A stretch of DNA of 64,000 nt, taken from an uncultured Candidatus Brevefilum sp. Lineage in GTDB: Bacteria > Chloroflexota > Anaerolineae > Anaerolineales > Anaerolineaceae. Shown piece after piece: positions 1-64,000 of this stretch. The notes below the pieces were generated by a model. That model was not told where the DNA came from. It saw only the letters and a list, made by a program, of their open reading frames with translations, and did no database searches. The stretch spans positions 137,302 through 201,301 of the forward strand of contig CAYPKT010000003.1 of the NCBI GenBank assembly GCA_964411385.1. Direction: 5' to 3'. Position 1 is the first letter of the stretch, and the number at the start of each line of letters is the position of its first letter. Both the position numbers and the translations under genes were made by a program.

Positions 1-561
1 ATTCAACGGTCGGTCATGATAGGTTTAGTTGTTTCGATCATTGGCAGCACCGTTGTTGGTATTGGAAACAATTGTAATATTTCGCATGAGGGGATCGTTT
101 GTTTCGCGTTTGGAGCATCAAATCAAGCTCTGTTGGGTAATTTTCTGGCGTTATTTGGTGCGTGGATGGCGGCTGGTTATATGATGATGGGTAGGCAGTT
201 ACGAAAGAAGCAAAACACAATTCCTTATACTGCCCTGGTATATGGAATTGCTGCAACGATTTTATCGTTAATTGTTTTTCTGCGTGCTGAACCTGTATTC
301 ACATATTCACGTCACACATATCTATGGTTATTAGCCCTGGGCATTTTTCCTCAATTACTTGGGCACTCGTCTTTAAATTGGGCGCTTAAGTATTTACCTG
401 CATCTTTTGTTTCTCTCACATTATTAGGAGAACCAATTGGAACTATTGTGTTGGCATTAATTTTTTTAAACGAAAGGCCAACCTTGCTGGAAGGTTTAGG
501 GGCAGGTTTGATATTATTGGGAATTATTATTGCGTCTACACAAAGAAAACCACAGAGTTAA
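1..561 (+). CDS. EamA/DMT-family permease, C-terminal part (5' end lies outside the window)
   Basis: The frame is open from nt 1. The product is almost entirely hydrophobic helices with an EamA-repeat look (SSLNWALKYLPASFVSLTLLGEPIGT). Confidence 0.65.
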   Translation: MQRSVMIGLVVSIIGSTVVGIGNNCNISHEGIVCFAFGASNQALLGNFLALFGAWMAAGYMMMGRQLRKKQNTIPYTALVYGIAATILSLIVFLRAEPVFTYSRHTYLWLLALGIFPQLLGHSSLNWALKYLPASFVSLTLLGEPIGTIVLALIFLNERPTLLEGLGAGLILLGIIIASTQRKPQS

Positions 562-2117
562 TGAGGCAGAACTTGACCTTTTAATTCCTCTAAGATCGAT
601 TGCCGAATTGTTTGTTTTTCAGCTTCGGGAAAACGCCCATATAAATAGTTGGTTTCGCGTAGTCTTGTAAGGATAATTTCATTGAGCGCGTCGGGGCGCA
701 TCCGCCAACCCCAATTGCCAGATACTGTACCGGGGTAATTCATCCTTGCTGATGTTCCAAGGCTTAGAAAATCTTGCATAGGCGCGATCACCCAGGCAGC
801 AGTTGATCTCCATAAAGCCCTGATAAACGACCATGAAATATCGTGCCCGGGGCGAGCAAGATAACGCCTACAAAAATCTTTTTCTCGCTCTGGTGCTGAG
901 TCGTACCAACCTAAACTTGTATTATTATCGTGTGTGCCGGTATAAGCAACACAATTTACGGGGTAATTATGGGGGAGGAAGTCGTCATCTGGATCTGAAG
1001 CAAAAGCAAACTGTAAGATTTTCATTCCTGGCAGGTTGAATGAATCTCGCAATTTTCTTACTGGTTCAGTTATGAGGCCAAGGTCTTCCGCAATAATGGG
1101 TAAATCTCCCAATTTATTTTTAATTGCACTCAAGAATTCATGGCCAGGACCTTTCACCCATTGTCCTTCGATAGCCGTTAGATTACCATAAGGGACCTCC
1201 CAATAAGCTTCAAAACCACGGAAATGATCTAACCTTACGATATCCACCTGGTTTAATACCGCATTTAGTCGATCCAGCCACCAACGGTAATCTTGAGCTT
1301 TATGGGCATCCCATTTATAGAGCGGATTTCCCCACAGCTGACCAGTCGCTGAAAAATAATCTGGAGGAACGCCAGCGACGACCTCAGGCAATCCATTCTC
1401 ATCCAAGTAGAACAAACCTTTGTGTTCCCAAACATCTGCACTATCATAAGCCACAAAGATGGGAATATCTCCAATGATGCGAATGCCTTTCTGATGCGCA
1501 TAATCTCGCAGGGCAGCCCATTGTTTGTGAAAAGTAAATTGCTGGAATATTTGAAAATTAATAGCTTCTTGTGAATCCTTTGTGAATTCGGCAAGTGTAT
1601 TAGGGTCACGTTTCTTAAATGCCTCTGGCCAGTCGCTCCATGGTCCGCCACCTTGTTGATCTTTGATTGCCATAAACAAAGCAAAGGTGCCAAGCCACGA
1701 TTGGTTTGTTAATGTAAATTCTTCGTATTCTTGACGAACCTGTTTATTGGTTACCGTTCGAAAGTGTTTAAATGCCCGCCTCATGAGCCTCGTTTTCCAT
1801 TGGATAACTGGCCCATAATCGACTCTTTCTAACGGGAAATGCGGACGATCGGATAAATCTGATTTGTTCAACAAGCCTTGATCCAGCAATATTGCAGCGC
1901 TAATTAAGTTAGGGTTCCCCGCGAAGGCAGAAAAGCATTGGTATGGAGAATCAGCGTAACCTGTTGGTCCGATTGGTAAAATCTGCCATAATTGTGTACC
2001 TGAACGATGTAGAAAATCAACCCAGTGATAGGCTTCAGGGCCTAAATCGCCGATGCCATCCGGCCCTGGCAAACTGGTCGGATGAAGAAGGATTCCAGAA
2101 GCTCGATTTTGATCCAT
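558..2117 (-). CDS. malQ: 4-alpha-glucanotransferase (amylomaltase, GH77)
   Basis: 519 aa with the classic MalQ N-terminus RASGILLHPTSLPGPDGIGDLG. ATG at 2117. Adjacent to glgA. Confidence 0.93.
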   Translation of the reverse strand: MDQNRASGILLHPTSLPGPDGIGDLGPEAYHWVDFLHRSGTQLWQILPIGPTGYADSPYQCFSAFAGNPNLISAAILLDQGLLNKSDLSDRPHFPLERVDYGPVIQWKTRLMRRAFKHFRTVTNKQVRQEYEEFTLTNQSWLGTFALFMAIKDQQGGGPWSDWPEAFKKRDPNTLAEFTKDSQEAINFQIFQQFTFHKQWAALRDYAHQKGIRIIGDIPIFVAYDSADVWEHKGLFYLDENGLPEVVAGVPPDYFSATGQLWGNPLYKWDAHKAQDYRWWLDRLNAVLNQVDIVRLDHFRGFEAYWEVPYGNLTAIEGQWVKGPGHEFLSAIKNKLGDLPIIAEDLGLITEPVRKLRDSFNLPGMKILQFAFASDPDDDFLPHNYPVNCVAYTGTHDNNTSLGWYDSAPEREKDFCRRYLARPGHDISWSFIRALWRSTAAWVIAPMQDFLSLGTSARMNYPGTVSGNWGWRMRPDALNEIILTRLRETNYLYGRFPEAEKQTIRQSILEELKGQVLPH

Positions 2118-2136
2118 GATTTATCCTTTTTGATGG

Positions 2137-3594
2137 CTATCGATTATCAATAAGCGCCTGGTACAAGCTTATATATTTTTGGGCAGAACCTTCCCAAGAA
2201 AAATCAATCTTCATTCCATTTAATTGAATTTTTCGCCATTCTTCTGATCGTTGATAAAAACGAATCGCGTGCTTTATTGTTGATGCAAACACGGAGGGAT
2301 ATGGTTTTGTAAATAGGAAGCCAGTCCCGCCATTGACAGTACGTGAAACATGGATAATGGTATCCGCCAAACCGCCGGTTGCTCTGGCAATCGGAACACA
2401 GCCATATCTCATTGAGATCATCTGCGAAAGGCCACACGGTTCATACCTGGATGGCATCAAGAACATATCAGCGCCTGCATAGAGTTGATGAGCAAGGTTA
2501 TTGTCAAAATCGATGATGCTTCGTACTCGGTCTGGGAAAGTTGCTTCTAAATCTATGGCTAAATTTTCGACAGCTGGTGTCCCTGTTCCGAGGATTATTG
2601 CCTGCCAGGGTACGTTATGACAGTAAGCCAATCCTTTCAGGGCAATATCGATTCCTTTTTGCGGGTCCATTCTGCTAACTAACGTCAGCAACGGAATATT
2701 TGCACTCACGGGTAAGCTAAATTTCTCTTGAAGGTATTGTTTGTTGAGTTTTCTCTCGGGCAAAGTCGACGATGAATAATTGTGTGAAATCACAGGGTCA
2801 TGTTCAGGGTTCCACGTATCGGTATCCAGGCCATTTATAATCCCAGTGATGTCTGACTCCCTTGTCTTTAAAAAATCTTCTAAACTGCAGCCAAACTCTG
2901 GTGTCAAAATCTCTTTTGCGTAATTAGGGGAAACAGCCACGATTTTATCGGCGTAAAGCAGACCTAAAGGTAAAGGGGTATGTCGAGCCCATTCCGGAAG
3001 AACAGGATTTTTTGTTGGTGGCAAACCATATGCAGACATTGCAGTTTGAGTTCCGTATCCCATAAAAGGCAGGTTATGTAAAGTATGCAGTGTTTTTGTT
3101 TTTGCCAAGTATCCCGAAGGTTTAGGTAATACATGTAAGGCATAAATTGCAAAAGCCGTGTGCCAATCGTTTGCTTGCAAAACATCAACACGCCAATTAA
3201 GAAATTCTGCCAATTTGAGAGAGGCTAAAGAAAAAAATATATATTTTTCCCCATCTTTAGCTGGATCGGGTGAATAAACAGGCGAATTATTAAGGGGCGC
3301 TCCATCAAGAAGATATATTGGAATTTGTGACTGGTTATATCGATAGACCTGGCATAAAATTTCTTCTTCTTTTTTGTTAACAGCAAATTCACCCAAAAAG
3401 GTTGTATCAAAATTCTTTTCTTTGATGGAATGATGAAATGGGAGGACAACGCGAATATCAACTTTATGAGATTGTGATTGATTCTTTGAAACGTTATGGA
3501 TAGCCTCCGGCAGGGCACCTGCCACGTCTCCAAGACCGCCGACCTTAATAAAAGGTTCAGCTTCTGCTGCAATAAAAAGCACGTGTATGGTCAT
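2137..3594 (-). CDS. glgA: Glycogen/starch synthase (GT5)
   Basis: 485 aa. The N-terminal motif FIAAEAEPFIKVGGLGDVAGALP is typical of GlgA. Confidence 0.93.
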   Translation of the reverse strand: MTIHVLFIAAEAEPFIKVGGLGDVAGALPEAIHNVSKNQSQSHKVDIRVVLPFHHSIKEKNFDTTFLGEFAVNKKEEEILCQVYRYNQSQIPIYLLDGAPLNNSPVYSPDPAKDGEKYIFFSLASLKLAEFLNWRVDVLQANDWHTAFAIYALHVLPKPSGYLAKTKTLHTLHNLPFMGYGTQTAMSAYGLPPTKNPVLPEWARHTPLPLGLLYADKIVAVSPNYAKEILTPEFGCSLEDFLKTRESDITGIINGLDTDTWNPEHDPVISHNYSSSTLPERKLNKQYLQEKFSLPVSANIPLLTLVSRMDPQKGIDIALKGLAYCHNVPWQAIILGTGTPAVENLAIDLEATFPDRVRSIIDFDNNLAHQLYAGADMFLMPSRYEPCGLSQMISMRYGCVPIARATGGLADTIIHVSRTVNGGTGFLFTKPYPSVFASTIKHAIRFYQRSEEWRKIQLNGMKIDFSWEGSAQKYISLYQALIDNR

Positions 3595-3613
3595 CGTCGA
3601 AAAGCTCCCTAAA

Positions 3614-5599
3614 TTATTTCCCTAAATAGTTTTGAACAATTTCAATATAATCGTTTGTTTCCACTCGCTCTGGTGAGGCACCGAGGTAGGCGATCAGTTC
3701 AGGAATTAATTTCGATTTTTGTTCTGCGTCATCGCGACTCCAAGTACGGCTTTTAACTTCAAAGAAGTTCCCGATATTTGGATTAACAAAAGAATCGATA
3801 TTGATATAAAAATCTACATCTTTGTACTGAATTTTAAATCTCAGGCGATCTTTTTCGATATCAAGCGATTTGACAGGCTCAAAATATTCATGATAGAACC
3901 GTAAAGAATGCGTGGCAGGTGCATAATAACGACTGCGAGAGAGCATCACATCGTGCTCGAAGGCTTCTTTTGAAGTTAAACCCACCAAAGTTAACCGACC
4001 GCGCACATTGGTCGTTTCACCATTTTGGTTAATAAATTCATCCTCTCGATAACGAAGTAACCCTTCTGTTTCATCCTCAAAGAAAAAATAGGTATCGTAT
4101 TCGTGATAGTGCCGTGTATATTCAATATTGATAGCTTCTTTTTCTAAATTACCAAGGATTAATTTTGGATCGTCAATGCGTATTTTCGATTGGACCTCGA
4201 AACTTTCTTCTTCCATCGCGCCGCCGATAGCAATAAGTTTAGATAAAACAGATTGTTCTCTTTTTATTAAGAATGCGTCGATTTTTTCTGCATAGGCTTG
4301 CGCTTCGCGTTTTATTTGTTGTTCATCAAGTGTCAACAACTGTCTGTCTCTCATCAACCACTTGCCATTGACCATTACATCTTTTATGTCATTTGAATTT
4401 GATGCGTAGACAATTTGAGCGTAGACTCCATCGGGGCTTCGCTTGAAACTGGGTGAATTATGTAATACGTCAAGGTCTATAACAATCAAGTCTGCGCGCT
4501 TACCTGGTACAAGGGATCCAGTGAGGTGATCGAGGTGGATTGCTTTTGCACCCATGTTTGTTGCCATGGAAAGAGCTTGTTTTGCTGGCAGTGTTGTGGG
4601 GTCATTAGATACCGCTTTAGCCACCATGGAAGCCAAGCGCACTTCTTCAATCATATCCAAATCGTTATTGGAAGCAGGACCATCTGTTCCAATGCCGACA
4701 TTGGCGTTTAATTCAAGCATTCGGGTAACATTGGCAAAACCTGAAGCTAATTTTAAGTTTGAAGATGGATTGTGGATAATCCCTGCGCCTGCTTTTTGGA
4801 GTGTGCGTATTTCACCTTCATCAATATGCACGCAATGAGCGGCAATCACTTTTGCATCGAAGATGCCCCGCTTGCGAAGGTAAGGGACAACAGGCATTCC
4901 GGATTCGTTACGGAGATTTTCCACTTCTCCTGCGGTTTCAGCAATATGAATGTGGAGGGGCACATCATATTTTTGTGCCAGCTCTGCACAGGCTTTTAGA
5001 ATTTCATCGGTACAAGTATAGACTGCATGTGGCCCAACCGAAGGGACAATTAATGGGTGTCCCAACCATGTTTTGATAAATTCTTCTGAGGCTGTTAAAG
5101 ACTCTTCAAATGAGGCGGCATCGGGTGACGGGAACTTAAGTACTGTCTGCGAACAGATGGCTCTCATACCTGCCTCTGCTGTTGCAGCAGCAATATCGTT
5201 TTCAAAATAAAACATGTCAACAAAGGTAGTTACCCCGCTCCGAATCGATTCAGCGCAGGCTAATTTTGTTCCCAATCGAACAAAATCTGGCGAGACAAAC
5301 TCACGTTCTACAGGCATCATGTAGCCCATTAACCAAACATCTAACCTGAGATCATCTGCCAAACCGCGTTGCAAAGTCATTGGCACATGTGTATGGGCAT
5401 TGATTAACCCAGGCATGATCACCTTGCCTTCTGCATCGATGGTTTGTTCACTATAATATTTTTGCTCGATCTCCCCCAAACTTCCAACTGCTGTGATGCT
5501 ATCATTATCGATGACTATCGCTCCTGGATCGAAGATATGAAAATCATCATCCATGGTGAGAACAATTGCGTTTTTCAAAATCCAATCTGCTTTTTCCAT
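3614..5599 (-). CDS. Amidohydrolase (MtaD/SsnA-like nucleoside deaminase fold) fused to a C-terminal CYTH-like (triphosphate tunnel) domain
   Basis: Metal-binding motif PGLINAHTHVPMT. The C-terminal ~190 aa starts FEVQSKIRI and ends FYINIDSFVNPNIGNFFEVKS, a CyaB/ThTPase-like pattern. I place the start at the ATG at 5599, which has a TAGGAGAAAA SD upstream. The longer track ORF to 5737 would overlap the cinA-like gene. Confidence 0.8.
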   Translation of the reverse strand: MEKADWILKNAIVLTMDDDFHIFDPGAIVIDNDSITAVGSLGEIEQKYYSEQTIDAEGKVIMPGLINAHTHVPMTLQRGLADDLRLDVWLMGYMMPVEREFVSPDFVRLGTKLACAESIRSGVTTFVDMFYFENDIAAATAEAGMRAICSQTVLKFPSPDAASFEESLTASEEFIKTWLGHPLIVPSVGPHAVYTCTDEILKACAELAQKYDVPLHIHIAETAGEVENLRNESGMPVVPYLRKRGIFDAKVIAAHCVHIDEGEIRTLQKAGAGIIHNPSSNLKLASGFANVTRMLELNANVGIGTDGPASNNDLDMIEEVRLASMVAKAVSNDPTTLPAKQALSMATNMGAKAIHLDHLTGSLVPGKRADLIVIDLDVLHNSPSFKRSPDGVYAQIVYASNSNDIKDVMVNGKWLMRDRQLLTLDEQQIKREAQAYAEKIDAFLIKREQSVLSKLIAIGGAMEEESFEVQSKIRIDDPKLILGNLEKEAINIEYTRHYHEYDTYFFFEDETEGLLRYREDEFINQNGETTNVRGRLTLVGLTSKEAFEHDVMLSRSRYYAPATHSLRFYHEYFEPVKSLDIEKDRLRFKIQYKDVDFYINIDSFVNPNIGNFFEVKSRTWSRDDAEQKSKLIPELIAYLGASPERVETNDYIEIVQNYLGK

Positions 5600-5612
5600 T
5601 TTTTCTCCTAAT

Positions 5613-6779
5613 CTACTGGTTCGATAGTTGCTTAAGGTTCCTGCGCAAAAAGTCAAAGCCAACATTTTTAGCCCAACGCAAATCGTTTTCATCAACACCA
5701 CCGTAATAGCGATCTTGCGTTTTCGTGTGTTGATCATCTTGATAGGCTAAGTTAAGAATAGCGTTGCTGCCCCTGGTAAGAGCCAGACCAAATGCAAAAT
5801 TAGAACTATCTTTAAGTCGTAAATCCGACAAAATATTCATAAAAGACTCAAGGTCTTTAGGTTCTTCTTCTAAAGAATGAAAAACAATATTCACAGATTG
5901 ACAATTATCAAATACAGTTTTGATACTTTTATTTAGCCCATGTTCTACTATGGTCAATTTTTGCCCATCGGATTGTAATTGTTTGCAAATAATTTCTTCT
6001 AACCTTTCCCCGTCACATCCATAAATGTGATTGCCGAGGCGTGTTCTCAATTCTTTAATGACTGGTTTTATTAATTGGTCAGCTTCGGCTTCAGATGGTG
6101 CTTTCGCTGTGATACGAATGTCGACTTGCCCTGGGTGTGCCAATAATCCCACAGATGGGTTTTCTAAAATTTCCAGATCTTCAATTAATTCATCAATCAC
6201 AGATTCGCCAAGTGAGGCTGTATGCAATACAGTTGCTTTTATTGTTTGAGATTGTAATTGAAATTTTTGTTTGAGATAAGGGATAATGGTTTTGTGTAAA
6301 AGGTATTTCATTTCTTGAGGAACACCGGGTAAAGAAATCACTAAGTTGGAACCTTGCTCAACAATGAAACATGGTGCTGTACCAACAGGATTAGGAATGG
6401 GAATCGCTCCTTTTGGAATATAAGCCTGACGCCGATTGTTCTCAGTTGGCAAACGACCGTGCCCCTTAAATCGGTTTAAAATCTGCTCCCAAAGTTCGTC
6501 GAGGTAAACCAATTCTCGATTTGTTGCTTCAGCTACTGCTTCGCGTGTCGGATCGTCAATTGTTGGCCCCAAACCACCTGTGGTAATTATGATGTCTGCT
6601 CTGTTAAACGCTTCTTGAATGGCAGATGCAATTCTTATCGGGTTGTCACCGATTGTTGTTACTCGATAAATATCAATCCCATGATCGCGCATCGTCCTTG
6701 CGATATAGGTTGAATTGGTATCGGTTATCTCTCCTAGTAATAATTCAGTCCCAATAGTAATAATCTCTAATACCGGCAT
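5613..6779 (-). CDS. cinA: CinA-family competence/damage-inducible protein (MoCF-binding domain; C-terminal PncC-like part looks degenerate)
   Basis: N-terminus MPVLEIITIGTELLLGEITDTNSTYIA and TTGGLGPTIDDPT are CinA/MoCF hallmarks. Confidence 0.8.
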   Translation of the reverse strand: MPVLEIITIGTELLLGEITDTNSTYIARTMRDHGIDIYRVTTIGDNPIRIASAIQEAFNRADIIITTGGLGPTIDDPTREAVAEATNRELVYLDELWEQILNRFKGHGRLPTENNRRQAYIPKGAIPIPNPVGTAPCFIVEQGSNLVISLPGVPQEMKYLLHKTIIPYLKQKFQLQSQTIKATVLHTASLGESVIDELIEDLEILENPSVGLLAHPGQVDIRITAKAPSEAEADQLIKPVIKELRTRLGNHIYGCDGERLEEIICKQLQSDGQKLTIVEHGLNKSIKTVFDNCQSVNIVFHSLEEEPKDLESFMNILSDLRLKDSSNFAFGLALTRGSNAILNLAYQDDQHTKTQDRYYGGVDENDLRWAKNVGFDFLRRNLKQLSNQ

Positions 6780-6897
6780 ATTTCCTCGATTACGGTTTTG
6801 GCTTTTAATTTTATCATTAAATTTTTATTCTTCTACCACTACGGATGTGTTAAAATGGTAGGATAATAAACAAAATGTTTTACTAAAGTAAACCTAA

Positions 6898-7257
6898 ATG
6901 ACCTATCAAAAAAAAATTGGGAACCTTGGCGAAAGAATTGCTGCAGATTATTTACTTGAACAGGGCTTTTCTATTTTAGAAAGAAACTTTAATACCCGGT
7001 TTGGAGAAATTGATCTTATTGCAACTAAAGATGAAGAAGTGATTTTTATTGAAGTGAAAACTCGCACTTCTAAAACCTTCGGGTTTCCTGAAGAAAGTGT
7101 AACGTCTGAAAAATTGGGAAAATTGGTTGATACTGCCATGTTGTGGCTCCAGGAACACCCCAATTCATCTGATCACTGGCGAATTGATGTTATTGCAATT
7201 CTTTTAGACCGGCAGCATGCTTTAATCGATTTAGAACATTTTATCAATGTAAACTAA
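6898..7257 (+). CDS. YraN-family (UPF0102) endonuclease-like protein
   Basis: 119 aa. GERIAADYLLEQGFSILERNFNTRFGEIDLIA...IFIEVKTR matches the YraN signature. Confidence 0.8.
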   Translation: MTYQKKIGNLGERIAADYLLEQGFSILERNFNTRFGEIDLIATKDEEVIFIEVKTRTSKTFGFPEESVTSEKLGKLVDTAMLWLQEHPNSSDHWRIDVIAILLDRQHALIDLEHFINVN

Positions 7258-8198
7258 TGGTTGATAAAAATAAACTTCCCCTGGTTATGATAATTGGCCC
7301 AACCGCGGTTGGAAAAACTGCTGTTGCAATCGAACTTGCTAATCGTTTTAATGGCGAAATTATTTCTGCCGATTCACGGCAACTATATCGTCAGATGGAT
7401 ATTGGAACAGCTAAACCAACTTTACTTGAACAAGCTCGAGCGGTTCATCATTTAATAGATGTTGCTGAACCAGATGAGACCTGGAGCTTAGCTCGCTATT
7501 TACGAGAGGCGTACCAAACAATTGATCAAATCCATGCTCAAAAAAAAATCCCTTTTTTAGCTGGCGGTACCGGTCAATATATACGGGCAATTGTTGAGGG
7601 ATGGCAAATACCCGCCCAAAAGGCGGATTTCTCTCTACGAGATGCAATTACCCATTGGGCAGAGGAAATTGGCGCAGAAGCTCTCTATGAACGCCTGGTA
7701 AGGATTGACCCGGTAGCCGCGGAAAAAATTGATTTCCGTAACCTGCGGAGAACCGTCAGAGCCTTTGAGGTCATCTTTAAAACTGGTTATCGATTTTCGG
7801 ATTTGCGTCTACGAAAAGAGTGTCGATACGATCCTATCTTAATTGGGTTGCAACTTCCGCGAGAGTTACTTTATCGCAGGATTGATCAACGCGTAGATAT
7901 GATGATTGAACAAGGATTAGTTGAAGAAGTGAGAGGCCTATTGGAAGCTGGGTTTCCACCTGAACTGCCGACCATGTCTGCGATTGGTTATGCTGAGATC
8001 ATTCGTTATTTACAAGGCGAATTTGGTCTGAATGAGGCTATCACTTTAATAAAACGAAATACACGAGTTTACGTACGTCGGCAGGCCAACTGGTTTAAGC
8101 CAGATGATCAGAAAATAATGTGGTTTGATATATCTGAGGATTCGCTTGACAAAATGGAAGACTGCATAAGAGGCCATTTAAAAAATGTTGGAATATAA
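7257..8198 (+). CDS. miaA: tRNA dimethylallyltransferase
   Basis: P-loop IIGPTAVGKTAVAIELA followed by ISADSRQLYRQMDIGTAKP. TAATG overlap with the upstream gene. Confidence 0.92.
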   Translation: MVDKNKLPLVMIIGPTAVGKTAVAIELANRFNGEIISADSRQLYRQMDIGTAKPTLLEQARAVHHLIDVAEPDETWSLARYLREAYQTIDQIHAQKKIPFLAGGTGQYIRAIVEGWQIPAQKADFSLRDAITHWAEEIGAEALYERLVRIDPVAAEKIDFRNLRRTVRAFEVIFKTGYRFSDLRLRKECRYDPILIGLQLPRELLYRRIDQRVDMMIEQGLVEEVRGLLEAGFPPELPTMSAIGYAEIIRYLQGEFGLNEAITLIKRNTRVYVRRQANWFKPDDQKIMWFDISEDSLDKMEDCIRGHLKNVGI

Positions 8199-9804
8199 AC
8201 CCTGGTTAAAAAATTACGATGAAGGTGTACCAAATGAAATAAAAATCCCTGATATTTCGCTTGTCGATTTATTTAAAACCGCCGTGAAGGAAAGAGGCGC
8301 GTTAACATGCATCATATTTGAGGATAAAACATTTTCTTATCGAATGGTAGATGACCTTTCTGATCGTATTGCGCGCTTTTTAATATCTGCAGGTTTAAAA
8401 GTGGGGGATCGGGTAGGGATTTTGTTACCAAATATTCCTGAGTTTGTTATCAGTTATTACGGAATCTTAAAGGCTGGTGGCGTGGTTATGGCGATCAACC
8501 CCGCATTTAGGCCAATTGAGATAGAAAATCAATCCGTTGAATCTGGCATTAATATATTAATCTTTTTAGACCGTGACTATAACAGGTTGAAGCCTTTAAT
8601 CGATAAAATGCAATTTCGTGTCGTCGTCGTAGAAAGTAAGGCTAATCACAAACTTGAATATTCTGAGGAGCCCATTTTCTGGAACCAGGTTTTAGGGGAC
8701 TTTTCAGAAGAAAAACCAATCCGCGTTGAAGTTCGCCCGGATGATCCTGCTGTATTTCAATTCTCGGGCGGAACAACTGGCACTCCAAAATGTGCAATTG
8801 GACTGCATCGCAATTTGGTCGCAAATACATATCAGTTTGATAGCTGGCTGGCCAACGCAGAGTTGGGTAAAGAGACAGTATTAGTTGCCATACCAATTTA
8901 CCATGTATATGGGATGGTTCTTGGAATGAATTTGGCGGTTAAGATGCAAGCAAGAATGGTTCTAATACCAGATCCAAGAAATTTAGATGAATTACTTTTT
9001 GCAGCGGAAAAACACCAGGCGACGATCTTTCCCGGTGTGCCAAGCTTGTATGCTTCTATCAACCATTACCCGTCGGTTATCTCTGGGAAATATGATCTTT
9101 CTTCAATCAAGGCTTGCATTTCAGGTTCTGCCACCCTCCCAACAAAAGTTAAACAAGATTTTGAGACTTTAACCCATGGTCATTTAGTAGAAGGTTATGG
9201 GTTATCAGAAGCGCCTACTGCAACACACTGTAACCCAATATTAGGTGAGAATCGAGAAGGATCAATCGGTTTGCCTTTACCAAACGTTGACTGTAAGGTT
9301 GTTGATTTAGAAACCGGAATGATTGAAGTTGACCCCGGGGAAATTGGAGAACTTGTGATCAAAGGTCCGCAAGTTATGTTTGGGTATTATAACCAAAAAG
9401 AAGAGACTAAACTTGCGTTGCGCGACGGATGGTTGTTTACTGGTGATGTCGTCAAGATGGATAAGGATGGATATTTTTATATCGTCGATCGCAAAAAAGA
9501 CGTAATCAAAGTCGGTGGTTTTCAGGTTTGGCCAAATGAAATCGAAGCCGTCATTATGGGTTGCCCGCAAGTGAAGGAAGTTGCAGTTGCCGGAATCAGC
9601 GATATAAATGGTACAGAAGTTGTGAAAGCGTGGGTTGTTCTTAATCAGGGTGAAAAACTCACAGCTGAAGAAATCAAGTCTTACTGCAATCAATACCTTG
9701 CACGCTACAAAATTCCAAGATATTACGAATTCAGAGATTCGCTTCCGCGCACATCGGTAGGAAAAGTCTTGCGAAGAGTGTTATCTGAAGAGCATAAATT
9801 TTAA
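8185..9804 (+). CDS. AMP-dependent acyl-CoA synthetase/ligase (long-chain fatty-acid-CoA ligase-like)
   Basis: AMP-binding motif FQFSGGTTGTPKCA, plus GYGLSE and a C-terminal PRTSVGKVLRR. Confidence 0.85.
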   Translation: MLEYKPWLKNYDEGVPNEIKIPDISLVDLFKTAVKERGALTCIIFEDKTFSYRMVDDLSDRIARFLISAGLKVGDRVGILLPNIPEFVISYYGILKAGGVVMAINPAFRPIEIENQSVESGINILIFLDRDYNRLKPLIDKMQFRVVVVESKANHKLEYSEEPIFWNQVLGDFSEEKPIRVEVRPDDPAVFQFSGGTTGTPKCAIGLHRNLVANTYQFDSWLANAELGKETVLVAIPIYHVYGMVLGMNLAVKMQARMVLIPDPRNLDELLFAAEKHQATIFPGVPSLYASINHYPSVISGKYDLSSIKACISGSATLPTKVKQDFETLTHGHLVEGYGLSEAPTATHCNPILGENREGSIGLPLPNVDCKVVDLETGMIEVDPGEIGELVIKGPQVMFGYYNQKEETKLALRDGWLFTGDVVKMDKDGYFYIVDRKKDVIKVGGFQVWPNEIEAVIMGCPQVKEVAVAGISDINGTEVVKAWVVLNQGEKLTAEEIKSYCNQYLARYKIPRYYEFRDSLPRTSVGKVLRRVLSEEHKF

Positions 9805-9826
9805 GAAAGTTTGTGAAATTAAAAAA

Positions 9827-9854
9827 AGAGCTGAGTAAAAAACACCTCAGCTCT
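9827..9854. terminator. Bidirectional intrinsic terminator between the convergent acyl-CoA ligase and ftsH genes
   Basis: 9-bp stem AGAGCTGAG / CTCAGCTCT, flanked by an A-run upstream and T-rich sequence downstream. Confidence 0.6.
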
Positions 9855-9871
9855 TGCCTTTTGGCTTTTGT

Positions 9872-11731
9872 TTATGCAAATTTCTGGGGGATACCGCCTG
9901 TTTTTTCAACAGGAGTTGGGAAAATTTCAAAGAAATCTTTAGCGCTAAGCGTTTCGAACTCTAATAACTTTTCGGCAACTTGGTCTAATTCATGACGGTA
10001 TTGATTGAGGATATCCTTTGCCTTTTGGTAGGAATCCTGAACAATGGCTTGTATGGCTTTATCAATTCTTTCGGCCACGTGCTCTGAATAATCGCGTTGT
10101 TCAGAGATCTCCCGACCCAAAAAGACTAACTCTTCTTTTTTACCATAAACCATAGGTCCCAGCTCATCGCTCATCCCCAGGCGCATCACCATTGTGCGAG
10201 CAAGTTTTGTCACTCGTTCCAGGTCATTCGAGGCGCCAGAAGTAATATCATTAAACACGATTTCTTCTGCTGCTCGTCCGCCTAATAAGCTAATCATGTC
10301 ACTCATAATTTGCCCGCGTGATTTTAATAAGCGATCTTCTTCTGGGAAGGCGATCGTGTAACCACCAGCTTCGCCTCGTGATATGATCGATATCTTTTGA
10401 ACTGTGTCTGCTTCTGGTAAGGCATTGATTACAATAGCATGACCAGCTTCATGGTATGCAATAATTTTCTTCTCATTTTGATTTATTAAGCGGCTCTTTC
10501 TTTCAGGGCCGGCGATAACCCGTTCAATAGCTTCCATAAATTCGGGGTGTTCAATAATGCGTTTATTACGCCTGGCAGCCAAAATTGCAGCTTCGTTGAC
10601 CAGGTTTTCAATATCTGCACCGACGAAACCCGGCGTGGAACGAGCGATATCATTTAAATCAACATCGGGTGAAATGGGTTTGCCCTTAACGTGAACCTGC
10701 AAAATTTCTTCACGTCCTTTGATGTCTGGTCGATCGAGTGTTACACGACGATCAAAGCGCCCTGGTCGCAGCAGCGCAGGGTCAAGGATGTCTGGTCGAT
10801 TTGTGGCAGCAATGATAATTACATTTGTATCAGTATCAAAGCCGTCCATTTCAACCAAGAGTTGGTTAAGCGTTTGTTCACGTTCGTCGTGGCTGCCGCC
10901 CAAGCCAGCCCCCCGATGTCGTCCGACAGCATCGATTTCGTCTACAAACACAAGAGCAGGAGAATGTCGTTTCGCTTGATCGAATAAATCCCTGACACGA
11001 CTGGCACCAACACCGACAAACATCTCAACAAATTCCGAACCAGATATAGAGAAAAAGGGCACGCCGGCTTCGCCCGAGACAGCCTTCGCCATCAAAGTTT
11101 TACCGGTACCTGGCGCCCCAACGAGCAATACGCCTTTAGGAATGCGAGCCCCTAAGGCAATAAATTTTTGTGGTTCACGTAAAAACTCAACGACTTCTTG
11201 AAGTTCTTCTTTTGCCTCATCTACGCCAGCTACATCTTCAAAAGTCACTGTTGGGTGGTCGCCTGTGAACATACGCGCTTTAGACTTTCCAAAAGCCATA
11301 GCAGCTGTATTGCTTCCCTGAGCCTGACGAAAGATAAACCAAAATAACCCGATTAAAATCACAAAAGGCAGAATATAACTTAGGATTGAAAAAATACCCA
11401 ATAACGCACTGGGGAGCTTAATATCAACCGTAATCTGGTTTGGTGATAAGTCTTCAGGTGTTACGCCCAATTCAACAAGTTGAGCAATCAGCGGGGTGTT
11501 AGGGTCTTTCGTGGAAGTCTTTTTGATCTCGTTATTTTTATACACGACTTCGAGGCGATTCTCATTTTCTGATATAGACTTGACTTTGCCATCACGAATA
11601 TCGAGTGCGAGCTGATTAATCGAGATCTGCTCGCTTTGTGCATTTTGTTGATTAACAGTGAAGTAAACCATCGCAATAATTGCTGTAAACAGCAATATAT
11701 AGATGATAAACGACTGATTTCTTGGATTCAC
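9872..11731 (-). CDS. ftsH: ATP-dependent zinc metalloprotease FtsH
   Basis: Walker A GAPGTGKT, an AAA SRH region, and zinc motif HEAGHA. Confidence 0.95.
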
Positions 11732-11826
11732 TGATTCCTCCAGAATAAATTTATATTTTAGTTACTTTAATAACCAAAGTATTATACCAACCCAAGGTGG
11801 TCTTTTCTAGTGATATTGTTGTAAAT

Positions 11827-13002
11827 TTAAAATATCTTATAGTTTTTTAACAAAGGAACTAACTTTTGAAGAAATTTTCTATCAGAGTTTGAAACAAATT
11901 CAAGCCATTGAGCTGGAAATTTGCCTTTTACTTGGTCTCCATGATTGGACAACGAAAAAACGTCTAAACGATCTAATTTTTCTATCATATTTAAGGAAAT
12001 TAGCCTGGATTGAAGAAAACGTTCGATCGGATCTTGTTTTTCATTTAAAGGGTGATCCAGAATTGAATTGTGTGAATTTATTTCGTAATTTGATACTTTA
12101 AACAAAGACTCCCATAAAGGATGGACAAGATGGGTTTCAAGATTTGCAATAGCAGAAACGAGTTGTTGAAATTTTACTTGATCTCTGGGCGAGAAAGATT
12201 TAAATATATTCGAAATATTTCTCTTCCACGTATCGAAGATTCCCGCAGTCGCGCGTAATATGGCAATATGGACTGGTGGATGATTTGCAAGTTTGCTTTT
12301 GTTGTCCATGAAAACCTGCTTTAACCAAGGTTTTAAGTTATCTATCGACCCTTGATCAGCCCATGTATCAGTGTCTTGACCATTATGAATCCAAAAAGTT
12401 TGGAACCCCATGGTGCTCATGGGAATTAAATCATATTTGATACTATCACCAACCATGATTATTAAACCTTCGGGCCAGCCTAAGTGTCCTAAAACTTCTG
12501 CATAATACTCGAGGTGCGGTTTTGTGAAATGAAAATTTTCATAAGTTGTAAAGAATTCGAAGGCTCCTGGATTTAAATTAGCCCACTCGATTCTTTGATG
12601 CGTAGCAGTTTTGGGGAAAAGAGGGTTGGTTGCAACAGCGATTGTCACCCCATGAGACTGTGCCCATTCAACAAGATCTTCTACCCCTGCTCTGGAATTT
12701 GTGATGGGTTTTAATTGTGGAAAATTTGTTTGGTAAAAATAATTTAAAACATCTTTACATGCCTCCTCGGTAGTTCCTAAGTGGCTGTAAAAATTCTCAT
12801 CAAAAATTTCTTTTAAGGTTTTGATTGGATTTAAGTTGGCAAACATTTCTCCAACAGCGAAATTTATTTGATCGCCAATTTCTGTTTTCGTTCCTAAATG
12901 GTTCAGGGCAGAGCCCAAAAGTTCATAATAACCTGGTAGAAATTGATCCATGTTGACAGTTATTAATGTATCGTCAAGGTCAAATAAAATCGTTTTTTGC
13001 AT
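11827..13002 (-). CDS. HAD-superfamily hydrolase with an uncharacterised C-terminal helical extension
   Basis: HAD motif I ILFDLDDTLI at the N-terminus and MVGDS motif IV. The C-terminal ~150 aa is unassigned. Confidence 0.6.
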   Translation of the reverse strand: MQKTILFDLDDTLITVNMDQFLPGYYELLGSALNHLGTKTEIGDQINFAVGEMFANLNPIKTLKEIFDENFYSHLGTTEEACKDVLNYFYQTNFPQLKPITNSRAGVEDLVEWAQSHGVTIAVATNPLFPKTATHQRIEWANLNPGAFEFFTTYENFHFTKPHLEYYAEVLGHLGWPEGLIIMVGDSIKYDLIPMSTMGFQTFWIHNGQDTDTWADQGSIDNLKPWLKQVFMDNKSKLANHPPVHIAILRATAGIFDTWKRNISNIFKSFSPRDQVKFQQLVSAIANLETHLVHPLWESLFKVSNYEINSHNSILDHPLNEKQDPIERFLQSRLISLNMIEKLDRLDVFSLSNHGDQVKGKFPAQWLEFVSNSDRKFLQKLVPLLKNYKIF

Positions 13003-13328
13003 CAGCTATCTTTGAATAAATTCTCTATTGAATGACATTTACCACACCCTGTATAGGGATTTTTAACGACCTGATGTGTTTTTGTGCAATAAGCATCCAC
13101 TTTCACTTTTTTACCAAACCGAAATAACGTTGAAACAACCTCAGCTGTAAGGATCATGTTAGGGCAAGCATTTGCTAAGCGGATACCAGGAACGGGGCAA
13201 GCTTTACATAGCTTGACCTCCCATGGTGGATTGCTTTTTCCAAGTAAGCGACATTCTTCAAACCGCCTCCCCCTAAAATAATCACCATAAAAATAAGGGC
13301 ATTCTTTTCCAGTCGTAGGAACAATCAT
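13002..13328 (-). CDS. Small Cys-rich hypothetical protein (108 aa, 10 Cys)
   Basis: ORF with paired cysteines (CKACPVPG, CGKC). Its stop overlaps the HAD gene start (ATGA). Confidence 0.45.
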   Translation of the reverse strand: MIVPTTGKECPYFYGDYFRGRRFEECRLLGKSNPPWEVKLCKACPVPGIRLANACPNMILTAEVVSTLFRFGKKVKVDAYCTKTHQVVKNPYTGCGKCHSIENLFKDS

Positions 13329-13403
13329 CTTGTTAATTGGTACTGCAGAACCCCTTTAGGTAATATTTAAATAAATCAAAAAGAAGCAAGCTGGTAAAAA
13401 TCT

Positions 13404-13961
13404 TTACACGCGGGTGACGTAATTTCCATTACGTGTGTCCACTCGAATGGTATCTCCCTTATTGATGAAAGAGGGGACCTGAACCTCTAAGCCTGTGTCG
13501 GTGATGACCTTTTTAGTAACTGCAGTGGCGGTATCTCCTCTCGCAGCTGGTTCAGCTTCAACAACTTCTAAATCAACAGATGTAGGCAACTCAACGTCCA
13601 AAGCCTCTGATTCAAAGAACATTAGTTTAACATCCATATTTGGCTTCAAATATTTTGCCTGATCACCTAAAACTTCTCCATCAACTGGGTATTGTTCGTA
13701 GCTTTGATTATCCATAAAATAATAAAAATGGTCATCAGCATATAAAAATTGAGCATTGTGGTAGTCAAGCCGAATATCTTGTACACGGTTACCGGAGTTA
13801 AAAGTCATTTCCAGTGTTGTTCCTTTGCGCAAGTCTCGTGTTTTAATGCGGATTGTTGCAGCGCCCCTGCCTGGCTTATTGTGTGCATAATCTAACACCT
13901 TGTATAGGCTGCCATCGAGTTCGAAGGTTACACCTTTTCGCAATTCATTTACATCTATCAT
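13404..13961 (-). CDS. efp: Translation elongation factor P
   Basis: 185 aa. LRKGVTFELDGSLYKVLDYAHNKPGRGAATIRIKTRDL is canonical EF-P. Confidence 0.95.
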   Translation of the reverse strand: MIDVNELRKGVTFELDGSLYKVLDYAHNKPGRGAATIRIKTRDLRKGTTLEMTFNSGNRVQDIRLDYHNAQFLYADDHFYYFMDNQSYEQYPVDGEVLGDQAKYLKPNMDVKLMFFESEALDVELPTSVDLEVVEAEPAARGDTATAVTKKVITDTGLEVQVPSFINKGDTIRVDTRNGNYVTRV

Positions 13962-14165
13962 GAAATATTTTCCTCTAATCTATCAAATCACCTCAAGGAT
14001 TATAATACAGAGAGTTTGGGTTTTCAAGTTGCAATCATTTTTAATATATAATAATAAGAATTTTTAGAAAATTTGCTAATAAAAATCAGCACTTCCAAAA
14101 CTGTTAATGCCCTAATTTGTTATAATTTATAGAAATATTTTATTTTACTGAAAGCTGAGGAATTT

Positions 14166-15296
14166 ATGGTTACGATTCATAAGGTAGATTTGCAGGACAA
14201 AAAAGGTGTAAATCGATTTGTAAAATTTCCGTTTGATTTGTATGCAGAACATCCACAATGGGTTCCCCCTTTCATATCTGACGTAAAGGCAATGTTAAAC
14301 CCTAAAAAACACCCCTATTATGATCATTCTGATGCGGAATTTTTTATTGCAATGCGTGATGGTGAAATGGTGGGGCGGATTGCAGCACTAGAAAACAAAC
14401 CTTTTAATCGTTATCACGATGCAAAAGATGCTGAGTTTTACCTTTTCGAATGTGTAGATGATCAAGATGTGGCAGACGCCCTTTTTGAAACAGTGTTTGA
14501 TTGGGCAAAAGAACGAGGTTTGAATAAGGTGGTTGGGCCAAAAGGATTTGGTCCTTTGGATGGCTATGGTATTCAAATTGAAGGATTTGAGCACCGCCAA
14601 ATGATGAATATGATGAATTATAACTATCCCTATTATCGCACCTTAGTAGAAAATTTAGGTTTCACCAAGGTCGTTGATTTTGTTTCGAGTTATATGCAGC
14701 CAGTAGATTTTCACTTGCCTGATAAGATTCAAAAAGCAGCTGAAATTGCAAAAAAGCGGGGCAGCTTCCGGGTTTTAAATTTTAATAATAAAAAAGAATT
14801 GATTAGTTGGGCTGGAAGAATAGGGCAAGCATACAATAAAGCCTTTGTAAAGAACTGGGAGTATTATCCGCTAACAGAACGCGAAATCGATTTTGTGGTC
14901 AGCAATGTTATTACGATTGTTGACCCCGATTTATTGAAAATTATTTTACGAGACGACGAGGTAGTGGGCTTTGTTTTCCCTTTCCCGGATATATCTGCAG
15001 CAATGCAAAAGAACCGAGGGAAATTAAATCTGATTGGTATTATTAGATTGCTTAAAGAAATTAAAAAAACAGACTGGATTTCATTTAACGGTGTGGGTAT
15101 CTTGCCAGAATTTCAGGGCTTGGGCGGAAATGCAATTATCTATTCGGAATTGAATAAATCTTTGAAGCAGAAAACCCAATTCGTCCATTCTGAACTTACT
15201 CAGGTTGCAGAGACTGCTGTTCAGATGAGAAAAGATCTGTTGAATTTAGGTGTAAAATTCTATAAAAACCATCGAGTGTATCAAAAAACACTGTAA
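14166..15296 (+). CDS. GNAT-like acyltransferase-fold protein (family-level call only)
   Basis: 376 aa. The C-terminal region GVGILPEFQGLGGNAIIY resembles the acetyl-CoA binding motif of GNATs. Confidence 0.5.
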   Translation: MVTIHKVDLQDKKGVNRFVKFPFDLYAEHPQWVPPFISDVKAMLNPKKHPYYDHSDAEFFIAMRDGEMVGRIAALENKPFNRYHDAKDAEFYLFECVDDQDVADALFETVFDWAKERGLNKVVGPKGFGPLDGYGIQIEGFEHRQMMNMMNYNYPYYRTLVENLGFTKVVDFVSSYMQPVDFHLPDKIQKAAEIAKKRGSFRVLNFNNKKELISWAGRIGQAYNKAFVKNWEYYPLTEREIDFVVSNVITIVDPDLLKIILRDDEVVGFVFPFPDISAAMQKNRGKLNLIGIIRLLKEIKKTDWISFNGVGILPEFQGLGGNAIIYSELNKSLKQKTQFVHSELTQVAETAVQMRKDLLNLGVKFYKNHRVYQKTL

Positions 15297-15587
15297 ATTT
15301 ATTTAACGCAGCTGAATGCTATTCTCAATTTGCTTTCTCGCCTCAGCGATGTTAAAATTCTATCCAAAGATGAGATGATATTATTTCGTATTAATTTTAT
15401 CTGGTTTTACAGAAAAACCTTTATTCATTGGGTAATTTACTTATTGAGTTCGTTAAAGTTGCACATAGTTGGTTACTGAAAATATATAATCAAATCTAAA
15501 TGAGCTCGGTTGTGGCTTTTGAAATCAAACCGCGCCTCAAGAAAGCAGTACAGAAATTTAGTAATTTTAAAAAGAAGGTGAACAATA

Positions 15588-16286
15588 ATGGATGGGTTTG
15601 TTAACACGGTTCAAAAAGCGTTCGCACTTACTGCCTTAACCAGCGAAGATGTCTTTAATATTGTGTTTTCGATGTTGGTTGCGCTAATCATCGGAATCAT
15701 AATTTCGCAAACGTATAGAATAACACATCGTGGGGTAAATTATGAACTAACTTTTATGTCAACATTAGTTATGTTAGCGCCAATCGTTGCCTTGGTGATG
15801 TTATTTATTCAGGGCAACTTGGTTTTATCTCTTGGCTTAGTTGGTTCACTTTCGATAATTCGTTTTCGCACCCCAATTAAAGATACACGCGATATGGTGT
15901 ACCTGTTTTGGAGTATTGCGGTTGGGCTTGGTGCAGGTACCTATAATTGGACGATGGTTGCCCTGGCTTCAGCTATCATTTTAATATTCATATTTATTTT
16001 ATACTTGATTAAATATGGTCGTTCTCAAAACCATGACTATATCCTGGTTGTTTCAGGTACTTCGGGGTTTGATCGTGAATCGATCAGGGCGACGATTGGT
16101 GAATTTGTTAGCGATGTTAAATTACGCTCGCAAACGTTTAATGACGAACTATGGGAAATCGTTTTTGAGCTTCGTGTAGATGAAAAAACAAATTTTGCTT
16201 TGGATAGCCTTTTAAAAGCCTTGCAAGCTGATCAATCCATTAGCAATGTCTCTTTACTTTCACCTCAATTGGCGTTGCCATTATAA
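15588..16286 (+). CDS. DUF4956-like integral membrane protein
   Basis: Four TM helices and the motif LSIIRFRTPIKDTRDMVYLFWSIAVGLGAG. First gene of a three-gene operon. Confidence 0.7.
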   Translation: MDGFVNTVQKAFALTALTSEDVFNIVFSMLVALIIGIIISQTYRITHRGVNYELTFMSTLVMLAPIVALVMLFIQGNLVLSLGLVGSLSIIRFRTPIKDTRDMVYLFWSIAVGLGAGTYNWTMVALASAIILIFIFILYLIKYGRSQNHDYILVVSGTSGFDRESIRATIGEFVSDVKLRSQTFNDELWEIVFELRVDEKTNFALDSLLKALQADQSISNVSLLSPQLALPL

Positions 16287-16299
16287 ATCATGATTACAA

Positions 16300-17043
16300 A
16301 TGATTGAAGAAGATCTTTTATCATCTGCATCTCGTTTTGAGCGCAAATATCGTTGCTCGCCAGCGCAGTATTATGCATTAAAAAATGCTCTTTATCCATA
16401 CCTGCGACATGATTATTACACTCGCGTAAACCCTAAAAAAAGGTACCTGGTTCGGAGTTTATATTTTGATGGCGATCACTTCCCTATATACTTTGAAAAA
16501 TTGGGGGGCAACTCCGATCGATTGAAATATAGAATCCGAACTTATGCTGACAATTATGAAGATTCACCCGACATCCGTGTGGAAATGAAAGTGCGTGATG
16601 GTAATTTAACACGAAAATATGGTTCTTATATTTCTTTAAATAATTGTAATCATTTTCTAAAGGGTAGGCACTGGGAAGATAGAACTGACCCCGTGTTGCA
16701 GGAATTCGAAAGACACGTGCATTTGATGGACCTAAAACCAAAAACTTTGGTCGAATACCATCGTGAAGGCTTTGAAGCGTTAGATGGAAGCGGTACACGT
16801 TTAACTTTTGATCATCGCATCAGGAGTGTACATTCAAACGAACTTTTTCCAAAAAGTATCCTTTGGTATGTCCATTACGAGCAAATGATTGTATTTGAAA
16901 TTAAACATACCAAGTCGCTGCCAGATTGGCTGAACACCATAATCAAAAAGCTTGGGATGAAATTAATATCAAACAGTAAATTTGCTTTTGGTATCAAGTC
17001 GAGTCAGCCCGATTTAATTTATCCAAGTTGGAATATATGCTAA
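16300..17043 (+). CDS. VTC-domain (polyphosphate-polymerase-like, triphosphate tunnel fold) protein
   Basis: RFERKYRCS...LVRSLYFDGDHF...LKYRIRTY pattern of bacterial VTC-domain proteins. 13-nt gap to the upstream gene. Confidence 0.7.
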   Translation: MIEEDLLSSASRFERKYRCSPAQYYALKNALYPYLRHDYYTRVNPKKRYLVRSLYFDGDHFPIYFEKLGGNSDRLKYRIRTYADNYEDSPDIRVEMKVRDGNLTRKYGSYISLNNCNHFLKGRHWEDRTDPVLQEFERHVHLMDLKPKTLVEYHREGFEALDGSGTRLTFDHRIRSVHSNELFPKSILWYVHYEQMIVFEIKHTKSLPDWLNTIIKKLGMKLISNSKFAFGIKSSQPDLIYPSWNIC

Positions 17044-19860
17044 ATGGCGCGAAAACTTCGTAAAGAATTTGTTTTCATTATATTAATACTTGGATTATTC
17101 GGATTAGGGATTCTCTCGACCTCAGTTTTTGCGGATAAAGAAGTTGTTTTTCCAGACGAAAACCTGGAAAGGGCAATCCGCAAGGTTCTAAATTATTCTG
17201 ACAAACCGCTTTACCGTTCCCAACTTTTGGATATCGTTACATTAGATTTGAGTGTAAATGAAATAAAAAATATAGAAGGTCTGCAACATTTCCGAAATTT
17301 ACGCGAGCTTAATTTACGGTACAACAATTTATTGGAGGTAAGCCCGTTAAGGTCACTTTCAAATTTGCGAGTTCTTGATCTTGGATATAACCATATAACT
17401 AACCTTGAAAATGCCAATTTCGAAAGCTTAAAAAATATTAGGTTAGAAACGCTAAACCTTGACCATAATGTAATTTTTGATGGTAACCAAGTTAAAGTTC
17501 GCTTGTCCGATATCCATTTGTTAAGCAATTTTACCGATTTGCATGAATTAAGTTTAATGGACAATCACATTAAGGATCTAAAACCTCTTGCAGCCTTAAA
17601 TAAACTTAGCGTATTAAACCTTAGAGAAAATAAGATAAAAACACTTGAGGGTTTAGAGAAGTTGCAGAACCTTAAAAAGCTTAATTTACGAGAGAACCAA
17701 ATTAAAGACATTACCATAATCGGTAATCTCAGAAACTTAACCAATTTAAATTTGCACTCCAATCAAAATATAAGAGATTTATCTCCAATTGCTGGTCTCA
17801 ATGAACTCGATACCTTGATCTTGAGAAACATATCGATGGGTGACCAGATGGAAGTTCTTGGAGGCTTGACGTCTCTTAAGCGATTGAATCTTCGAAATTG
17901 TTCAGTGAGCGATTTTTCGGTAGTGTTTGATCTAATGAAGGCTGGTGCCTTGCAGGATAATCTTGGTCAAGGCGTCTTTGCGTATTTGAATATCATGGAA
18001 AACCCAATTCCAAATGACCCATACCATTTGCGTGGGTTTAGGCCATACTGGGATAATATCGGGTCGAAATTCCCCCAGGTTCTTAACGATGGGATTTTAT
18101 CTCCGCCAGAATTTTCTGTGCAGAGTGGTTTTTATCAGGAAACGCTCTTATTAAAATTATCAAGCGATGAAGATAGTGCCAACATTTATTACACGCTTGA
18201 TGGCTCAAACCCAACTGTCAATTCCACAAAATATTCGACACCGATTTTAATTAATGCCGGTGAAATTGACCAGAATGGCATGATGAAAGGAACCATTGTT
18301 AGGGCAAGGATAATACAAAACGAAGGCTACGATGCCAGCCCAGTAATTTCACATACTTATTTCGTAAACAGTAATAGCCGGGAGACCTTAACTTTACCTA
18401 TCGTGTCTTTGGTAATTGCACCCGACCATTTATTTGACCCAGAGGTTGGTATCTACGTAAATTTCAGGCAAAGAGGTAAAAAATGGGAGCGATCGATTGA
18501 GATGACCATGTTTGATGAAAACGGAGAGGTGAGCTTTACTCAAAACGCCTTGGTTCGAATCAACGGTTCTGTCACGAGGGCATTACAACAAAAATCTTTG
18601 AGGTTTTACGCGGACAATACATACGAGCCTAATGAATATTTTAATTACGAATTTTTTCCAGGTTATGTGGCAAGGGGAACTGGTGAAACAATGGATGCTT
18701 ATTCAACGATCATCTTTCGAAATTCAGGCAACGATAATTCGTATAGCTTGTTTAAAGACGCAATGATTCAAAGTCTGGTTGCTCATACAGGCTTGGATAT
18801 CCAGGCTTATCGACCGGTTAATGTATTTATCAATGGGGCTTATTGGGGAATACTGAATATTAGGGAGCGGTTGGATGAACATTATTTAAATAATCATTAC
18901 AATCTCGACAACGATGAAATAACGATTTACGATATCGACATACGAAAAGATTTTTTTAGCCAGCCAATTGAAGAAAACGAATACTTACAACTGCTTGAGT
19001 TTGTTAGAAACAACCAGATGAAAGACGATGACAATTATGACAAAGTCCTTTCTTTAATTGATGTTAACAATTATATTGACAACCAGATTGTTTACATTTA
19101 TGCGGCTAATGGTGATTGGATTGAGAACAATGTTCGTTTATGGAAAGCAAATATAAAAGACAATACCAAAAATATGCTACCTGGGCATGATGGGCTTTGG
19201 CGTTGGATGGTTGTGGATATGGATATGGCTTTTTTGAATGCGGATTTTAATTTATTAAGGGCTGCAGCTCGGGACTCCCATGAAACTACATTATTGCATG
19301 GTCTATTACAGAATAATCAATTTCGCGAAAAATTTATAAATAGATTTGCCGATCATTTAAATACGTCGTTTGAACAAAACCGAGTAGTTGACGAGATAAC
19401 GAGGTTTGAAAACAATTTGAAACCCGATATGCCATTCCACATTGAGCGCTGGAAACGGATGAAAAATTCATTTGAACGGTGGCAGGAAAATGTTAATGCA
19501 TTGAAAACATTTGCTGTTCATCGGCCAAATTTTGTTCGGCAACATATTATGGAAGAATTTGATATTGATGGACTGTATCGGTTAACGGTGGGTGTGGACC
19601 CAGTGGAGGGATTTCTACGTGTGAATACAGTTGATATCCTCTCAACGACGCCTGGAATTTTTGATGTTTCGTTATGGTCAGGCATTTATTTTAATGACAT
19701 TCCTATTACGATTGAGGCGATTCCACATGATGGTTTTCAATTTTCGCACTGGGAAGATGTTAATGGAGGAGTGATTAGCAGTGATATTAGGTTGGGATTG
19801 TCGCCCAACTCTGATGTTCACTTGAAAGCAATTTTTAAAAGTGACGTTATACTAAAGTAA
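17044..19860 (+). CDS. Membrane-anchored/secreted LRR protein fused to a CotH-family atypical kinase domain
   Basis: N-terminal hydrophobic anchor and about 12 22-residue LRRs (LxxLxLxxNxIxxL). Also a chitobiase-C-like module (IYYTLDGSNPT) and a CotH-like C-terminal half (FRNSGNDNS...INGAYWGILNIRERLD). The start ATG overlaps the upstream stop (TAAATG). Confidence 0.8.
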   Translation: MARKLRKEFVFIILILGLFGLGILSTSVFADKEVVFPDENLERAIRKVLNYSDKPLYRSQLLDIVTLDLSVNEIKNIEGLQHFRNLRELNLRYNNLLEVSPLRSLSNLRVLDLGYNHITNLENANFESLKNIRLETLNLDHNVIFDGNQVKVRLSDIHLLSNFTDLHELSLMDNHIKDLKPLAALNKLSVLNLRENKIKTLEGLEKLQNLKKLNLRENQIKDITIIGNLRNLTNLNLHSNQNIRDLSPIAGLNELDTLILRNISMGDQMEVLGGLTSLKRLNLRNCSVSDFSVVFDLMKAGALQDNLGQGVFAYLNIMENPIPNDPYHLRGFRPYWDNIGSKFPQVLNDGILSPPEFSVQSGFYQETLLLKLSSDEDSANIYYTLDGSNPTVNSTKYSTPILINAGEIDQNGMMKGTIVRARIIQNEGYDASPVISHTYFVNSNSRETLTLPIVSLVIAPDHLFDPEVGIYVNFRQRGKKWERSIEMTMFDENGEVSFTQNALVRINGSVTRALQQKSLRFYADNTYEPNEYFNYEFFPGYVARGTGETMDAYSTIIFRNSGNDNSYSLFKDAMIQSLVAHTGLDIQAYRPVNVFINGAYWGILNIRERLDEHYLNNHYNLDNDEITIYDIDIRKDFFSQPIEENEYLQLLEFVRNNQMKDDDNYDKVLSLIDVNNYIDNQIVYIYAANGDWIENNVRLWKANIKDNTKNMLPGHDGLWRWMVVDMDMAFLNADFNLLRAAARDSHETTLLHGLLQNNQFREKFINRFADHLNTSFEQNRVVDEITRFENNLKPDMPFHIERWKRMKNSFERWQENVNALKTFAVHRPNFVRQHIMEEFDIDGLYRLTVGVDPVEGFLRVNTVDILSTTPGIFDVSLWSGIYFNDIPITIEAIPHDGFQFSHWEDVNGGVISSDIRLGLSPNSDVHLKAIFKSDVILK

Positions 19861-19943
19861 ATATGGGAAAAGTAAAATAGATAGGTGACTTGTAATTATT
19901 AAGTAATTATCTATCAATGAAATTAAAGGGTTATTAATTTAAC

Positions 19944-20615
19944 ATGGAACAAAAACACTCGAAACAAAATCTGATAATTATTATCTTAGCGGTATTATTG
20001 ATCGTTTTTGTATCGTCGGTTCTAATATTGATGTCATCATTTAATAAAACGCTTAATTCTGCTCTATATCCGGTGCGCGAAGTCAACAAAATGCTCAGTA
20101 CACAAGTGTCACAATTGTTGAATCCTACGCCAACAATCATCCCAGACCCTGTGACGATAATTAGAGAAATACAATCCCTGGCGCGATTAGAGACTGTTCA
20201 ATATTCCGTACAAAAGGTAATCACTGCAGAGGTAAATCAAGGCGTGCTTGGACCTTTGATTGGCGATAAGTTGCTGCTTGTTGCTCATGGTACGGTTATT
20301 GCTGGTGTTGATCTTGCTAATCTTTCAATTGAGAGCCTAATTTTGAAAAATGATACTTTACATGTAAACTTGCCTGAGGCTGAAGTCTTAGTTGCAACAT
20401 TGGATAATGGTAAGTCATATATATATGATCGAACGACGGGGCTTTTTCGAAAAAGTGATCCTAATTTAGAAACCTCGGCTCGCCGAGTAGCTGAAGAAGA
20501 AATTTTGAATGGTGCCATAGAAGACGGGATTTTGGAGCAGGCAATGGCAAACGCAGAAATTTTTATTGAGAGATTGCTTAACACACTTGGCTACAATCGC
20601 GTTGTATTTGATTAA
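19944..20615 (+). CDS. DUF4230-like membrane-anchored protein
   Basis: A single N-terminal TM helix, then a LARLETVQYSVQKVITAE...LLLVAHGTVIAGVDL pattern. Confidence 0.5.
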   Translation: MEQKHSKQNLIIIILAVLLIVFVSSVLILMSSFNKTLNSALYPVREVNKMLSTQVSQLLNPTPTIIPDPVTIIREIQSLARLETVQYSVQKVITAEVNQGVLGPLIGDKLLLVAHGTVIAGVDLANLSIESLILKNDTLHVNLPEAEVLVATLDNGKSYIYDRTTGLFRKSDPNLETSARRVAEEEILNGAIEDGILEQAMANAEIFIERLLNTLGYNRVVFD

Positions 20616-20759
20616 ACCTATCATAAATTTATCTTGATTCCTTATAAATTTTTTATAATTTTTTTTAGTTATTGAAATTAACAAGACTTCAGTCCATCTT
20701 TTTAAACATAATTAGCTAAAAATCACACACTTTTGCTCTTAATAATCGTTAAAACTACC

Positions 20760-20788
20760 TTGACAAGCCATTAATTCTTGTTTATAAT
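20760..20788 (+). promoter_or_regulatory. Consensus sigma-70-type promoter
   Basis: TTGACA at 20760-20765 and TATAAT at 20783-20788, separated by a 17-bp spacer. It lies 68 nt upstream of the HisD-like gene. Confidence 0.65.
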
Positions 20789-20799
20789 CTAAATTGCAG

Positions 20800-20819
20800 C
20801 TCCGGAACCGGTTCCGGAG
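20800..20819. promoter_or_regulatory. Perfect 20-bp palindrome, LacI/GalR-type operator candidate
   Basis: CTCCGGAACCGGTTCCGGAG. The core GGAACCGGTTCC fits the LacI-family consensus TGNAANCGNTTNCA. It starts 12 nt after the -10 box. Confidence 0.6.
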
Positions 20820-20855
20820 GCAGATTAAACTATTTTTGAGATGAGATGGTGAGAT

Positions 20856-22127
20856 ATGAAAATTATTAAAGACGGTGGGCATAGGTTAATTGAGTTTGAC
20901 AAAGAAACCACACAATTGGTTTCCAAAATGCTTGATGAACTTCAAACCGATGGCCTTGACGCGGTTAGAAAGTATAGCCAGAAATTTGATGATTGGAACC
21001 CTGAATCATTTGAACTTTCACAAGACGAAATAGAAGAAGCGATTTCAAAGGTAGATCAACAAATTATAGAAGATACTGATTATTGTCAGGATAACGTCAG
21101 GAGATTTGCTGAAGCTCAAAAAGCTACTTTATCTGACCTTGAAATTGAACTAAACCCTGGAACGATATTAGGCCATAAACACATTCCAATTAAATCAGTC
21201 GGGAGTTACATTCCTGGCGGCAGGTACCCAATGTTTGGATCAGCACAAATGAGCATTATCCCAGCGAAGGTAGCTGGCGTTGAAACAGTTTGTGCATTTA
21301 CCCCACCTGTAAAAGGTGAAGGATATTACCCTGCTACCATTAACGCTATTAAAAAAGCTGGCGCCGACAGAATATTTATTTTGGGTGGTGTACAGGCTTT
21401 AGCATTAATGGCTTTTGGTATGGGTCAATTAGACCCAGTAGACATGATTTGTGGGGCAGGTAATAAATATGTTGTCGAAGCTAAACGACAACTATTTGGC
21501 AGATGTGGAATTGACTTGTTGGCTGGACCGACTGAGATAATGATTATTGCTGATGATACAGCTGATGCAGAATTGGTCGCATGCGATTTGCTCGGGCAAG
21601 CAGAACACGACCCCAATAGCGGCATAGCCCTGATTACACTTAGCGAAGAATTTGCAATAAAAGCTCAAAAAGAACTTGAAAAACAATTGAAGGTTTTGCC
21701 CACCAGGGATGTTGCTCAAATATCATGGGAAAATAATGGGCGCATTTATGTTGCTGAATCTATAGAAGAGGCGATTACTTTAAGTGATGATTATGCTCCT
21801 GAACATCTTGAAGTTCATGTTGCGGATCCTTCTTATTATTTAGAACGGCTGACTAATTATGGGTCGTTATTCTTAGGCGAAGAAACAACTGTGGCTTATG
21901 GTGATAAAAGCATTGGTACCAACCATATCCTTCCAACTGGGCGATCTGCCAGGTATACGGGTGGAGTTTGGGTTGGAAAATTCTTAAAGACTGTTACTTA
22001 TCAAAAAATGACAAAAAGAGCAAGCCGATTAATTGGTGAAGTGACGGAACGCCAATGCTTAATTGAGCGCATGGAAGCCCATGCATTAACCGCTGCAATC
22101 CGTGTGGAACGATATAAAGACGAATAG
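20856..22127 (+). CDS. Histidinol-dehydrogenase-family (HisD-like) NAD-dependent dehydrogenase, probably not histidine biosynthesis
   Basis: Family motifs GQAEHDPNS and YAPEHLEV are present. The gene sits in a sugar operon with no other his genes. Confidence 0.8.
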   Translation: MKIIKDGGHRLIEFDKETTQLVSKMLDELQTDGLDAVRKYSQKFDDWNPESFELSQDEIEEAISKVDQQIIEDTDYCQDNVRRFAEAQKATLSDLEIELNPGTILGHKHIPIKSVGSYIPGGRYPMFGSAQMSIIPAKVAGVETVCAFTPPVKGEGYYPATINAIKKAGADRIFILGGVQALALMAFGMGQLDPVDMICGAGNKYVVEAKRQLFGRCGIDLLAGPTEIMIIADDTADAELVACDLLGQAEHDPNSGIALITLSEEFAIKAQKELEKQLKVLPTRDVAQISWENNGRIYVAESIEEAITLSDDYAPEHLEVHVADPSYYLERLTNYGSLFLGEETTVAYGDKSIGTNHILPTGRSARYTGGVWVGKFLKTVTYQKMTKRASRLIGEVTERQCLIERMEAHALTAAIRVERYKDE

Positions 22128-22141
22128 TAAGAAATTAAAAA

Positions 22142-22894
22142 ATGTTTAGATTAGACAAAAAAACCGCATTAATTACAGGCGCGGCAACAGGTATAGGCGC
22201 CACAATTGCTGTTCAATTGGCAAAACAAGGTGCAGATGTCGTATTGCTGGATAAACCAAAAATTGACCTTTCTGAAACGACTGAAAAAGTTGGGAAATAC
22301 GTAAAACCATTAGGCATGATAGAAATTGATATTCGTGAGGTTTCGCAGATAGAACGCGGAATTGAGTTAATAAAGAAAAATTTTGGCCCGATCGACATTT
22401 TGGTTAATAATGCTGGTATAAATCGGCCAACCCCTGGCTTAGAAGTGACAGAGGCGTTGTGGGATGACCACTTCAACACCAACATAAAAGGCGGTTTCTT
22501 CCTTGCTCAAAAATTAGCACCACAGATGATGGATCATGGATGGGGAAGAATTATTTGGATTTCGAGTCAATCTGGCTTAATTGCAATCCCTGGTCAGCCT
22601 GTTTATTGCTCATCAAAAGGGGCAGTTATTCAATTGGTTAGAACATTAGCTGTTGAGTGGGCTAAGTTTGGAATCACTGTAAATTCTGTTGCACCGACCT
22701 TTGTTGAGACAAACATGACACGAAAACGATTACAGGACCCAGGTTTTCTCAAATTCGTTTTGGGAAAAATACCGACAAACCGAATTGCTACAGTTGAAGA
22801 AGTCGCTTCAGCAGTGGTTTTCTTAGCCAGTGATGAATCTGGCATGATTAATGGACATACACTATCTGTCGATGGGGGCTGGACGGTTTGGTAG
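22142..22894 (+). CDS. Short-chain dehydrogenase/reductase (SDR)
   Basis: TGAATGIG cofactor motif, NNAG, and catalytic YCSSK. Confidence 0.88.
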   Translation: MFRLDKKTALITGAATGIGATIAVQLAKQGADVVLLDKPKIDLSETTEKVGKYVKPLGMIEIDIREVSQIERGIELIKKNFGPIDILVNNAGINRPTPGLEVTEALWDDHFNTNIKGGFFLAQKLAPQMMDHGWGRIIWISSQSGLIAIPGQPVYCSSKGAVIQLVRTLAVEWAKFGITVNSVAPTFVETNMTRKRLQDPGFLKFVLGKIPTNRIATVEEVASAVVFLASDESGMINGHTLSVDGGWTVW

Positions 22895-23044
22895 AAATGT
22901 GTTGCTTCACTGTTTTTTTCAACAACTTAATTTATTCGATTTAAATTGGATTGTTGAAATCAATTTTTGCCAAATAATCATGATTTTGTGCCAACAAAAA
23001 TTACGGATAATAAATACTTTTAGATTAGGAATTAACGAAACGTT

Positions 23045-23941
23045 ATGAAAATGGGTAAATCTGCCAAACGAGAAGCAAAATGGTTTTACATTTTTATCAG
23101 CCCCTGGATCATTGGATTTCTGCTGTTTACCCTATATCCCATGATTGCTTCTTTATATTATTCACTACACACTTACAATATTGTCGATATTCAATATGTT
23201 GGATTAGCAAATTTTCGAGAACTTTTCAACGACCACATTTTTATGAAGTCTTTGGTTGTCACTGGTACTTATGTATTAGTCTCAGTTCCGTTAAGTATTG
23301 TTGCTGCACTTATGGTTGCGATATTGTTAAACCAAAAAATTCCTTTCCTTTCTTTTTGGAGGACCCTATACTATCTTCCATCGATTATTTCAGGTGTCGC
23401 ATCAGCTCTATTATGGCGCTGGATATTTAATGGGAAATTTGGAATTTTGAACACCTTCCTTTTGAGATTTGGCATTATTGGACCGGATTGGTTTAACAGT
23501 GAGAAGTGGGCGATGCCTGCTTATTGGATTATTTCGCTGTGGGGGATAGGTGGGTCTATGGTGATTTACCTGTCTGCGTTGCAAGGTGTACCTACCTCTT
23601 TGTACGAAGCTGCTGAAGTGGATGGCGCAAGCTCCATTAAAAAATTCTTTAATATCACTATCCCAATGATATCACCTGTTATTTTATATACTTTGATTAC
23701 AAATATGATCTCGAGTATTCAGGTGTTTACGATGATCTATGTTATCTCTGGAGGATTGGGAGGGCCCAATTACTCAACAATGGTGTATGTCCTCTATCTG
23801 TTCAAGAATGCTTTCCAATGGACGCGGTTTGGATATTCATCTGCCATTGCTTGGGTGCTATTTATTATTATTGCAGTATTGACTCTATTAATGATTAAAG
23901 TCATGAGCAAAAAAGTTTATTATGAGGATTCGGATAATTAG
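23045..23941 (+). CDS. Carbohydrate ABC transporter permease (MalF/UgpA-like)
   Basis: Six TM helices and the EAA-loop LYEAAEVDGAS. Confidence 0.88.
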   Translation: MKMGKSAKREAKWFYIFISPWIIGFLLFTLYPMIASLYYSLHTYNIVDIQYVGLANFRELFNDHIFMKSLVVTGTYVLVSVPLSIVAALMVAILLNQKIPFLSFWRTLYYLPSIISGVASALLWRWIFNGKFGILNTFLLRFGIIGPDWFNSEKWAMPAYWIISLWGIGGSMVIYLSALQGVPTSLYEAAEVDGASSIKKFFNITIPMISPVILYTLITNMISSIQVFTMIYVISGGLGGPNYSTMVYVLYLFKNAFQWTRFGYSSAIAWVLFIIIAVLTLLMIKVMSKKVYYEDSDN

Positions 23942-23980
23942 GTAATTTAAGTAGAAAGAATTAAATTTGAGGCTACAAGA

Positions 23981-25060
23981 ATGAGACTCATAAAGAGTAG
24001 AAGATTAAAAGAAAAAATTACACGATCTGTTAGCTTGCTGGTTGTCGCAATCGGTGCCTTTGTGATCATGATCCCTGTCGTATGGATGATGGTCACCTCG
24101 GTAAAACAAAAAGATAACACACAGACGATGCCGCCAGAATGGTTGCCAAAAGAATCTGCGAAAATATCTGTTGACGGTAAAAATTATTTTCTTTACGATG
24201 TTGAAATCGATGGTGAAGTGATGCGTTTAGCCGCAATTAAACTTCACCCTGAAGAAAGCGAATTTAGAGACCCAGACGATTTCTCGAAAGTGTTTTTTGC
24301 ACCAGCTAAAAATGCGGTTAAAGTTCGAAATGTCAAATTCCACTGGGAAAATTACCGGATAATATGGAAGGAAAATATTACACCTTTTTCTAAATTTATG
24401 AGGAATACGGTTGTTTATGCTACTGTCGCTGTCTTTGGCGAAGTAATTAGCTGTGCCTTCATTGGATATGGTTTTGCCAGATTGCGTGCTCCAGGGAAGA
24501 ACATTTTATTTTTCCTTGTATTATCGACAATGATGCTCCCATGGGCAGTGACCATGATTCCAAATTATGTACTATTTACAAAACATATTCCTAATTTTAT
24601 TAATAAAATATTTCATATAAAAATTAGTTTATCTGACTCATGGATTCCTCTCATGCTGCCAAAATTTTTTGGCAGCCCATATTTAATCTTCTTGGTTAGA
24701 CAATTTATTATGACAATACCTCGTGATTACGATGAAGCTGCATTTCTGGATGGAGCAGGTTATTTCAAAATTTGGGCACATATTGTCATGCCAATGTCAA
24801 AGCCAGTGTTGATTAGTATAGCTATTCTCTCATTTATGTTCCATTGGAATGATTATATGGGCCCAATGATCTATTTAGATACGAATAGTAAACAACCAAT
24901 GTCAGTTGGGTTAGCAAATTTTCAATTGATGTACGGTGGCACACCTTATAATTTGTTGATGGCTGGAAGCGTGTTGTCAATTATTCCCCTGGTGATCATT
25001 TTCTTCTTCTTGAACCGATATTTCACGCAAGGCATCGTCGTAAGCGGCGTTAAAGGCTAA
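23981..25060 (+). CDS. Carbohydrate ABC transporter permease (MalG/UgpE-like) with an enlarged first external loop
   Basis: EAA-loop YDEAAFLDGAG. There is an insertion of about 90 aa after TM1. Confidence 0.85.
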   Translation: MRLIKSRRLKEKITRSVSLLVVAIGAFVIMIPVVWMMVTSVKQKDNTQTMPPEWLPKESAKISVDGKNYFLYDVEIDGEVMRLAAIKLHPEESEFRDPDDFSKVFFAPAKNAVKVRNVKFHWENYRIIWKENITPFSKFMRNTVVYATVAVFGEVISCAFIGYGFARLRAPGKNILFFLVLSTMMLPWAVTMIPNYVLFTKHIPNFINKIFHIKISLSDSWIPLMLPKFFGSPYLIFLVRQFIMTIPRDYDEAAFLDGAGYFKIWAHIVMPMSKPVLISIAILSFMFHWNDYMGPMIYLDTNSKQPMSVGLANFQLMYGGTPYNLLMAGSVLSIIPLVIIFFFLNRYFTQGIVVSGVKG

Positions 25061-25111
25061 TTAATAAATTAATGTAAAAATTTTGTAAATTGATTCAAAG
25101 AGAGCAATGAT

Positions 25112-26302
25112 ATGAAAAATGATTTATTTGAACACCGAAAAACCAAAATTACGAACCGTTATCAAGAATTAATCAACCAAAAGAATCTAATTGATGACTC
25201 TTTCGATCATGGTATTTTTGAAAGATATCAACACCCCGTTTTAACGCCTAACCACGTCCCCTTAAACTGGCGTTTCGATTTTAATCCAGAAGACAACCCC
25301 TTTTTCTTAGAGAGATTGCGAGTAAATTCGGTTTTCAATAGTGCAGCTACCTTAATTGATGACCGCGTTATCTTAGTTGCACGCATCGAAGGTGTTGATA
25401 GAAAATCCTTTTTTGCGGTTGCTGAATCACAAACGGGTATTGACCAATTTAAATTCTGGGAAAAGCCAATTGTCATTCCTGAAACAGAGGACCCTGATAT
25501 AAACATTTATGATATGCGACTCACGCAACATGAAGATGGTTGGATATATGGTATCTTTGCTTCTGAGAGAAAAGATCCTGTAAAAAGACCTGGGGTTTTA
25601 TTTCAACCTTTTGCGATTGCTGGTATTGTTCGCACAAAAGATTTGGTTCATTGGGAAAGACTTCCTGACTTAAAAACAAAATCTGCCCAACAAAGAAATG
25701 TGGTTCTCCATCCTGAGTATGTTGATGGGAAGTATGCATTTTACACGCGGCCACAAGATGCGTTTATGGACGCTGGTTTAGCTGAAGGAATTGGTTGGGG
25801 GTATTGTGACGACATTAATGCCGCTGTTATTCATGATGAAGAAATAATCATCGATGAACGAGAATTTAATACGATCAAATCAGCCAAAAATGGTGCAGGG
25901 GCACCACCTTTAAAAACAGAAATCGGTTGGCTGCACGTGGGACACGCTGTGAGAAATACAGCGGTAGGTTTACGTTACGTGCTTTACTTGTTTGTGTGTG
26001 ACCTTGATGAACCATGGCGAAAAATTTACCAGCCCGGCGGGTATCTGATGGCTCCACGCGGTTGGGAAAGAGTGGGCGACGTTTCTAATGTATTATTTAC
26101 AAATGGTATAGTGCTAAGAGAAGATGGGACGATTTTATTGTATTATGCATCGTCTGATACCCGCTTGCATGTTGCATCAACAAGTTTAGAGAGATTACTG
26201 GATTATGCTGTCAATACGCCAGAAGACCCATTACGCTCTTCGCTTTGTGTTGAACAGAGGATTTCATTAATTGAAAAGAACAAATCTTATTTTAATGGTT
26301 AA
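25112..26302 (+). CDS. GH130-family beta-mannoside phosphorylase-like protein
   Basis: 396 aa. The N-terminal region and the FNSAATLIDDRVILVARIEG...YYASSDTRLHVA pattern are typical of mannosylglucose/mannooligosaccharide phosphorylases. Confidence 0.78.
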   Translation: MKNDLFEHRKTKITNRYQELINQKNLIDDSFDHGIFERYQHPVLTPNHVPLNWRFDFNPEDNPFFLERLRVNSVFNSAATLIDDRVILVARIEGVDRKSFFAVAESQTGIDQFKFWEKPIVIPETEDPDINIYDMRLTQHEDGWIYGIFASERKDPVKRPGVLFQPFAIAGIVRTKDLVHWERLPDLKTKSAQQRNVVLHPEYVDGKYAFYTRPQDAFMDAGLAEGIGWGYCDDINAAVIHDEEIIIDEREFNTIKSAKNGAGAPPLKTEIGWLHVGHAVRNTAVGLRYVLYLFVCDLDEPWRKIYQPGGYLMAPRGWERVGDVSNVLFTNGIVLREDGTILLYYASSDTRLHVASTSLERLLDYAVNTPEDPLRSSLCVEQRISLIEKNKSYFNG

Positions 26303-26357
26303 TTAATAACAATCTTACCCGCCCTAATAGACAAATATAAACGAGTAAAAAACACCC

Positions 26358-26386
26358 TTGAAAAATAAAACAAACCATTATATAAT
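26358..26386 (+). promoter_or_regulatory. Near-consensus sigma-70-type promoter
   Basis: TTGAAA at 26358-26363 and TATAAT at 26381-26386, with a 17-bp spacer. Confidence 0.55.
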
Positions 26387-26394
26387 TGAAAGCG

Positions 26395-26411
26395 GTACCG
26401 GAACCGGTTAC
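26395..26411. promoter_or_regulatory. Second copy (half-palindromic) of the CCGGAACCGGTT operator core
   Basis: GTACCGGAACCGGTTAC. It shares a 12-nt core with the site at 20800 and starts 9 nt after the -10 box. Confidence 0.5.
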
Positions 26412-26552
26412 ATTAAGAAAACGTTCATATAAAAAAGAGCATAAATGACTTTACATATTATTAAAGGAGGCACTATCGATAATTGTTTTTCCAATAGAAA
26501 TGTTGTTTTGTTAATGTTCGAATTTATTACTCATAAAAAGGAGAGCTAAACG

Positions 26553-29072
26553 ATGAATTACAAAAAAAGAACGCTCATTTGTGTAAGTTTACTTTTAGCG
26601 TTCGCAATTATTTTTACTGTCTTACCTAAAAACTTGGTTAAGGCGCAAACAGAGACGCCATACACAGGCATGAAGTGGATGATTTCACAAATGGATGGCT
26701 CTCATCAACCTTATGGCGTATTTATCCCAAATCCTTCAGACAAGGACACACCCAGACCGGTTCTCTTTATTGGACATGGCGCTGGAGGGCGAACGAGTGT
26801 GCCGGGTGCAACTGCCCAACCTCAAAAATGGATTACGGATAATAATAAAAACTGGATTGTCGTAAGGTTAGATTTCCGTGGACCTCAGGCAAACAATCAG
26901 GGTCAATTTGACCCATTTGATGTCGTTAGAGACCTGGAAGAGGTTCAAGGCTATACCCTCGACCGTGACCGCTTTTATATCCAAGGTGGCTCTTTAGGTG
27001 GAAGTGATGCATATCGACTTGCGTTCCGCTATCCAGATTTTTGGGCTGCTTTTGCTCCGCAAACGGGGTGGACTGACTACCATTCGTTTTGGCCACAATT
27101 TTATGAACATTGGGATAAGGCCGAAGTTTTACGTCGCAGTATGTTTGAAGGCTACCAAACGACCAACTTAAACATTCGAAACAATGCACATAATTTGACT
27201 TACTTTGTTGACCCATCCTTAAAGCCATTGCTTGAAACCCAATCGTCATTGTACCAGGCTGAAAACGGGATGCACGTACCTGGTTTCATTATGTCTTGTT
27301 ACGACGACCCAACAAATCCACGAATGAATCAAGAACAGGTTCGAGATGTTTATGTTGAACATGATTATGACCATGTTTTCAAGCAACTCGCTGGCGGTCA
27401 TGGATGTGCTGTATTAGATTGGGCAGAATTGATGCCCTGGTTCGATTCTCAGGTTCGTGTGACTAACCCCTTAGTTGCAACATACACAACCAATACACTT
27501 CAATATAATTCTGCCTATTGGATTCAGCTCGATAAATTCGTTGTTGAAAAAGAGTGGGCTAAATTAACTGCTTCAATTGATGAGGAAACACAGCAGACAA
27601 TTAATGTTGAAACACAAAATTTAGCGCAATTCACATTGAATCTAAACGATATTTTGATTGATGATTTTAATGCAGAGATCGAAGTGACTATTGATGGTGA
27701 ATTCGTTATCAATGCCTTTCCATCGGACGCTTTAACTTTCGAAGCACAATTCGATGAAAATTTTGCCTTAATTGGTTGGGAAGTTAAAGATGATCAGGTT
27801 CATAACTCTTTACGAGGCCTTGATATCGCCCATGACACCCCCTTGCTTTCTGTTCTCTCTTCGATATCCCGTGAAGAAATCGTTGAAGAAATTGAAAAAG
27901 AAAAAGTCCATGGTATTAGTGGTCCGTTCTCAGATGGCGTCTTTAAGCCGTTTGTTCCAGTTTATGGAACACAAGGCACTGAAGCACAAAATGCCGATAG
28001 CCTGAGAGCAGCACAAGAATTTGCAATGGAATGGAATAACTGGTTGATCTTGCATATTGGTAATTATGGTGGATATGCAGCCTCTGTTCCTGGCGCTAAT
28101 GTATGGGAAGGTATTCCTACATTCCCCTATTACAATGTGAATAAGCCAGCCAACCCACCTGGAGGACTCACAACTGAACAGGTCAATACGTTAATTATTC
28201 GACCGGTTGCAGATGTTGACCTTACCTTTGGTGATGTCTTTGAAAAAAATCTATTCTTATTTGGTGAACCTTCCTCGAATGGCGTAATTGCTTACATTGA
28301 AGCAGATTTGCCGTTTGAATTTGGCGTGGGTTCAATCACTGTAGATGGACGAACCTATGCCGATGGCGCAGGTAATAACCCGAAAGATGCTGAACGTATC
28401 GATTACAGTTTCATTTATCCCAACCCGTTAAATGGCGAAAAATATATTACTGTTAGTCGCTATGGATTATGGATGGACTGGAAAAACCCAGCTACCGCAT
28501 GGATTCAATTTACATCAACAGGCATTGAATTTCAATCCTTCGCTTTCCAATTCCCAGATTACTTTATTGGGTGGCGACTTAATGGATTGCTGATGGGCGG
28601 CATTAATGGGATGTACTTCCAAGATGTTTGGTTTGAATCTGGCTATTTTAATGGGGACTGGGAACTTGATAATATAGCCCCGATCACAACTGCTGAAATT
28701 TCTGGCACTTTAGAAAAAGATTGGTATGTTGGGGACGTTGAAGTTGAGCTTACCGCTAATGATAACCTTAGTGGTTTTGGCGTAGATCGAACCGAATATT
28801 CTCTTGATGGTGGTTTAACCTGGGCTGCTTATTCTGGAGATCCAATCCTGTTTACAGAACCAGGCGTATACTCGTTGCTTTATCGTTCGGTCGATAAAAG
28901 TGGTAAATTCGAATACGGCATGTTTGACCCATGGGAACAATTTGGAAAGACGTTCCAGGATGGCGAGCAGTGGCTCAGCTTCCCATCATGGGGAAATGTT
29001 GAAGATGCAAATGAATTAATATTTACTATTGCATTCAAAAACTACATGCCAATTATAAATTTATCGAAGTAA
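26553..29072 (+). CDS. Large secreted/anchored alpha/beta-hydrolase-like protein with C-terminal beta-rich modules
   Basis: N-terminal signal/anchor, an esterase-like segment VLFIGHGAGG...IQGGSLGGSDA (GxSxG), and a good SD (AAAGGAGAG). Confidence 0.6.
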   Translation: MNYKKRTLICVSLLLAFAIIFTVLPKNLVKAQTETPYTGMKWMISQMDGSHQPYGVFIPNPSDKDTPRPVLFIGHGAGGRTSVPGATAQPQKWITDNNKNWIVVRLDFRGPQANNQGQFDPFDVVRDLEEVQGYTLDRDRFYIQGGSLGGSDAYRLAFRYPDFWAAFAPQTGWTDYHSFWPQFYEHWDKAEVLRRSMFEGYQTTNLNIRNNAHNLTYFVDPSLKPLLETQSSLYQAENGMHVPGFIMSCYDDPTNPRMNQEQVRDVYVEHDYDHVFKQLAGGHGCAVLDWAELMPWFDSQVRVTNPLVATYTTNTLQYNSAYWIQLDKFVVEKEWAKLTASIDEETQQTINVETQNLAQFTLNLNDILIDDFNAEIEVTIDGEFVINAFPSDALTFEAQFDENFALIGWEVKDDQVHNSLRGLDIAHDTPLLSVLSSISREEIVEEIEKEKVHGISGPFSDGVFKPFVPVYGTQGTEAQNADSLRAAQEFAMEWNNWLILHIGNYGGYAASVPGANVWEGIPTFPYYNVNKPANPPGGLTTEQVNTLIIRPVADVDLTFGDVFEKNLFLFGEPSSNGVIAYIEADLPFEFGVGSITVDGRTYADGAGNNPKDAERIDYSFIYPNPLNGEKYITVSRYGLWMDWKNPATAWIQFTSTGIEFQSFAFQFPDYFIGWRLNGLLMGGINGMYFQDVWFESGYFNGDWELDNIAPITTAEISGTLEKDWYVGDVEVELTANDNLSGFGVDRTEYSLDGGLTWAAYSGDPILFTEPGVYSLLYRSVDKSGKFEYGMFDPWEQFGKTFQDGEQWLSFPSWGNVEDANELIFTIAFKNYMPIINLSK

Positions 29073-29208
29073 ATAATATTAAGGAATACCGTTGGACAAA
29101 CAGATTGCTTCTGTTTGTCCAACAAAAGAAAGGATAGGTGAGAGAAAACATCAAAGTATTTACAAAATAAAAAAAGTCAATTTTAGAAAAAACCAAAAAG
29201 GAGTTAAA

Positions 29209-30645
29209 GTGAGTAAAAAAATACTATTAGTTTTATTGGCAGTCTTTTTACTTCTCGGTGCATGTGCGCCTGTGCCAGAACCAGAAGAACCTGCAGTTGA
29301 AGAACCCGCTGTTGAAGAGCCAGCAGTAGAGGAACCAGCTGTAGAAGAACCTGTCGTAGAAGAACCAGCTGTTGAAGAAGAACCAGAAGCCCCACAAGAG
29401 CCTGTTGAAATTACCTGGCTAGTTCGGGCAGATGAAATAGAAAATGCCTGGGAATCAGAAGTCGCAATCCCTCAATTCGAAGCGGATAACCCAAACATTA
29501 CTGTTAAACTGATTTATTTGCCTGGGGCAGATTTTGACACAAAGCTGCAATCCATGATTGCAGGCGGCACTCCCCCAGACGTATTCTCGCATTGGGGAAG
29601 CAGTGGCTTCAGAGATTACTATACAAGAGACCTTCTCGCTGATTTAACGCCTTATATCGAGCGCGACGGATTCGATACCAGCGATTTTGTGCAAGACGTC
29701 CTTGACATTTATACTGTTGATGGACAGGTTCTTGGCCTTCCGATTTTGTCTGGTGGAACCTACATGTTCTATAACAAGGACTTGTTGGATTATTACGGTG
29801 TTGACTACCCACCAACTGACTGGGACGACACAAGCTGGACAGTTGATGCATATATTGAAAAATGCGGTGAGCTAACTCAAAATACCGATGATATCGATAT
29901 GGGTACCTTTGGATGCCATTTAGGCTTTTGGCCATCTGATGGTTTGGCATGGCTGTATGGCGGTGGATATTACCCCGAAGAAGCATTCGAAACTGGTTTT
30001 GCAGATGAAGCTTTGATGACCTCTGATGCTGTTGTAAACGGATGGCAATTGCGACAAGATATGGTTTGGAAATACCATTACATGCCGCAGCCTTCTGAAG
30101 CAGAAGCCTTTGGTGGTACCGGTGGTTTTACGAACTCGAAGATTGGTTTGTACATCACAGGCGCTTGGGGTTGGTGGCAATTTGGCGATCTTGACCAACA
30201 ATTTAATTGGGGTGTCGCTGCTTTACCTTACGGCGCTGCAAATCGGAAAAACCTTGTGTTTACCGATCCATGGATGATTTCTAAGGGCAGCAACCATCCT
30301 GAAGAAGCTTGGAAATTCGTTAAATTCCTTGCATCACCTGAAATTCAACGCGAATGGATGGAATTAACTGGAGCTCCACCTGTACGAACGAGCTTAATTA
30401 ATGATTGGGCTGAATCCTTTACCACTATGTCCTCAGATGAAGTTATGGAAGTCTATTTGGGCAGCTTAAAACATGGAATTGAAAGCCCTAACCACTTGAT
30501 GGTACGCTTTGACCAATTGGATTCAACAATTGGAGCAAAAACAAGTCAGATTACAAATAATGAAAAGTCTGCACTTGAAGTACTCGAAGAAATACAACCA
30601 GAATTAGAAGCTGTTCTACAGCAAATTGCCGAAGAATATAAGTAA
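29209..30645 (+). CDS. ABC transporter extracellular solute-binding lipoprotein (carbohydrate type)
   Basis: I place the start at the GTG at 29209, downstream of the SD AAAGGAG. Lipobox LLLGAC, then a (EEPAV)n linker and an SBP family-1 body. The track's longer ORF from 29092 adds a non-signal-like leader. Confidence 0.85.
   Translation: MSKKILLVLLAVFLLLGACAPVPEPEEPAVEEPAVEEPAVEEPAVEEPVVEEPAVEEEPEAPQEPVEITWLVRADEIENAWESEVAIPQFEADNPNITVKLIYLPGADFDTKLQSMIAGGTPPDVFSHWGSSGFRDYYTRDLLADLTPYIERDGFDTSDFVQDVLDIYTVDGQVLGLPILSGGTYMFYNKDLLDYYGVDYPPTDWDDTSWTVDAYIEKCGELTQNTDDIDMGTFGCHLGFWPSDGLAWLYGGGYYPEEAFETGFADEALMTSDAVVNGWQLRQDMVWKYHYMPQPSEAEAFGGTGGFTNSKIGLYITGAWGWWQFGDLDQQFNWGVAALPYGAANRKNLVFTDPWMISKGSNHPEEAWKFVKFLASPEIQREWMELTGAPPVRTSLINDWAESFTTMSSDEVMEVYLGSLKHGIESPNHLMVRFDQLDSTIGAKTSQITNNEKSALEVLEEIQPELEAVLQQIAEEYK
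29284..29373 (+). repeat. Six in-frame tandem 15-bp units encoding EEPAV
   Basis: GAAGAACCNGCNGTN repeated six times with wobble-position variation. It encodes the linker between the lipid anchor and the SBP domain. Confidence 0.9.
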
Positions 30646-30666
30646 GTAAACCTTCTTCATGTTTAC

Positions 30667-30705
30667 GCGATCATCCAGTTGGCTTCATTGCTGCTGGATG
30701 ATCGC
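30667..30705 (+). terminator. Intrinsic terminator after the SBP gene
   Basis: 12-bp perfect stem GCGATCATCCAG / CTGGATGATCGC, followed by AATTT. Confidence 0.7.
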
Positions 30706-31071
30706 AATTTGAATTATTTATTATTTATAAAGAGATCATTTTAGAACCTATTTACAGTAAAACATTTTACGCATTCAGCTTGTTGGAATTAGAACTTTAA
30801 CAACCTAGAATTATGGCTAACTTACCTAATTGGGAGAATATCAATAATACATTTTCTGCCAATTATGCAAATTACTTAAGATTAAATTATTGCAATCCTT
30901 ATATTATATTAAAACTTTTAGGATGAAAATTACATTATAATAATCAATGTGTTTCTTGAAGTAGATGATAAGTAACTTAATTTATTTAAGAATATTTGCT
31001 ATCGTTATTACTTTGTTAGGTTCTAATTCTCGAAGCATCAATAAAGCTAATATTTATGAAGGGAAGGTTAT

Positions 31072-32067
31072 ATGAGATTAACTATTTCAGATATTGCTCG
31101 AAAAGCAGGGGTATCGAAGACGACAGTTTCGCGAGTGCTCAATAATCGACCGGATGTAGATAGTGATACGAGAAACAAAATATTGTCGATTATAAACGAT
31201 TTGGATTATTTACCGTCTTCAGCTGCGAAAAGCTTATCTACTGGAAAACGTAATCTGATAGGCCTGATTGTTCCATCGCTCTCGACTTTCTTTAGTTTAG
31301 AGATTATTCGAGGCGTTGCTGAAGGAATTGCTGATACTCAATATGAGCTGGTTCTATATACGACCAGCTTATCAGAATACAACCAAAAAATTTACTTACG
31401 AGCTATTCGGAATGATCTGGTCGACGGGATCATTATTGTCCTCCCAAGAGACCAAAAAGAAAATTACCTCCGCTCAAAACACGAAATTCCTATTGTTGCT
31501 GTTGATTATCCTGGCGTAAGTATTTTAAATCCGGCAATTACTGCTACAAATCAACAAGGCTCGTATGAAGCAACGAAGTACTTATTAGGACTTGGGCACA
31601 AAAAAATTGGCTTTATTACGGGATTAATGGATTTAGACTGTAGTAAACAAAGGCTCCTTGGCTTTGAAACGGCAATGGAAGAAGCTAACTTGCCCATCGA
31701 TTATAACTTCTTAACAAACGGTGATTTTACAAGGGCTAGTGGCGAACGAATAGCAGCTGATTGGCTTAAACGAGAAGAAAAACCAACTGCAATTTTTGCA
31801 TCTAATGACGAAATGGCTATTGGCGTGATGAATGTGGCGGAAAGTTTAAATATCTCTATTCCAGTAGACCTTTCGATTATTGGTTTTGATGATATTCAAG
31901 AGGCAAAATTAATAAGGCCGCCATTAACAACAGTACGACAACCCTTATTTAACATGGGTTTCCATGCAGCTGCTGGAATTACTAAGCTAATTGATGGCCA
32001 AGAATTTGAATCCCTCCAATTGGAGACAGAATTGATCGTTCGAAACACTTGTTCAATTCTTTCATGA
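31072..32067 (+). CDS. LacI-family transcriptional regulator
   Basis: N-terminal HTH ISDIARKAGVSKTTVSRVLNN, followed by a periplasmic-binding-protein-like sugar sensor domain. Confidence 0.92.
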   Translation: MRLTISDIARKAGVSKTTVSRVLNNRPDVDSDTRNKILSIINDLDYLPSSAAKSLSTGKRNLIGLIVPSLSTFFSLEIIRGVAEGIADTQYELVLYTTSLSEYNQKIYLRAIRNDLVDGIIIVLPRDQKENYLRSKHEIPIVAVDYPGVSILNPAITATNQQGSYEATKYLLGLGHKKIGFITGLMDLDCSKQRLLGFETAMEEANLPIDYNFLTNGDFTRASGERIAADWLKREEKPTAIFASNDEMAIGVMNVAESLNISIPVDLSIIGFDDIQEAKLIRPPLTTVRQPLFNMGFHAAAGITKLIDGQEFESLQLETELIVRNTCSILS

Positions 32068-32162
32068 TAACAACTAAATTCTAGGATGGTATTTATTAAA
32101 TCTGCAAGATAAACAAGGTTCATTTATTTACCATATGAATTGTGAAGAAACAGTATTAATAA

Positions 32163-34307
32163 ATGTTAAACAATAATAAAAAACATAATTACCAAGATCC
32201 GAGTCGTTCAATTAAAGATCGTTTGAATGATTTGCTTTCACTTCTCACCATAAATGAGAAAATTGATCAACTGTCCAACTCAACCCCCGAAATCGAACGT
32301 TTAGGGATCCCTGCTTATAATTATTGGAACGAATCTTTGCATGGAATCGCACGTAATGGAAAGGCAACAGTATTTCCACAGGCAATTGGGTTGGCAGCTT
32401 CGTGGGCCCCCGAACTCATTTACCGCGTTGCAAATGCCATTAGTGATGAGGCTCGTGCGAAATATAATGAAAGTTTAAAAAGAAATAATAAAACACTTAT
32501 TTATCAAGGCTTAACATATTGGTCTCCAAACATAAATATATTTCGAGATCCTCGATGGGGTAGAGGCCAGGAGACCTATGGTGAAGACCCCTATTTAACC
32601 GGAGAATTGGCCACTGCTTATGTAAAAGGTATGCAAGGTGATCACCCAAGGTATTTAAAAACAGCTGCTTGTTCAAAACATTTCGCTGTGCATTCAGGAC
32701 CAGAGGGAATTAGGCATAACCAAAATGTAGAAATTTCTCAACAAGAAATTTACCGCACCTATTTACCAGCTTTTAAAAAATTAGTTACGAAGGCTAAAGT
32801 AGAAATCGTTATGGGCGCATATAATGCACTCAATGGTACGCCCTGTTGTACAAACACTTTTCTGCTTAAAGATTTGCTACAAGATCAATGGGGATTTGAT
32901 GGCCATGTTGTGTCGGATTGCGACGCATTTAATGATTTACCTAACTACTATAACCACGAGCTTGATCATGTAGAGACGACAGCATTAGCCATTAAAAGCG
33001 GATGTGACTTGGTCTGCGGTTGTGCTAAAGAATCTATGAGGGAAGCTATCGAAAGAGGTTTATTAACCGAAGAAGATGTCGATCTTGCATTAGAGAAAAT
33101 ACTTCGAACACGATTCAGGTTGGGAATGTTTGATGACCCGGAAAATAACCCATATAATGAAATACCAAAATCAGTTATTGACTGCGAAAGTCATAGAAGT
33201 TTGGCCTACGAGGCGGCGAGTAAAAGTATTGTATTGTTGAAAAATGATAATAATCTTCTCCCATTAGATGTAGAGAAGATTGAAAATTTATTGATTGTAG
33301 GCCCAACCGCCACAAGTATGGAAATATTACTTGGAAATTATTTTGGGGTTAGCTCAAAAATGGTTACTGTATTGGAAGGATTAATCAGTAAGTTGCCAGA
33401 GGGAGTTCGAGTTCAGTATAGAAAGGGGATTTCCCTAAACCATCACAACACCCTTACCCTGGATTGGGCAATAAACGAAGCCAAAGTATCTGATGTTACG
33501 ATTGTTTGTTTGGGATTAACGCCGCAATTCGAAAGTGAAGAAGGAGACGCTTTTCTTTCAAATAATTTTGGTGATAAAGAAACAATTGATTTGCCACCGA
33601 ATCAGTTAGATTATCTTAGAAAGTTATCAAAAACTGGGACGAAGGTTGTCCTATGCCTTTCAGGAGGCAGCGCAATTAATATTGCTCAGTTACGCGAATA
33701 TGCCGATGCTATATTATTTATTTGGTATCCAGGTGAAGAGGGTGGTAACGCGGTGGCGGACATCCTTATAGGAAATGAAGTTCCTTCGGGTAAACTGCCG
33801 GTTACTTTTATAGAGAGCGTTGATAAGCTCCCTGAATTTGAAGATTACACTATGGAAGGAAGAACTTATCGTTTTTCAACTGATAATATTGATTACCCCT
33901 TTGGATTTGGGTTAAGTTATTCAAGTTTTGAATATTCAAACCTAAAGTTGTCTACGACAAAAATTAATTCGTGCATGGCGTTATCAGGTTCGTTTATGCT
34001 AACAAACACGGGTGGCTTTGACGCTGAAGAAGTTGTTCAAATCTACCTTGAATACCCAAAGAGTGCTTATGGGATTAAATATCAATTGGTTGATTTTAAA
34101 AGAGTTGTAATAAGAACAGCAGAAACTATGCTGGTCGAATTTCACATTGACCCAGAAAAGTTACTTGTGTGCAACCCTGAGGGCGACTATGTTTTACACC
34201 CTGGTGAATATAAATTGATTGTTGGTGGATGCGCCCCTGGAGACGCAGGAATTGAAAAAGGCGCAGCAAAACCAATAGTAGAAAACTTTGTTATCTACGA
34301 AAAATAA
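32163..34307 (+). CDS. GH3 beta-glucosidase/beta-xylosidase
   Basis: 714 aa with GH3 motifs (FRDPRWGRGQETYGEDP, VVSDC). It lies directly upstream of xylA/xylB, which favours a xylosidase role. Confidence 0.88.
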   Translation: MLNNNKKHNYQDPSRSIKDRLNDLLSLLTINEKIDQLSNSTPEIERLGIPAYNYWNESLHGIARNGKATVFPQAIGLAASWAPELIYRVANAISDEARAKYNESLKRNNKTLIYQGLTYWSPNINIFRDPRWGRGQETYGEDPYLTGELATAYVKGMQGDHPRYLKTAACSKHFAVHSGPEGIRHNQNVEISQQEIYRTYLPAFKKLVTKAKVEIVMGAYNALNGTPCCTNTFLLKDLLQDQWGFDGHVVSDCDAFNDLPNYYNHELDHVETTALAIKSGCDLVCGCAKESMREAIERGLLTEEDVDLALEKILRTRFRLGMFDDPENNPYNEIPKSVIDCESHRSLAYEAASKSIVLLKNDNNLLPLDVEKIENLLIVGPTATSMEILLGNYFGVSSKMVTVLEGLISKLPEGVRVQYRKGISLNHHNTLTLDWAINEAKVSDVTIVCLGLTPQFESEEGDAFLSNNFGDKETIDLPPNQLDYLRKLSKTGTKVVLCLSGGSAINIAQLREYADAILFIWYPGEEGGNAVADILIGNEVPSGKLPVTFIESVDKLPEFEDYTMEGRTYRFSTDNIDYPFGFGLSYSSFEYSNLKLSTTKINSCMALSGSFMLTNTGGFDAEEVVQIYLEYPKSAYGIKYQLVDFKRVVIRTAETMLVEFHIDPEKLLVCNPEGDYVLHPGEYKLIVGGCAPGDAGIEKGAAKPIVENFVIYEK

Positions 34308-34342
34308 GATTAAATTGAATTTTTAAAAAACAGGAGATTACC

Positions 34343-35512
34343 ATGTCAGAAAAATATATACCAAAGCCAGAGCATAAATTCAGTTTTGGACTTTGGACAG
34401 TCGGTTCACTTGGAAGAGATCCTTTTGGAGATGCGGTTAGAAAGCCGCTCTCACCTGCTGATTTGGTTTATTTGTTAAGTGAAGTGGGCACTTATGGCGT
34501 AAACTTTCATGATAACGATTTGATTCCAATTGATGCGAGCCTTGAAGATGAAAGAAGGATTAAAAAGGATTTTCGTAAAGCACTAAATGATACTGGGATT
34601 GTTGTGCCTATGGCAACAACGAACTTGTTTTATGACCCAATCTTTAAAGATGGCGCTTTTACAAGTAGCGACGCCCAGGTGCGCGCCTTTGCTTTAAGAA
34701 AAACCATGCGCGCTATGGACTTAGGTGTTGAGTTTGGCGCTAAGGTTTTCGTATTCTGGGGTGGGCGTGAAGGTACTGAAACGGATTCCAGTAAAAATCC
34801 TGTTGATTCAATTAAATTAATGCGCGATGCAATAAATTTTCTTAGCGAATATTCCCGAGACCAAAAGTATGATTTAAAATTCGCATTAGAAGCTAAACCA
34901 AATGAGCCGCGCGGCGATATTTACAACTCAACCACTGGCCATATGTTGGCTTTTATTGAGACACTTGATTACCCCGAAATGGTAGGAGTGAATCCTGAGA
35001 TGGCCCATGAGCACATGGCAGGGTTAAACTTTTTACACGGGGTCGCTCAGGCTTGGGATGCAGGCAAATTATTTCATATTGATCTTAACGATCAATACCC
35101 TGGTCGTTATGATCAAGATTTGCGGTTTGGTTCAAGGGACCTCAAAGCTGCTTTTTACCTTGTAAAATTCTTAGAGGATGTTGGGTATTCTGGCTCGCGA
35201 CATTTTGACGCTCATGCCTACCGAACTGAAGATTATGATGGTGTTAAAGATTTTGCCCGAGGTTGCATGAGAACTTATTTAATCCTGAAAGAAAAAGCTG
35301 AAAAATTCAACCAGGACGAGGAAATTCAATCTTTACTATCTGAGATTCGTTATGAAGATGAAAAATTATCATCGCTAATGGATCGTTATTCAACCAATAA
35401 TGCAAGCCAGTTAAAAGATTATGTATTTGACAGGGCACAAATCTCTGCTCGAGGCTTGCAATATGAAAAACTTGATCAACTAACGATTGACCTTTTATTA
35501 GGTGTTCGTTAG
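34343..35512 (+). CDS. xylA: Xylose isomerase (short class I type)
   Basis: 389 aa. Motifs [15 protein letters not shown] and [10 protein letters not shown] match class I xylose isomerase. Confidence 0.93.
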
Positions 35513-35712
35513 TTGAATAAATGATGTCGTGCTGGCTAATCATTACGATTAAGGCAGCAGGTAGCAATTTTATAATTACATTTAATTATATTATGCGTTG
35601 ATAGATTGAATAATTTGTGATAATAGGTTACCTCATCTTACCTTATCCTTAAATGAGGGATTTACGCGGTGTATTAGAATGCAGAAGGCAGGCCTCGGGT
35701 TAGGAGCAAACA

Positions 35713-37209
35713 ATGTATTTTTTAGGCATTGATATATCAACTACAGCAACTAAAGCGTTGCTAATCGATGGAGATGGCAAGCTAATTGGTGTAGGGTCAA
35801 CTGAATATCAATTTGAAACACCTAAGCCTTTATGGAGCGAACAAGATCCAAACCTTTGGTGGGAAGGTACAAAAATAGCTGTTCGTGCAGCTTTAGAAAA
35901 TGCTAAGATAAACGCTGATGAAATCGTTTCAATCGGATTAACAGGGCAGATGCATGGTTTGGTTTTGGTAGATGAAAATAATCAAATCCTTCGAAAAGCA
36001 ATTTTATGGAACGATCAACGCACCCAAAAGCAATGCGAACAAATTCATGATTTACTTGGACGCGAGAACTTTATAAAAATCAGCGGTAACGTAGCACTAT
36101 CGGGTTTTACTGCTCCTAAAATCCTATGGGTTAAAGAAAATGAACCTGAAATATATAAACAAATTGGTCATATTTTGCTTCCTAAAGATTTTGTGCGCTT
36201 AAAATTAACCGGAAAATATGCAATGGACATGGCCGATGCTTCGGGTACCGTCTTAATGGATATTAGCCATAGAAAATGGTCGCCAGAGATACTCGAAGGG
36301 TTAGAGATTGCAAAATGCTGGTTGCCAGAACTTTACGAAGGAACCCAAGTAACTGGGGTAATCACAGAACAAGCTGCAATTGAGACTGGTCTACAGCCAG
36401 GGACCCCAGTTGTGGGGGGAGGAGGAGATCAGGCAGCACAAGCAGTTGGTGTCGGGGCAGTCAAAAGTGGGATAGCTGCACTCACTCTTGGTACGAGTGG
36501 TGTGGTTTTTACAAGTACAGATCAACCGTCTATTGAGGCTAATGGTAGGCTCCATGCATTTTGCCATGCTGTACCAGGCAAGTGGCACCTCATGGGTGTG
36601 ATGCTCTCCGCTGCAGGGAGTCTTCGCTGGTATCGCGATAGGTTTGCCCCTGGTACCGACTATGATAACTTATTAAAAGGTACTGGCGATATAGAAGCTG
36701 GTTCAGAAGGTTTGCTGTTTCTTCCTTATCTCACAGGTGAGCGCACTCCACATCCCGATCCTTTAGCCCGAGGCGCATTTATTGGCATGACTGTTAGACA
36801 CGAACAAAAACATTTTTTGCGGGCAATTTTAGAAGGGGTGGCCTTTGGGTTTAAAGATATTTTTGGTTTGATCAGTTCATCGGGAGTTGACAACATTAAC
36901 CAGGTTAGAATTTCTGGTGGTGGTGCGAGGTCACATATATGGCAGCAAATTTTAGCAGATGTTTTGAATAAAGAGCTTGTGACGGTCAATACGGTAGAAG
37001 GTGCTGCTTATGGGGCAGCTATTCTTGCTGGGGTGGCGGTAGCACATTGGCCTGATGTAGAAAACGCCAGCGAGAAGCTTATTAAAATTAGCAGCGTTGT
37101 TGAACCCCAGAAAAAAACTGTAAAAGTCTACGAAGAACAATTCAAGATCTATAAAAGTCTGTACCCGTTGTTAAAATCTACATTTCATGGTTTGTCTTTT
37201 AATGTTTAA
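35713..37209 (+). CDS. xylB: Xylulokinase (FGGY family)
   Basis: MYFLGIDISTTATKALL, GQMHGLV and ISGGGARS motifs. Adjacent to xylA. Confidence 0.9.
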   Translation: MYFLGIDISTTATKALLIDGDGKLIGVGSTEYQFETPKPLWSEQDPNLWWEGTKIAVRAALENAKINADEIVSIGLTGQMHGLVLVDENNQILRKAILWNDQRTQKQCEQIHDLLGRENFIKISGNVALSGFTAPKILWVKENEPEIYKQIGHILLPKDFVRLKLTGKYAMDMADASGTVLMDISHRKWSPEILEGLEIAKCWLPELYEGTQVTGVITEQAAIETGLQPGTPVVGGGGDQAAQAVGVGAVKSGIAALTLGTSGVVFTSTDQPSIEANGRLHAFCHAVPGKWHLMGVMLSAAGSLRWYRDRFAPGTDYDNLLKGTGDIEAGSEGLLFLPYLTGERTPHPDPLARGAFIGMTVRHEQKHFLRAILEGVAFGFKDIFGLISSSGVDNINQVRISGGGARSHIWQQILADVLNKELVTVNTVEGAAYGAAILAGVAVAHWPDVENASEKLIKISSVVEPQKKTVKVYEEQFKIYKSLYPLLKSTFHGLSFNV

Positions 37210-37348
37210 AGTTTCTAGAAATTTAATTTAATAAAGAGTTATATTGTTATTTGTTAATCAATAATGATATAATGTTTCAATCAGTAAAATAAAAAAACGG
37301 ATTGTAAAAAATACTTCTACGGATTTAATTTTCCCCAAAGGAGACACC

Positions 37349-38395
37349 ATGAATACAAATGAAATATCCGAATATAAACCTGCAGTGACACGCTATCAAA
37401 CAATGGAATATAGACGGTGTGGGCGCAGTGGGTTGAAACTGCCTTTAATTTCATTAGGGCTATGGCAAAATTTTGGTAATTTATCATCCTATGAAAATTC
37501 AAGAGAGATGCTTAAAACAGCCTTTGATTTAGGAATTACTCACTTTGATTTAGCTAACAACTATGGTCCACCGCCAGGGGCAGCTGAAGAAAATTTCGGC
37601 AGAATCTTAAAACAAGATTTAGTAAAATATCGCGATGAATTAATTATTTCTACAAAAGCTGGTTATGATATGTGGCCAGGACCATATGGAGAATGGGGAT
37701 CGCGAAAATATTTAATTTCGAGTTTAGATCAAAGCCTTAAAAGGATGGGTTTGGAATATGTTGATATTTTTTATTCTCATCGCTACGACCCTGAAACCCC
37801 ATTAGAAGAAACGATGCAAGCGCTTGATCAAATTGTGCGGCAGGGAAAAGCTCTTTATGTAGGAATTTCGTCATACGGTCCTAAGGCTACTTTAAAAGCT
37901 GTAGAAATACTTGGTTCTTTAGGAACGCCATGTTTAATTCATCAATCCTCTTATTCACTGATCAACCGTTGGGTTGAGGATGAATTGCTCGATGTCCTGG
38001 ATAATAATGGCGTTGGTTTAATAGCCTTTTCTCCTTTGGCGCAAGGAATGCTTTCAGATAAGTATTTGAACGGCGTTCCAGAAGGTTCTCGGGTTTTATT
38101 AGAAGGGTCGCTAAGGAAACAGTTCCTCAATGAAGATAACCTTTCGAATATTAGGGCTTTAAATGAAATTGCAAAAGAACGAAAACAGAGCTTAGCACAA
38201 ATGGCACTCGCCTGGGTACTTAGAGACCGCCGTGTTGTGAGTGCCCTCGTCGGTGCGAGAAATAAAGAACAAATTGTAGAAAACGTTAAAGCGATAAATA
38301 ATTTATTATTCACAGAGGAAGAGTTAGCACAAATTGATCAACATGCCAAAGAAGGAAATATTAACCTTTGGGCTAAATCTAGCCAAGACAGTTGA
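37349..38395 (+). CDS. Aldo/keto reductase (YghZ/Gpr-like)
   Basis: MEYRRCGRSGLKLPLISLGLWQNFG and HFDLANNYGPPPG motifs. Confidence 0.88.
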   Translation: MNTNEISEYKPAVTRYQTMEYRRCGRSGLKLPLISLGLWQNFGNLSSYENSREMLKTAFDLGITHFDLANNYGPPPGAAEENFGRILKQDLVKYRDELIISTKAGYDMWPGPYGEWGSRKYLISSLDQSLKRMGLEYVDIFYSHRYDPETPLEETMQALDQIVRQGKALYVGISSYGPKATLKAVEILGSLGTPCLIHQSSYSLINRWVEDELLDVLDNNGVGLIAFSPLAQGMLSDKYLNGVPEGSRVLLEGSLRKQFLNEDNLSNIRALNEIAKERKQSLAQMALAWVLRDRRVVSALVGARNKEQIVENVKAINNLLFTEEELAQIDQHAKEGNINLWAKSSQDS

Positions 38396-38442
38396 TTAAG
38401 TTTGGGTTATTTTCAATTTGCCAGAAAGAATAATTTTCTTCG

Positions 38443-39408
38443 TTAAGAATTAGTGTTTTGTCTTGCAATAAAATGATCGATTTCGTGGCGATATGGGAGA
38501 TCTGCGCCTTCACGGGCGCAATTGAGTGCGGCAACGAGGGAAGCGAAATGGAGGCAATTGCGTAACGCCTCTGTGGTGATCTCTGCAAGCGCTAAAGACG
38601 ATGTTAAAAACTTGTTTTCGTATAGGTAAGTAAGAGCACCAGAGAAAAATGAATCCCCAGCCCCAATCGTATCTACCGTCTCGACATTTACTGCTTTTAC
38701 AAAAACGTTAGCTCCATTGGAATGAAAAGCGATTGCACCATCAATACCTTGGGTGAGGATTACTAATTTGATGCCCATAGAAAACCACTTTGGTAGGATC
38801 TGTTGAATTTCTGCAGAGGGATAAAGTAATTTAAAATCGACATGGCTCATCCGTAAAATATCAACACAAGTAAGCCAGCCTTCGAAACGTTTTCGGTAGG
38901 CATCCCAATTATTAATAACAATAGGGCGTACATTGGGGTCAAGCGTGATAATGCGCTTACCTTTTTCCCGGCGCATTAATGATTCAAATGTGGATGCGCC
39001 TGGTTCTAAGACCAAAGAAATCGACCCGAAATGAAGCGCCTTGACGTTATCTGGAAAGTGAGTAGGGAGGTCTTTAATGTTTAAACTTCGATCCACAGCA
39101 CCTTCTGCATAAAAAGCGTATTGTGGTTCTGCATGTTTTTCCTGAGGGTTAAGGCTAACAAAAGCAAGGGTCGTCGGCCCGGCGATGCGTGGACAAAAAC
39201 GCAAGTCAACATTACTTTTAAGCAAGTGGTTTTCTAAAAGATCTCCAAAAAGATCGGTAGATAATCGTGATAGAAAACCAACAGGTATCTGCATACGACC
39301 AAGCCCAACGGCAATATTGAAGATAGACCCGCCCGGGTAGGGTTGATAGGCTTTATTGTCTTTTGTTGGAATAAAATCAATGAGTGATTCTCCACAGCAA
39401 ATAATCAT
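38443..39408 (-). CDS. PfkB-family carbohydrate kinase (fructokinase-like)
   Basis: N-terminal MIICCGESLIDF and C-terminal DTIGAGDSF motifs. SD AAAGGAG upstream. Confidence 0.85.
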   Translation of the reverse strand: MIICCGESLIDFIPTKDNKAYQPYPGGSIFNIAVGLGRMQIPVGFLSRLSTDLFGDLLENHLLKSNVDLRFCPRIAGPTTLAFVSLNPQEKHAEPQYAFYAEGAVDRSLNIKDLPTHFPDNVKALHFGSISLVLEPGASTFESLMRREKGKRIITLDPNVRPIVINNWDAYRKRFEGWLTCVDILRMSHVDFKLLYPSAEIQQILPKWFSMGIKLVILTQGIDGAIAFHSNGANVFVKAVNVETVDTIGAGDSFFSGALTYLYENKFLTSSLALAEITTEALRNCLHFASLVAALNCAREGADLPYRHEIDHFIARQNTNS

Positions 39409-39609
39409 AACAACTCCTTTGTCCTTGGTTTAATTTTATCATTGAAAATTTAACTTTAAAGAAACAAAACAAATCATAGTTGTAACCACCTTTTGAAAAT
39501 TGTGAAGAAATAAATTAATTAAGTGCTAAATGGTTGTTGAGAAAACCTATGAAATTTTTGGGTATTTGATCAACCGATAGATCAAATACCATTTTATAAC
39601 AACACAAAA

Positions 39610-39638
39610 CCCTCCAGAAGAGTTAACCATCTGGAGGG
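39610..39638 (-). terminator. Intrinsic terminator downstream of the LMW-PTP gene
   Basis: 9-bp GC-rich stem CCCTCCAGA / TCTGGAGGG. On the minus strand it is followed by TTTTGTGTT. Confidence 0.6.
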
Positions 39639-39696
39639 TTTAAAGATTTAATGAGTTTCTTTATCTTATGATAAAATTATTAATCTTATTTTTCTT

Positions 39697-40176
39697 TTAA
39701 AGATCATAAGTTGTCTTGATAAGGGTAAGAATTGAATAGAAGCCTTGGTTAATTATGTCGACAATTTCTTTGGCAACCATTTCTACAGTTACGTTGTCTC
39801 CTGCAAAAGGGTCGAGAATATCGAAAGAAGAGAAGCCCGCAGCTTCAGACAAGAGAAATACCCGGTTACGAACATCAGGGAATTCAAGTGAAATTGCTTC
39901 CTTATGGTTACTAGTCATGACGAGAATAAGATTAGCGTTATTCAATAAGTCGTAATTAACCATCCTTGATTTATGGGCATCTAAATTTAATCCAATAGAA
40001 CGGGCGCATTCGAGGGCTGATGGCATAACCGGGAGCCCATTTTCGGCCCAAGTTCCCGCACTTGAAATAAGAATTTCATCACGATAATGACGATTGACAA
40101 GTTCACAGGCAAAATATCCCGCTGCAAGGGGCGAGCGAAAACGATTTGCAGTACAAATGAATAAAATAGAAAACAT
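39697..40176 (-). CDS. Low-molecular-weight protein-tyrosine phosphatase
   Basis: P-loop ILFICTANRFRSP (CX5R-S) at the N-terminus and a downstream Asp in the DP loop. Confidence 0.85.
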   Translation of the reverse strand: MFSILFICTANRFRSPLAAGYFACELVNRHYRDEILISSAGTWAENGLPVMPSALECARSIGLNLDAHKSRMVNYDLLNNANLILVMTSNHKEAISLEFPDVRNRVFLLSEAAGFSSFDILDPFAGDNVTVEMVAKEIVDIINQGFYSILTLIKTTYDL

Positions 40177-40236
40177 CTGAAAACAATTAAAAATAATCCT
40201 CGATATGCGTATAAGAGCCTTATTGTTTATTAAACT

Positions 40237-41157
40237 TCACTGAAGCTTAGGATGATCGCGAGGGACAACAATCCAATCGCCGGGATATAAAACAAAATCT
40301 TCAGAAACATTATTGTAATGAGCAAGTTGTTCAAGAGATACTTCTAATTTTTCCGCTAAATAAGATATCTTTATATTTTCATCAACGACTTCATAAGGTT
40401 CAAAGACAGGCAAATCGGAAACATCTGTAAATTCTAAAGGAATAACAATTACCCAGTCGGCCCAAAGAATATCTAATAAATCGTAATTGATTGCTTTAAT
40501 TGCATCCACGGTAGTACCGTATTTTTCGGCAAAGTGAAGCAAGGTCTCTCCCTCCATTACGCGATGAATGATAAACTGGATTTCTCCGCCTATTGGCACG
40601 CCAAGCGAAAGCGATGGCCTTTGTGCTGTGGGTGTAGGGGGTATTTGTGTATTTGTGGGTTCGGGTGTAAAAGGTGTGATGACTGCTTGCGTGAATTTAT
40701 TACCTGGTTCTATAAGTGCTTTGTTTTCCTCTTGGGTAATTGTTTTTTCTAAATTGATTATTTGCCCAAGTGAATCTGATGGTGGCATGGTTTTACCGCT
40801 GGAAAAAAGCCATTTTTTACCTAACATGAGACTGGTGATTGCAATGATCATTATGAAGATTGCTGCAATTAAATTAAATATTGTCTTTTTTGGGAAAAGC
40901 CCGGCAGGGTTTTGAAAACGTATTTCCTTCGGCATTTTTTGCCTCGATTCCGTTTTGAAAACAGGGCATTCAACGTAATTCGGGCAAAGGCAATATGACT
41001 TTTGATGATCTAAAGACGGTGTGGTAATCGGGGTCACATGATGGCAACAGTTTCCACTTGAAGGATAAGATATTCTTGTTAAAGGATCATGCTTTAATCC
41101 AAGATGCGGGCATGGATCCAGAGTAACTTTTTGATTTTGCGTACTGATGGTTTCCAT
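40237..41157 (-). CDS. Membrane protein with a Cys-rich cytoplasmic N-terminus, one TM helix and two C-terminal LysM domains
   Basis: CPHLGLKHDP...NCCHH...CLCPNYVECPVF at the N-terminus, TM helix IFNLIAAIFIMIIAITSLML, and LysM-like repeats (GETLLHFAEKYGTTVDAIKAINY; LAEKLEVSLEQLAHYN). Confidence 0.75.
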   Translation of the reverse strand: METISTQNQKVTLDPCPHLGLKHDPLTRISYPSSGNCCHHVTPITTPSLDHQKSYCLCPNYVECPVFKTESRQKMPKEIRFQNPAGLFPKKTIFNLIAAIFIMIIAITSLMLGKKWLFSSGKTMPPSDSLGQIINLEKTITQEENKALIEPGNKFTQAVITPFTPEPTNTQIPPTPTAQRPSLSLGVPIGGEIQFIIHRVMEGETLLHFAEKYGTTVDAIKAINYDLLDILWADWVIVIPLEFTDVSDLPVFEPYEVVDENIKISYLAEKLEVSLEQLAHYNNVSEDFVLYPGDWIVVPRDHPKLQ

Positions 41158-41266
41158 TGATAAGTTTATTACGTAATTTACTCCGCGTTTAAATGTACCT
41201 TAAAATTAATGTACTTTGTGAATATAAACAATTCAATTACCTATTATTGATTTTATTTGTTCCATA

Positions 41267-43093
41267 CTATTCAAGATCGACATGTTGATCATCGAGATAA
41301 TAGCTATTCCCATACTTTTTTGGAGAATAATAATCATAACCACCATAATAAAAACCACGATTTTGTGGGATTCTGTTCATTACAACCCCAATTACATTGG
41401 CATGAATTCGCCTTAATTCTTCTAGGGGTGTTTTTACCGCTACAGCACGCGTTTTTCCTGGCCGAATGATATAGACCAACCCATCAATTTTTGTTGATAA
41501 AATTTGAGCATCTGTGACGATTGTTGGTGGGGTGTCGATAATGATGAAGTCAAACGAAGATTCAAGCTCACTCAAAATTCTGGTCATCCGATCGCTTGCC
41601 AATAGTTCTGCTGGGTTAGGAGGTAAGGACCCTGAAGTTATCACGGAGAGATCTGGCACCTTTTCTGATACTTGAATGGCAGAACTTAATTCAATTGGGA
41701 GCCGCATAAGGTCAGATAAGCCAATACGATTGGCAATCATCAACTGGTTGTGAATATTGGGTCTTCGCAAATCTGCATCTAACAAAAGGACACGGTTATT
41801 GCTTTGAGCTAAAACCACTGCCAGGTTGGTTGCTATCGTTGTTTTTCCTTCCTGGGGACCAGAACTGGTAACCAAAATTGTCTTTAACGGGCGGTCAACA
41901 CTAAAGAATTCTAAAGAAGTTCTTAAAGATCTGAAAGCTTCGGATACCGGTGAACGAGGTTGATTGATAACGTAAACAGGTGAATGCCCATTATTTTTTT
42001 GTGCTGATTTGCTTTTTATATCTGAGATAAAGCCGATGACTGGCAACTCAAGTTGTTCTTTAACTTCATCTGGTGTTTTGAGTGTGTCGTCAAAATATTC
42101 CACAAGGAATGCGATTCCGCCAGCCGAGAGAGCACCTACCGCGGCAAACAACAAGCCAGTCTGCATTGGTTTTGGTGAAATCGGGTTTTTTGGCACCCGG
42201 GCTGGCTCCACCTGGACAACCTTTGGGATACTTTGGACGCGCGCAAGATTTAGAGCTTCTAAACTGCTGATGCTTGTCAAATAAATTTGTTGGTAGATAT
42301 CTAATGTGCGTTGAATTTGTGCTACTTTACGGGTTGTTGTGTCGCCACGTTGGATGGGCTCTCCCATAACGGTGAGCTCGGTATTCAATTGCTGATAAAG
42401 AGATAGGATTGGCCTAATTTGGTTTAGCTCTGCTTCTAATGCCAGTCTTTGACGAGTTTGTTCATCCTCTGGTAAAAATTGGTTAATTTGAGTGATTGCA
42501 AATTCAAGAGATGTGACCTGGCTTTGCAATTGATTGATTTGTGTTTCAACCTGGGTTAGTTGTTCAGTGACCTGCGTTGTAGTAATTGTGTCAATTTCCT
42601 GTTGTAAGACATCAATTTGCGTTAAAGCATGGTCTGCCCGCTCCTGTAAATTTTGTTCGGTAGTGGTAAAACGAACGGATTGGAGGTCTTCATTTTGTTC
42701 AATTAAAATTTCCACCAGCTCATTAGCAATGAGCGCAGCTTTTTGCGGATCAGGATGCGTTACCGTTAATCGAACGAATTGTGTATCTCCAATTTGTGCG
42801 GCATTTGCTTGTCCTGAGTAAACTGCGAATCCTAATTGATCAGAGACTTGATCAAGCAAAGCTTCGGTAGATAGAAGCTCGGTGTATGTTGCAACCAGTT
42901 GTTGGTGATCGATGAAAGCATAATAATCAAAGCCGGTTGAGGCTGCACGTAATATTACAAAACGTGTGCTGGCTTGATATAACGGCGTTTCCTGGCTGTC
43001 TAAGTAATACCCAATACCACCTGCAACGAGAGTCGCTAAAATGATTAACCAAAGCCAACGTTTAAATATTTGAAAGATACTTTTTATGTCCAT
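41267..43093 (-). CDS. Polysaccharide co-polymerase / BY-kinase (Wzz domain plus tyrosine autokinase)
   Basis: Wzz-like N-terminus with a TM helix and a coiled periplasmic region. Walker A SSGPQEGKT, DADLRRP, Walker B IIIDTPP, and a C-terminal Tyr cluster FYYGGYDYYSPKKYGNSYY. I place the start at the ATG at 43093 (GGAGA SD upstream). Confidence 0.88.
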   Translation of the reverse strand: MDIKSIFQIFKRWLWLIILATLVAGGIGYYLDSQETPLYQASTRFVILRAASTGFDYYAFIDHQQLVATYTELLSTEALLDQVSDQLGFAVYSGQANAAQIGDTQFVRLTVTHPDPQKAALIANELVEILIEQNEDLQSVRFTTTEQNLQERADHALTQIDVLQQEIDTITTTQVTEQLTQVETQINQLQSQVTSLEFAITQINQFLPEDEQTRQRLALEAELNQIRPILSLYQQLNTELTVMGEPIQRGDTTTRKVAQIQRTLDIYQQIYLTSISSLEALNLARVQSIPKVVQVEPARVPKNPISPKPMQTGLLFAAVGALSAGGIAFLVEYFDDTLKTPDEVKEQLELPVIGFISDIKSKSAQKNNGHSPVYVINQPRSPVSEAFRSLRTSLEFFSVDRPLKTILVTSSGPQEGKTTIATNLAVVLAQSNNRVLLLDADLRRPNIHNQLMIANRIGLSDLMRLPIELSSAIQVSEKVPDLSVITSGSLPPNPAELLASDRMTRILSELESSFDFIIIDTPPTIVTDAQILSTKIDGLVYIIRPGKTRAVAVKTPLEELRRIHANVIGVVMNRIPQNRGFYYGGYDYYSPKKYGNSYYLDDQHVDLE

Positions 43094-43340
43094 ATAATTG
43101 TCTCCGAAGTGATGTTCAAATAGTGAACAAGCGGATGCTGACCGCAGGCAGGCGCACAATTGTTATTATTACGCGATAAAAATGGGTTAACTTTGGCGTT
43201 AATAGCCATTTGTGATTTTGATTAATAATTGACCCTATTTCCTAAAACAAGTAGATTTCAACTGAAAATTAAGAATACCATAAGTTGAATGTGATGGTAT
43301 AAAACATCCAACACAGCTCAAAACAGAAGGCCGCCTGTAA

Positions 43341-44594
43341 TTATTGACCTTCCATCCAGCGCAGGAGTTGCTGGTTGTCATCCTCCCTGTGGGCACTTTC
43401 AATCGCCCCTTTATGTTTTGCCAAAATCTGCCAGGTTGAACGCGCATAATTTTTAAATAAAAACTGTAAGCGAAGAAGGTAATTATAAATCAACGCTGGT
43501 GAATCGGGCTGCACATTGTAAAGACGTGCCATGATGTGCCTTGGAAGAAAAATCCTTTTCATTACGATACTAACTTTATCCCGCCATCGTGTGGCAGAAG
43601 CTAATCTCGCCAAGTCGGGGGTGACCATTACAGCCTCTTCAATAGGCTCCTGAAAGATCTGTGCCTTCGCCTGGATAATGACCTGCGGGTCACCAGGGCG
43701 CTCTAAGAGGCGTTCTAAGGCGTTTTGAGGCAGATGTGTGCCAAACAGGTCGTATAACAGGGTTAATGTCAGGTGTAGAACGCGATTTACTCGCCAATCA
43801 TGGGCTCGAGAAACAAGCATATCCCAATCGACCTGGTTGCCAATCCTTTCAAGGACAACATGGATATCGTAGAGTGCACCTAAACCAGCCCGCAAACGGT
43901 GTTGATAAGTGAAATGAATAGCCAGGTGTAGAACTAAATCCTCGTATGATAGGCTCAATGCCTCAATACTACCAATTTTTGAAGACAGGGCACGCTCCCA
44001 CAGCCCTTGCGGATCTACCTTGAAGCCCCAATCTGCCTCTACAATGGACCAGTGAATTTCAACATAAGGACCCCCAGGTTTGATAAAGGGGGGTATATGT
44101 TTGATATCGTTATTTTCGTCCTTTGTACTGAAATAAGCAGTTTGCTGGTACCCGAGTGCTTCCATGAGCTTGAGCGCCCTCGAAAGATGACTGCGGGGAA
44201 CGAGTAAATCGATATCGTTGAGAACTCGATCGCCGATGTTCGGATAAATGTTGTCCAAAAGATAAATCCCTTTGAGCCCAATCACTGGGACATTGGCGCC
44301 AACCAGATGGCTGATAATCCCTTCAGCATGATGCAGCAAGAGCATGTTGCGGGCTGTATTGCTGAGGTGGATGTTATGGAGACGATTGCTGATATCGGTT
44401 GGAATTGAAAAGGTGTCTGGGGGGGAGCACAGGCGCGAATAAAGCGCCATTGACAAGTTTTGCTTGGCAGCAATACCCAAGAAGGTGTCCCACTCTTCTT
44501 CTGAGAAATTTTGAATGCGGGCCAGGGCTCGTGCTGGAAAGGGACTTGCGTTGAGAACCTGGCAGAGCAGGTTAAGATGGTCTTGGGTGGTCAT
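43341..44594 (-). CDS. PF14907-like uncharacterised nucleotidyltransferase
   Basis: 417 aa. The pattern LKGIYL...GDRVLNDIDLLVP...LGY...IKHIPPF...VEIHW is typical of the NTP_transf_5 family. Confidence 0.65.
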   Translation of the reverse strand: MTTQDHLNLLCQVLNASPFPARALARIQNFSEEEWDTFLGIAAKQNLSMALYSRLCSPPDTFSIPTDISNRLHNIHLSNTARNMLLLHHAEGIISHLVGANVPVIGLKGIYLLDNIYPNIGDRVLNDIDLLVPRSHLSRALKLMEALGYQQTAYFSTKDENNDIKHIPPFIKPGGPYVEIHWSIVEADWGFKVDPQGLWERALSSKIGSIEALSLSYEDLVLHLAIHFTYQHRLRAGLGALYDIHVVLERIGNQVDWDMLVSRAHDWRVNRVLHLTLTLLYDLFGTHLPQNALERLLERPGDPQVIIQAKAQIFQEPIEEAVMVTPDLARLASATRWRDKVSIVMKRIFLPRHIMARLYNVQPDSPALIYNYLLRLQFLFKNYARSTWQILAKHKGAIESAHREDDNQQLLRWMEGQ

Positions 44595-44722
44595 AAAAAT
44601 TTTATACTAATATAAGATATTTAATATATCTTGGTGCTTCATATCAATTAATGATAAATTTTTCAAAATCACCGAGAATATTGGTGTGATAATCTGCAAT
44701 TGGATTTCAAATTAATAGTTTT

Positions 44723-47700
44723 CTATTTATTTGGACCACTGATAAAAAGCGGGAGAAAAATCCCAAATCCAGTAATTGTTGCATTTTCTTTGGGAATTAT
44801 TTCGATCGTTACCTTCGCCAGGTTAGAATCAAGGGACCCATCATTTGCAATGAAAGTAAATGAATCAGTGCCGATATAATTTCCAGTCGGTGTATAAACC
44901 CGTTCGGGCGAGCCTTGTTCGCCTGATAATAACCCGTATATTGGCTCATCGACAATTGTAAATGTAAATTCTGTATCGTCTGGATTGTTAAATAAATTGT
45001 TAGAACTTCTCAACAGCATATTACTGCTATCAGCCGTAAGAGTAATATTTATCGGTACTTCCATTCGAGTAGAAAGATCTTGGTCATGTGCGATGGGACG
45101 ATTTTTGGAAATGACTTCAAGGGTAACCGTAGCGATGTTTGAAGTTTTTGTACCATCAGAGATACTATAGGTAAAGCTATCTACCCCATAAAAACCATCA
45201 TTTGGCGTATAGTTGAATGAGCCATCTGATGAGAGATCAAGTGTGCCGTATTGAACATTGGCTGCCAAAGACGTGGTTAATGCAGCCTTGTTTGGGTTAG
45301 TATCGTTGTTTAACACGCCTGTTTCGACAGGAACAATTAATTCGGTATCTTCTAAAATTGAATAATGATCGTTTACGGCGGTTAAACTTAGAGCTATTCG
45401 CATAGCCGGATCACCAAATAGGAGGTAAGTATCAATTTGGTCAAGGTCTCGACCTGAATTCCACAGGGTAAGCAAACTATTTTGAATGGCAGTCCCTAAT
45501 TTGGGGCTGCCATGCACGAACACAGATTCCAAAAAGCCATAATTTAGCCGCTCATGACCGCGATTGGTACCCCAGCCAGTGGGTGACCAGCTGGCTGCTG
45601 CGCCTTTGCCCGGTGTACGGGTGATGACTTCAGCCAGAGAATCTCTGGTCGTTAACTGGTGTGGCCAGATATAATAGCCATCTTGGCAGGTAAATGAAAG
45701 CAAAATCGATAGTTTTTCATTGTCTGGTGCCAGCGAATTGATGTGATCGGTTTTAAAAAACACTGGGTTTTTTCCCCAGCCTCCATAATAACCGTGACCG
45801 AAATAGTTAACAAAAAGCGAACCCTGGTTAAAGCCATCTTTAATAGTTGCTGTGGCTTGGTCAAGATCTGAATGGTTTTTTTTCCAATACATCTTTTCCA
45901 AGGAATAGGGCTGTGCAGGATACAGCTGGTTTAAAATAGCGTTTAACATCGCTGCATAATTGCTGCTAGGGCTCGAATCATAATCGGTCACTGCTAAAAG
46001 GTGATGTTGCCAATCGCCAAGGGGTGGGTTCGTTTCATAGGCAATAATTTTAGCAATAAAAGCTGCAGCTTCCTCCGGGGTATTGACCGCTAAACGCCCT
46101 AAAAGCATATTCGGGAGTGTGCTTTCGGTAGAAAGGCTGACGTAACGGTTGTCTGCGGCTGTTTCGCCGATGTTAGGGTCTACATTGGCTAAAAAGGGCA
46201 GGATAAAGCTTGGTTTCCCCCAATTTAAATAGTTTTTTGGGTCATAATGACCGTCCCCCACCAGCAAAACATAGGATGGGGCAGGTTCAGCCCAGGATTC
46301 CAGGGTGTAAGCCAAAAAGTTTTGCAAAGCCAAAACATCAGTGATGCCATAACCAAATTCATCATAAATGTCTTGGATATCAACCAAAACCGTATCAAGC
46401 CCCGAACCCTGACGGTACTGACGCAAAACCTCTGCCTGCTCCAAGAAATCTGCATGAGATATGATGAGGTAATCCGCCCGGTTTGAGATCGCGCTTAAAT
46501 TAGAAGGCTTATCCAAAGTGATGCCCTCTATGCTACGAAACGTCGCAGGGGTGCCAGACCAATAATGTACTGTCCCTATGATTTCGTCTTCGAAAGATAC
46601 GGTAAAGGCTGGGCCAACTTCTTGAATATCGAAATTTTGAATCTGGACAGGTTGGTGTGGGTTACTAATATCATAAATCTCTGCATCACCGCTGGTAAAA
46701 CCTTCTAATTTATATTGCCAGGTTCCAGCTTGATGAAAATTGAAGGCGAGCTCATCGCCCACAATCTCAAAAGAGCGGTCATAATTAAACTCGACCCAAT
46801 CAATATAAAAGGTATCAATTGTAATGCCGTTGTCAGCGTGTTCTTGGATCGTAAGTGTATTTTCGCCGGCAACCAGAACCCCCTGGGGGATATCAACCTC
46901 TGCCAGGTGAAAGTTAACTCCATCCCAGCGGATGTTATCCTCGATCTGGACTCCATTAATAAAAAGGACGGCGTGGTGATCGGGGTTAACACTGATATCC
47001 TGTGTAATCCCCATTAATAGGACCCGGAGGTGGACGATTTCACTTTGGCGATTTTGTAAGGTAAAAGATAAATCCCAATTCCTATCTGGACTTACCCATT
47101 CGCTAAAAAAATGTTCATACTCTCCTGGCGCCCCAGAAGAAACATAATAAGTGTTTTTTTCTATATGATAGGTATTAACAAAAGAGGAAGGAACCGGCGA
47201 GGAGCCTTCCAAAGTACCGTCTCGGGCGCCAATCCGTAAACCAGATGTTTTCCCATAAGTGAGCCAATAGATATTATCTTTTGTATATTTGTTGTCGATG
47301 CTTTGACCGTAAAATAAGATTGATTTGTCGGGGTTGACGATAATAGCAACCTCTTCGCCCAGGTGAAATAGCTGTAAAGTGTCTGGGTTAAGGCTGTCAA
47401 TCGGCACTCCAGCATCAACCAATTGGCCTGCGGTGAGATGGTAAAAACCATCCTCTTGGATTGAGATTTTCCAAGCAGGATCTGGGAGTGACCAATGTAA
47501 AGAACGTTGTTCGGCGATGCCTCTTTCGAGGGATGAATTCAGTCCCCGCCAGGATTTAGCCACGTCATAATTTAACAAGCTGCTTTGAAAAATGCTTTCA
47601 TATATAGATGAATCGGGTTCGTAAGACCGCTGCAATTGGGATGAAGCGCCGGAGAAGCTGACTTCGACGTAAATATCTTCATAAATGGTGAGTTCATTCA

Positions 47701-48280
47701 AGTTGGGGGCCCATTGAAAGGGGTAGACCCCGATACTGACCAAGCGTTGTTTGCGCAGGGTGCCGTCGTTGACCACCTCGGCAAACTGGCCGGGGTAGGG
47801 GACGTCTGCACGGTAAACAGATGGGTCTTGTTCGTAGATGGTTGTAATCTCCTTCGGAATGGGTAACCCGTCGTTGAGCTCCGGATCTTCCCAGGTTACC
47901 ACCTCACGGCTTTGGGGGAGGATGGGTGCATCTAACTTGATGGTATGGGCTTTTCCGGGGCTAACATGGAGGTCAATGGACGCACCGAACGGGGCGCCGA
48001 TCGCCTGGGTAAAGAAGGGCAGCTGGGGTGCACCTGGATCGCCTGAAGTCGGCCACCCCGGTAACAAAATTTGCGTATAATCCCCTGAGTTTGTCGATAA
48101 CAATTCTTGGATCACCCGGTCGGCAGGAACGTTGAGTGTAAAACTTAACCCATAGCTATCGCTTGAATGCAGTGTGATCTCACCCTCATCAACCACGGCG
48201 CTAACAGCACTGCCGGGCGATGGTGTTATAAGGGTGATCAAAATACCTGTAGTGAGGAGAATGTTGATTATTTTTTTCAT
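44723..48280 (-). CDS. Secreted gingipain-like (peptidase C25 family) protein with two C-terminal cadherin/Ig-like modules and a short hydrophobic tail
   Basis: Signal peptide and a propeptide-like N-terminus. Catalytic-type motifs FVNYFGHGYYGGWG (His) and LLSFTCQDGYY (Cys). Two repeats of the type VLNNDTN...YTPNDGFYGVDSFTYSISDG. The tail is ITGFGIFLPLFISGPNK. Confidence 0.72.
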   Translation of the reverse strand: MKKIINILLTTGILITLITPSPGSAVSAVVDEGEITLHSSDSYGLSFTLNVPADRVIQELLSTNSGDYTQILLPGWPTSGDPGAPQLPFFTQAIGAPFGASIDLHVSPGKAHTIKLDAPILPQSREVVTWEDPELNDGLPIPKEITTIYEQDPSVYRADVPYPGQFAEVVNDGTLRKQRLVSIGVYPFQWAPNLNELTIYEDIYVEVSFSGASSQLQRSYEPDSSIYESIFQSSLLNYDVAKSWRGLNSSLERGIAEQRSLHWSLPDPAWKISIQEDGFYHLTAGQLVDAGVPIDSLNPDTLQLFHLGEEVAIIVNPDKSILFYGQSIDNKYTKDNIYWLTYGKTSGLRIGARDGTLEGSSPVPSSFVNTYHIEKNTYYVSSGAPGEYEHFFSEWVSPDRNWDLSFTLQNRQSEIVHLRVLLMGITQDISVNPDHHAVLFINGVQIEDNIRWDGVNFHLAEVDIPQGVLVAGENTLTIQEHADNGITIDTFYIDWVEFNYDRSFEIVGDELAFNFHQAGTWQYKLEGFTSGDAEIYDISNPHQPVQIQNFDIQEVGPAFTVSFEDEIIGTVHYWSGTPATFRSIEGITLDKPSNLSAISNRADYLIISHADFLEQAEVLRQYRQGSGLDTVLVDIQDIYDEFGYGITDVLALQNFLAYTLESWAEPAPSYVLLVGDGHYDPKNYLNWGKPSFILPFLANVDPNIGETAADNRYVSLSTESTLPNMLLGRLAVNTPEEAAAFIAKIIAYETNPPLGDWQHHLLAVTDYDSSPSSNYAAMLNAILNQLYPAQPYSLEKMYWKKNHSDLDQATATIKDGFNQGSLFVNYFGHGYYGGWGKNPVFFKTDHINSLAPDNEKLSILLSFTCQDGYYIWPHQLTTRDSLAEVITRTPGKGAAASWSPTGWGTNRGHERLNYGFLESVFVHGSPKLGTAIQNSLLTLWNSGRDLDQIDTYLLFGDPAMRIALSLTAVNDHYSILEDTELIVPVETGVLNNDTNPNKAALTTSLAANVQYGTLDLSSDGSFNYTPNDGFYGVDSFTYSISDGTKTSNIATVTLEVISKNRPIAHDQDLSTRMEVPINITLTADSSNMLLRSSNNLFNNPDDTEFTFTIVDEPIYGLLSGEQGSPERVYTPTGNYIGTDSFTFIANDGSLDSNLAKVTIEIIPKENATITGFGIFLPLFISGPNK

Positions 48281-48320
48281 TTAATTGACTATCCTGGTTT
48301 ATTATTTTTTACCCTAAAAC

Positions 48321-49187
48321 CTAAGCATTTTCAATGGTTTCTACCAGGTTAGACCCCTGCTGATAGGCGAGCGTGAAGAATGGTACATGGGTTGTCAAGC
48401 CTTCTAAATTTTCTAAAATATGATTGATTAATTCTGAGCGATAATAAGGAATGAAGGCTGTTTGTAAAATTTTTAAAACCCCATTGGCTGCGGTAAGCGC
48501 GGATAAGGTTTGCGGAGAGGACCTGTCGAGGAAGAACAATTTTTTCAAGGGTACACCTAAAGGGGAGCAGCGATCTGCCCGCACATGCCAGGGCGTGCCG
48601 TAGATCCAAAACTGTCCATCCTGGTAACGGAGGATAACCTGGTCCTCACCTAAAACGGTGATCCCCGGTTTGTCGGCTAAATCATCGGCGATGGTTGATT
48701 TCCCTGCACCGGATGGACCAAAAAAGACATAGCCTGAGCCAGCAAGGGCGACACCTGAGGCGTGCAAGATGAGGTCACCGTAATTTGCCAGGTAATTTGA
48801 AAACAAAACTATGTCTAAATATTGCAGCGGGTAAAAATCAAGCTCTCCTGGAGTATTTTGATCAATAAATACCTCTCCACATTGAAAGTTAGGGTCGATC
48901 ACCACCCAGCGTTTTGGCAAAATTTCAGACAGGAAAAACACATAATTCCCAGCGGGCTCTTTCCATAGTTCCCAAAGTGGGTTTTTAACAATCAGGTGAT
49001 TAGCCAATGGGCTTTTGAACACATGCTCAGATAATAATAGCCTTATAGGCATTGGACGATCAGCTAATAACCCCACTGGTAAATCTTCAGAAAGAAGAAA
49101 ACCCTGGTAAGATGACGGAAGCCAGGTGGGTTGTGTTGAACTCCTGGCTTCCAGAATGAGTTGTGAACCTCCGATAGATAAAATCAC
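48321..49187 (-). CDS. HPr-kinase-related (HprK C-terminal-domain-like) P-loop kinase
   Basis: LILHASGVALAGSGYVFFGPSGAGKSTIADDL matches the HprK-like Walker A region. The start is a GTG at 49187 and is uncertain. Confidence 0.65.
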   Translation of the reverse strand: MILSIGGSQLILEARSSTQPTWLPSSYQGFLLSEDLPVGLLADRPMPIRLLLSEHVFKSPLANHLIVKNPLWELWKEPAGNYVFFLSEILPKRWVVIDPNFQCGEVFIDQNTPGELDFYPLQYLDIVLFSNYLANYGDLILHASGVALAGSGYVFFGPSGAGKSTIADDLADKPGITVLGEDQVILRYQDGQFWIYGTPWHVRADRCSPLGVPLKKLFFLDRSSPQTLSALTAANGVLKILQTAFIPYYRSELINHILENLEGLTTHVPFFTLAYQQGSNLVETIENA

Positions 49188-49281
49188 AAAGAAATTTTCG
49201 TTGATTACAAAAACGAAATTTATTGGTTAATTCGTGTAAAAATATTAACCTATTAATAACGAAGGTAAGGATCATCCCCGG

Positions 49282-49467
49282 TTACGGGTGTGCACCTTCA
49301 GGACAGCCAACATGTTGATCATAACAAGCAATAGTCCATCCAGATGAGCCGGGAATTTCTTCTGCGGGGTATAAATTTGGGCTGGTATGGCAAACACCTA
49401 AGATAGCGCTTTTATAGGCAAGCTCTACTTTTTTAACGGTTGGCGCTGTGTATGGCTTTTTATTCAT
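49282..49467 (-). CDS. Candidate RiPP precursor peptide (61 aa, 3 Cys)
   Basis: MNKKPYTAPTVKKVELAYKSAILGVCHTSPNLYPAEEIPGSSGWTIACYDQHVGCPEGAHP. SD AGGAGA lies 9 nt upstream of the ATG at 49467. This start overlaps the stop of the radical SAM gene by 8 nt. Confidence 0.6.
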   Translation of the reverse strand: MNKKPYTAPTVKKVELAYKSAILGVCHTSPNLYPAEEIPGSSGWTIACYDQHVGCPEGAHP

Positions 49468-50572
49468 GGCTATGGATCTCCTTTGAAACATTCATTATGT
49501 TAATAATATCATATTCTGTATTTTTTGCCAATTGGCAAACATAATCGACAATGCTTTCATTATCGCCGTAAACCAATTGCGAGAACCCTGGGCATTGAGC
49601 ACATAACCCCGAAGCGGTGCAGGTTAAACAGGATGAAGGTTGTGTGCGTAATCTTTTAGGTTCAAGCCCCAGTTTTTTCCAGGCAGCGTCAAAGCCTGTG
49701 GTTAATACATCGTAAGACGTTTGACGTGCCATCATGCATAAATTAATGCGTCCGGCACTGTCAATATGAAATGATCGAAACCCAGCACCGCAATGGTAGA
49801 TGCGCTCATCTCTTAAGGTCAGCCCATTTGTATTTTCAAAGGTTTGAATCCAACCCTCCATACGCTTTGGGTCACGATGATTAAGTTTCAGCATGTCATC
49901 GATAGAAAGGCGGTAATTAAAATTGTCGTTGTTCCCATCGAGCCGGGGCCAGATGGTGCCATCATAATGTAATTCAACCCCGTAACTATCAGCGAGAGCG
50001 ACCATGTTTTGTAAGTCATGCTTATTTAGGCTGATCACCACCGATTTAAGGACGAATTTAATCCCACTGCTGGCGATTAAATCCAACCCAGCGGTAAAAC
50101 GTCTAAAAGAACCTGGAATGCGGGTGACAGCTTCATAAGTTTCTTCTGTTCCACCATACATGGTGACCTCAATTTGGGAAGGTGGGGCATCTAACAGCAT
50201 GTCTATGATCTTTGGCGTCATCATGGTGGCGTTCGTGAACAAGGTGATGATCAAGCCTTTTTTGCGGGCATACTGGTAAATTTCAGAAAAATCGGGGCGC
50301 AGCAGAGGTTCACCGCCGGTTATCAACAGGAACAGGGTGCCGGCTGCAGCAATTTGGTCGAAAATCGATTTAACTTGCGGGGTTGTCATTTCAGCCGCAA
50401 TCGCTTCAAGGCTGCCAGGCGGCTGGTTGATATAACAATGGACGCAGTTTAAATTGCAGCGGCTGGTGAGGTCAATACTGCCGCTGAGCGGGAATCGAGC
50501 ATCACCGATCGGCTTGTAAAATTGCTCCCACCAGGTAGCATTGTCAATTTCAGGGATGTTTAAACAATCCAT
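49460..50572 (-). CDS. Radical SAM enzyme with a C-terminal SPASM-like auxiliary cluster domain
   Basis: CNLNCVHCY (CxxxCxxC), GGEPLL, and a Cys-rich C-terminus (CGAGF...LCMM...CLTCTASGLCAQCPG). The start is either the ATG at 50572 or the GTG at 50617; the latter would overlap the PqqD gene by 38 nt. Confidence 0.85.
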   Translation of the reverse strand: MDCLNIPEIDNATWWEQFYKPIGDARFPLSGSIDLTSRCNLNCVHCYINQPPGSLEAIAAEMTTPQVKSIFDQIAAAGTLFLLITGGEPLLRPDFSEIYQYARKKGLIITLFTNATMMTPKIIDMLLDAPPSQIEVTMYGGTEETYEAVTRIPGSFRRFTAGLDLIASSGIKFVLKSVVISLNKHDLQNMVALADSYGVELHYDGTIWPRLDGNNDNFNYRLSIDDMLKLNHRDPKRMEGWIQTFENTNGLTLRDERIYHCGAGFRSFHIDSAGRINLCMMARQTSYDVLTTGFDAAWKKLGLEPKRLRTQPSSCLTCTASGLCAQCPGFSQLVYGDNESIVDYVCQLAKNTEYDIINIMNVSKEIHSHE

Positions 50573-50579
50573 AAGGTAT

Positions 50580-50870
50580 TTAAATCGCCTCCAAAGCTCC
50601 GATTTCAACCATATCACCGATGAAAGGCTCTAAATCGGAATGGGCATCATCTAAAGATACCAAAAACTCATCCAGAATCGAGCTGACTAATTCATCAAGA
50701 GTTTTTGGGTTTTCAAGCTGTTCCCACACGAAGGCGCCGATTTCGTTTAAAGAAAAGATATGATCCATCTCAGCTACGTCCTTGTGGACGGGCACGAGGA
50801 TGGTTTCTTCTGCGATTTTTCGATAAATGAAATCGGGATTTCTACGATAATGTATTATCGTTTCGGACAT
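50580..50870 (-). CDS. PqqD-family protein (RiPP recognition element-like)
   Basis: 96 aa. RRNPDFIYRKIAEETILVP...IFSLNEIGAFVWEQLENPKTLDELVSSILDEF matches the PqqD pattern. SD GGAGG lies 5 nt upstream. Confidence 0.8.
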   Translation of the reverse strand: MSETIIHYRRNPDFIYRKIAEETILVPVHKDVAEMDHIFSLNEIGAFVWEQLENPKTLDELVSSILDEFLVSLDDAHSDLEPFIGDMVEIGALEAI

Positions 50871-50879
50871 ATTGACCTC

Positions 50880-51428
50880 CTAAGATAAGTATTTACAAAA
50901 ACCTGGTACACATTTTAAAGGACGGTTGGTTAACCTAAGGTGATTATAACGGTTGAGTTGATGTCTGAGGCTGAAAACCATCCACAGAGAAAGCAACCGC
51001 ATGGATGAACGACTCATGCTGAAGTGTTCGCCAGTGCGCTCAAAAGACGCTAAGCGTCCATAAATAGCCTCAAGTGAAATCCATCCGTCAGCTTGAATAG
51101 AATTGTCAGCTTGCAGGAGAAACCTATGGCCAGATTCGTGTTGGCGTATTCGAATCACCCGATGAAGGACCATGCGGCCATGTTTATCAGCGAAGAAAAC
51201 CACATCACCAACCCGGATTGGGCCACCTGCAAGTGGAGTAATTAACAACATATCTCCCTGCCTAATGATCGGGACCATACTGTCCCCCGTGGCAAGCAGC
51301 CTGACAGCTTTACCGGAACGCAAACCCTCCTGGCATAAGTATGTGAAAACGTCAGGCGAGGGGGAGAACTTCTCTAGTAGAAATGGTTGGTTTGGGTTAC
51401 CTGGTCGAGTAGAAGGCATAACAATCAC
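50880..51428 (-). CDS. S26B (Sec11/SipW-type, Ser-His) signal-peptidase-like protein lacking an N-terminal TM helix
   Basis: ATGDSMVPIIRQGDMLLI, VGDVVFF, MVLHRVI and LLQADNS parallel the SGSMEP / GD / THRI / GDNN boxes of SipW-type enzymes. The start is either the GTG at 51428 or the ATG at 51419. Confidence 0.65.
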   Translation of the reverse strand: MIVMPSTRPGNPNQPFLLEKFSPSPDVFTYLCQEGLRSGKAVRLLATGDSMVPIIRQGDMLLITPLAGGPIRVGDVVFFADKHGRMVLHRVIRIRQHESGHRFLLQADNSIQADGWISLEAIYGRLASFERTGEHFSMSRSSMRLLSLWMVFSLRHQLNRYNHLRLTNRPLKCVPGFCKYLS

Positions 51429-51463
51429 AATACCGTGGAGAATTAATCACTTGAATAGGAAGT

Positions 51464-51496
51464 CTGCTGCGACGATTATAATTTTCATCGCAGCAG
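51464..51496 (-). other. Conserved stem-loop 15 nt after the secreted-protein stop codon (copy A)
   Basis: CTGCTGCGA / TCGCAGCAG, a 9-bp stem with a 15-nt loop. There is no U-tract on either strand. Confidence 0.55.
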
Positions 51497-51511
51497 GTGG
51501 TATCCTGTGAT

Positions 51512-52720
51512 CTAAGGTCGAGCTGCGGAGACCGGGCCAAACAATTCAGGCGTGTAGCTGGTATCGGAGGGAACGTCCTCGATCCAGTAGAAATAGGTCA
51601 GGCCGAGCTCAGCTGTGGTATCGAGGTAAGCGTAGTTGGCGCCGAAGGGGTTACCAGGGTTCGAATCGCCGACAATGATTTTACCGTTGATTTTTTCCTT
51701 AACACCGAACTCCATCTCAGAGCGATAAACGTTGAAGCCCAGGTGGTTGACTTCGGTAGCGGTGACCCAATTAAGTTGAATCCCGCCAGAGACGCCTTCA
51801 GCCTGGAGGTCGAGCATAATCACCGGGGTGATATCTTCGTTAGTGATGGCAGCGTATACACAATAGCAGTTATTTGTTTGCTCGGCAGTATACACCAGGT
51901 TATTTGAAAAGTCGGTCCCAATTGGAACGGTTGAGGGGCATTGCCCTGACGCAGGCTTATCGATAAAACCCAACAGGGAGACGGTGTATTCCCGTTCGAC
52001 TGGGTCGCCAGGCGTAGTGATGTTATCTACACATGTAAAATATTGTGTGTCACCTGGTTTGGTAATATTGACCCTGTCTGCACAGCCATTGCGGTTGGGA
52101 CCAGTATCTCCAGATACGTTTGGATAAGCTGAGCCACCCGGCCAATTGGGAGAGCTTGGGCCATATCTGCAAGGACTTTGGTTGTTCGTCGTCTCATCCA
52201 GGTTAAAGGTATAGACGAAATCCATCGTAGTTGGAGCATCCACCACATATGGTAGGTCACAAGCTAAACCGCTGATTGTAGCGGTGAGATCTACATACTC
52301 AAATGGATTATTGGGTGTAGAAATCGGGTTGTTAAAATGACAAAACGTGCCCACGTTAAAGGGAGTATTCAACGCGGGAGCATCGCCGATCCCTGTGCGT
52401 CCGAGGAAACCAAAACCACTTTTATTGCCAAAGGTATCTGATGAACCATAGCGTACCTGGTTCCAGTCAAAAGTTACGCGATTTTGAGTGTAAAGGTGAT
52501 TATTAGATCCGGAGGTAGAAGTAGTTTTGTAAGTCGGGTTGTCGTAATCATTTGAAGTAGCAGCTGGCCCGGTTGCCCACGTATTTCCGGTGGCTCCTCC
52601 GCCGCTATCAATTAACCCCCACACGCCATCCACACTGTTCATCGTAAAGGCTTGGACGACGCCTGTCAAGGTCAACGCTGCCATTAGCAGGCCAAAAATT
52701 AAAAGTATTTTCTTTTTCAT
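51512..52720 (-). CDS. Secreted Cys-rich protein, FCHFNN (THxN / choice-of-anchor-K-like) N-domain plus FN3-like C-domain, paralog A
   Basis: Signal peptide MKKKILLIFGLLMAALTLTGVVQA|FT. Motifs NQVRYGS...GFGFLG...GDAPALNTPFNVGTFCHFNNPI, and C-terminal LNWVTATEVNHLGFNVYR...YFYWIEDV. The ATG at 52720 has a 6-nt spacer from GGAG; an alternative ATG is at 52726. Confidence 0.75.
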   Translation of the reverse strand: MKKKILLIFGLLMAALTLTGVVQAFTMNSVDGVWGLIDSGGGATGNTWATGPAATSNDYDNPTYKTTSTSGSNNHLYTQNRVTFDWNQVRYGSSDTFGNKSGFGFLGRTGIGDAPALNTPFNVGTFCHFNNPISTPNNPFEYVDLTATISGLACDLPYVVDAPTTMDFVYTFNLDETTNNQSPCRYGPSSPNWPGGSAYPNVSGDTGPNRNGCADRVNITKPGDTQYFTCVDNITTPGDPVEREYTVSLLGFIDKPASGQCPSTVPIGTDFSNNLVYTAEQTNNCYCVYAAITNEDITPVIMLDLQAEGVSGGIQLNWVTATEVNHLGFNVYRSEMEFGVKEKINGKIIVGDSNPGNPFGANYAYLDTTAELGLTYFYWIEDVPSDTSYTPELFGPVSAARP

Positions 52721-53005
52721 CACCATCTCCTTAATTTAATTATCATAAATTGATAAATATTTCCCTTGTTTTAATAATTTACCCATCTTAAAAATTTGCT
52801 CTTTTGAGCTGAACTTATTAAAGTATAACGAAATAAAAAATAATTGTCAATATTTATTTTCTATTTTAAACGGTTTTCCTAATTTAAAAACAAATATCAT
52901 TAAATTACATTAAGAAAGTTTTGAAATAAATTTAAATACATGAATAACACAAATTGATTGCGACCCCTACAGCGGTGGTTTTGCGGTGCTCCTTAAGATA
53001 TCCTG

Positions 53006-53800
53006 TTACCTGATGGGTAATATGACGCAAGGATCGGGCTTTCCCGTTTCAGCTTGTGCACCGCAAAACCCAAAGTATTCATCACGGCTACCGCCAAATT
53101 GATTAGTGTTGATAAACTCCCACATAAAGGTGCCGCTGGTGTATGGTGTGGTCCAATTGCCTTGAGCACTTAATTCATCATAATAAGTTGTCGTAAATTC
53201 GTATTGGACACCACCTATTTTTCCGACCCCGATCAATTGAGAGGCGTTATTTGTAATTTTAACTTCACCTATCTTGAAAGTTCCATCAGGATCCTGAAAC
53301 CACACTGCCCAATCCCCGATCCAGAGTGTTTGTGGCGTGGCAGTTGGTTTAGGTGGGGGTGTGGAGGTTGGCTTCAACCCCGCAGGCTTGCTTTGGGTAG
53401 GGTCAGGTAAACTTGGCTGGGTGGAGGTGGGCACGCTGGTGGATGTTCTGCCAGGGTTGCCAGGCAGAGTTGTTGAACCAGCCTGGGGGGGCAAACCGGT
53501 CAGGTTGGGCGTAAAATTTACGTCTGGATGGGCACTCGTCGGGTTGAAACCGGAGCTTGAGTGATCAGCCCCAGGCGAACTTGCGTCCTCAGTTGGGCGG
53601 ACGGGTGCAAAAGGATCTAGCCCTACAAAGAACGAGGTCGGGGTTGGGCTGGGTTGCACCTCAGAATGGGTGGCGACTGCCCAGTCACCAGTGAAACCCT
53701 GGTTTGTTATCGATTTATTTTCAGCGCGGACATACCAAACGGTGGAGGCGATCAACGTTATGGTTAAGATGCTCAATAAGGTTATTGAATTTCGTCTCAT
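53006..53800 (-). CDS. Membrane-anchored protein with a Pro/Thr/Ser-rich linker and a conserved C-terminal globular domain, paralog A
   Basis: N-terminal TM helix ITLLSILTITLIASTVWYV, a low-complexity PT-rich segment, and C-terminus WIGDWAVWFQDPDGTF...FGFCGAQAETGKPDPCVILP. Paralog of 55832-56626. Confidence 0.7.
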   Translation of the reverse strand: MRRNSITLLSILTITLIASTVWYVRAENKSITNQGFTGDWAVATHSEVQPSPTPTSFFVGLDPFAPVRPTEDASSPGADHSSSGFNPTSAHPDVNFTPNLTGLPPQAGSTTLPGNPGRTSTSVPTSTQPSLPDPTQSKPAGLKPTSTPPPKPTATPQTLWIGDWAVWFQDPDGTFKIGEVKITNNASQLIGVGKIGGVQYEFTTTYYDELSAQGNWTTPYTSGTFMWEFINTNQFGGSRDEYFGFCGAQAETGKPDPCVILPIR

Positions 53801-53830
53801 AATAATTTAATTATAAGCGCTTTAGCTAAA

Positions 53831-53972
53831 AGAGAATAGTGAGTGGTGAATAGGAATTAGGGAATAGGAAGTAGGGATTAGGAAGGAGGAAGTAGGAAAT
53901 AGAGAATAGGAAATAGGAATTGGGAATTAGGGATTAGAGATTAGGAAGGAGGAAGTAGGGATTAGGGATTAG
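53831..53972. repeat. Heptanucleotide tandem array GRAWTAG, about 19 units (array A)
   Basis: Read by eye: tgaatag gaattag ggaatag gaagtag ggattag gaaggag gaagtag gaaatag ... ggattag ggattag. Confidence 0.9.
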
Positions 53973-54046
53973 ATCAGACTGTCATCTTTAGGTCGATTTT
54001 CATCAAAGGGGTAGTACCAGATGATGTAGGCGATCAACCCGAGCAG
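53969..54046 (-). pseudogene. 3'-terminal relic of a VanZ-like gene (duplication junction)
   Basis: 78 nt nearly identical to 56830-56907, the last ~25 codons plus stop of the intact VanZ-like gene. Similarity stops abruptly after GAGCAG. Confidence 0.8.
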
Positions 54047-54061
54047 ATCGCTTAACTCGCG

Positions 54062-54148
54062 TTACCAAAGCTCAAAAACTTCAGGCGAAGGTGCGGGTTT
54101 CATTGCAATAAGGGGCTGAGATGGGTTACTTGGTTGGTTAGAAGGCAT
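54062..54148 (-). pseudogene. 5'-terminal relic of the S26B-like peptidase gene (duplication junction)
   Basis: Encodes MPSNQPSNPSQPLIAMKPAPSPEVFELW*, versus MPSTRPGNPNQPFLLEKFSPSPDVFTYL of the intact gene. The upstream leader is also homologous to 51420-51511. Confidence 0.75.
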
Positions 54149-54193
54149 GATGGTCACGATGCTATGGTGAAATAATCCCATGTTGAGGGCAAC

Positions 54194-54226
54194 CTGCTGC
54201 GATAATCATTACGATCATCGCAGCAG
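54194..54226 (-). other. Conserved stem-loop after the secreted-protein stop codon (copy B)
   Basis: CTGCTGCGAT / ATCGCAGCAG, a 10-bp stem. The loop sequence differs from copy A. Confidence 0.55.
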
Positions 54227-54241
54227 TTGGTATCCTGTGAT

Positions 54242-55540
54242 CTAAGGTCGAGCTACGGAGACCGGGCCAAACAACTCAGGCGTGTAGCTGGTGTCGGAGG
54301 GAACGTCCTCCACCCAGTAGAAATAGGTTACGCCGGGTTCAGCTGTGGTATCGAGGTAAGCATAGTTGGCACCGAAGGGGTTACCGGGGTTTGAATCGCC
54401 AACAACGATTTTATTGTTGATTTTTTCCTTGACACCGAACTCCATCTCAGAGCGGTAAACGTTGAAGCCCAGATGGTTGACTTCGGTGGCGGTGACCCAG
54501 GTAAGTTGAATACCCGTTGAGACGCCCTCAGCAGCGAAGTCGAGCATAACCACCGGGGTGATATCTTCTTTAGTGATAGCAGCGTATGCACAATAGCAGT
54601 TATTGGTTTGTTCGGCGGTATAAACCAAGTTGTTTGAAAAGTCGGTTCCAATTGGAACGGCTGCAGGGCATTCCCCTGACGCAGGCTTATTGATAAAGCC
54701 CATCAGGGAGACGGTGTATTCGCGTGTAATTATATTAAGAGGATCGGCGTTATCCACACATGTAAAATATTGTGTGTCACCCGGTTTGGTAATATTGACC
54801 CTATCTGCACAGCCATTGTAATTTAATTGACCAGGGGCAGGCTGAGGGTTATTATAAGCTTCCTGCCCCGACGTGCAATAACTGCCACCATTAGCAGGCC
54901 AATTCGTGGATGAAGGCCCAAATGGACAGGCATGATAAACAGTGACAAGACTAGTTCTACATTTACAATCTCCTGTGCCCCATTCCCACGGCCAACATAA
55001 ACCTTGATTATTCGACGTCTCGGTCAGATTAAAACGATAATCGAAAGTCATTTCAGCTTGTGATGGGTCTGCCAAGATAAAAGGGTGTTCGCATTCGATA
55101 CCGGTGATTTTAACCTTAAGGTCAACCCAGTCCAAAGGGGCATTAGCACTAATTTCATTGTTGAAATGACAAAACTGGCCCACGTTGAAAGGGATATTCA
55201 ACGCAGGGGCATCGCCGATGTTTTGGTGCCCAAGGAAACCAAAGCCGCTTTTTGAGCCAAAGGTTGATGTTGAACCATAGCGTACCTGGTTCCAGTCATA
55301 TAGGACTTGGTTTTGGGTGGTAATTCGAGCAGCAACACTGTCTGTGGAATGTTGTGGAACATTAAAATCACCTCCAGAGAGAGGCCCACTTGCCCAAATT
55401 TGCCCAGTAGCGCCAGAATCTGTTCCGTTGATTTTATCCCATACACCGTCCACGTTGGCCATAGTAAAAGCCTGGACGACGCCGGTTATGGTTAAGGCGA
55501 GAAAAAATAAACCGAGAATTATAAATACCTTATTCTTCAT
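54242..55540 (-). CDS. Secreted Cys-rich FCHFNN protein, paralog B (carries an extra Cys-rich insertion)
   Basis: Signal peptide MKNKVFIILGLFFLALTITGVVQA|FT and motif FNVGQFCHFNNEI. There is a ~30-aa insertion LCWPWEWGTGDCKCRTSLVTVYHAC. The C-terminal half is close to 90 percent identical to paralog A. An alternative ATG is at 55546. Confidence 0.75.
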   Translation of the reverse strand: MKNKVFIILGLFFLALTITGVVQAFTMANVDGVWDKINGTDSGATGQIWASGPLSGGDFNVPQHSTDSVAARITTQNQVLYDWNQVRYGSTSTFGSKSGFGFLGHQNIGDAPALNIPFNVGQFCHFNNEISANAPLDWVDLKVKITGIECEHPFILADPSQAEMTFDYRFNLTETSNNQGLCWPWEWGTGDCKCRTSLVTVYHACPFGPSSTNWPANGGSYCTSGQEAYNNPQPAPGQLNYNGCADRVNITKPGDTQYFTCVDNADPLNIITREYTVSLMGFINKPASGECPAAVPIGTDFSNNLVYTAEQTNNCYCAYAAITKEDITPVVMLDFAAEGVSTGIQLTWVTATEVNHLGFNVYRSEMEFGVKEKINNKIVVGDSNPGNPFGANYAYLDTTAEPGVTYFYWVEDVPSDTSYTPELFGPVSVARP

Positions 55541-55831
55541 TTCCATCTCCTTAAATTAATCGTTTAAATTGTTCAATAAATATAATTGTTAAATAAGCTC
55601 CCTTTTATTTTGATTTACTAAACTAACCAGCTATTTATTGAGTATAAATGAGAATAATTCTTATGTCAAACATTTTTTGGGCGCAAATCAAAGAAAAATA
55701 TCTGCATTGTTTATCAAGAATATTTCAGGTTAATGCTATAGCGTAAGGGACAAATATCAACTGATGAAAAAAACAAACTATGTATCACTAGGTTAATGGT
55801 TGAACCCTTTGCGAAATTTCTACATATCGTG

Positions 55832-56626
55832 TTATCTTAGCGGTAATATGACGCAAGGGTCAGGCTTTCCAGATTTTTCTCTTGTGCCGCAAAACCCAAA
55901 GTATTCATCGTGGCTTCCGCCAAATTGGTTGGCGTTGATGAACTTCCAACGGAAATAGCCACTGGTAGCGGGTGTAGTCCAATAACCTTCGGCTTTCTCT
56001 TCGTCAAACCCTAAAATATCTAATTCGTATTGAACGCCGCCAATTTTACCAATGCCAATTAATTGAAGTGCATTAAATGTGATCTTTATCTTACCAGCTA
56101 TGAAAGTCTCATCAGGATGTTGGAACCAAACGGTCCACTCTCCTACCCAGGGAGCTTGAGCTATTTTAGTTTGAGTAGGTAGTGGGGTAAGCGTGGAGTA
56201 AGTGCCTGTAGGTTTGTTTTGGGTAGGACCCGGTAAGACCGGCTGGGTGGAGGTGGGCACGCTGGCAGGTGTTTTGCCTGGGTTGCCGGGCTGAGCAGTT
56301 GTGCCAAGTTGGTGGGGCAGGTCAGTCAGGTTGGGCGTAAAATTTACGTCTGGCTGGTCACCTAGCGAGTCAGGAGCGGGGTTTGAAAGATTGTCGCTGG
56401 ACGAACCTGAATCTTGTGTTGGGCGGACGGGTGCAAAGGGGTCTAACCCTGCAAAGAACGAAGTCGGGGTTGGGCTGGGTTCCGCCTGTGAATGGATGGT
56501 GACAGCCCAGTCAACTGTGAAACCCTGTTCGCCCCGTGATTTGTTTTCTGCGTACCCAAACCAAAAAGTGGAGATAATCATTACCGTGGTTAGGATAGTT
56601 AAAAGGATAATGGAGTTGCGTTTCAT
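55832..56626 (-). CDS. Membrane-anchored PT-linker protein, paralog B
   Basis: 264 aa with the same architecture and length as 53006-53800. C-terminus WVGEWTVWFQHPDETF...FGFCGTREKSGKPDPCVILP. Confidence 0.7.
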   Translation of the reverse strand: MKRNSIILLTILTTVMIISTFWFGYAENKSRGEQGFTVDWAVTIHSQAEPSPTPTSFFAGLDPFAPVRPTQDSGSSSDNLSNPAPDSLGDQPDVNFTPNLTDLPHQLGTTAQPGNPGKTPASVPTSTQPVLPGPTQNKPTGTYSTLTPLPTQTKIAQAPWVGEWTVWFQHPDETFIAGKIKITFNALQLIGIGKIGGVQYELDILGFDEEKAEGYWTTPATSGYFRWKFINANQFGGSHDEYFGFCGTREKSGKPDPCVILPLR

Positions 56627-56656
56627 AATAATATAATTACCGATGTTTTAGTGACA

Positions 56657-56833
56657 AGAGAATAGTGAGTGGTGAATGAGAAGTAGGAAATAGGAAGTAG
56701 GAAGTAGGAAATAGGGATTAGGGAATAGGAAATAGGGACTAGGAATTAGGAAGTAGGAAATGGGGATTAGGAAATAGGGATTAGGAAATAGGAAATAGGG
56801 ATTAGGAAGGAGGAAGTAGGAATTAGGGATTAG
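56657..56833. repeat. Heptanucleotide tandem array GRAWTAG, about 24-25 units (array B)
   Basis: gaagtag gaaatag gaagtag gaagtag gaaatag ggattag ggaatag ... gaattag ggattag. The last unit contains the VanZ stop codon. Confidence 0.9.
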
Positions 56834-57264
56834 ATCAGACTGTCATCTTTATGTCGATTTTCATCAAAGGGGTGGTACCAGATGATGTAGGTGATCAACC
56901 CGAGCAGGGCACCCCAGCCCGCCATCAATATGTCGCGGGTGTTGAACCCCCGATCGGGGATCAGGTTCTGGTAAAGCCCATTAACCAAGGCGAAAAGGAC
57001 TGCAAGAACAAAGGCTGCCAGCAGACTCATGGCATTGGATGGTTTGGTCCAGATGGTGGCACGCGCTATGAAAAAGGTAAAACCCATGTAAAGGATCACC
57101 TGGGTAAACATCAGGATAAACTGATCTAATTGGATGTTTAGAAAGCGGATGTTTTCCGCGGTTTCTTTCAGCCCAAACAGGGGGTTAGGATTGCTGGACG
57201 CCAGGAAGATCAACAGCGCCCAGATGATAAGGGGATGCCAGCGTTTACGTAAAAAATGGTTCAT
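56830..57264 (-). CDS. VanZ-like membrane protein
   Basis: 144 aa, 4 TM helices, and C-terminal DRGFNTRDILMAGWGALLG, which is typical of the VanZ-like family. Confidence 0.7.
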   Translation of the reverse strand: MNHFLRKRWHPLIIWALLIFLASSNPNPLFGLKETAENIRFLNIQLDQFILMFTQVILYMGFTFFIARATIWTKPSNAMSLLAAFVLAVLFALVNGLYQNLIPDRGFNTRDILMAGWGALLGLITYIIWYHPFDENRHKDDSLI

Positions 57265-57335
57265 GGTATTAGGGGATTGGGAATTAGGAAATATGAATTA
57301 GGAAATAGGGATTAGGAATTAGGTAATTGGAAAAA
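57265..57335. repeat. Heptanucleotide array of the same family, about 9-10 units (array C)
   Basis: ggtatta ggggatt gggaatt aggaaat atgaatt aggaaat agggatt aggaatt aggtaat. It abuts the VanZ start codon. Confidence 0.8.
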
Positions 57336-57391
57336 TTATGGTTTTGTTGATTAATTTTGATAAAGAAAGTAGTTAAGGTTGCGTTCATAAG

Positions 57392-58519
57392 TTAATTGAA
57401 GATCTCTGCAATAGCTTCGACAACGCAGGTGACCTGGTCTTCAGTCATGGTTGGGTAGAGCGGTAGGGTCACCTGGCGGCGGGCGACGGATTCGGTCAAG
57501 GGCAAGGGAGGGTTATGCCCATAAATTTTGAAACTGGTCACAGGGGGGTAATGCCAGCTAACTTGAATCCCTTTTTCTTTCATGGCGTCCATAAAGTGAC
57601 GCTTATCCGCATCACTGGGCAATAAGACCGGCATGATGTGGTAACTGCTTTGGCCACGTTGCTGTCCAAAGGGCACATTGATTTGGGGCGTTAAGCTGGC
57701 AAATTTCTCGCGATACAGTGCGGTTAGCTGTGCGCGGCGGCGATTGCCTGCCGCCACTTTTTTTAGCTGAACCCGCCCTAAGGCAGAGCGCAATTCGTCA
57801 ATACGGTAGTTGTAACCCAGGTCGACCACGTCGTAGGTGCTGGCGTGCCCTTGGTGGCGGTCCCAGGTGAGGGTGGTCATCCCGTGAGAGCGCAGGATGC
57901 GAATTTTTTCTGCCAATTCATCATCATCGGTAACCAACATGCCGCCTTCCGCGGTGGTCATGTTTTTGTTGGCAAAGAAAGAATAACAGCCAAGCTTTCC
58001 CCAGGAACCTAAGGCACGACCTTCCAATGAGGCGCCAACGGCGTGGGCAGCATCTTCAATCACTGCCAGGTTGTGCTGTTCTGCAATTTCAAGGATGGCT
58101 GGCATGTCACAGGGGTAACCGGCATAGTGCATCACCATGATGGCTTTGGTTTTATTAGTAATGGCTGCCTTAATGGATAGGGGCGAGATATTGAGCCAAT
58201 CCTCGCTTTCGATATCGACAAACACGGGTGTTGCATCGGTATAGCGGATGGTATTGGCACTGGCGACGAAGGTCAGCGCTGGTAGAATGACTTCATCCCC
58301 GACGCCTAATCCAGCGGCTAAGCAAGCTAAATGTAGCGCCGCGGTAGCATTTGTGACAGCAAAGGCATGTTTACAGCCAGCAAAGGTGGCAAATTCAGCT
58401 TCAAACGCCTGGGTGACAGCGCCCATCGAGAGCCAGCCAGAACGAATAACTTCAACGATGGCGGCTTCCTCTTCAGCGTTGAGGTTAAGGTCAGAAAGAG
58501 GGACTTTCCAATTGATCAT
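57392..58519 (-). CDS. DegT/DnrJ/EryC1/StrS-family PLP-dependent sugar aminotransferase
   Basis: 375 aa. Family pattern AVTNATAALHLA...DAAHAVGA...FSFFANKNMTTAEGG. Confidence 0.88.
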   Translation of the reverse strand: MINWKVPLSDLNLNAEEEAAIVEVIRSGWLSMGAVTQAFEAEFATFAGCKHAFAVTNATAALHLACLAAGLGVGDEVILPALTFVASANTIRYTDATPVFVDIESEDWLNISPLSIKAAITNKTKAIMVMHYAGYPCDMPAILEIAEQHNLAVIEDAAHAVGASLEGRALGSWGKLGCYSFFANKNMTTAEGGMLVTDDDELAEKIRILRSHGMTTLTWDRHQGHASTYDVVDLGYNYRIDELRSALGRVQLKKVAAGNRRRAQLTALYREKFASLTPQINVPFGQQRGQSSYHIMPVLLPSDADKRHFMDAMKEKGIQVSWHYPPVTSFKIYGHNPPLPLTESVARRQVTLPLYPTMTEDQVTCVVEAIAEIFN

Positions 58520-58531
58520 TAATGAAATCCT

Positions 58532-59245
58532 TTATGCTTTTGGTAAAAATTGTTCTCGCATTCTTTCGAAATCAAGGTTAGCCTGCGCGTAATCATCCGG
58601 GTTGCCCAAATCCATCCAATAGCCATTGAATGGGTAGCCAACCACGCGTTCTTTGGCTGAAAGCAACTTATGAACGAGGTCTGGAAAATCAAGATAATCG
58701 TCTTTTGGGACGTAGTCCAACACGCGAGGCTCAAAAATGTACATGCCCATGCTCACTTTATAATTCAGGGTGGGTTTTTCTACATAATCCGTGATCGAAA
58801 AATCGTTTTCTGCTTGCTTGATAATGCCCAAGTCAACTTTAAATTCTCGTTCATGCATCGCAATGGTACAAATCGCACCCTGTTGGTGGTGGAAAGTAAC
58901 CAGGTCAGTGATATCCAGTAAGGTTAGCACGTCACCGTTGCACACAAGAAAGGTTTCATCAAGATCAGGTATCAAAGCCAGAGGGCCTGCGGTCCCTAAG
59001 GGTTTAGACTCGAAAGAATAGGTGATATCGAGAGCATATTTTTGTCCGTCTTGAAAGAAAGCCTGCATTAAACCAGCGAGGTGACCTACTGTCAAAACAA
59101 CTTGCTTAATGCCGGCGCGTTTAAGCTGTCTTAGGAGGATTTCGAGAATCGCTTTATCTCCTACAGGCATCATTGGTTTGGGGATGACATAAGTGTAAGG
59201 GGCCAAGCGAGTGCCGCGTCCACCGGCAAGAATAATTGCTTTCAT
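58532..59245 (-). CDS. Sugar-phosphate nucleotidyltransferase
   Basis: N-terminal MKAIILAGGRGTRLAPYTYVIPKPMMPV signature. Confidence 0.85.
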   Translation of the reverse strand: MKAIILAGGRGTRLAPYTYVIPKPMMPVGDKAILEILLRQLKRAGIKQVVLTVGHLAGLMQAFFQDGQKYALDITYSFESKPLGTAGPLALIPDLDETFLVCNGDVLTLLDITDLVTFHHQQGAICTIAMHEREFKVDLGIIKQAENDFSITDYVEKPTLNYKVSMGMYIFEPRVLDYVPKDDYLDFPDLVHKLLSAKERVVGYPFNGYWMDLGNPDDYAQANLDFERMREQFLPKA

Positions 59246-59315
59246 AGGATTTAGCTTTCTAATTGTTTAATAGATTCGTAAACATAAAAATGAATAAGCC
59301 CTAACCCAGAAAAAA

Positions 59316-60308
59316 CTACATTGCGTACTTTCCAATGTGGTACCGATCAAGATGTTGGCGAACCCAGGCGATGGTCTGCTCTAAGCCGGTGCGGAGATCA
59401 ACTTCTGGCTGCCAGTTTAACAAAGTGCGTGCTTTACGGTTATCAGAAAGAAGGCGCATTACCTCGGAATGCTCTGGGCGCAAACGCTTGGGATCAACGC
59501 GTACCTCAACAGACCTGCCGATTAATTCAATCACCAATGCCGCTAATTCAGCGATACTGACCTCTGCGCCGTACCCCAGGTTGATCGTTTCCCCATTGAT
59601 ACCAGGGGTTGCCGCTGCCTTGATGAACCCGTCAACGGTGTCGCTAAGATAGGTGAAATCTCGCTTGGCGTCTAAATTGCCGAGATGAATTTCATCCTGC
59701 GTGAGCGCCTGGGTAATGATAGCAGGGATGACCGCCCGTGCAGATTGACCTGGCCCGTAGGTATTGAAGGGTCGCACGGTTACCGCTTGCAACTCATAGG
59801 AACGGACGTAACTTTCAACGAGCTTATCTGCGCCGATTTTGCTGGCTGAATAGGGAGATTGCCCCTGGAGGGGGTGATTCTCATCGATAGGGACACGAAG
59901 GGCGGTGCCGTACACTTCGCTGGTTGAGGTGTGCACCAGCGCACAGTTGTGTGCCCGGCAAGCTTGCAGAACATTTAGCGTGCCAATCAGGTTGCTTTCT
60001 ACAACTTCAACAGGGTGAAGGTATGAATAGGGAATTGAAATCAACGCTCCCAGGTGAAAAATTAAATCAGTTTTGGTTGCCGCCTGTGAGATTGCATCAT
60101 CATCACGCAAATCGCCGGCGATGATTTCGACCCTATTAAGAGTCTCTTCTGGCAATGATCGCAGCAAGCCAATATCGTCGCGGGAATTATAACGCACAAA
60201 GGCTCTCACATTTGCGCCAATGGCAGTTAATCTTTCGACAAGACTGGTTCCAATAAATCCGCCGGCACCGGTGACAAGGATATTTTTGTGTTGCAGGCTA
60301 TGAGACAT
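59316..60308 (-). CDS. NAD-dependent NDP-sugar epimerase/dehydratase (extended SDR)
   Basis: ILVTGAGGFIG Rossmann motif and catalytic YSASK. Confidence 0.85.
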   Translation of the reverse strand: MSHSLQHKNILVTGAGGFIGTSLVERLTAIGANVRAFVRYNSRDDIGLLRSLPEETLNRVEIIAGDLRDDDAISQAATKTDLIFHLGALISIPYSYLHPVEVVESNLIGTLNVLQACRAHNCALVHTSTSEVYGTALRVPIDENHPLQGQSPYSASKIGADKLVESYVRSYELQAVTVRPFNTYGPGQSARAVIPAIITQALTQDEIHLGNLDAKRDFTYLSDTVDGFIKAAATPGINGETINLGYGAEVSIAELAALVIELIGRSVEVRVDPKRLRPEHSEVMRLLSDNRKARTLLNWQPEVDLRTGLEQTIAWVRQHLDRYHIGKYAM

Positions 60309-61830
60309 TGCTTTGATTATCTTCTAGGTTCTCCAAAGATTGTTTAAATACTTTAAATAAATCGGGAATGATGATGGTTTGAGCTGCGGTAGATTGACAA
60401 ATTGTTAACAGGTTTTCCTGGCATTCGGTTGTGCAATTGGATATGGCAAATAAGATCAGACCAATATCATATTTCTCGACTAACCATGAAATATCATCAG
60501 TTGTCCCTATGACCCTGAAGCCCATAAGTTCTCGGTTTTGCTTGCGCAGATCGTCATCGACAATCCCAATGACTGTAAAAACGTCGGGGTAAGCACTGCG
60601 ATTTAACATCCATACTGCCAGCTCACCTAATTCACCGGCACCGACTACTAAAATGCGCTCTCCATAAGAAGCTTTACTGCCGCGCAATAAGATCCATCGA
60701 TTCGCCAGCCCGGTGATGATCCGTTCTCTAAAACGAACAGCGATCAAAGCGATTAAGATCATCAACCCCATTATCCAAAACAGGGCGAAATCGATCATAG
60801 GCTCAGCCAACCAAAAACGATTGATCGCCCACAAGGCAATCATAGCAACAAACACCGAAAAAGCAATATCAATTACATATGTGGGCCCAACTTTCCTCCA
60901 ATCAAGACGATGTAATCCTAAAGCTGAATTAATGATACCGATAAATAACGAAGCTAAGAAACCCCCAATTAGAAAAGTGGGAATGCCCAAGTGAAGAGGC
61001 GTATTAACACGCCAAATTAATCCCGCTAAACCAATGGTGATATAAACGACGATTAAATCGACGACAAACCAGGTAAAAATCCGGTGGGCGACGGTATAAA
61101 ACGTCCCCGCATAAAGATATTGCTCGCGAATATGAGCTTCATTTATTTTTGGGAGGAATGTAATCAGGGTTAAGAATAAAACATCAAGGTCACTAATGAA
61201 CGATTGATTGTCAATATATAGTTGGTCAAGCCTAAGCTTGTCGGGCAAAATACTGCGTACATAGTCATCGATGTAAGACCTGCCGGATAGCAGCTCCTCT
61301 TCGTTGCGATAAATAACCGAAGCGGGGCTGGTCATACCTGGGCGAATGGATAGAATTTTATCTCTTATCTCAGCTGGCCACTCTTCGACGAATTGAGGAT
61401 CTTCGGGTCGTGGGCCAACTAAACTCATATCCCCTTTTAGGACATTCCACAGTTGGGGAATCTCATTGAGTTTTGTGGCTCGAAGCCACTTCCCAATTGG
61501 TGTTACACGAGTATCGTTTTTAGTCGTTAATGGGGGGCCTTGTTGCGTTCCACTATTCTCGAACATCGTACGGAATTTTAACATGGCAAAGTATTTGCCA
61601 TGTTTACCAACTCGCGTGGCTTTATAGAAAATTGGCCCATGTGAGTCGCGTTTGATAGCGAAAGATACGATGGCAAACAACGGTGAAAGCAAAATCAAAC
61701 CAAAGAATGACAGGACGATGTCGAAGCCTCGTTTTAGAAAACGAGAAAAAGGTTTTTTTGTTAAAGATAATTTATTAGCAAAGGATTCTTTGAATAATTG
61801 AGTTTCTTCAGTATTAATCGTGTTTGTCAT
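60298..61830 (-). CDS. Polyprenyl-phosphate sugar phosphotransferase with reversed domain order (transferase domain first, then TM bundle plus Rossmann-like domain)
   Basis: N-terminal KRGFDIVLSFFGLILLSPLF...MLKFRTM...LNEIPQLWNVLKGDMSLVGPRPE. This is followed by about 5 TM helices and RILVVGAGELGELAVWML...VIGIVDDD. Confidence 0.8.
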   Translation of the reverse strand: MTNTINTEETQLFKESFANKLSLTKKPFSRFLKRGFDIVLSFFGLILLSPLFAIVSFAIKRDSHGPIFYKATRVGKHGKYFAMLKFRTMFENSGTQQGPPLTTKNDTRVTPIGKWLRATKLNEIPQLWNVLKGDMSLVGPRPEDPQFVEEWPAEIRDKILSIRPGMTSPASVIYRNEEELLSGRSYIDDYVRSILPDKLRLDQLYIDNQSFISDLDVLFLTLITFLPKINEAHIREQYLYAGTFYTVAHRIFTWFVVDLIVVYITIGLAGLIWRVNTPLHLGIPTFLIGGFLASLFIGIINSALGLHRLDWRKVGPTYVIDIAFSVFVAMIALWAINRFWLAEPMIDFALFWIMGLMILIALIAVRFRERIITGLANRWILLRGSKASYGERILVVGAGELGELAVWMLNRSAYPDVFTVIGIVDDDLRKQNRELMGFRVIGTTDDISWLVEKYDIGLILFAISNCTTECQENLLTICQSTAAQTIIIPDLFKVFKQSLENLEDNQSNVS

Positions 61831-62028
61831 ATACCTTAATTTGCCCCTGTCAATGGCTTGTTAAAGACCAAACTTATTAATTTAATGGAAGTGATTATAA
61901 CACAAATCAAATTTAAATTTGCTAAGTTGAGAAAATCGATGCTCAAGGGTAATCAATTATGAAGGATATTATTCTGGAAAGCATGTTGATTGTGAATTTT
62001 ACTTCACTCATTGAGATATCGCTCTAAG

Positions 62029-62466
62029 TTAATCGATAGCGAATTTCCTTTTCGTTAAATATTTTGTAATTAAAATTCCAAAAATGGCAGAAAGTGTGTC
62101 GAGCAAAATATCGGATAATGAGGCATGACGCCCAGGCACGAAAGATTGTAGGAGCTCATCCATGCAAGCAAAAATAAATATGATCACTAACGCCTTTGTA
62201 AAGGGATGTTGCGTTAACCCTAGCAATATGCGATAGATGATGCTGCCAAGCAAACCATAAACCAAAAAGTGAAAAGCTTTATACCAGTCAAACAGGGTAA
62301 GAAATGAAAGAAAACCCGTATAGTAGAGCCAATTTTGAATGGGTCTAGCAAATTGTTTGTAGGCGTTGTTAACAATATCTCCGCTGGTAGCGGACATGAA
62401 TAAAACTAGCGCCATTAATAAAATTGCCGAAAGATATTTAATATATGGTTTTGATGTGTTTGACAT
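62029..62466 (-). CDS. VanZ-like membrane protein
   Basis: 145 aa, 4 TM helices, motif ELLQSFVPGRHASLSDILLDTLSAIFG. Confidence 0.65.
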   Translation of the reverse strand: MSNTSKPYIKYLSAILLMALVLFMSATSGDIVNNAYKQFARPIQNWLYYTGFLSFLTLFDWYKAFHFLVYGLLGSIIYRILLGLTQHPFTKALVIIFIFACMDELLQSFVPGRHASLSDILLDTLSAIFGILITKYLTKRKFAID

Positions 62467-62500
62467 GGAAATGTTTTCGTCGCCAGGTTTTTAGGGTTAA

Positions 62501-63208
62501 TCACCTATTCGATTTTGTGATTAATACCAGATAATGAGTGTTAAAAATTTTCAGGAATTCTAAAAACGAGGCAAAGGGCCAGGAAATAGGGACGATTTTT
62601 CGAGCAATGGGTGGCGCCAATGTTATTTTTTTAAAATTAAAGTGACAGCCCGGAAACAATTGCCTGATTTCTTTAGGTTTAATACCCGCTGTTTGAGGGT
62701 TGGTGGGGTTCCACCAAAAATCGTACCAGATGATCAAGCCGGTGGGCTTTAGAATTCGCAACATATCAGCTGCCATCTTGTGTTTAACCAAAGGGTCGAG
62801 AACTGAAGTAAACGCGGTGTATTGTAATAAGAGATCGAAACAATCGCCAGGGAAGGGCAAGCACTGACCGTCTGCATTGGTGAATGATGAGCCGATAAGG
62901 CGGGCGTGGGCTTCGCGTAGGCGATTATGAAGTAGGTCGATGCCAAATAAATTGTCGGGTTTAGCGCCATAACGCAGAAAATCACAAAGGACGCCGCCGC
63001 TGCCACAGCCAATTTCGAGGGTTTTTAGCCGATCGAGATGGGTGATTCCTATTGCTGAAAGGAGTTTGATGAGCTGGCGTTCTCGCTGCTGAATGGCGAA
63101 TAGGTTAGCGCGATTGAAATGCGAGTAAAGATGAGATCCATGCAGGCGATTCTCGCGGGTTTTGTATTCATCACGTAAGCGTATGATGTCTTTGTTTGAA
63201 TTGTTCAT
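62501..63208 (-). CDS. Class I SAM-dependent methyltransferase
   Basis: Motif I LEIGCGSGG and the downstream FDLLLQY motif. Confidence 0.8.
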   Translation of the reverse strand: MNNSNKDIIRLRDEYKTRENRLHGSHLYSHFNRANLFAIQQRERQLIKLLSAIGITHLDRLKTLEIGCGSGGVLCDFLRYGAKPDNLFGIDLLHNRLREAHARLIGSSFTNADGQCLPFPGDCFDLLLQYTAFTSVLDPLVKHKMAADMLRILKPTGLIIWYDFWWNPTNPQTAGIKPKEIRQLFPGCHFNFKKITLAPPIARKIVPISWPFASFLEFLKIFNTHYLVLITKSNR

Positions 63209-63310
63209 TTAAATTCTAAAAGCAATTTCAGTATTTGTTTATAAAAAAATAAAAATAGTCCAAAATTAAGTTGAAAGGAGTTATCAAAATAAAACCATTC
63301 TAAATGATGC

Positions 63311-64000
63311 TTAGAGAAGTTCTTCCTTTTTTAAATATTTCAAAAAATCGGAAAAGATGTTTATTCGATTATAATTTTGGATAACATAGTTGTAGCCGTT
63401 TATTCCCATCTCTTCGCATATTAATGGATTATTGTAAAGCTCAAAAATCGAATCGTTTATCAAGTCAGGTCTGTCTGCTGGAACCCAAAGGCCAGCGTTG
63501 GCCTCTTTTACAATTGTGGAAGCCTCACCCTTTGGAGCGATTAAAAGTATTGGGAGCTTCATTGCCATTATTTCAAATAATTTTGATGGCAAAGCTTGAG
63601 CCATCAAGGGGATGTCTGCCAAAGGGACTAAGCCCACATCCCAGTGACACATTTCTAATAGAATCCTGTCGTGGGGCAAGTGACCTTTGTAAACAATATT
63701 ATTTATTGAATGCTGGTTACATTTTGTTAACAATTCTTCTTTTAAGGGTCCATCTCCATAAATCAGGAATTTGATATTTTCAATATACTCAATTTGAGAA
63801 AATGGGAGAATCAACGAAGATAAATTTTGACCATATCCAATTACACCAGCATATCCTATTGTGAATTGGTTCCGATGTGTTTTTGCTTCAGAATGTGCCA
63901 TATTATTAGATATAGTAATTTCTTCAGGGTTGATTCCATTCGTTAATAGATACACTTTTTTTTGGGGGAACCTGCTTTTTATGCTTTCGTAAATTCCCAA
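63311..64000 (-). CDS. Glycosyltransferase (GT4/GT1-like), C-terminal part; the gene continues beyond the window
   Basis: C-terminal GT-B half with LIYGDGPLKEEL...LPSKLFEIMAMKLPIL. The frame is open to nt 64000. Confidence 0.75.
   Translation of the reverse strand: MGIYESIKSRFPQKKVYLLTNGINPEEITISNNMAHSEAKTHRNQFTIGYAGVIGYGQNLSSLILPFSQIEYIENIKFLIYGDGPLKEELLTKCNQHSINNIVYKGHLPHDRILLEMCHWDVGLVPLADIPLMAQALPSKLFEIMAMKLPILLIAPKGEASTIVKEANAGLWVPADRPDLINDSIFELYNNPLICEEMGINGYNYVIQNYNRINIFSDFLKYLKKEELL

Follow-up and report, generated by a model that had tools for sequence, protein, structure and literature searches.

An old head-to-tail duplication of a two-gene cell-surface module in an uncultured Candidatus Brevefilum, with relics of both flanking genes at the joint

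The tufA/tufB pair and the Neisseria opa and pil loci are textbook cases of tandem duplication followed by gene conversion between the paralogues. The locus described here, on the minus strand of a 64,000-nt stretch of DNA from an uncultured Candidatus Brevefilum sp. (the window), resembles such concertedly evolving bacterial gene families in its head-to-tail copies, the truncated flanking genes at a novel joint, uneven silent-site divergence, trees of individual segments in which paralogues cluster by genome, and hybrid alleles in the population. It differs from them in having only two copies, in that conversion appears to cover part of the unit, and in the unusually good preservation of both flanking-gene relics. 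Another parallel is offered by hmw1A/hmw2A of Haemophilus influenzae, whose promoters contain 7-bp repeat arrays (PMC2424069, PMC8262952). In both systems, duplicated surface-protein loci are directly preceded by heptamer arrays, with unequal numbers of repeats in the two copies (~17 vs 21 here); however, the present repeats are imperfect (76-82% matches) and showed no length variation among four samples. Slippage is expected to be less frequent in imperfect than in perfect repeats.

A block of ~2.8 kb carrying two cell-surface genes, a secreted-protein gene (K) and its partner (P), was duplicated head to tail long ago at this locus. The first-pass annotation had described 51346-54046 and 54075-56907 as collinear homologous segments, and this was confirmed by a global alignment and by segment-by-segment alignments, in which none of 300 shuffles equaled the observed score for any homologous segment. 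We refer to the upstream unit as copy B and the downstream unit as copy A, both read on the minus strand. In that reading order, the features are as follows.

57280..57333, minus strand: third short heptamer array, ~8 copies (TRF and pattern scan)
56830..57264, minus strand: intact VanZ-family gene, 144 aa (NF037970, 30.5 bits, cut-off 20; Pfam VanZ, 28.7 bits)
56680..56834, minus strand: heptamer array B, ~21 imperfect CCTAWTY copies on the coding strand (TRF period 7, 21.1 copies, 78% matches; pattern scan)
55832..56626, minus strand: P_B, partner gene, 264 aa (ORF; identical to P0003)
55547..55831, minus strand: AT-rich spacer B, 285 nt (GC 0.33; promoter-like TTGACA-17-TATACT at 55669..55641)
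54242..55546, minus strand: K_B, secreted-protein gene, 434 aa (choice-of-anchor K model NF038131, 45.6 bits, above cut-off 30)
54192..54226, minus strand: hairpin B, downstream of K_B (-29.9 kcal/mol, z -4.4)
54074..54191, minus strand: peptidase relic, leader 54191..54149 plus first 25 codons 54148..54074 (0/300 shuffles)
54046..54073, minus strand: junction filler, ~28 nt (homology to either parent gene undetectable)
53969..54046, minus strand: VanZ 3' relic, last 25 codons plus stop (75/78, 96%, identical to 56907..56830, no gaps)
53851..53973, minus strand: heptamer array A, ~17 copies (TRF period 7, 17.4 copies; pattern scan)
53006..53800, minus strand: P_A, partner gene, 264 aa (P0001 100% identical over 94% of query)
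52727..53005, minus strand: AT-rich spacer A, 279 nt (promoter-like TTGACA-17-TATACT at 52850..52822)
51512..52726, minus strand: K_A, secreted-protein gene, 404 aa (NF038131, 37.5 bits, above cut-off 30)
51464..51498, minus strand: hairpin A, downstream of K_A (-27.3 kcal/mol, z -5.2)
50880..51428, minus strand: intact S24/S26-type (SipW/archaeal-like) peptidase gene (Pfam Peptidase_S24, 29.4 bits, cut-off 23.3)

At the joint, a VanZ 3' relic had been reported within ~28 nt of a peptidase 5' relic, and both were verified by tblastn and alignment. VanZ residues 120-144 match 54046..53972 (88% identity, E 4e-10), the source being the last 25 codons of the intact gene (56907..56830); this relic falls in none of the listed ORFs of at least 25 codons, which run from the first ATG, GTG or TTG after a stop. 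The other relic derives from the leader and first ~25 codons of the intact peptidase gene: peptidase residues 1-28 match 54157..54074 (54% identity, E 2e-5), and comparison with 51463..51345 gave 57% nucleotide identity for the leader (hairpin to ATG) and 68% for codons 1-25 (51/75, 54148..54074 vs 51419..51345, no gaps). The relic ORF 54181..54062, which has no Pfam match, ends in a stop codon, and its product terminates in MPSNQPSNPSQPLIAMKPAPSPEVFELW, exactly the peptide that had been written for it. The filler (54073..54046) resembles neither parent, since 145 of 300 shuffles scored as well against the continuation of the peptidase gene and 121 of 300 against VanZ upstream of the breakpoint. 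The two routes proposed earlier, unequal crossover and replication slippage, are indistinguishable because the degraded joint has no detectable microhomology; the single duplication that they share is supported. A head-to-tail duplication between breakpoints inside VanZ (~codon 120) and the peptidase gene (~codon 25-28) accounts for every feature of the locus. Neither the ORF list nor the Pfam search contained a transposase-like ORF, in agreement with the statement that no IS element is involved; no mobile element is present.

The B/A homology spans non-coding DNA and both relics as well as coding DNA, so the duplication survives the objection that similarity might be limited to genes. Single-copy relatives also exist, as had been envisaged: the related loci L006 (DegT-P-K-PqqD...), L007 and L092 (VanZ-P-K-PqqD...) each have the module once, as expected if the ancestral state was single-copy. 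The VanZ C-terminus is homologous to a VanZ-like fragment upstream of P in L092. The duplication is old, because silent sites are saturated across large parts of both gene pairs (pS 0.75-0.86 for the 5' part of K, 0.8-0.9 for the C-terminal domain of P) and the spacers retain only 55% identity.

Among the regulatory segments, array B occupies the interval from the VanZ stop codon to a point 53 nt short of the P_B start codon, and its RNA is predicted to be unstructured. It shares 69% identity with array A (150 vs 118 nt), with a 34-nt alignment gap equivalent to about five heptamers, and the stretch from array end to P start codon is 75% identical. The third array lies upstream of VanZ, outside the duplicated unit, and no heptamer arrays were found in the related loci. 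The spacers are 55% identical, and their promoter-like sequences, each matching the promoter consensus at 11/12 positions, lie at equivalent positions. The interval from K stop to hairpin is 80% identical; hairpin B is not followed by a U tract. The intact peptidase (182 aa from GTG, or 179 aa from ATG 51419) scored 47.8 bits with TIGR02228, under the cut-off of 51.85, and is 98% identical to its orthologue beside a K_A-type gene in L009.

The true K starts are likely 55540 in K_B (432 aa) and 52720 in K_A (402 aa). K_B comprises a signal peptide, a choice-of-anchor K/peptide-binding-domain-like region with FCHFNN, a Cys-rich loop and a Fn3-like C-terminal domain; according to the family alignment, K_A lacks the loop that K_B and most relatives possess. 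A 432-aa cluster representative, P0006, matches K_A at 64% identity and shares one 214,589-bp NCBI contig with P0003. A THxN-type motif is present in both K proteins as CHFN within FCHFNN, but the THxN-family PEP-CTERM model (NF038125) scored them at 39.6 and 32.7 bits, under its cut-off of 85. Unlike PEP-CTERM proteins, they have no PEP-CTERM or other hydrophobic sorting tail and end instead in the Fn3-like domain and a conserved GPVSA-R tail. Structural comparison pointed to the peptide-binding domains of RTX adhesins, represented by Marinomonas primoryensis MpIBP (PDB 5k8g/6x5v) and Vibrio cholerae FrhA (PDB 9y9w) (PMC10523503). These were the top Foldseek matches of the K_B AF2 model (pLDDT 89; E about 1e-8); differences elsewhere in the protein keep the global TM-scores low (0.27-0.36). 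The K-family profile also matched the MpIBP/FrhA chains (E 7e-8 to 1e-7), and QxR(Y/W)G, SG(F/Y)GF, F(C/T)H(F/Y)N(N/Y)P and ETxN are common to both. Whereas those domains are modules of megadalton T1SS adhesins, K stands alone as a small Sec-type secreted protein. Homology and models together suggest that K is a secreted ligand-binding protein whose N-terminal domain is homologous to the RTX-adhesin peptide-binding domain.

P_A and P_B, both of 264 codons, align without gaps at 63% amino-acid identity; the genes are 71% identical in the segment alignment. The indels that the first-pass annotation placed in the partner genes are thus refuted; indels occur only in the N-terminal half of the secreted genes, the spacers and the heptamer arrays. 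P_B consists of an N-terminal hydrophobic segment, a Pro/Thr-rich linker and a C-terminal domain of ~105 aa, modeled by AF2 as an eight-stranded beta-barrel (pLDDT 94) without a Pfam family. P may be a surface-tethered stalk bearing a small beta-barrel. The linker had been named as a strongly diverged part, but at silent sites the C-terminal domain is the most diverged (pS 0.8-0.9 against 0.34-0.45).

The module adjoins a cassette of PqqD, radical SAM-SPASM, small Cys peptide, ScmC-like and PorU-like C25 genes, and the order K-PqqD-rSAM-small peptide-ScmC-C25 is kept in four related loci, suggesting that K and P belong with this cassette. The PqqD-family, radical SAM/SPASM and ScmC-like P-loop neighbors recall SynChlorMet-type cassettes (ScmC/ScmD/ScmE/ScmF), and the best model for the C25 peptidase is the T9SS sortase PorU (C25 family), although all these matches are well below curated cut-offs. 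K itself has no T9SS C-terminal domain; relatives of its last domain precede that domain in Ignavibacteria and Bacteroidota but are not that domain.

The divergence had been called strongly mosaic, and this holds for silent sites themselves. The 3' 579 nt of the K genes are 87% identical, slightly below the nearly 90% over ~600 nt estimated by eye, and the 5' part is, as described, diverged with indels (56%, 126 gap columns). Among codons encoding the same amino acid in K_A and K_B, the fraction that differs drops from 50% before K codon 200 to 18% beyond it (maximum chi-square 31.2, reached in none of 2000 permutations), and a two-breakpoint scan revealed the same contrast; the P pair displayed a non-significant trend (maximum chi-square 4.0, p about 0.38). 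High B/A identity runs beyond the K stop codon into non-coding DNA, and the non-coding VanZ stub is 96% identical vs 68% for the peptidase stub. Trees also disagreed: K_B grouped with L092_K1 in the N-part tree (88% bootstrap), and the C-part tree grouped paralogues by genome (K_A+K_B 69%, L092_K1+K2 94.5%). Hybrids were found in other samples. The L005 P gene is purely A-type over its 5' 205 nt (53 informative sites to 0), passes through a mosaic zone to a purely B-type 3' end and continues into spacer B and the K_B start; the L089 K gene is A-type in its 5' part and B-type over the last ~430 nt; and L009 has a short B-type patch. Because these contigs are short, and coverage of L005 is very low, there is a residual chance that long-range chimeric assembly underlies them. 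Between near-identical strains (neighboring S26 gene dS = 0), K_A is patchily diverged (dS 0 to 0.8). Together, these several independent lines suggest that gene conversion is the best explanation of the mosaic.

Alternative explanations were weighed against this interpretation. That the tandem structure is an assembly artefact is extremely improbable: repeats can in principle mislead assemblers, and no support for this was found here. Depending on the segment, the units share only 55-96% identity, which makes a mis-duplicated single copy impossible, and misassembly does not generate divergence of the kind seen in the relics. Four sequencing runs yielded Logan assemblies that matched the window at 99.96-100% identity, and two of them (11.9 and 7.6 kb, from different sequencing runs) span the whole structure, including the joint, at 100%. 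Also quite unlikely is selection acting without any recombination between copies, in which the K C-terminal half would be under strong purifying selection and the K N-terminal domain and parts of P under a relaxed or diversifying regime. The diverged parts are indeed the predicted ligand-binding domain and barrel, the K N-part exceeds the C-part in dN by a factor of three to ten, and one K_A vs L089 window gave a dN/dS of 2.0 (codons 62-102; Sd 2.2, Nd 14.8). However, protein-level selection fails to explain a nearly threefold contrast in silent divergence at unchanged amino acids, and the identity reaching into non-coding DNA and a non-coding relic, the discordant trees and the hybrids likewise stand against it. 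Every 40-codon window between paralogues gave a dN/dS of 0.08-0.65 wherever dS was finite, and none exceeded 1; thus, of the two causes offered earlier for the mosaic, gene conversion is favored and diversifying selection is not.

A less improbable, though still unlikely, alternative is that the second unit had diverged before the joint arose, so that the mosaic reflects allele divergence between strains. Homologous DNA from another strain might have integrated beside the resident copy by Campbell-type or unequal crossover via conserved arms, or a core block (P barrel domain - spacer - K N-domain) might later have been replaced by a foreign allele. In its favor, relics and arms look younger (K 3' half dS about 0.3-0.45; peptidase stub ~0.4 substitutions per site) than the core, where silent sites are saturated, and K_B groups with a distant genome's orthologue instead of K_A. 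Moreover, comparison of the near-identical strains reveals imported patches in K_A that are neither A-type nor B-type; therefore, foreign alleles recombine into the locus. A point against the favored account is that the peptidase-stub identity exceeds the neutral expectation for the age implied by saturated silent sites; either conversion reached this stub too at some stage, or the diverged core predates the joint. Conversely, the P_A and P_B C-terminal domains are mutually closest (66% identity vs 44-49% to L092_P) despite the diverged core, the B-type patches in L089 and L009 and the hybrid P of L005 show copy-to-copy exchange directly, and the required extra donor lineage was not observed. 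No one simple history fits both the K N-part tree, which would place the K_A/K_B split at or before the L092-lineage split, and the P identities, in which P_A and P_B are far closer to each other than to L092_P (38-41%).

The comparisons thus establish the ancestral order, the duplication event and its old age, and the full account, in which later gene conversion and the suggested module functions are included, is in our view probable. The ancestral minus-strand order was VanZ - heptamer array - P - spacer - K - hairpin - S26-type peptidase. A single event of illegitimate or unequal recombination, or of slippage, duplicated the ~2.8-kb segment between VanZ ~codon 120 and peptidase ~codon 25-28 head to tail without a mobile element; VanZ stayed intact upstream and the peptidase downstream, and the new joint was left with a peptidase-5'/VanZ-3' stub pair. 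Later non-reciprocal recombination between the copies has then probably re-homogenized some tracts. The most recent tract would stretch from the joint, by way of the VanZ stub and array, as far as the conserved 22 nt directly downstream of the array, although the VanZ-stub identity could instead reflect selection on a regulatory element; an older tract of ~615 nt would cover the K 3' half and the first arm of the hairpin. The duplication is a clean example of an ordinary process in a module that is itself uncharacterized. Through it the organism acquired two versions, distinguished mainly by the predicted K binding domain, the P barrel and the region of the K promoter, with K C-terminal halves that are nearly alike.

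The ORF listing placed all genes of the duplicated region on the minus strand, where an upstream unit (copy B, 54075-56907) precedes a downstream unit (copy A, 51346-54046). Each unit contains a gene for a secreted FCHFNN protein (K_B or K_A) and a gene for its 264-aa partner (P_B or P_A), and relics of the two flanking genes, hereafter the VanZ stub and the peptidase stub, lie at the joint between the units.

Features of the duplicated region
57264..56830, minus strand: VanZ-family gene, intact
56834..56680, minus strand: heptamer array B, imperfect
56626..55832, minus strand: P_B, partner gene, 264 aa
55831..55547, minus strand: spacer B, AT-rich
55546..54242, minus strand: K_B, secreted-protein gene, 434 aa
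54226..54192, minus strand: hairpin B
54191..54074, minus strand: peptidase relic, leader and first 25 codons
54073..54046, minus strand: filler, 28 nt, unmatched
54046..53969, minus strand: VanZ relic, last 25 codons and stop
53973..53851, minus strand: heptamer array A
53800..53006, minus strand: P_A, 264 aa
53005..52727, minus strand: spacer A
52726..51512, minus strand: K_A, 404 aa
51498..51464, minus strand: hairpin A
51428..50880, minus strand: S24/S26-type peptidase gene, intact

The intact VanZ gene passed the VanZ family model NF037970 (30.5 bits; cut-off, 20). The intact peptidase scored above the cut-off of Pfam Peptidase_S24 (29.4 against 23.3 bits) and below that of the S26B/SipW-type signal peptidase model TIGR02228 (47.8 against 51.85 bits); GDSM and HRV motifs are readable in its sequence. 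Downstream of it lie genes for a PqqD-family protein, a radical SAM/SPASM protein, a small Cys-containing ORF, a ScmC-like P-loop protein and a 1185-aa C25 peptidase. Long antisense ORFs overlapping the K and P genes (51497-51907, 54227-54394 and 56301-56636, plus strand) had no family matches and most likely reflect sense-gene composition. The module has polysaccharide-biosynthesis surroundings (38443-44594 and 57392-63208), in which Pfam and NCBIfam identified a Wzc-like tyrosine autokinase, a DegT aminotransferase, a nucleotidyl transferase, an epimerase and a Bac_transf priming transferase; a second VanZ-family gene is found at 62029-62466. NTP_transf_5-like and LysM-containing neighbours were assigned solely through synteny with the related contig L092, and the corresponding window ORFs had no NCBIfam match (417 aa) or a weak one (306 aa). 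The 517-aa ORF at 29092-30645 contains a 15/30-nt tandem repeat (29283-29379; 6.5 and 3.2 copies) unrelated to the duplication.

We aligned the two units globally and then segment by segment, with 300 shuffles each. Every homologous segment, coding or non-coding, scored above all 300 shuffles, establishing that the units are collinear homologues with the boundaries proposed in the first-pass annotation. The homology is not confined to the coding regions, as the spacers, the hairpin flanks and the relics align too.

Identity between copies B and A by segment
VanZ stub: 96% (75/78, gapless)
Heptamer arrays: 69%, with ~five more heptamers in B
Array end to P start: 75%
P genes: 71%
Spacers: 55%
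K 5' part: 56%, with 126 gap columns
K 3' 579 nt: 87%
K stop to hairpin: 80%
Hairpin to peptidase ATG: 57%
Peptidase codons 1-25, relic against intact gene: 68%, gapless

Both stubs were recovered by tblastn (VanZ 3' stub, E 4e-10; peptidase 5' stub, E 2e-5) and lie 28 nt apart, as had been noticed from the sequence, and the peptide then read from the peptidase relic is also correct. At the joint, the distal end of one unit is thus fused to the proximal end of the other, that is, truncated copies of both flanking genes meet. Alignment against shuffles revealed no resemblance of the 28-nt filler (54073..54046) to either the VanZ or the peptidase parent gene, and no microhomology was detectable at the joint; since none survives there, the joint fits unequal crossover and slippage alike. 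The heptamer arrays were ruled out as the recombination substrate, because the joint lies inside the VanZ coding sequence, 78 nt beyond the array. A mobile element was sought at or near the joint, and no ORF in 50.8-57.3 kb had a transposase match; an IS- or transposon-mediated duplication was therefore dropped, in line with the earlier statement that no IS element is involved. In Logan assemblies, four sequencing runs matched the window with 99.96-100% identity, and two independent assemblies, of 11.9 kb (SRR8925752) and 7.6 kb (SRR8925751), spanned both units and the joint with 100% identity. The units are also too diverged from each other to be an assembler's duplicate. The tandem duplication, with both junction relics preserved, is genuine and old, and its copies later underwent partly concerted evolution.

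Related genomes contain the expected single-copy state. The P-K pair occurs once per locus, at the equivalent position, in three longer related contigs (L006, L007 and L092), which are distant relatives with cassette orthologues 49-72% identical; a further locus, L097, contains K without P.

Gene order in related loci
L006: DegT-P-K-PqqD-rSAM-peptide-ScmC-C25
L007: P-K-peptidase-PqqD-rSAM-peptide-ScmC-C25
L092: VanZ-P-K-PqqD-rSAM-peptide-ScmC-C25, plus a second K 3' of C25
L097: K-PqqD-rSAM-peptide-ScmC-C25, without P

The VanZ-P-K order of L092 is the ancestral order predicted from the relics. K is part of the conserved core, and P is accessory in a subset of loci. Since C25 comes after K-PqqD-rSAM-peptide-ScmC in all four loci, a functional link between C25 and K is suggested. 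The C25 peptidase of the window (44723-48280, minus strand) had the T9SS sortase PorU as its best NCBIfam model, at 249 bits against a cut-off of 420, and also carries tandem-95/cadherin-like repeats and a hydrophobic C-terminus. A small ORF of 53-64 aa that separates the radical SAM/SPASM gene from the ScmC-like one is conserved across four loci (window, 61 aa, 49282-49467, minus strand; L006, 4640-4834; L092, 4172-4351; L007, 4732-4893), with the pattern M.KK.Y.AP.V.KV.L.YK.A.LG.CHSSPN.YP...ACY...CP and three conserved Cys residues. It probably encodes the PqqD/radical SAM pair's precursor peptide; the 69-aa extended form in the window (49282-49491) matched no family model. A literature search for 'SynChlorMet' found no papers.

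We then compared the paralogues in Nei-Gojobori sliding windows. Synonymous divergence (pS) in K was saturated, at 0.75-0.86, both over the first ~80 codons and in the neighbourhood of the indels, and was only 0.26-0.34 across the last 190 codons. In P, it was 0.8-0.9 in the C-terminal domain versus 0.34-0.45 in the linker, so the linker, described at first as much more diverged, is not the most diverged part of P at silent sites; nor do the partner genes carry the indels ascribed to them, as P_A and P_B both have 264 codons and align without gaps. To remove protein-level selection, we considered only codons encoding the same amino acid in both copies. In K, 50% of these differed before codon 200 and 18% after it (maximum chi-square 31.2, reached in 0/2000 permutations), and the P pair alone showed non-significant silent-site heterogeneity (p about 0.38). 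A two-breakpoint scan over P and K gave the same contrast, with the K 3' half against all else as the best partition; because this half alone is separated, the low divergence of the P linker is a trend. A diverged core block running from the P C-domain to the K N-domain was unsupported by the same scan. High A/B identity runs past the K stop codon, and the best-conserved segment overall is the non-coding VanZ stub.

Segment trees (neighbour joining, 200 bootstraps) had moderate support (69-94.5%). In the N-part tree, K_B grouped with the L092 orthologue (88%), and in the C-part tree, the paralogues clustered by genome (69% here and 94.5% in L092). The second K of L092 is dispersed, lying after the C25 gene (K copies at 10001-11341 and 1350-2663); its C-terminal half, unlike its N-terminal half, clusters with the resident L092_K1. 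The K C-terminal half thus seems to have evolved in concert independently in the L092 genome too. Recombinant alleles were found on three contigs, all short and one (L005) of low coverage. In the L005 P gene, the first 205 nt are A-type throughout (53 informative sites to 0); A and B sites then alternate for 100 nt, and everything beyond is B-type only, continuing via the B spacer into K_B, with a few private changes. Such an A5'/B3' hybrid ahead of K_B would be expected either from conversion or from a triplication. The L089 K gene is A-type at its 5' end and B-type over its last ~430 nt, and L009 has a short B-type patch within an A-type K gene that precedes the peptidase gene. The window and L009 represent two strains with dS = 0 in the peptidase gene; their K_A sequences agree fully over codons 41-120 and reach dS 0.26-0.81 over codons 121-228 and 249-308, a patchiness that marks recombination. 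In the same comparison (K_A 51512-52726; L009 95-1288), one diverged patch is neither A-type nor B-type, indicating import from a third allele type.

The first-pass annotation had recognised the mosaic and offered diversifying selection or gene conversion as its cause. Selection of this kind was rejected, as dN/dS was 0.08-0.65 in all paralogue windows with finite dS and the silent sites are themselves heterogeneous. Taken together, the silent sites, non-coding identity, trees and hybrid alleles make conversion between the copies, with some import of other alleles, more likely than selection alone.

The segments conflict in apparent age. The N-part tree points to a separation of the K N-domains no later than the divergence from L092; yet P_A and P_B are clearly sisters (63% identical, against 38-41% for either with the L092 partner L092_P), and the peptidase stub, at ~0.4 substitutions per site, looks younger than the saturated core. 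Conversion may have reached the stubs and arms at intermediate times, or the K N-domains may have evolved fast. That one core block was already diverged when it was imported would agree with the deep split in the N-part tree and fits poorly with the sister relationship of the P genes; we consider it unlikely.

K_A and K_B passed the cut-off of the choice-of-anchor K model NF038131 (37.5 and 45.6 bits; cut-off, 30) and failed that of the THxN PEP-CTERM family NF038125 (39.6 and 32.7 bits; cut-off, 85). A PEP-CTERM sorting tail is absent from K, which ends in ...FGPVSAARP with no hydrophobic tail. Among the choice-of-anchor papers listed, none dealt specifically with choice-of-anchor K. A search of 5.8 billion proteins detected 67 K-family members, one of which, from an Anaerolineaceae bacterium, is labelled a choice-of-anchor K protein by its source. 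A profile of 46 members matched the peptide-binding domains of the RTX adhesins FrhA and MpIBP (hmmsearch E 7e-8 to 1e-7), with the K motif FCHFNN aligned to FTHYNYP, and the same domains were the top Foldseek matches (E about 1e-8) of the K AF2 model (pLDDT 89). The RTX-adhesin domain binds peptides on target cells (PMC10523503). Profile and model thus assign the K domain as homologous to it in fold and motifs, and peptide binding by K is predicted, its ligand being putative. A Cys-rich loop is kept in K_B and most relatives and lost from K_A. The contig gene calls give a K_A product of 402 aa rather than the 404 aa from a longer start, which is the likely reason why an exact database look-up of the longer form found no match.

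The last 100 residues of the K model form an Fn3-like domain. A profile search of genome contigs with the K alignment returned no true K locus, being swamped by distant Fn3-like domains of Ignavibacteria/Bacteroidota. In many proteins of these groups, relatives of the domain lie directly upstream of canonical T9SS type-A C-terminal domains (among contigs L010-L088, for example, L015 10001-10300 and L029 10001-10276; pattern W.TATE.NN.GFE..R ... YRLKQ.D.DG). Scanning metagenome contigs with the K N-domain gave four short contigs with no gene context, and scanning with P motifs gave no match.

P matched no family in Pfam or NCBIfam. A word-indexed search found only three close homologues, and the P domain had 104 cluster representatives among 1.84 billion proteins, mostly of 215-290 aa with the domain C-terminal and, in some, a lipobox. 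The C-terminal 110 residues were modelled as an eight-stranded up-and-down barrel (pLDDT 94) resembling designed mini-barrels, haemophores and the Cap15 barrel (TM about 0.6). On inspection, the hydrophobic N-terminal segment of P_A and P_B could serve as a signal anchor or be cleaved off as a signal peptide, so that membrane anchoring of P is plausible.

Both spacers carry a TTGACA-17-TATACT box at the equivalent position (55669..55641 and 52850..52822), and a separate promoter for each K gene is probable. The hairpins have strong stems (z-scores -4.4 and -5.2); they were rejected as canonical intrinsic terminators, as they lack a following U tract and are absent from the terminator-scan results. 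No known RNA family matched 48-58 kb at E up to 1. The 64 kb contain three heptamer arrays, all in this region, upstream of VanZ, P_B and P_A; the one upstream of VanZ is short (~8 copies, 57280-57333) and lies outside the duplicated unit. The arrays were considered as a putative phase-variable simple-sequence contingency locus: the repeats are imperfect, their RNA is predicted to be unstructured, the paralogue arrays differ in copy number (about 17 versus 21), and the arrays were identical across four samples, with no repeat-number variation. The related loci contained none. Among known systems, the 7-bp repeat array of the Haemophilus influenzae hmw1A/hmw2A promoters comes closest (PMC2424069, PMC8262952).

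P and K might be a cognate anchor-and-adhesin pair in surface display, although as a whole we regard this proposal as quite improbable. The K domain would dock on a conserved C-terminal peptide, such as the invariant ...C-x-ILP-x-R/S tail of the P barrel or the nearby-encoded radical-SAM-modified Cys peptide, and the PorU-like C25 enzyme would take part in display. Duplication would have given two orthogonal pairs, the P barrel and K N-domain diverging together, and conversion would keep the K C-terminal half uniform, since a single processing or anchoring machinery has to accept both copies. The imperfect heptamer arrays before each P gene would tune expression.

Duplication followed by concerted evolution is a well-known process, and only this instance and its uncharacterised module are new; none of these results overturns current understanding. 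The locus is a clean natural record, in which both breakpoint stubs survive, with single-copy relatives and recombinant alleles in other samples, and it could serve as a worked example of how tandem surface-gene duplicates diverge in their binding parts while conversion keeps the rest alike. It also brings to light a recurrent uncharacterised gene set: a stand-alone relative of the RTX-adhesin peptide-binding domain, a stalked mini-barrel without a Pfam family, a radical SAM/PqqD/Cys-peptide/ScmC-like cassette and a PorU-like C25 peptidase. If P and K do act as anchor and adhesin, this set would constitute an undescribed surface-display system in Anaerolineae-type bacteria.

Follow-up and report, generated by a model that had tools for sequence, protein, structure and literature searches.

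What are the three heptamer arrays that flank a VanZ-like gene in this 64-kb window (the whole stretch of DNA analysed), and do they act on the genes beside them? The arrays belong among the heptanucleotide simple-sequence repeats of G-rich type (GGGANTN/GGRAWTA) known in Xanthomonas, Nostoc and other bacteria, a class whose function is unproven. In identity and origin they are very probably a slippage-evolving repeat of this known class, not an RNA gene or a sponge. The explanation that best accounts for the whole locus, favoured by a modest degree, is that such repeats serve here as G-free, unstructured leaders or spacers before genes without a Shine-Dalgarno (SD) site. A selected regulatory effect of array length is a more tentative proposal, possible yet doubtful.

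Array structure and location

Three intergenic heptamer arrays had been described in a first-pass annotation, and their presence and coordinates are confirmed. Tandem Repeats Finder places period-7 arrays at 53851-53972 (17.4 copies), 56680-56827 (21.1) and 57280-57333 (7.7), with higher-order periods of 21, 28 and 35 inside them, and in-register reading gives the unit counts of Table 1. The head-to-tail unit is GRAWTAG on the plus strand and reads CTAWTYC in the mRNA. Searching with two consecutive units and tolerating one mismatch gives 36 matches in the window, all on the plus strand and all within arrays A-C, against 0.47 in shuffled sequence; no array resembling A-C lies elsewhere in the 64 kb. 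Because eight independent assemblies reproduce the arrays, base for base or with 3 SNPs, they are no assembly artefact; array A has the same sequence in L001, L002 and L148, and array B in L001, L002, L005 and L006. The units are heterogeneous, with 10-11 types per array, the commonest accounting for 20-24% of units versus a median of 68% in typical arrays of the class. The samples with these arrays come from anaerobic biogas plants, and nothing cyanobacterial was seen in the window.

The earlier placement of the arrays relative to genes was nearly exact. VanZ2 takes its stop codon, TAA, from the unit with which array B begins in the sense direction (CTAATCC), and 2 nt separate the end of array C from the VanZ2 ATG. 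Arrays A and B do lie just upstream of the partner-gene start codons, but the gap is 32 nt, not 30 nt.

Table 1. Coordinates of the arrays, neighbouring genes, promoter-like sites and duplicated units in the window.
Feature	Position	Strand	Remarks
Array A	53833..53972	-	20 heptamers, read in register; between VanZ 3' remnant and 264-aa gene copy 1
Array B	56659..56833	-	25 heptamers, read in register; between VanZ2 and 264-aa gene copy 2
Array C	57267..57336	-	~10 heptamers, read in register; abuts VanZ2 ATG (57264)
VanZ-like gene VanZ2, 144 aa	56830..57264	-	Between arrays C and B; Pfam VanZ E=2.3e-6, just below gathering score
Partner gene copy 2, 264 aa	55832..56626	-	Without SD; almost no homologues
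Partner gene copy 1, 264 aa	53006..53800	-	63% protein identity to copy 2, dS about 1.1
Secreted 434-aa protein, copy 2	54242..55546	-	
Secreted 404-aa paralogue, copy 1	51512..52726	-	
VanZ2 3'-end remnant	53973..54046	-	Non-coding; carried along by tandem duplication
Promoter-like site TTATCA-17-CATAAT	57335..57363	-	Upstream edge of array C; consensus match only
Promoter-like site TTGTCA-16-TATATT	56630..56657	-	Between array B and 264-aa gene ATG
Non-repetitive continuation of G-free tract	57337..57381	-	Upstream of array C; contains promoter-like site
Duplication unit 2	54047..56907	-	VanZ2 3' end, array B, 264-aa gene, 434-aa gene and downstream spacer
Duplication unit 1	51450..54046	-	VanZ remnant, array A, 264-aa gene, 404-aa gene; right-hand boundary approximate

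Base composition and RNA structure

The arrays are not the almost pure purine sequence first reported: the plus strand is 73-81% purine and 20-27% T, with a single C in 390 nt. This near-absence of C means that RNA from the minus strand, the sense of the genes, has no G. On both strands of the whole 64 kb, G-free 78-nt windows occur only in the three array tracts read as minus-strand RNA. Nowhere else in the window is the excess of C over G so extreme as in these tracts, which measure 148, 180 and 119 nt and contain 0-1 G; that of array C (57263-57381) runs 45 nt past the array into non-repeat DNA. Among 17 distinct departures from GRAWTAG, one creates a C (naive P about 0.004). The sense RNA has stop codons in all frames and, over 102-149 nt, a folding energy of 0 to -0.8 kcal/mol.

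Such composition invites a reading in which Rho loads on the arrays, C-rich, without G and untranslated as they are. Rho favours stretches of 70-80 nt or more that are rich in C, poor in G, unstructured and free of ribosomes (PMC6407284), and by these criteria the C>G extremes, the lack of structure, the untranslatable frames and the YC dinucleotides present in each unit (tract totals of 51, 62 and 22) all fit. No intrinsic terminator is predicted on the minus strand in the array intergenic regions. Under the Rho reading, transcripts running on from VanZ2, from the 434-aa gene and from the sugar-nucleotide operon upstream would be terminated or attenuated, insulating the cassette genes. The 64-kb window contains no rho gene, however, and the repeat class is commonest in cyanobacteria. 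Cyanobacteria are not known to have Rho, so Rho loading cannot explain the class as a whole. Service as Rho entry sites in the first place is accordingly an improbable account of the arrays, though one to keep in view.

Structures in the DNA itself are considerably less probable. G-quadruplexes on the G-rich template strand, or a triplex (H-DNA), might block or modulate transcription or replication; related GGGAATC and GGGGAYT heptamers do form G-quadruplexes in vitro (PMC4692102), and GG runs spaced every 7 nt yield 11, 26 and 4 two-tetrad-type motifs in arrays A, B and C. The canonical motif (four GGG runs, loops <=7 nt) is nevertheless absent from all three arrays, whose 6, 7 and 3 GGG runs never come four in succession. 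The polypurine tract proposed earlier for H-DNA is likewise not there: every unit is interrupted by T and the longest unbroken purine run is 13 nt, which leaves no long mirror-repeat homopurine tract.

Least probable of all is an antisense, purine-rich plus-strand RNA acting as a protein sponge, whether through GGA for a CsrA-type protein or through one UAG per 7 nt for a HutP/TRAP-type protein. HutP recognises UAG triplets with 4-nt spacing, and both GGA and UAG recur on the plus strand at a strict 7-nt period. The CsrB/RsmZ-type sponge suggested by the first-pass annotation is not supported, since plus-strand RNA has a minimum free energy of 0 to -0.6 kcal/mol and no hairpins to present GGA, Rfam has no match to the arrays even at E<=5, and none of the arrays is bracketed by plus-strand sites resembling a promoter or a terminator. 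The 64-kb window showed neither a CsrA nor a HutP gene, and in other genomes array orientation is mixed, arrays often abutting start codons on the pyrimidine strand. Together, folding near 0 kcal/mol, the lack of an Rfam match or canonical G-quadruplex motif, and purine runs of <=13 nt argue against a CsrB-like sponge, H-DNA and G-quadruplexes alike.

Proposed leaders before genes without an SD site

All array-flanking genes lie on the minus strand. An SD site is absent from VanZ2 and from both 264-aa genes, and GGAGG/AGGAG stands at many other genes in the window; the 434-aa gene has a second ATG 6 nt after AAGGAG (432 aa if this start is used). The lack of an SD noted earlier for VanZ2 is confirmed, and the 264-aa genes share it. 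Copy 2 of the 264-aa protein combines a membrane anchor at its N terminus with a Pro/Thr/Ser-rich linker.

Because array C touches the VanZ2 start codon, it must be part of the VanZ2 mRNA. The promoter-like TTATCA-17-CATAAT site, kept in relatives L145-L147, would put array C in the VanZ2 5' leader. The -10 element of the TTGTCA-16-TATATT site lies so near the 264-aa gene ATG that a normal leader would not fit. Transcription most likely covers arrays A and B as well, which would then be leaders or spacers between cistrons. The "UTR spacer" or "CU-rich leader" role listed among the original candidates thus fits the anatomy, with array C at an ATG, a conserved promoter-like site upstream and no SD.

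On this anatomy, the arrays would give three SD-less genes leaders or spacers that vary in length and lack structure. Their sense RNA is CU-rich, without G or secondary structure and closed by stops in all frames, and expression would be graded by unit number, which changes in 7-nt steps. Two routes are conceivable, singly or together: SD-independent ribosome loading on single-stranded pyrimidine-rich RNA, and Rho loading on naked C-rich, G-free RNA.

Length variation among relatives

Slipped-strand mispairing and unequal exchange probably make and resize the arrays, and the proposal that they kept evolving by slippage is borne out on two comparisons. The number and order of units do differ between arrays A and B, as first stated; aligned in register, the two are set apart by one gap of 35 nt (5 units) and by unit substitutions. 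In a related lineage whose neighbouring genes are 88-93% identical, three independent contigs have an array C that is shorter by 34 nt, with 5 units fewer and one extra C. The start of array B is retained with one substitution in L146 of the related lineage, against which VanZ2 has dN 0.033 and dS 0.080.

Classical on/off phase variation, also suggested at first, is unlikely. Eight assemblies of the same or a near-identical strain show no change in array length, and this identity, with the heterogeneity of the units, indicates that the arrays are not fast-switching. In more distant versions of the cassette (L132, L133 and L135) the partner gene immediately follows the upstream gene, and arrays are absent, so arrays are not required for the cassette to work.

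Distribution in other genomes

Arrays built from the unit types of A-C, nearly always between ORFs, occur at 120 or more genome loci across many phyla, as well as on 119 viral contigs and at 8 unrelated metagenome loci. About a third of the genome loci are cyanobacterial, the commonest source, and there the window's unit type adjoins arrays of the classical STRR-like kind, for example (CTGACCA)n. Pure (GGGATTA)n, (GGGAATA)n and (GGAATTA)n arrays occur in cyanobacteria, Planctomycetes, Acidobacteria, Chloroflexota, Bacteroidota and a Dokdonella. On crude ORF calls, 36 arrays are oriented to the downstream gene as in the window and 23 the opposite way, only a weak bias; across about 150 gene flanks no significant orientation bias is present. 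In the window, the G-rich array strand is also the G-rich, probably leading, strand of the whole stretch, so orientation could reflect replication, not transcription.

These observations bear on the possibility that the arrays are a neutral by-product, made by slippage, without selected effect, and tolerated because they are intergenic with stop codons in every frame. The absence of arrays from distant orthologous cassettes, the decayed look of the heterogeneous units and the non-significant orientation bias elsewhere all suit neutrality. So do the breadth of a class in which function was tested and none found (PMC4692102) and the strain-specific array positions and lengths of other taxa (PMC4679880). 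Against it, G is almost fully avoided on the sense strand, even in variant units and in the 45 nt beside array C; a lineage with about 8% divergence still has arrays in the same two places; and every array-adjacent gene is without an SD. Neutrality may be the answer, but it is less likely than not and ranks below the leader or spacer reading.

Tandem duplication and possible cassette exchange

Duplication of the VanZ-3'end/264-aa/434-aa block very probably copied array B to give array A. As copies, A and B count once, so only two independent arrays share orientation and SD absence.

The VanZ remnant is far closer to its parent than the flanking gene copies are to each other: remnant and adjacent array units show 54-57 matches per 60 aligned columns, whereas the adjoining genes have dS of about 0.8-1.1. 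This contrast raises the possibility, a rather slim one, that arrays and flanks are recombination handles, giving homology for gene conversion or unequal crossing-over of the 264-aa/434-aa cassette. The variable cassette would then be amplified, collapsed or swapped. High identity recurs in a second block, over the final ~160 aligned codons of the 434/404 genes (dS 0.18-0.47), contig L128 mixes copy 1 and copy 2 as a mosaic, and VanZ2 has dS 0.08 versus 0.26 for the adjacent DegT gene. A rearrangement role has also been proposed for heptamer arrays in Bacteroidetes and Microcystis (PMC4679880). However, one recent event could give the high identity without continuing exchange, and the original duplication was not mediated by the array, since its junction falls inside VanZ coding sequence at a distance of 74 nt.

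Comparison with known systems

Like rut sites (PMC6407284), the array tracts exceed 78 nt, have C far above G and are unstructured and untranslated with regular YC, although natural rut sites are not tandem repeats. The (ATCTTTC)n repeats of Haemophilus influenzae hmw1A/hmw2A are also G-free, pyrimidine-rich heptamers on the sense strand, in leaders of duplicated surface-protein loci with different repeat numbers, and expression is inverse to repeat number in the hmw 5' UTR (PMC12721329). Those repeats are perfect and hypermutable and make an RNase III hairpin by pairing with a G-rich arm (PMC12721329), whereas the window's sense strand has no complementary purine tract, its RNA is unstructured, its units are heterogeneous and near-identical strains do not vary.

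The comparison with STRR heptamer repeats drawn at the outset is upheld in the sense of STRR-like, slippage-evolving arrays: cyanobacterial STRR are also tandem heptanucleotides in non-coding DNA. The STRR1-3 units are CCCCAGT, TTGGTCA and CAACAGT, and GRAWTAG matches none of them.

TAACTGA repeats of marine Beggiatoaceae, cyanobacteria and Bacteroidetes (MacGregor 2015, PMC4679880) have another unit and 169 dispersed sets rather than three local, much longer arrays. In Beggiatoaceae they stand just upstream of start codons without an SD, as forward arrays like those of the window, with 7-nt indels between sister strains and contigs that often terminate in arrays; Elizabethkingia likewise has near-identical repeat-bearing intergenic regions beside paralogous ORFs (PMC4679880).

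Heptamer repeats are over-represented in bacteria, according to a 2007 study cited by Rehm et al. (ref. 33 in PMC4692102), who found no regulatory role for those of Xanthomonas and Nostoc. The window differs from these GGGANTN repeats in its low-GC host (about 42%) from anaerobic digesters, in its far greater heterogeneity and in having GGG in only about a third of units, never four consecutive, so that no canonical G-quadruplex is predicted. In other respects the two agree. Both consist of tandem 7-nt units with a conserved G-G-x-A-x-T, and the window units GGGATTA and GGGAATA fit GGGANTN exactly. Both are intergenic and upstream of ORFs with the G-rich strand non-coding, the placement preferred by GGGAATC and GGGGAYT arrays, and both differ in length and sequence between related genomes at the same intergenic site (PMC4692102).

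Location and composition of the arrays

Three intergenic heptamer arrays, A, B and C (GRAWTAG on the + strand, CTAWTYC in mRNA sense), lie where the first-pass annotation had placed them. Tandem Repeats Finder makes period-7 calls at 53851-53972, 56680-56827 and 57280-57333, with copy numbers of 17.4 (A), 21.1 (B) and 7.7 (C), 76-82% matches and higher-order periods of 21, 28 and 35; the 21-bp super-period corresponds to two helical turns, a spacing at which phased DNA bending might arise. A two-unit GRAWTAG pattern with one mismatch allowed has 36 matches in the window against 0.47 in shuffles, and all 36 are on the + strand inside the arrays. The arrays recur in eight assemblies made independently, which rules out an artefact of assembly.

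The units are heterogeneous. Sixteen types occur among 52 clear units, led by GGATTAG (10), GAAATAG (9), GAAGTAG (8) and GAATTAG (7), which together make up 34 of the 52; each array holds 10-11 types, and its top unit accounts for 20-24% of units. The earlier description of the repeat as purine-only was wrong, as the arrays are 73-81% purine and 20-27% T. With T in every unit and a longest purine run of 13 nt in A and B and 7 nt in C, the suggested formation of H-DNA is not supported. A canonical G-quadruplex was likewise rejected: its motif, four or more G3 tracts joined by short loops, is absent from every array. The + strand of the arrays is nearly devoid of C, with one C in 390 nt. C arises in one of 17 distinct departures from the consensus (naive P about 0.004, for events that are not fully independent).

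Cumulative GC skew climbs over nearly the whole of 1-64000, the + strand being the one rich in G all along. Each of the three arrays has its G-rich side on this same strand, so that the bias of replication strands, and not transcription, could account for how the arrays are oriented. Elsewhere in the window, an in-frame 15-bp tandem repeat at 29283-29379 encodes an (EEPAV)n linker in a sugar-binding protein, just behind its lipoprotein signal (LLGAC).

Gene neighbourhood and candidate promoters

All genes in the neighbourhood of the arrays are on the minus strand, and all three arrays lie between ORFs. The genes of the window are saccharolytic and housekeeping ones only.

Features of the array neighbourhood, in transcription order, followed by the arrays read in register and the G-free tracts of the sense (minus-strand) RNA
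Feature	Position	Strand	Extent	Remarks
DegT-type aminotransferase gene	57392-58519	minus		first in transcription order
Spacer with array C			127 nt	between DegT-type aminotransferase and VanZ2
VanZ2, VanZ-like gene	56830-57264	minus		membrane protein
Spacer with array B			203 nt	between VanZ2 and 264-aa gene copy 2
264-aa gene, copy 2	55832-56626	minus		membrane-anchored product
434-aa secreted protein gene	54242-55546	minus		signal peptide
Spacer with array A and 74-nt VanZ2 3'-end remnant			441 nt	between 434-aa gene and second 264-aa gene
Second 264-aa gene (copy 1)	53006-53800	minus		membrane-anchored product
404-aa paralogue gene	51512-52726	minus		signal peptide
S24-like peptidase, PqqD and radical SAM genes		minus		after 404-aa paralogue
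Array A	53833-53972		20 units	
Array B	56659-56833		25 units	
Array C	about 57267-57336		about 10 units	
G-free sense tract, array A	53827-53974	minus	148 nt	
G-free sense tract, array B	56656-56835	minus	180 nt	one G
G-free sense tract, array C	57263-57381	minus	119 nt	

The array edges are tied closely to the genes. As first noted, array B includes the VanZ2 stop codon, with which it begins on closer reading, and array C abuts the VanZ2 start codon, 2 nt separating the array end from the ATG. Arrays A and B do sit at one common distance from the 264-aa gene ATGs, which measures 32 nt each time and not the proposed 30. A Shine-Dalgarno (SD) sequence is absent at VanZ2, as had been claimed, and at both 264-aa genes; SDs are present at many other genes of the window, and AAGGAG stands 6 nt upstream of the second ATG in the 434- and 404-aa genes. 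The genes that follow an array encode a membrane protein (VanZ2) and the anchored 264-aa proteins.

A promoter-like TTATCA-17-CATAAT lies at the upstream edge of array C on the minus strand and is kept in the sister lineage (contigs L145-L147). Since array C touches the start codon, it would be part of any VanZ2 mRNA that has a leader; for arrays A and B, transcription as a spacer or leader is probable. Two minus-strand candidates were rejected as sigma-70 promoters for the 264-aa genes: TTGTCA-16-TATATT at copy 2, which ends 3 nt before the ATG, and a TATAAT at copy 1, which ends 9 nt before the ATG and is without a -35 element. Leaderless transcription of copy 1 is possible.

Promoter-like TTGACA-17-TATACT sites with 11 of 12 consensus matches occur on the minus strand at 55641-55669 and 52822-52850 and are kept in both duplicates. 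They lie about 95 nt upstream of the 434- and 404-aa genes, which implies a sizeable 5' UTR. A few tens of nucleotides past the 434-aa gene stop, at about 54185-54225 on the minus strand, two arms of about 13 nt (CTGCTGCGATGATCGTAATGATTATCGCAGCAG) make up an imperfect inverted repeat that lacks a U-tract. It may act as a terminator of non-canonical type, or as a hairpin that stabilises the RNA.

Predicted properties of the array transcripts

The sense transcript of the arrays would be G-free and unstructured. G-free 78-nt windows occur on either strand of the 64 kb only in these three tracts, read as minus-strand RNA. The sense tracts are 29-37% C, and the one at array C continues 45 nt past the array into non-repeat DNA. 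RNA of both strands is structure-free, with minimum free energies of 0 to -0.8 kcal/mol over 102-149 nt.

These properties bear on the suggestion that the + strand might act as a GGA sponge RNA of the CsrB/RsmZ type. GGA hairpins of that kind were rejected (0 to -0.6 kcal/mol for + strand RNA, centroid unpaired), Rfam gave no family match for the arrays at the gathering score or at E<=5, and no + strand promoter-like or terminator-like site flanks them; the sponge is therefore not supported. HutP/TRAP-like binding, for which the + strand would offer (NNNNUAG)n and the sense strand CCU-N4, was also considered and set aside. Nothing supports a + strand transcript.

Rho loading sites are at least 70-80 nt long, C-rich, G-poor, unstructured and ribosome-free (PMC6407284). 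By these published criteria the arrays would be ideal loading sites, and their RNA has the predicted rut-type sequence character in length (at least 70-80 nt), C-richness, G-poverty and want of structure. A rho gene was not found within the 64-kb window.

Duplication and mosaic identity

Arrays A and B belong to a tandem duplication that comprises the VanZ 3' end, the array, the 264-aa gene and the 434-aa gene, with its junction at 54046/54047. They are copies of each other and not independent observations. Aligned in register, they differ by a single 35-nt (5-unit) gap and many interior unit substitutions, and both ends are conserved between the two.

Identity between the duplicate units is a mosaic. 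The VanZ remnant and adjacent array units are identical in 54-57 of every 60 aligned columns, and by BLAST 53849-54046 is 91% and 53939-54046 is 96% identical to unit 2. Over their final ~160 aligned codons the 434/404-aa genes have 87-92% identity (dS 0.18-0.47), and the rest of the duplicates about 61-72% (dS about 0.8-1.1). A non-coding VanZ remnant so similar beside genes with dS near 1 must have been copied or converted recently. Within 51450-56907, two recently homogenised blocks, one formed by the VanZ remnant and array and the other by those final ~160 aligned codons, enclose a variable core with dS about 1, which consists of the 264-aa gene and the leading two-thirds of the 434/404-aa genes. 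This pattern suggests gene conversion or allele replacement. Given the mosaic identity of the duplicates, the arrays possibly serve as recombination handles, a rival to a role in expression.

Contig L128, from a relative that carries the 264-aa gene, is a mosaic of copies 1 and 2: in its recombinant 264-aa gene (1-1128), nt 1-116, including 17 nt upstream of the ATG, resemble copy 1 of the window, and nt 117-1128 share 96.6% identity with copy 2. The contig begins 17 nt before the ATG, near the expected array position. Relative to the sister lineage (L146, 2660-3094), dS is 0.08 for VanZ2 and 0.26 for the adjacent DegT gene; a recent exchange between lineages may have moved the VanZ2 segment with its flanking arrays.

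Arrays in the same strain, a sister lineage and distant cassettes

Seven contigs are identical to the window or one SNP apart (L005), and an eighth (L148) differs by 3 SNPs; some of the samples with identical contigs come from full-scale biogas plants. Biogas-plant samples with the organism are SRR8925713-52, SRR5891509 and SRR21159524, and the sister lineage is present in SRR10034930, ERZ28614528 and ERZ15185968. Array lengths are equal in all eight, which derive from at least three studies and are consensus assemblies, several ending in or next to the arrays.

The sister lineage is 88-93% identical in sugar genes and 96-97% in VanZ2. In its three independent contigs array C is 34 nt shorter, having five units fewer and one extra C. 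Array B in L146 has the same stop-codon start and the same unit order with one substitution, after which the contig ends.

Short-read contigs L003, L004, L007, L128 and L146, from the source organism and relatives, end inside or next to heptamer arrays, and L016, from another genome, ends at an array of a GRAWTAG-type unit. Such arrays fragment assemblies, which limits copy-number inference from them.

The surrounding cassette (43341-56626) is conserved in the distant relatives L132, L133 and L135. Its products are a membrane-anchored partner of 264-292 aa, a secreted protein of ~430 aa, PqqD, a radical SAM enzyme, an S24-like peptidase (none called in L132), an ScmC-like (HprK-related) protein and a C25 peptidase of ~1185 aa that bears cadherin-like domains; in the window and in L132 an NTP_transf_5 protein comes next. 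The set resembles a system for peptide maturation or for surface proteins, one without described function. For the ~430-aa family there are 62 homologues, among them fusions to lamin-tail or DUF11 domains.

No heptamer arrays occur in the L132, L133 and L135 cassettes, which are single-copy and encode a 434-aa protein homologue at 47-55% identity, so the arrays are lineage-specific additions. Protein searches for orthologous loci returned almost no homologues of the 264-aa protein and VanZ2; the single VanZ match (P0005) lacks arrays, and its synteny is with the window's other VanZ gene. The absence of arrays from the distant orthologous cassettes fits the main rival to a regulatory role, namely that the arrays are neutral.

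The unit type in other genomes

A three-unit GRAWTAG pattern occurs at no fewer than 120 loci in a set of species-representative genomes. Among the matches listed, about a third are cyanobacterial (counted from record titles), and the rest come from Bacteroidota, Acidobacteriota, Planctomycetota, Firmicutes, Chloroflexota and others. The pattern is also present in 119 viral contigs. One of these, L218 (IMG/VR contig 3300038696_000410, 1634-12644), has it at no fewer than five separate sites in 13 kb, which makes this a dispersed family on what is putatively a phage genome.

Elsewhere the arrays take forms such as (GGGAATA)n, (GGGATTA)n and (GGAATTA)n, nearly all between ORFs and often beside other heptamer arrays. 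They are far purer, with a median top-unit share of 0.68 versus 0.20-0.24 in the window. Orientation relative to the downstream gene is weakly biased (36 vs 23, not significant) in a survey that took the longest ORF as a crude gene call and left out start-codon distances. The 20-mer common to the gene-proximal ends of arrays A and B recurs at 8 unrelated metagenome loci, within other heptamer arrays.

In unrelated soil and peat metagenome contigs, L138 (about 9600-9720), L140, L141/L142, L143 and L144, arrays of GTGAATA/GTGAGTA type stand as inverted pairs 10-60 nt apart, which could form long imperfect hairpins. The pyrimidine arm reaches up to or near an ATG in L143 and apparently also in L141/L142.

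Interpretation

The arrays are heptanucleotide simple-sequence repeats whose lengths change in 7-nt steps and which were copied by segmental duplication. Their identity and origin as slippage-evolving repeats of a known class are very probable. Few long repeats are as over-represented in bacteria as heptamers, and we know of no agreed function for them.

On the best reading, the arrays would be length-variable, structure-free leaders before SD-less genes, the number of units tuning downstream expression through SD-independent ribosome loading, Rho loading or both. That array length has a selected regulatory effect is a tentative proposal, and we think it somewhat improbable. The unit heterogeneity of the arrays points towards neutrality, as does earlier work that found no role for related repeats (PMC4692102).

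A further version, which we consider distinctly unlikely, holds that composition and not exact sequence is selected, the arrays combining a modular G-free leader that replaces the SD, exposure to Rho and homology arms for swaps. Binding of S1 or Csp type to the pyrimidine RNA in its single-stranded state would recruit ribosomes, the transcript would be exposed to Rho so that unit number gives graded expression of an accessory surface-protein cassette, and the G-free tracts would double as homology arms for cassette allele swaps. This version is allowed by the avoidance of G even in variant units, the run of the G-free tract into non-repeat DNA, the lack of an SD at all three downstream genes and the homogenised array flanks of the duplicates.

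The locus is a compact natural experiment: paralogous arrays are five units apart, array C is five units apart between sister lineages, the repeat is fused to a start codon and a stop codon, and the sense strand has no G at all. Should expression or Rho loading depend on the length of the arrays or on their lack of G, a very widespread class of repeats would gain a mechanism that can be tested; otherwise the locus is a clear example of repeat growth, decay and homogenisation in a duplicated cassette. In practice, heptamer arrays are a source of fragmentation in metagenome-assembled genomes.

Comparison with known repeat systems

The cyanobacterial STRR elements, which the first-pass annotation named as known heptameric repeats, do not match in unit sequence. 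The units are GRAWTAG variants and not the consensus heptamers of STRR1-3. The host is probably not of the STRR kind either; contigs identical to the window come from biogas-plant metagenomes.

On/off phase variation, another early suggestion, is not supported, since repeat purity is not near-perfect. One trait of contingency loci is present, in that the arrays stand before membrane-protein and anchored-protein genes and the 434/404-aa proteins have signal peptides. The (ATCTTTC)n leader of hmw in Haemophilus influenzae has a similar composition and likewise precedes duplicated surface-protein loci (PMC12721329), but its RNase III hairpin has no counterpart at a minimum free energy of about 0. 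Such a hairpin needs a complementary copy of the arrays on the sense strand, and the window holds none. The TAACTGA repeats of Beggiatoaceae resemble the window arrays in lying directly upstream of SD-less start codons, although their unit differs (PMC4679880).

The closest class is that of the G-rich GGGANTN-type heptamer repeats of Xanthomonas and Nostoc (PMC4692102). Unlike these, the window arrays lack G-quadruplex potential and purity; what they share with them is architecture, intergenic position and a preference for the non-coding strand upstream of ORFs (PMC4692102). In the GGGANTN register the window units read GGRAWTA, with G1, G2, A4 and T6 conserved and G at position 3 in 22 of 52. 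The length trait of the class is present too, in the one 35-nt gap between arrays A and B and in the five units by which array C is shorter in the sister lineage.
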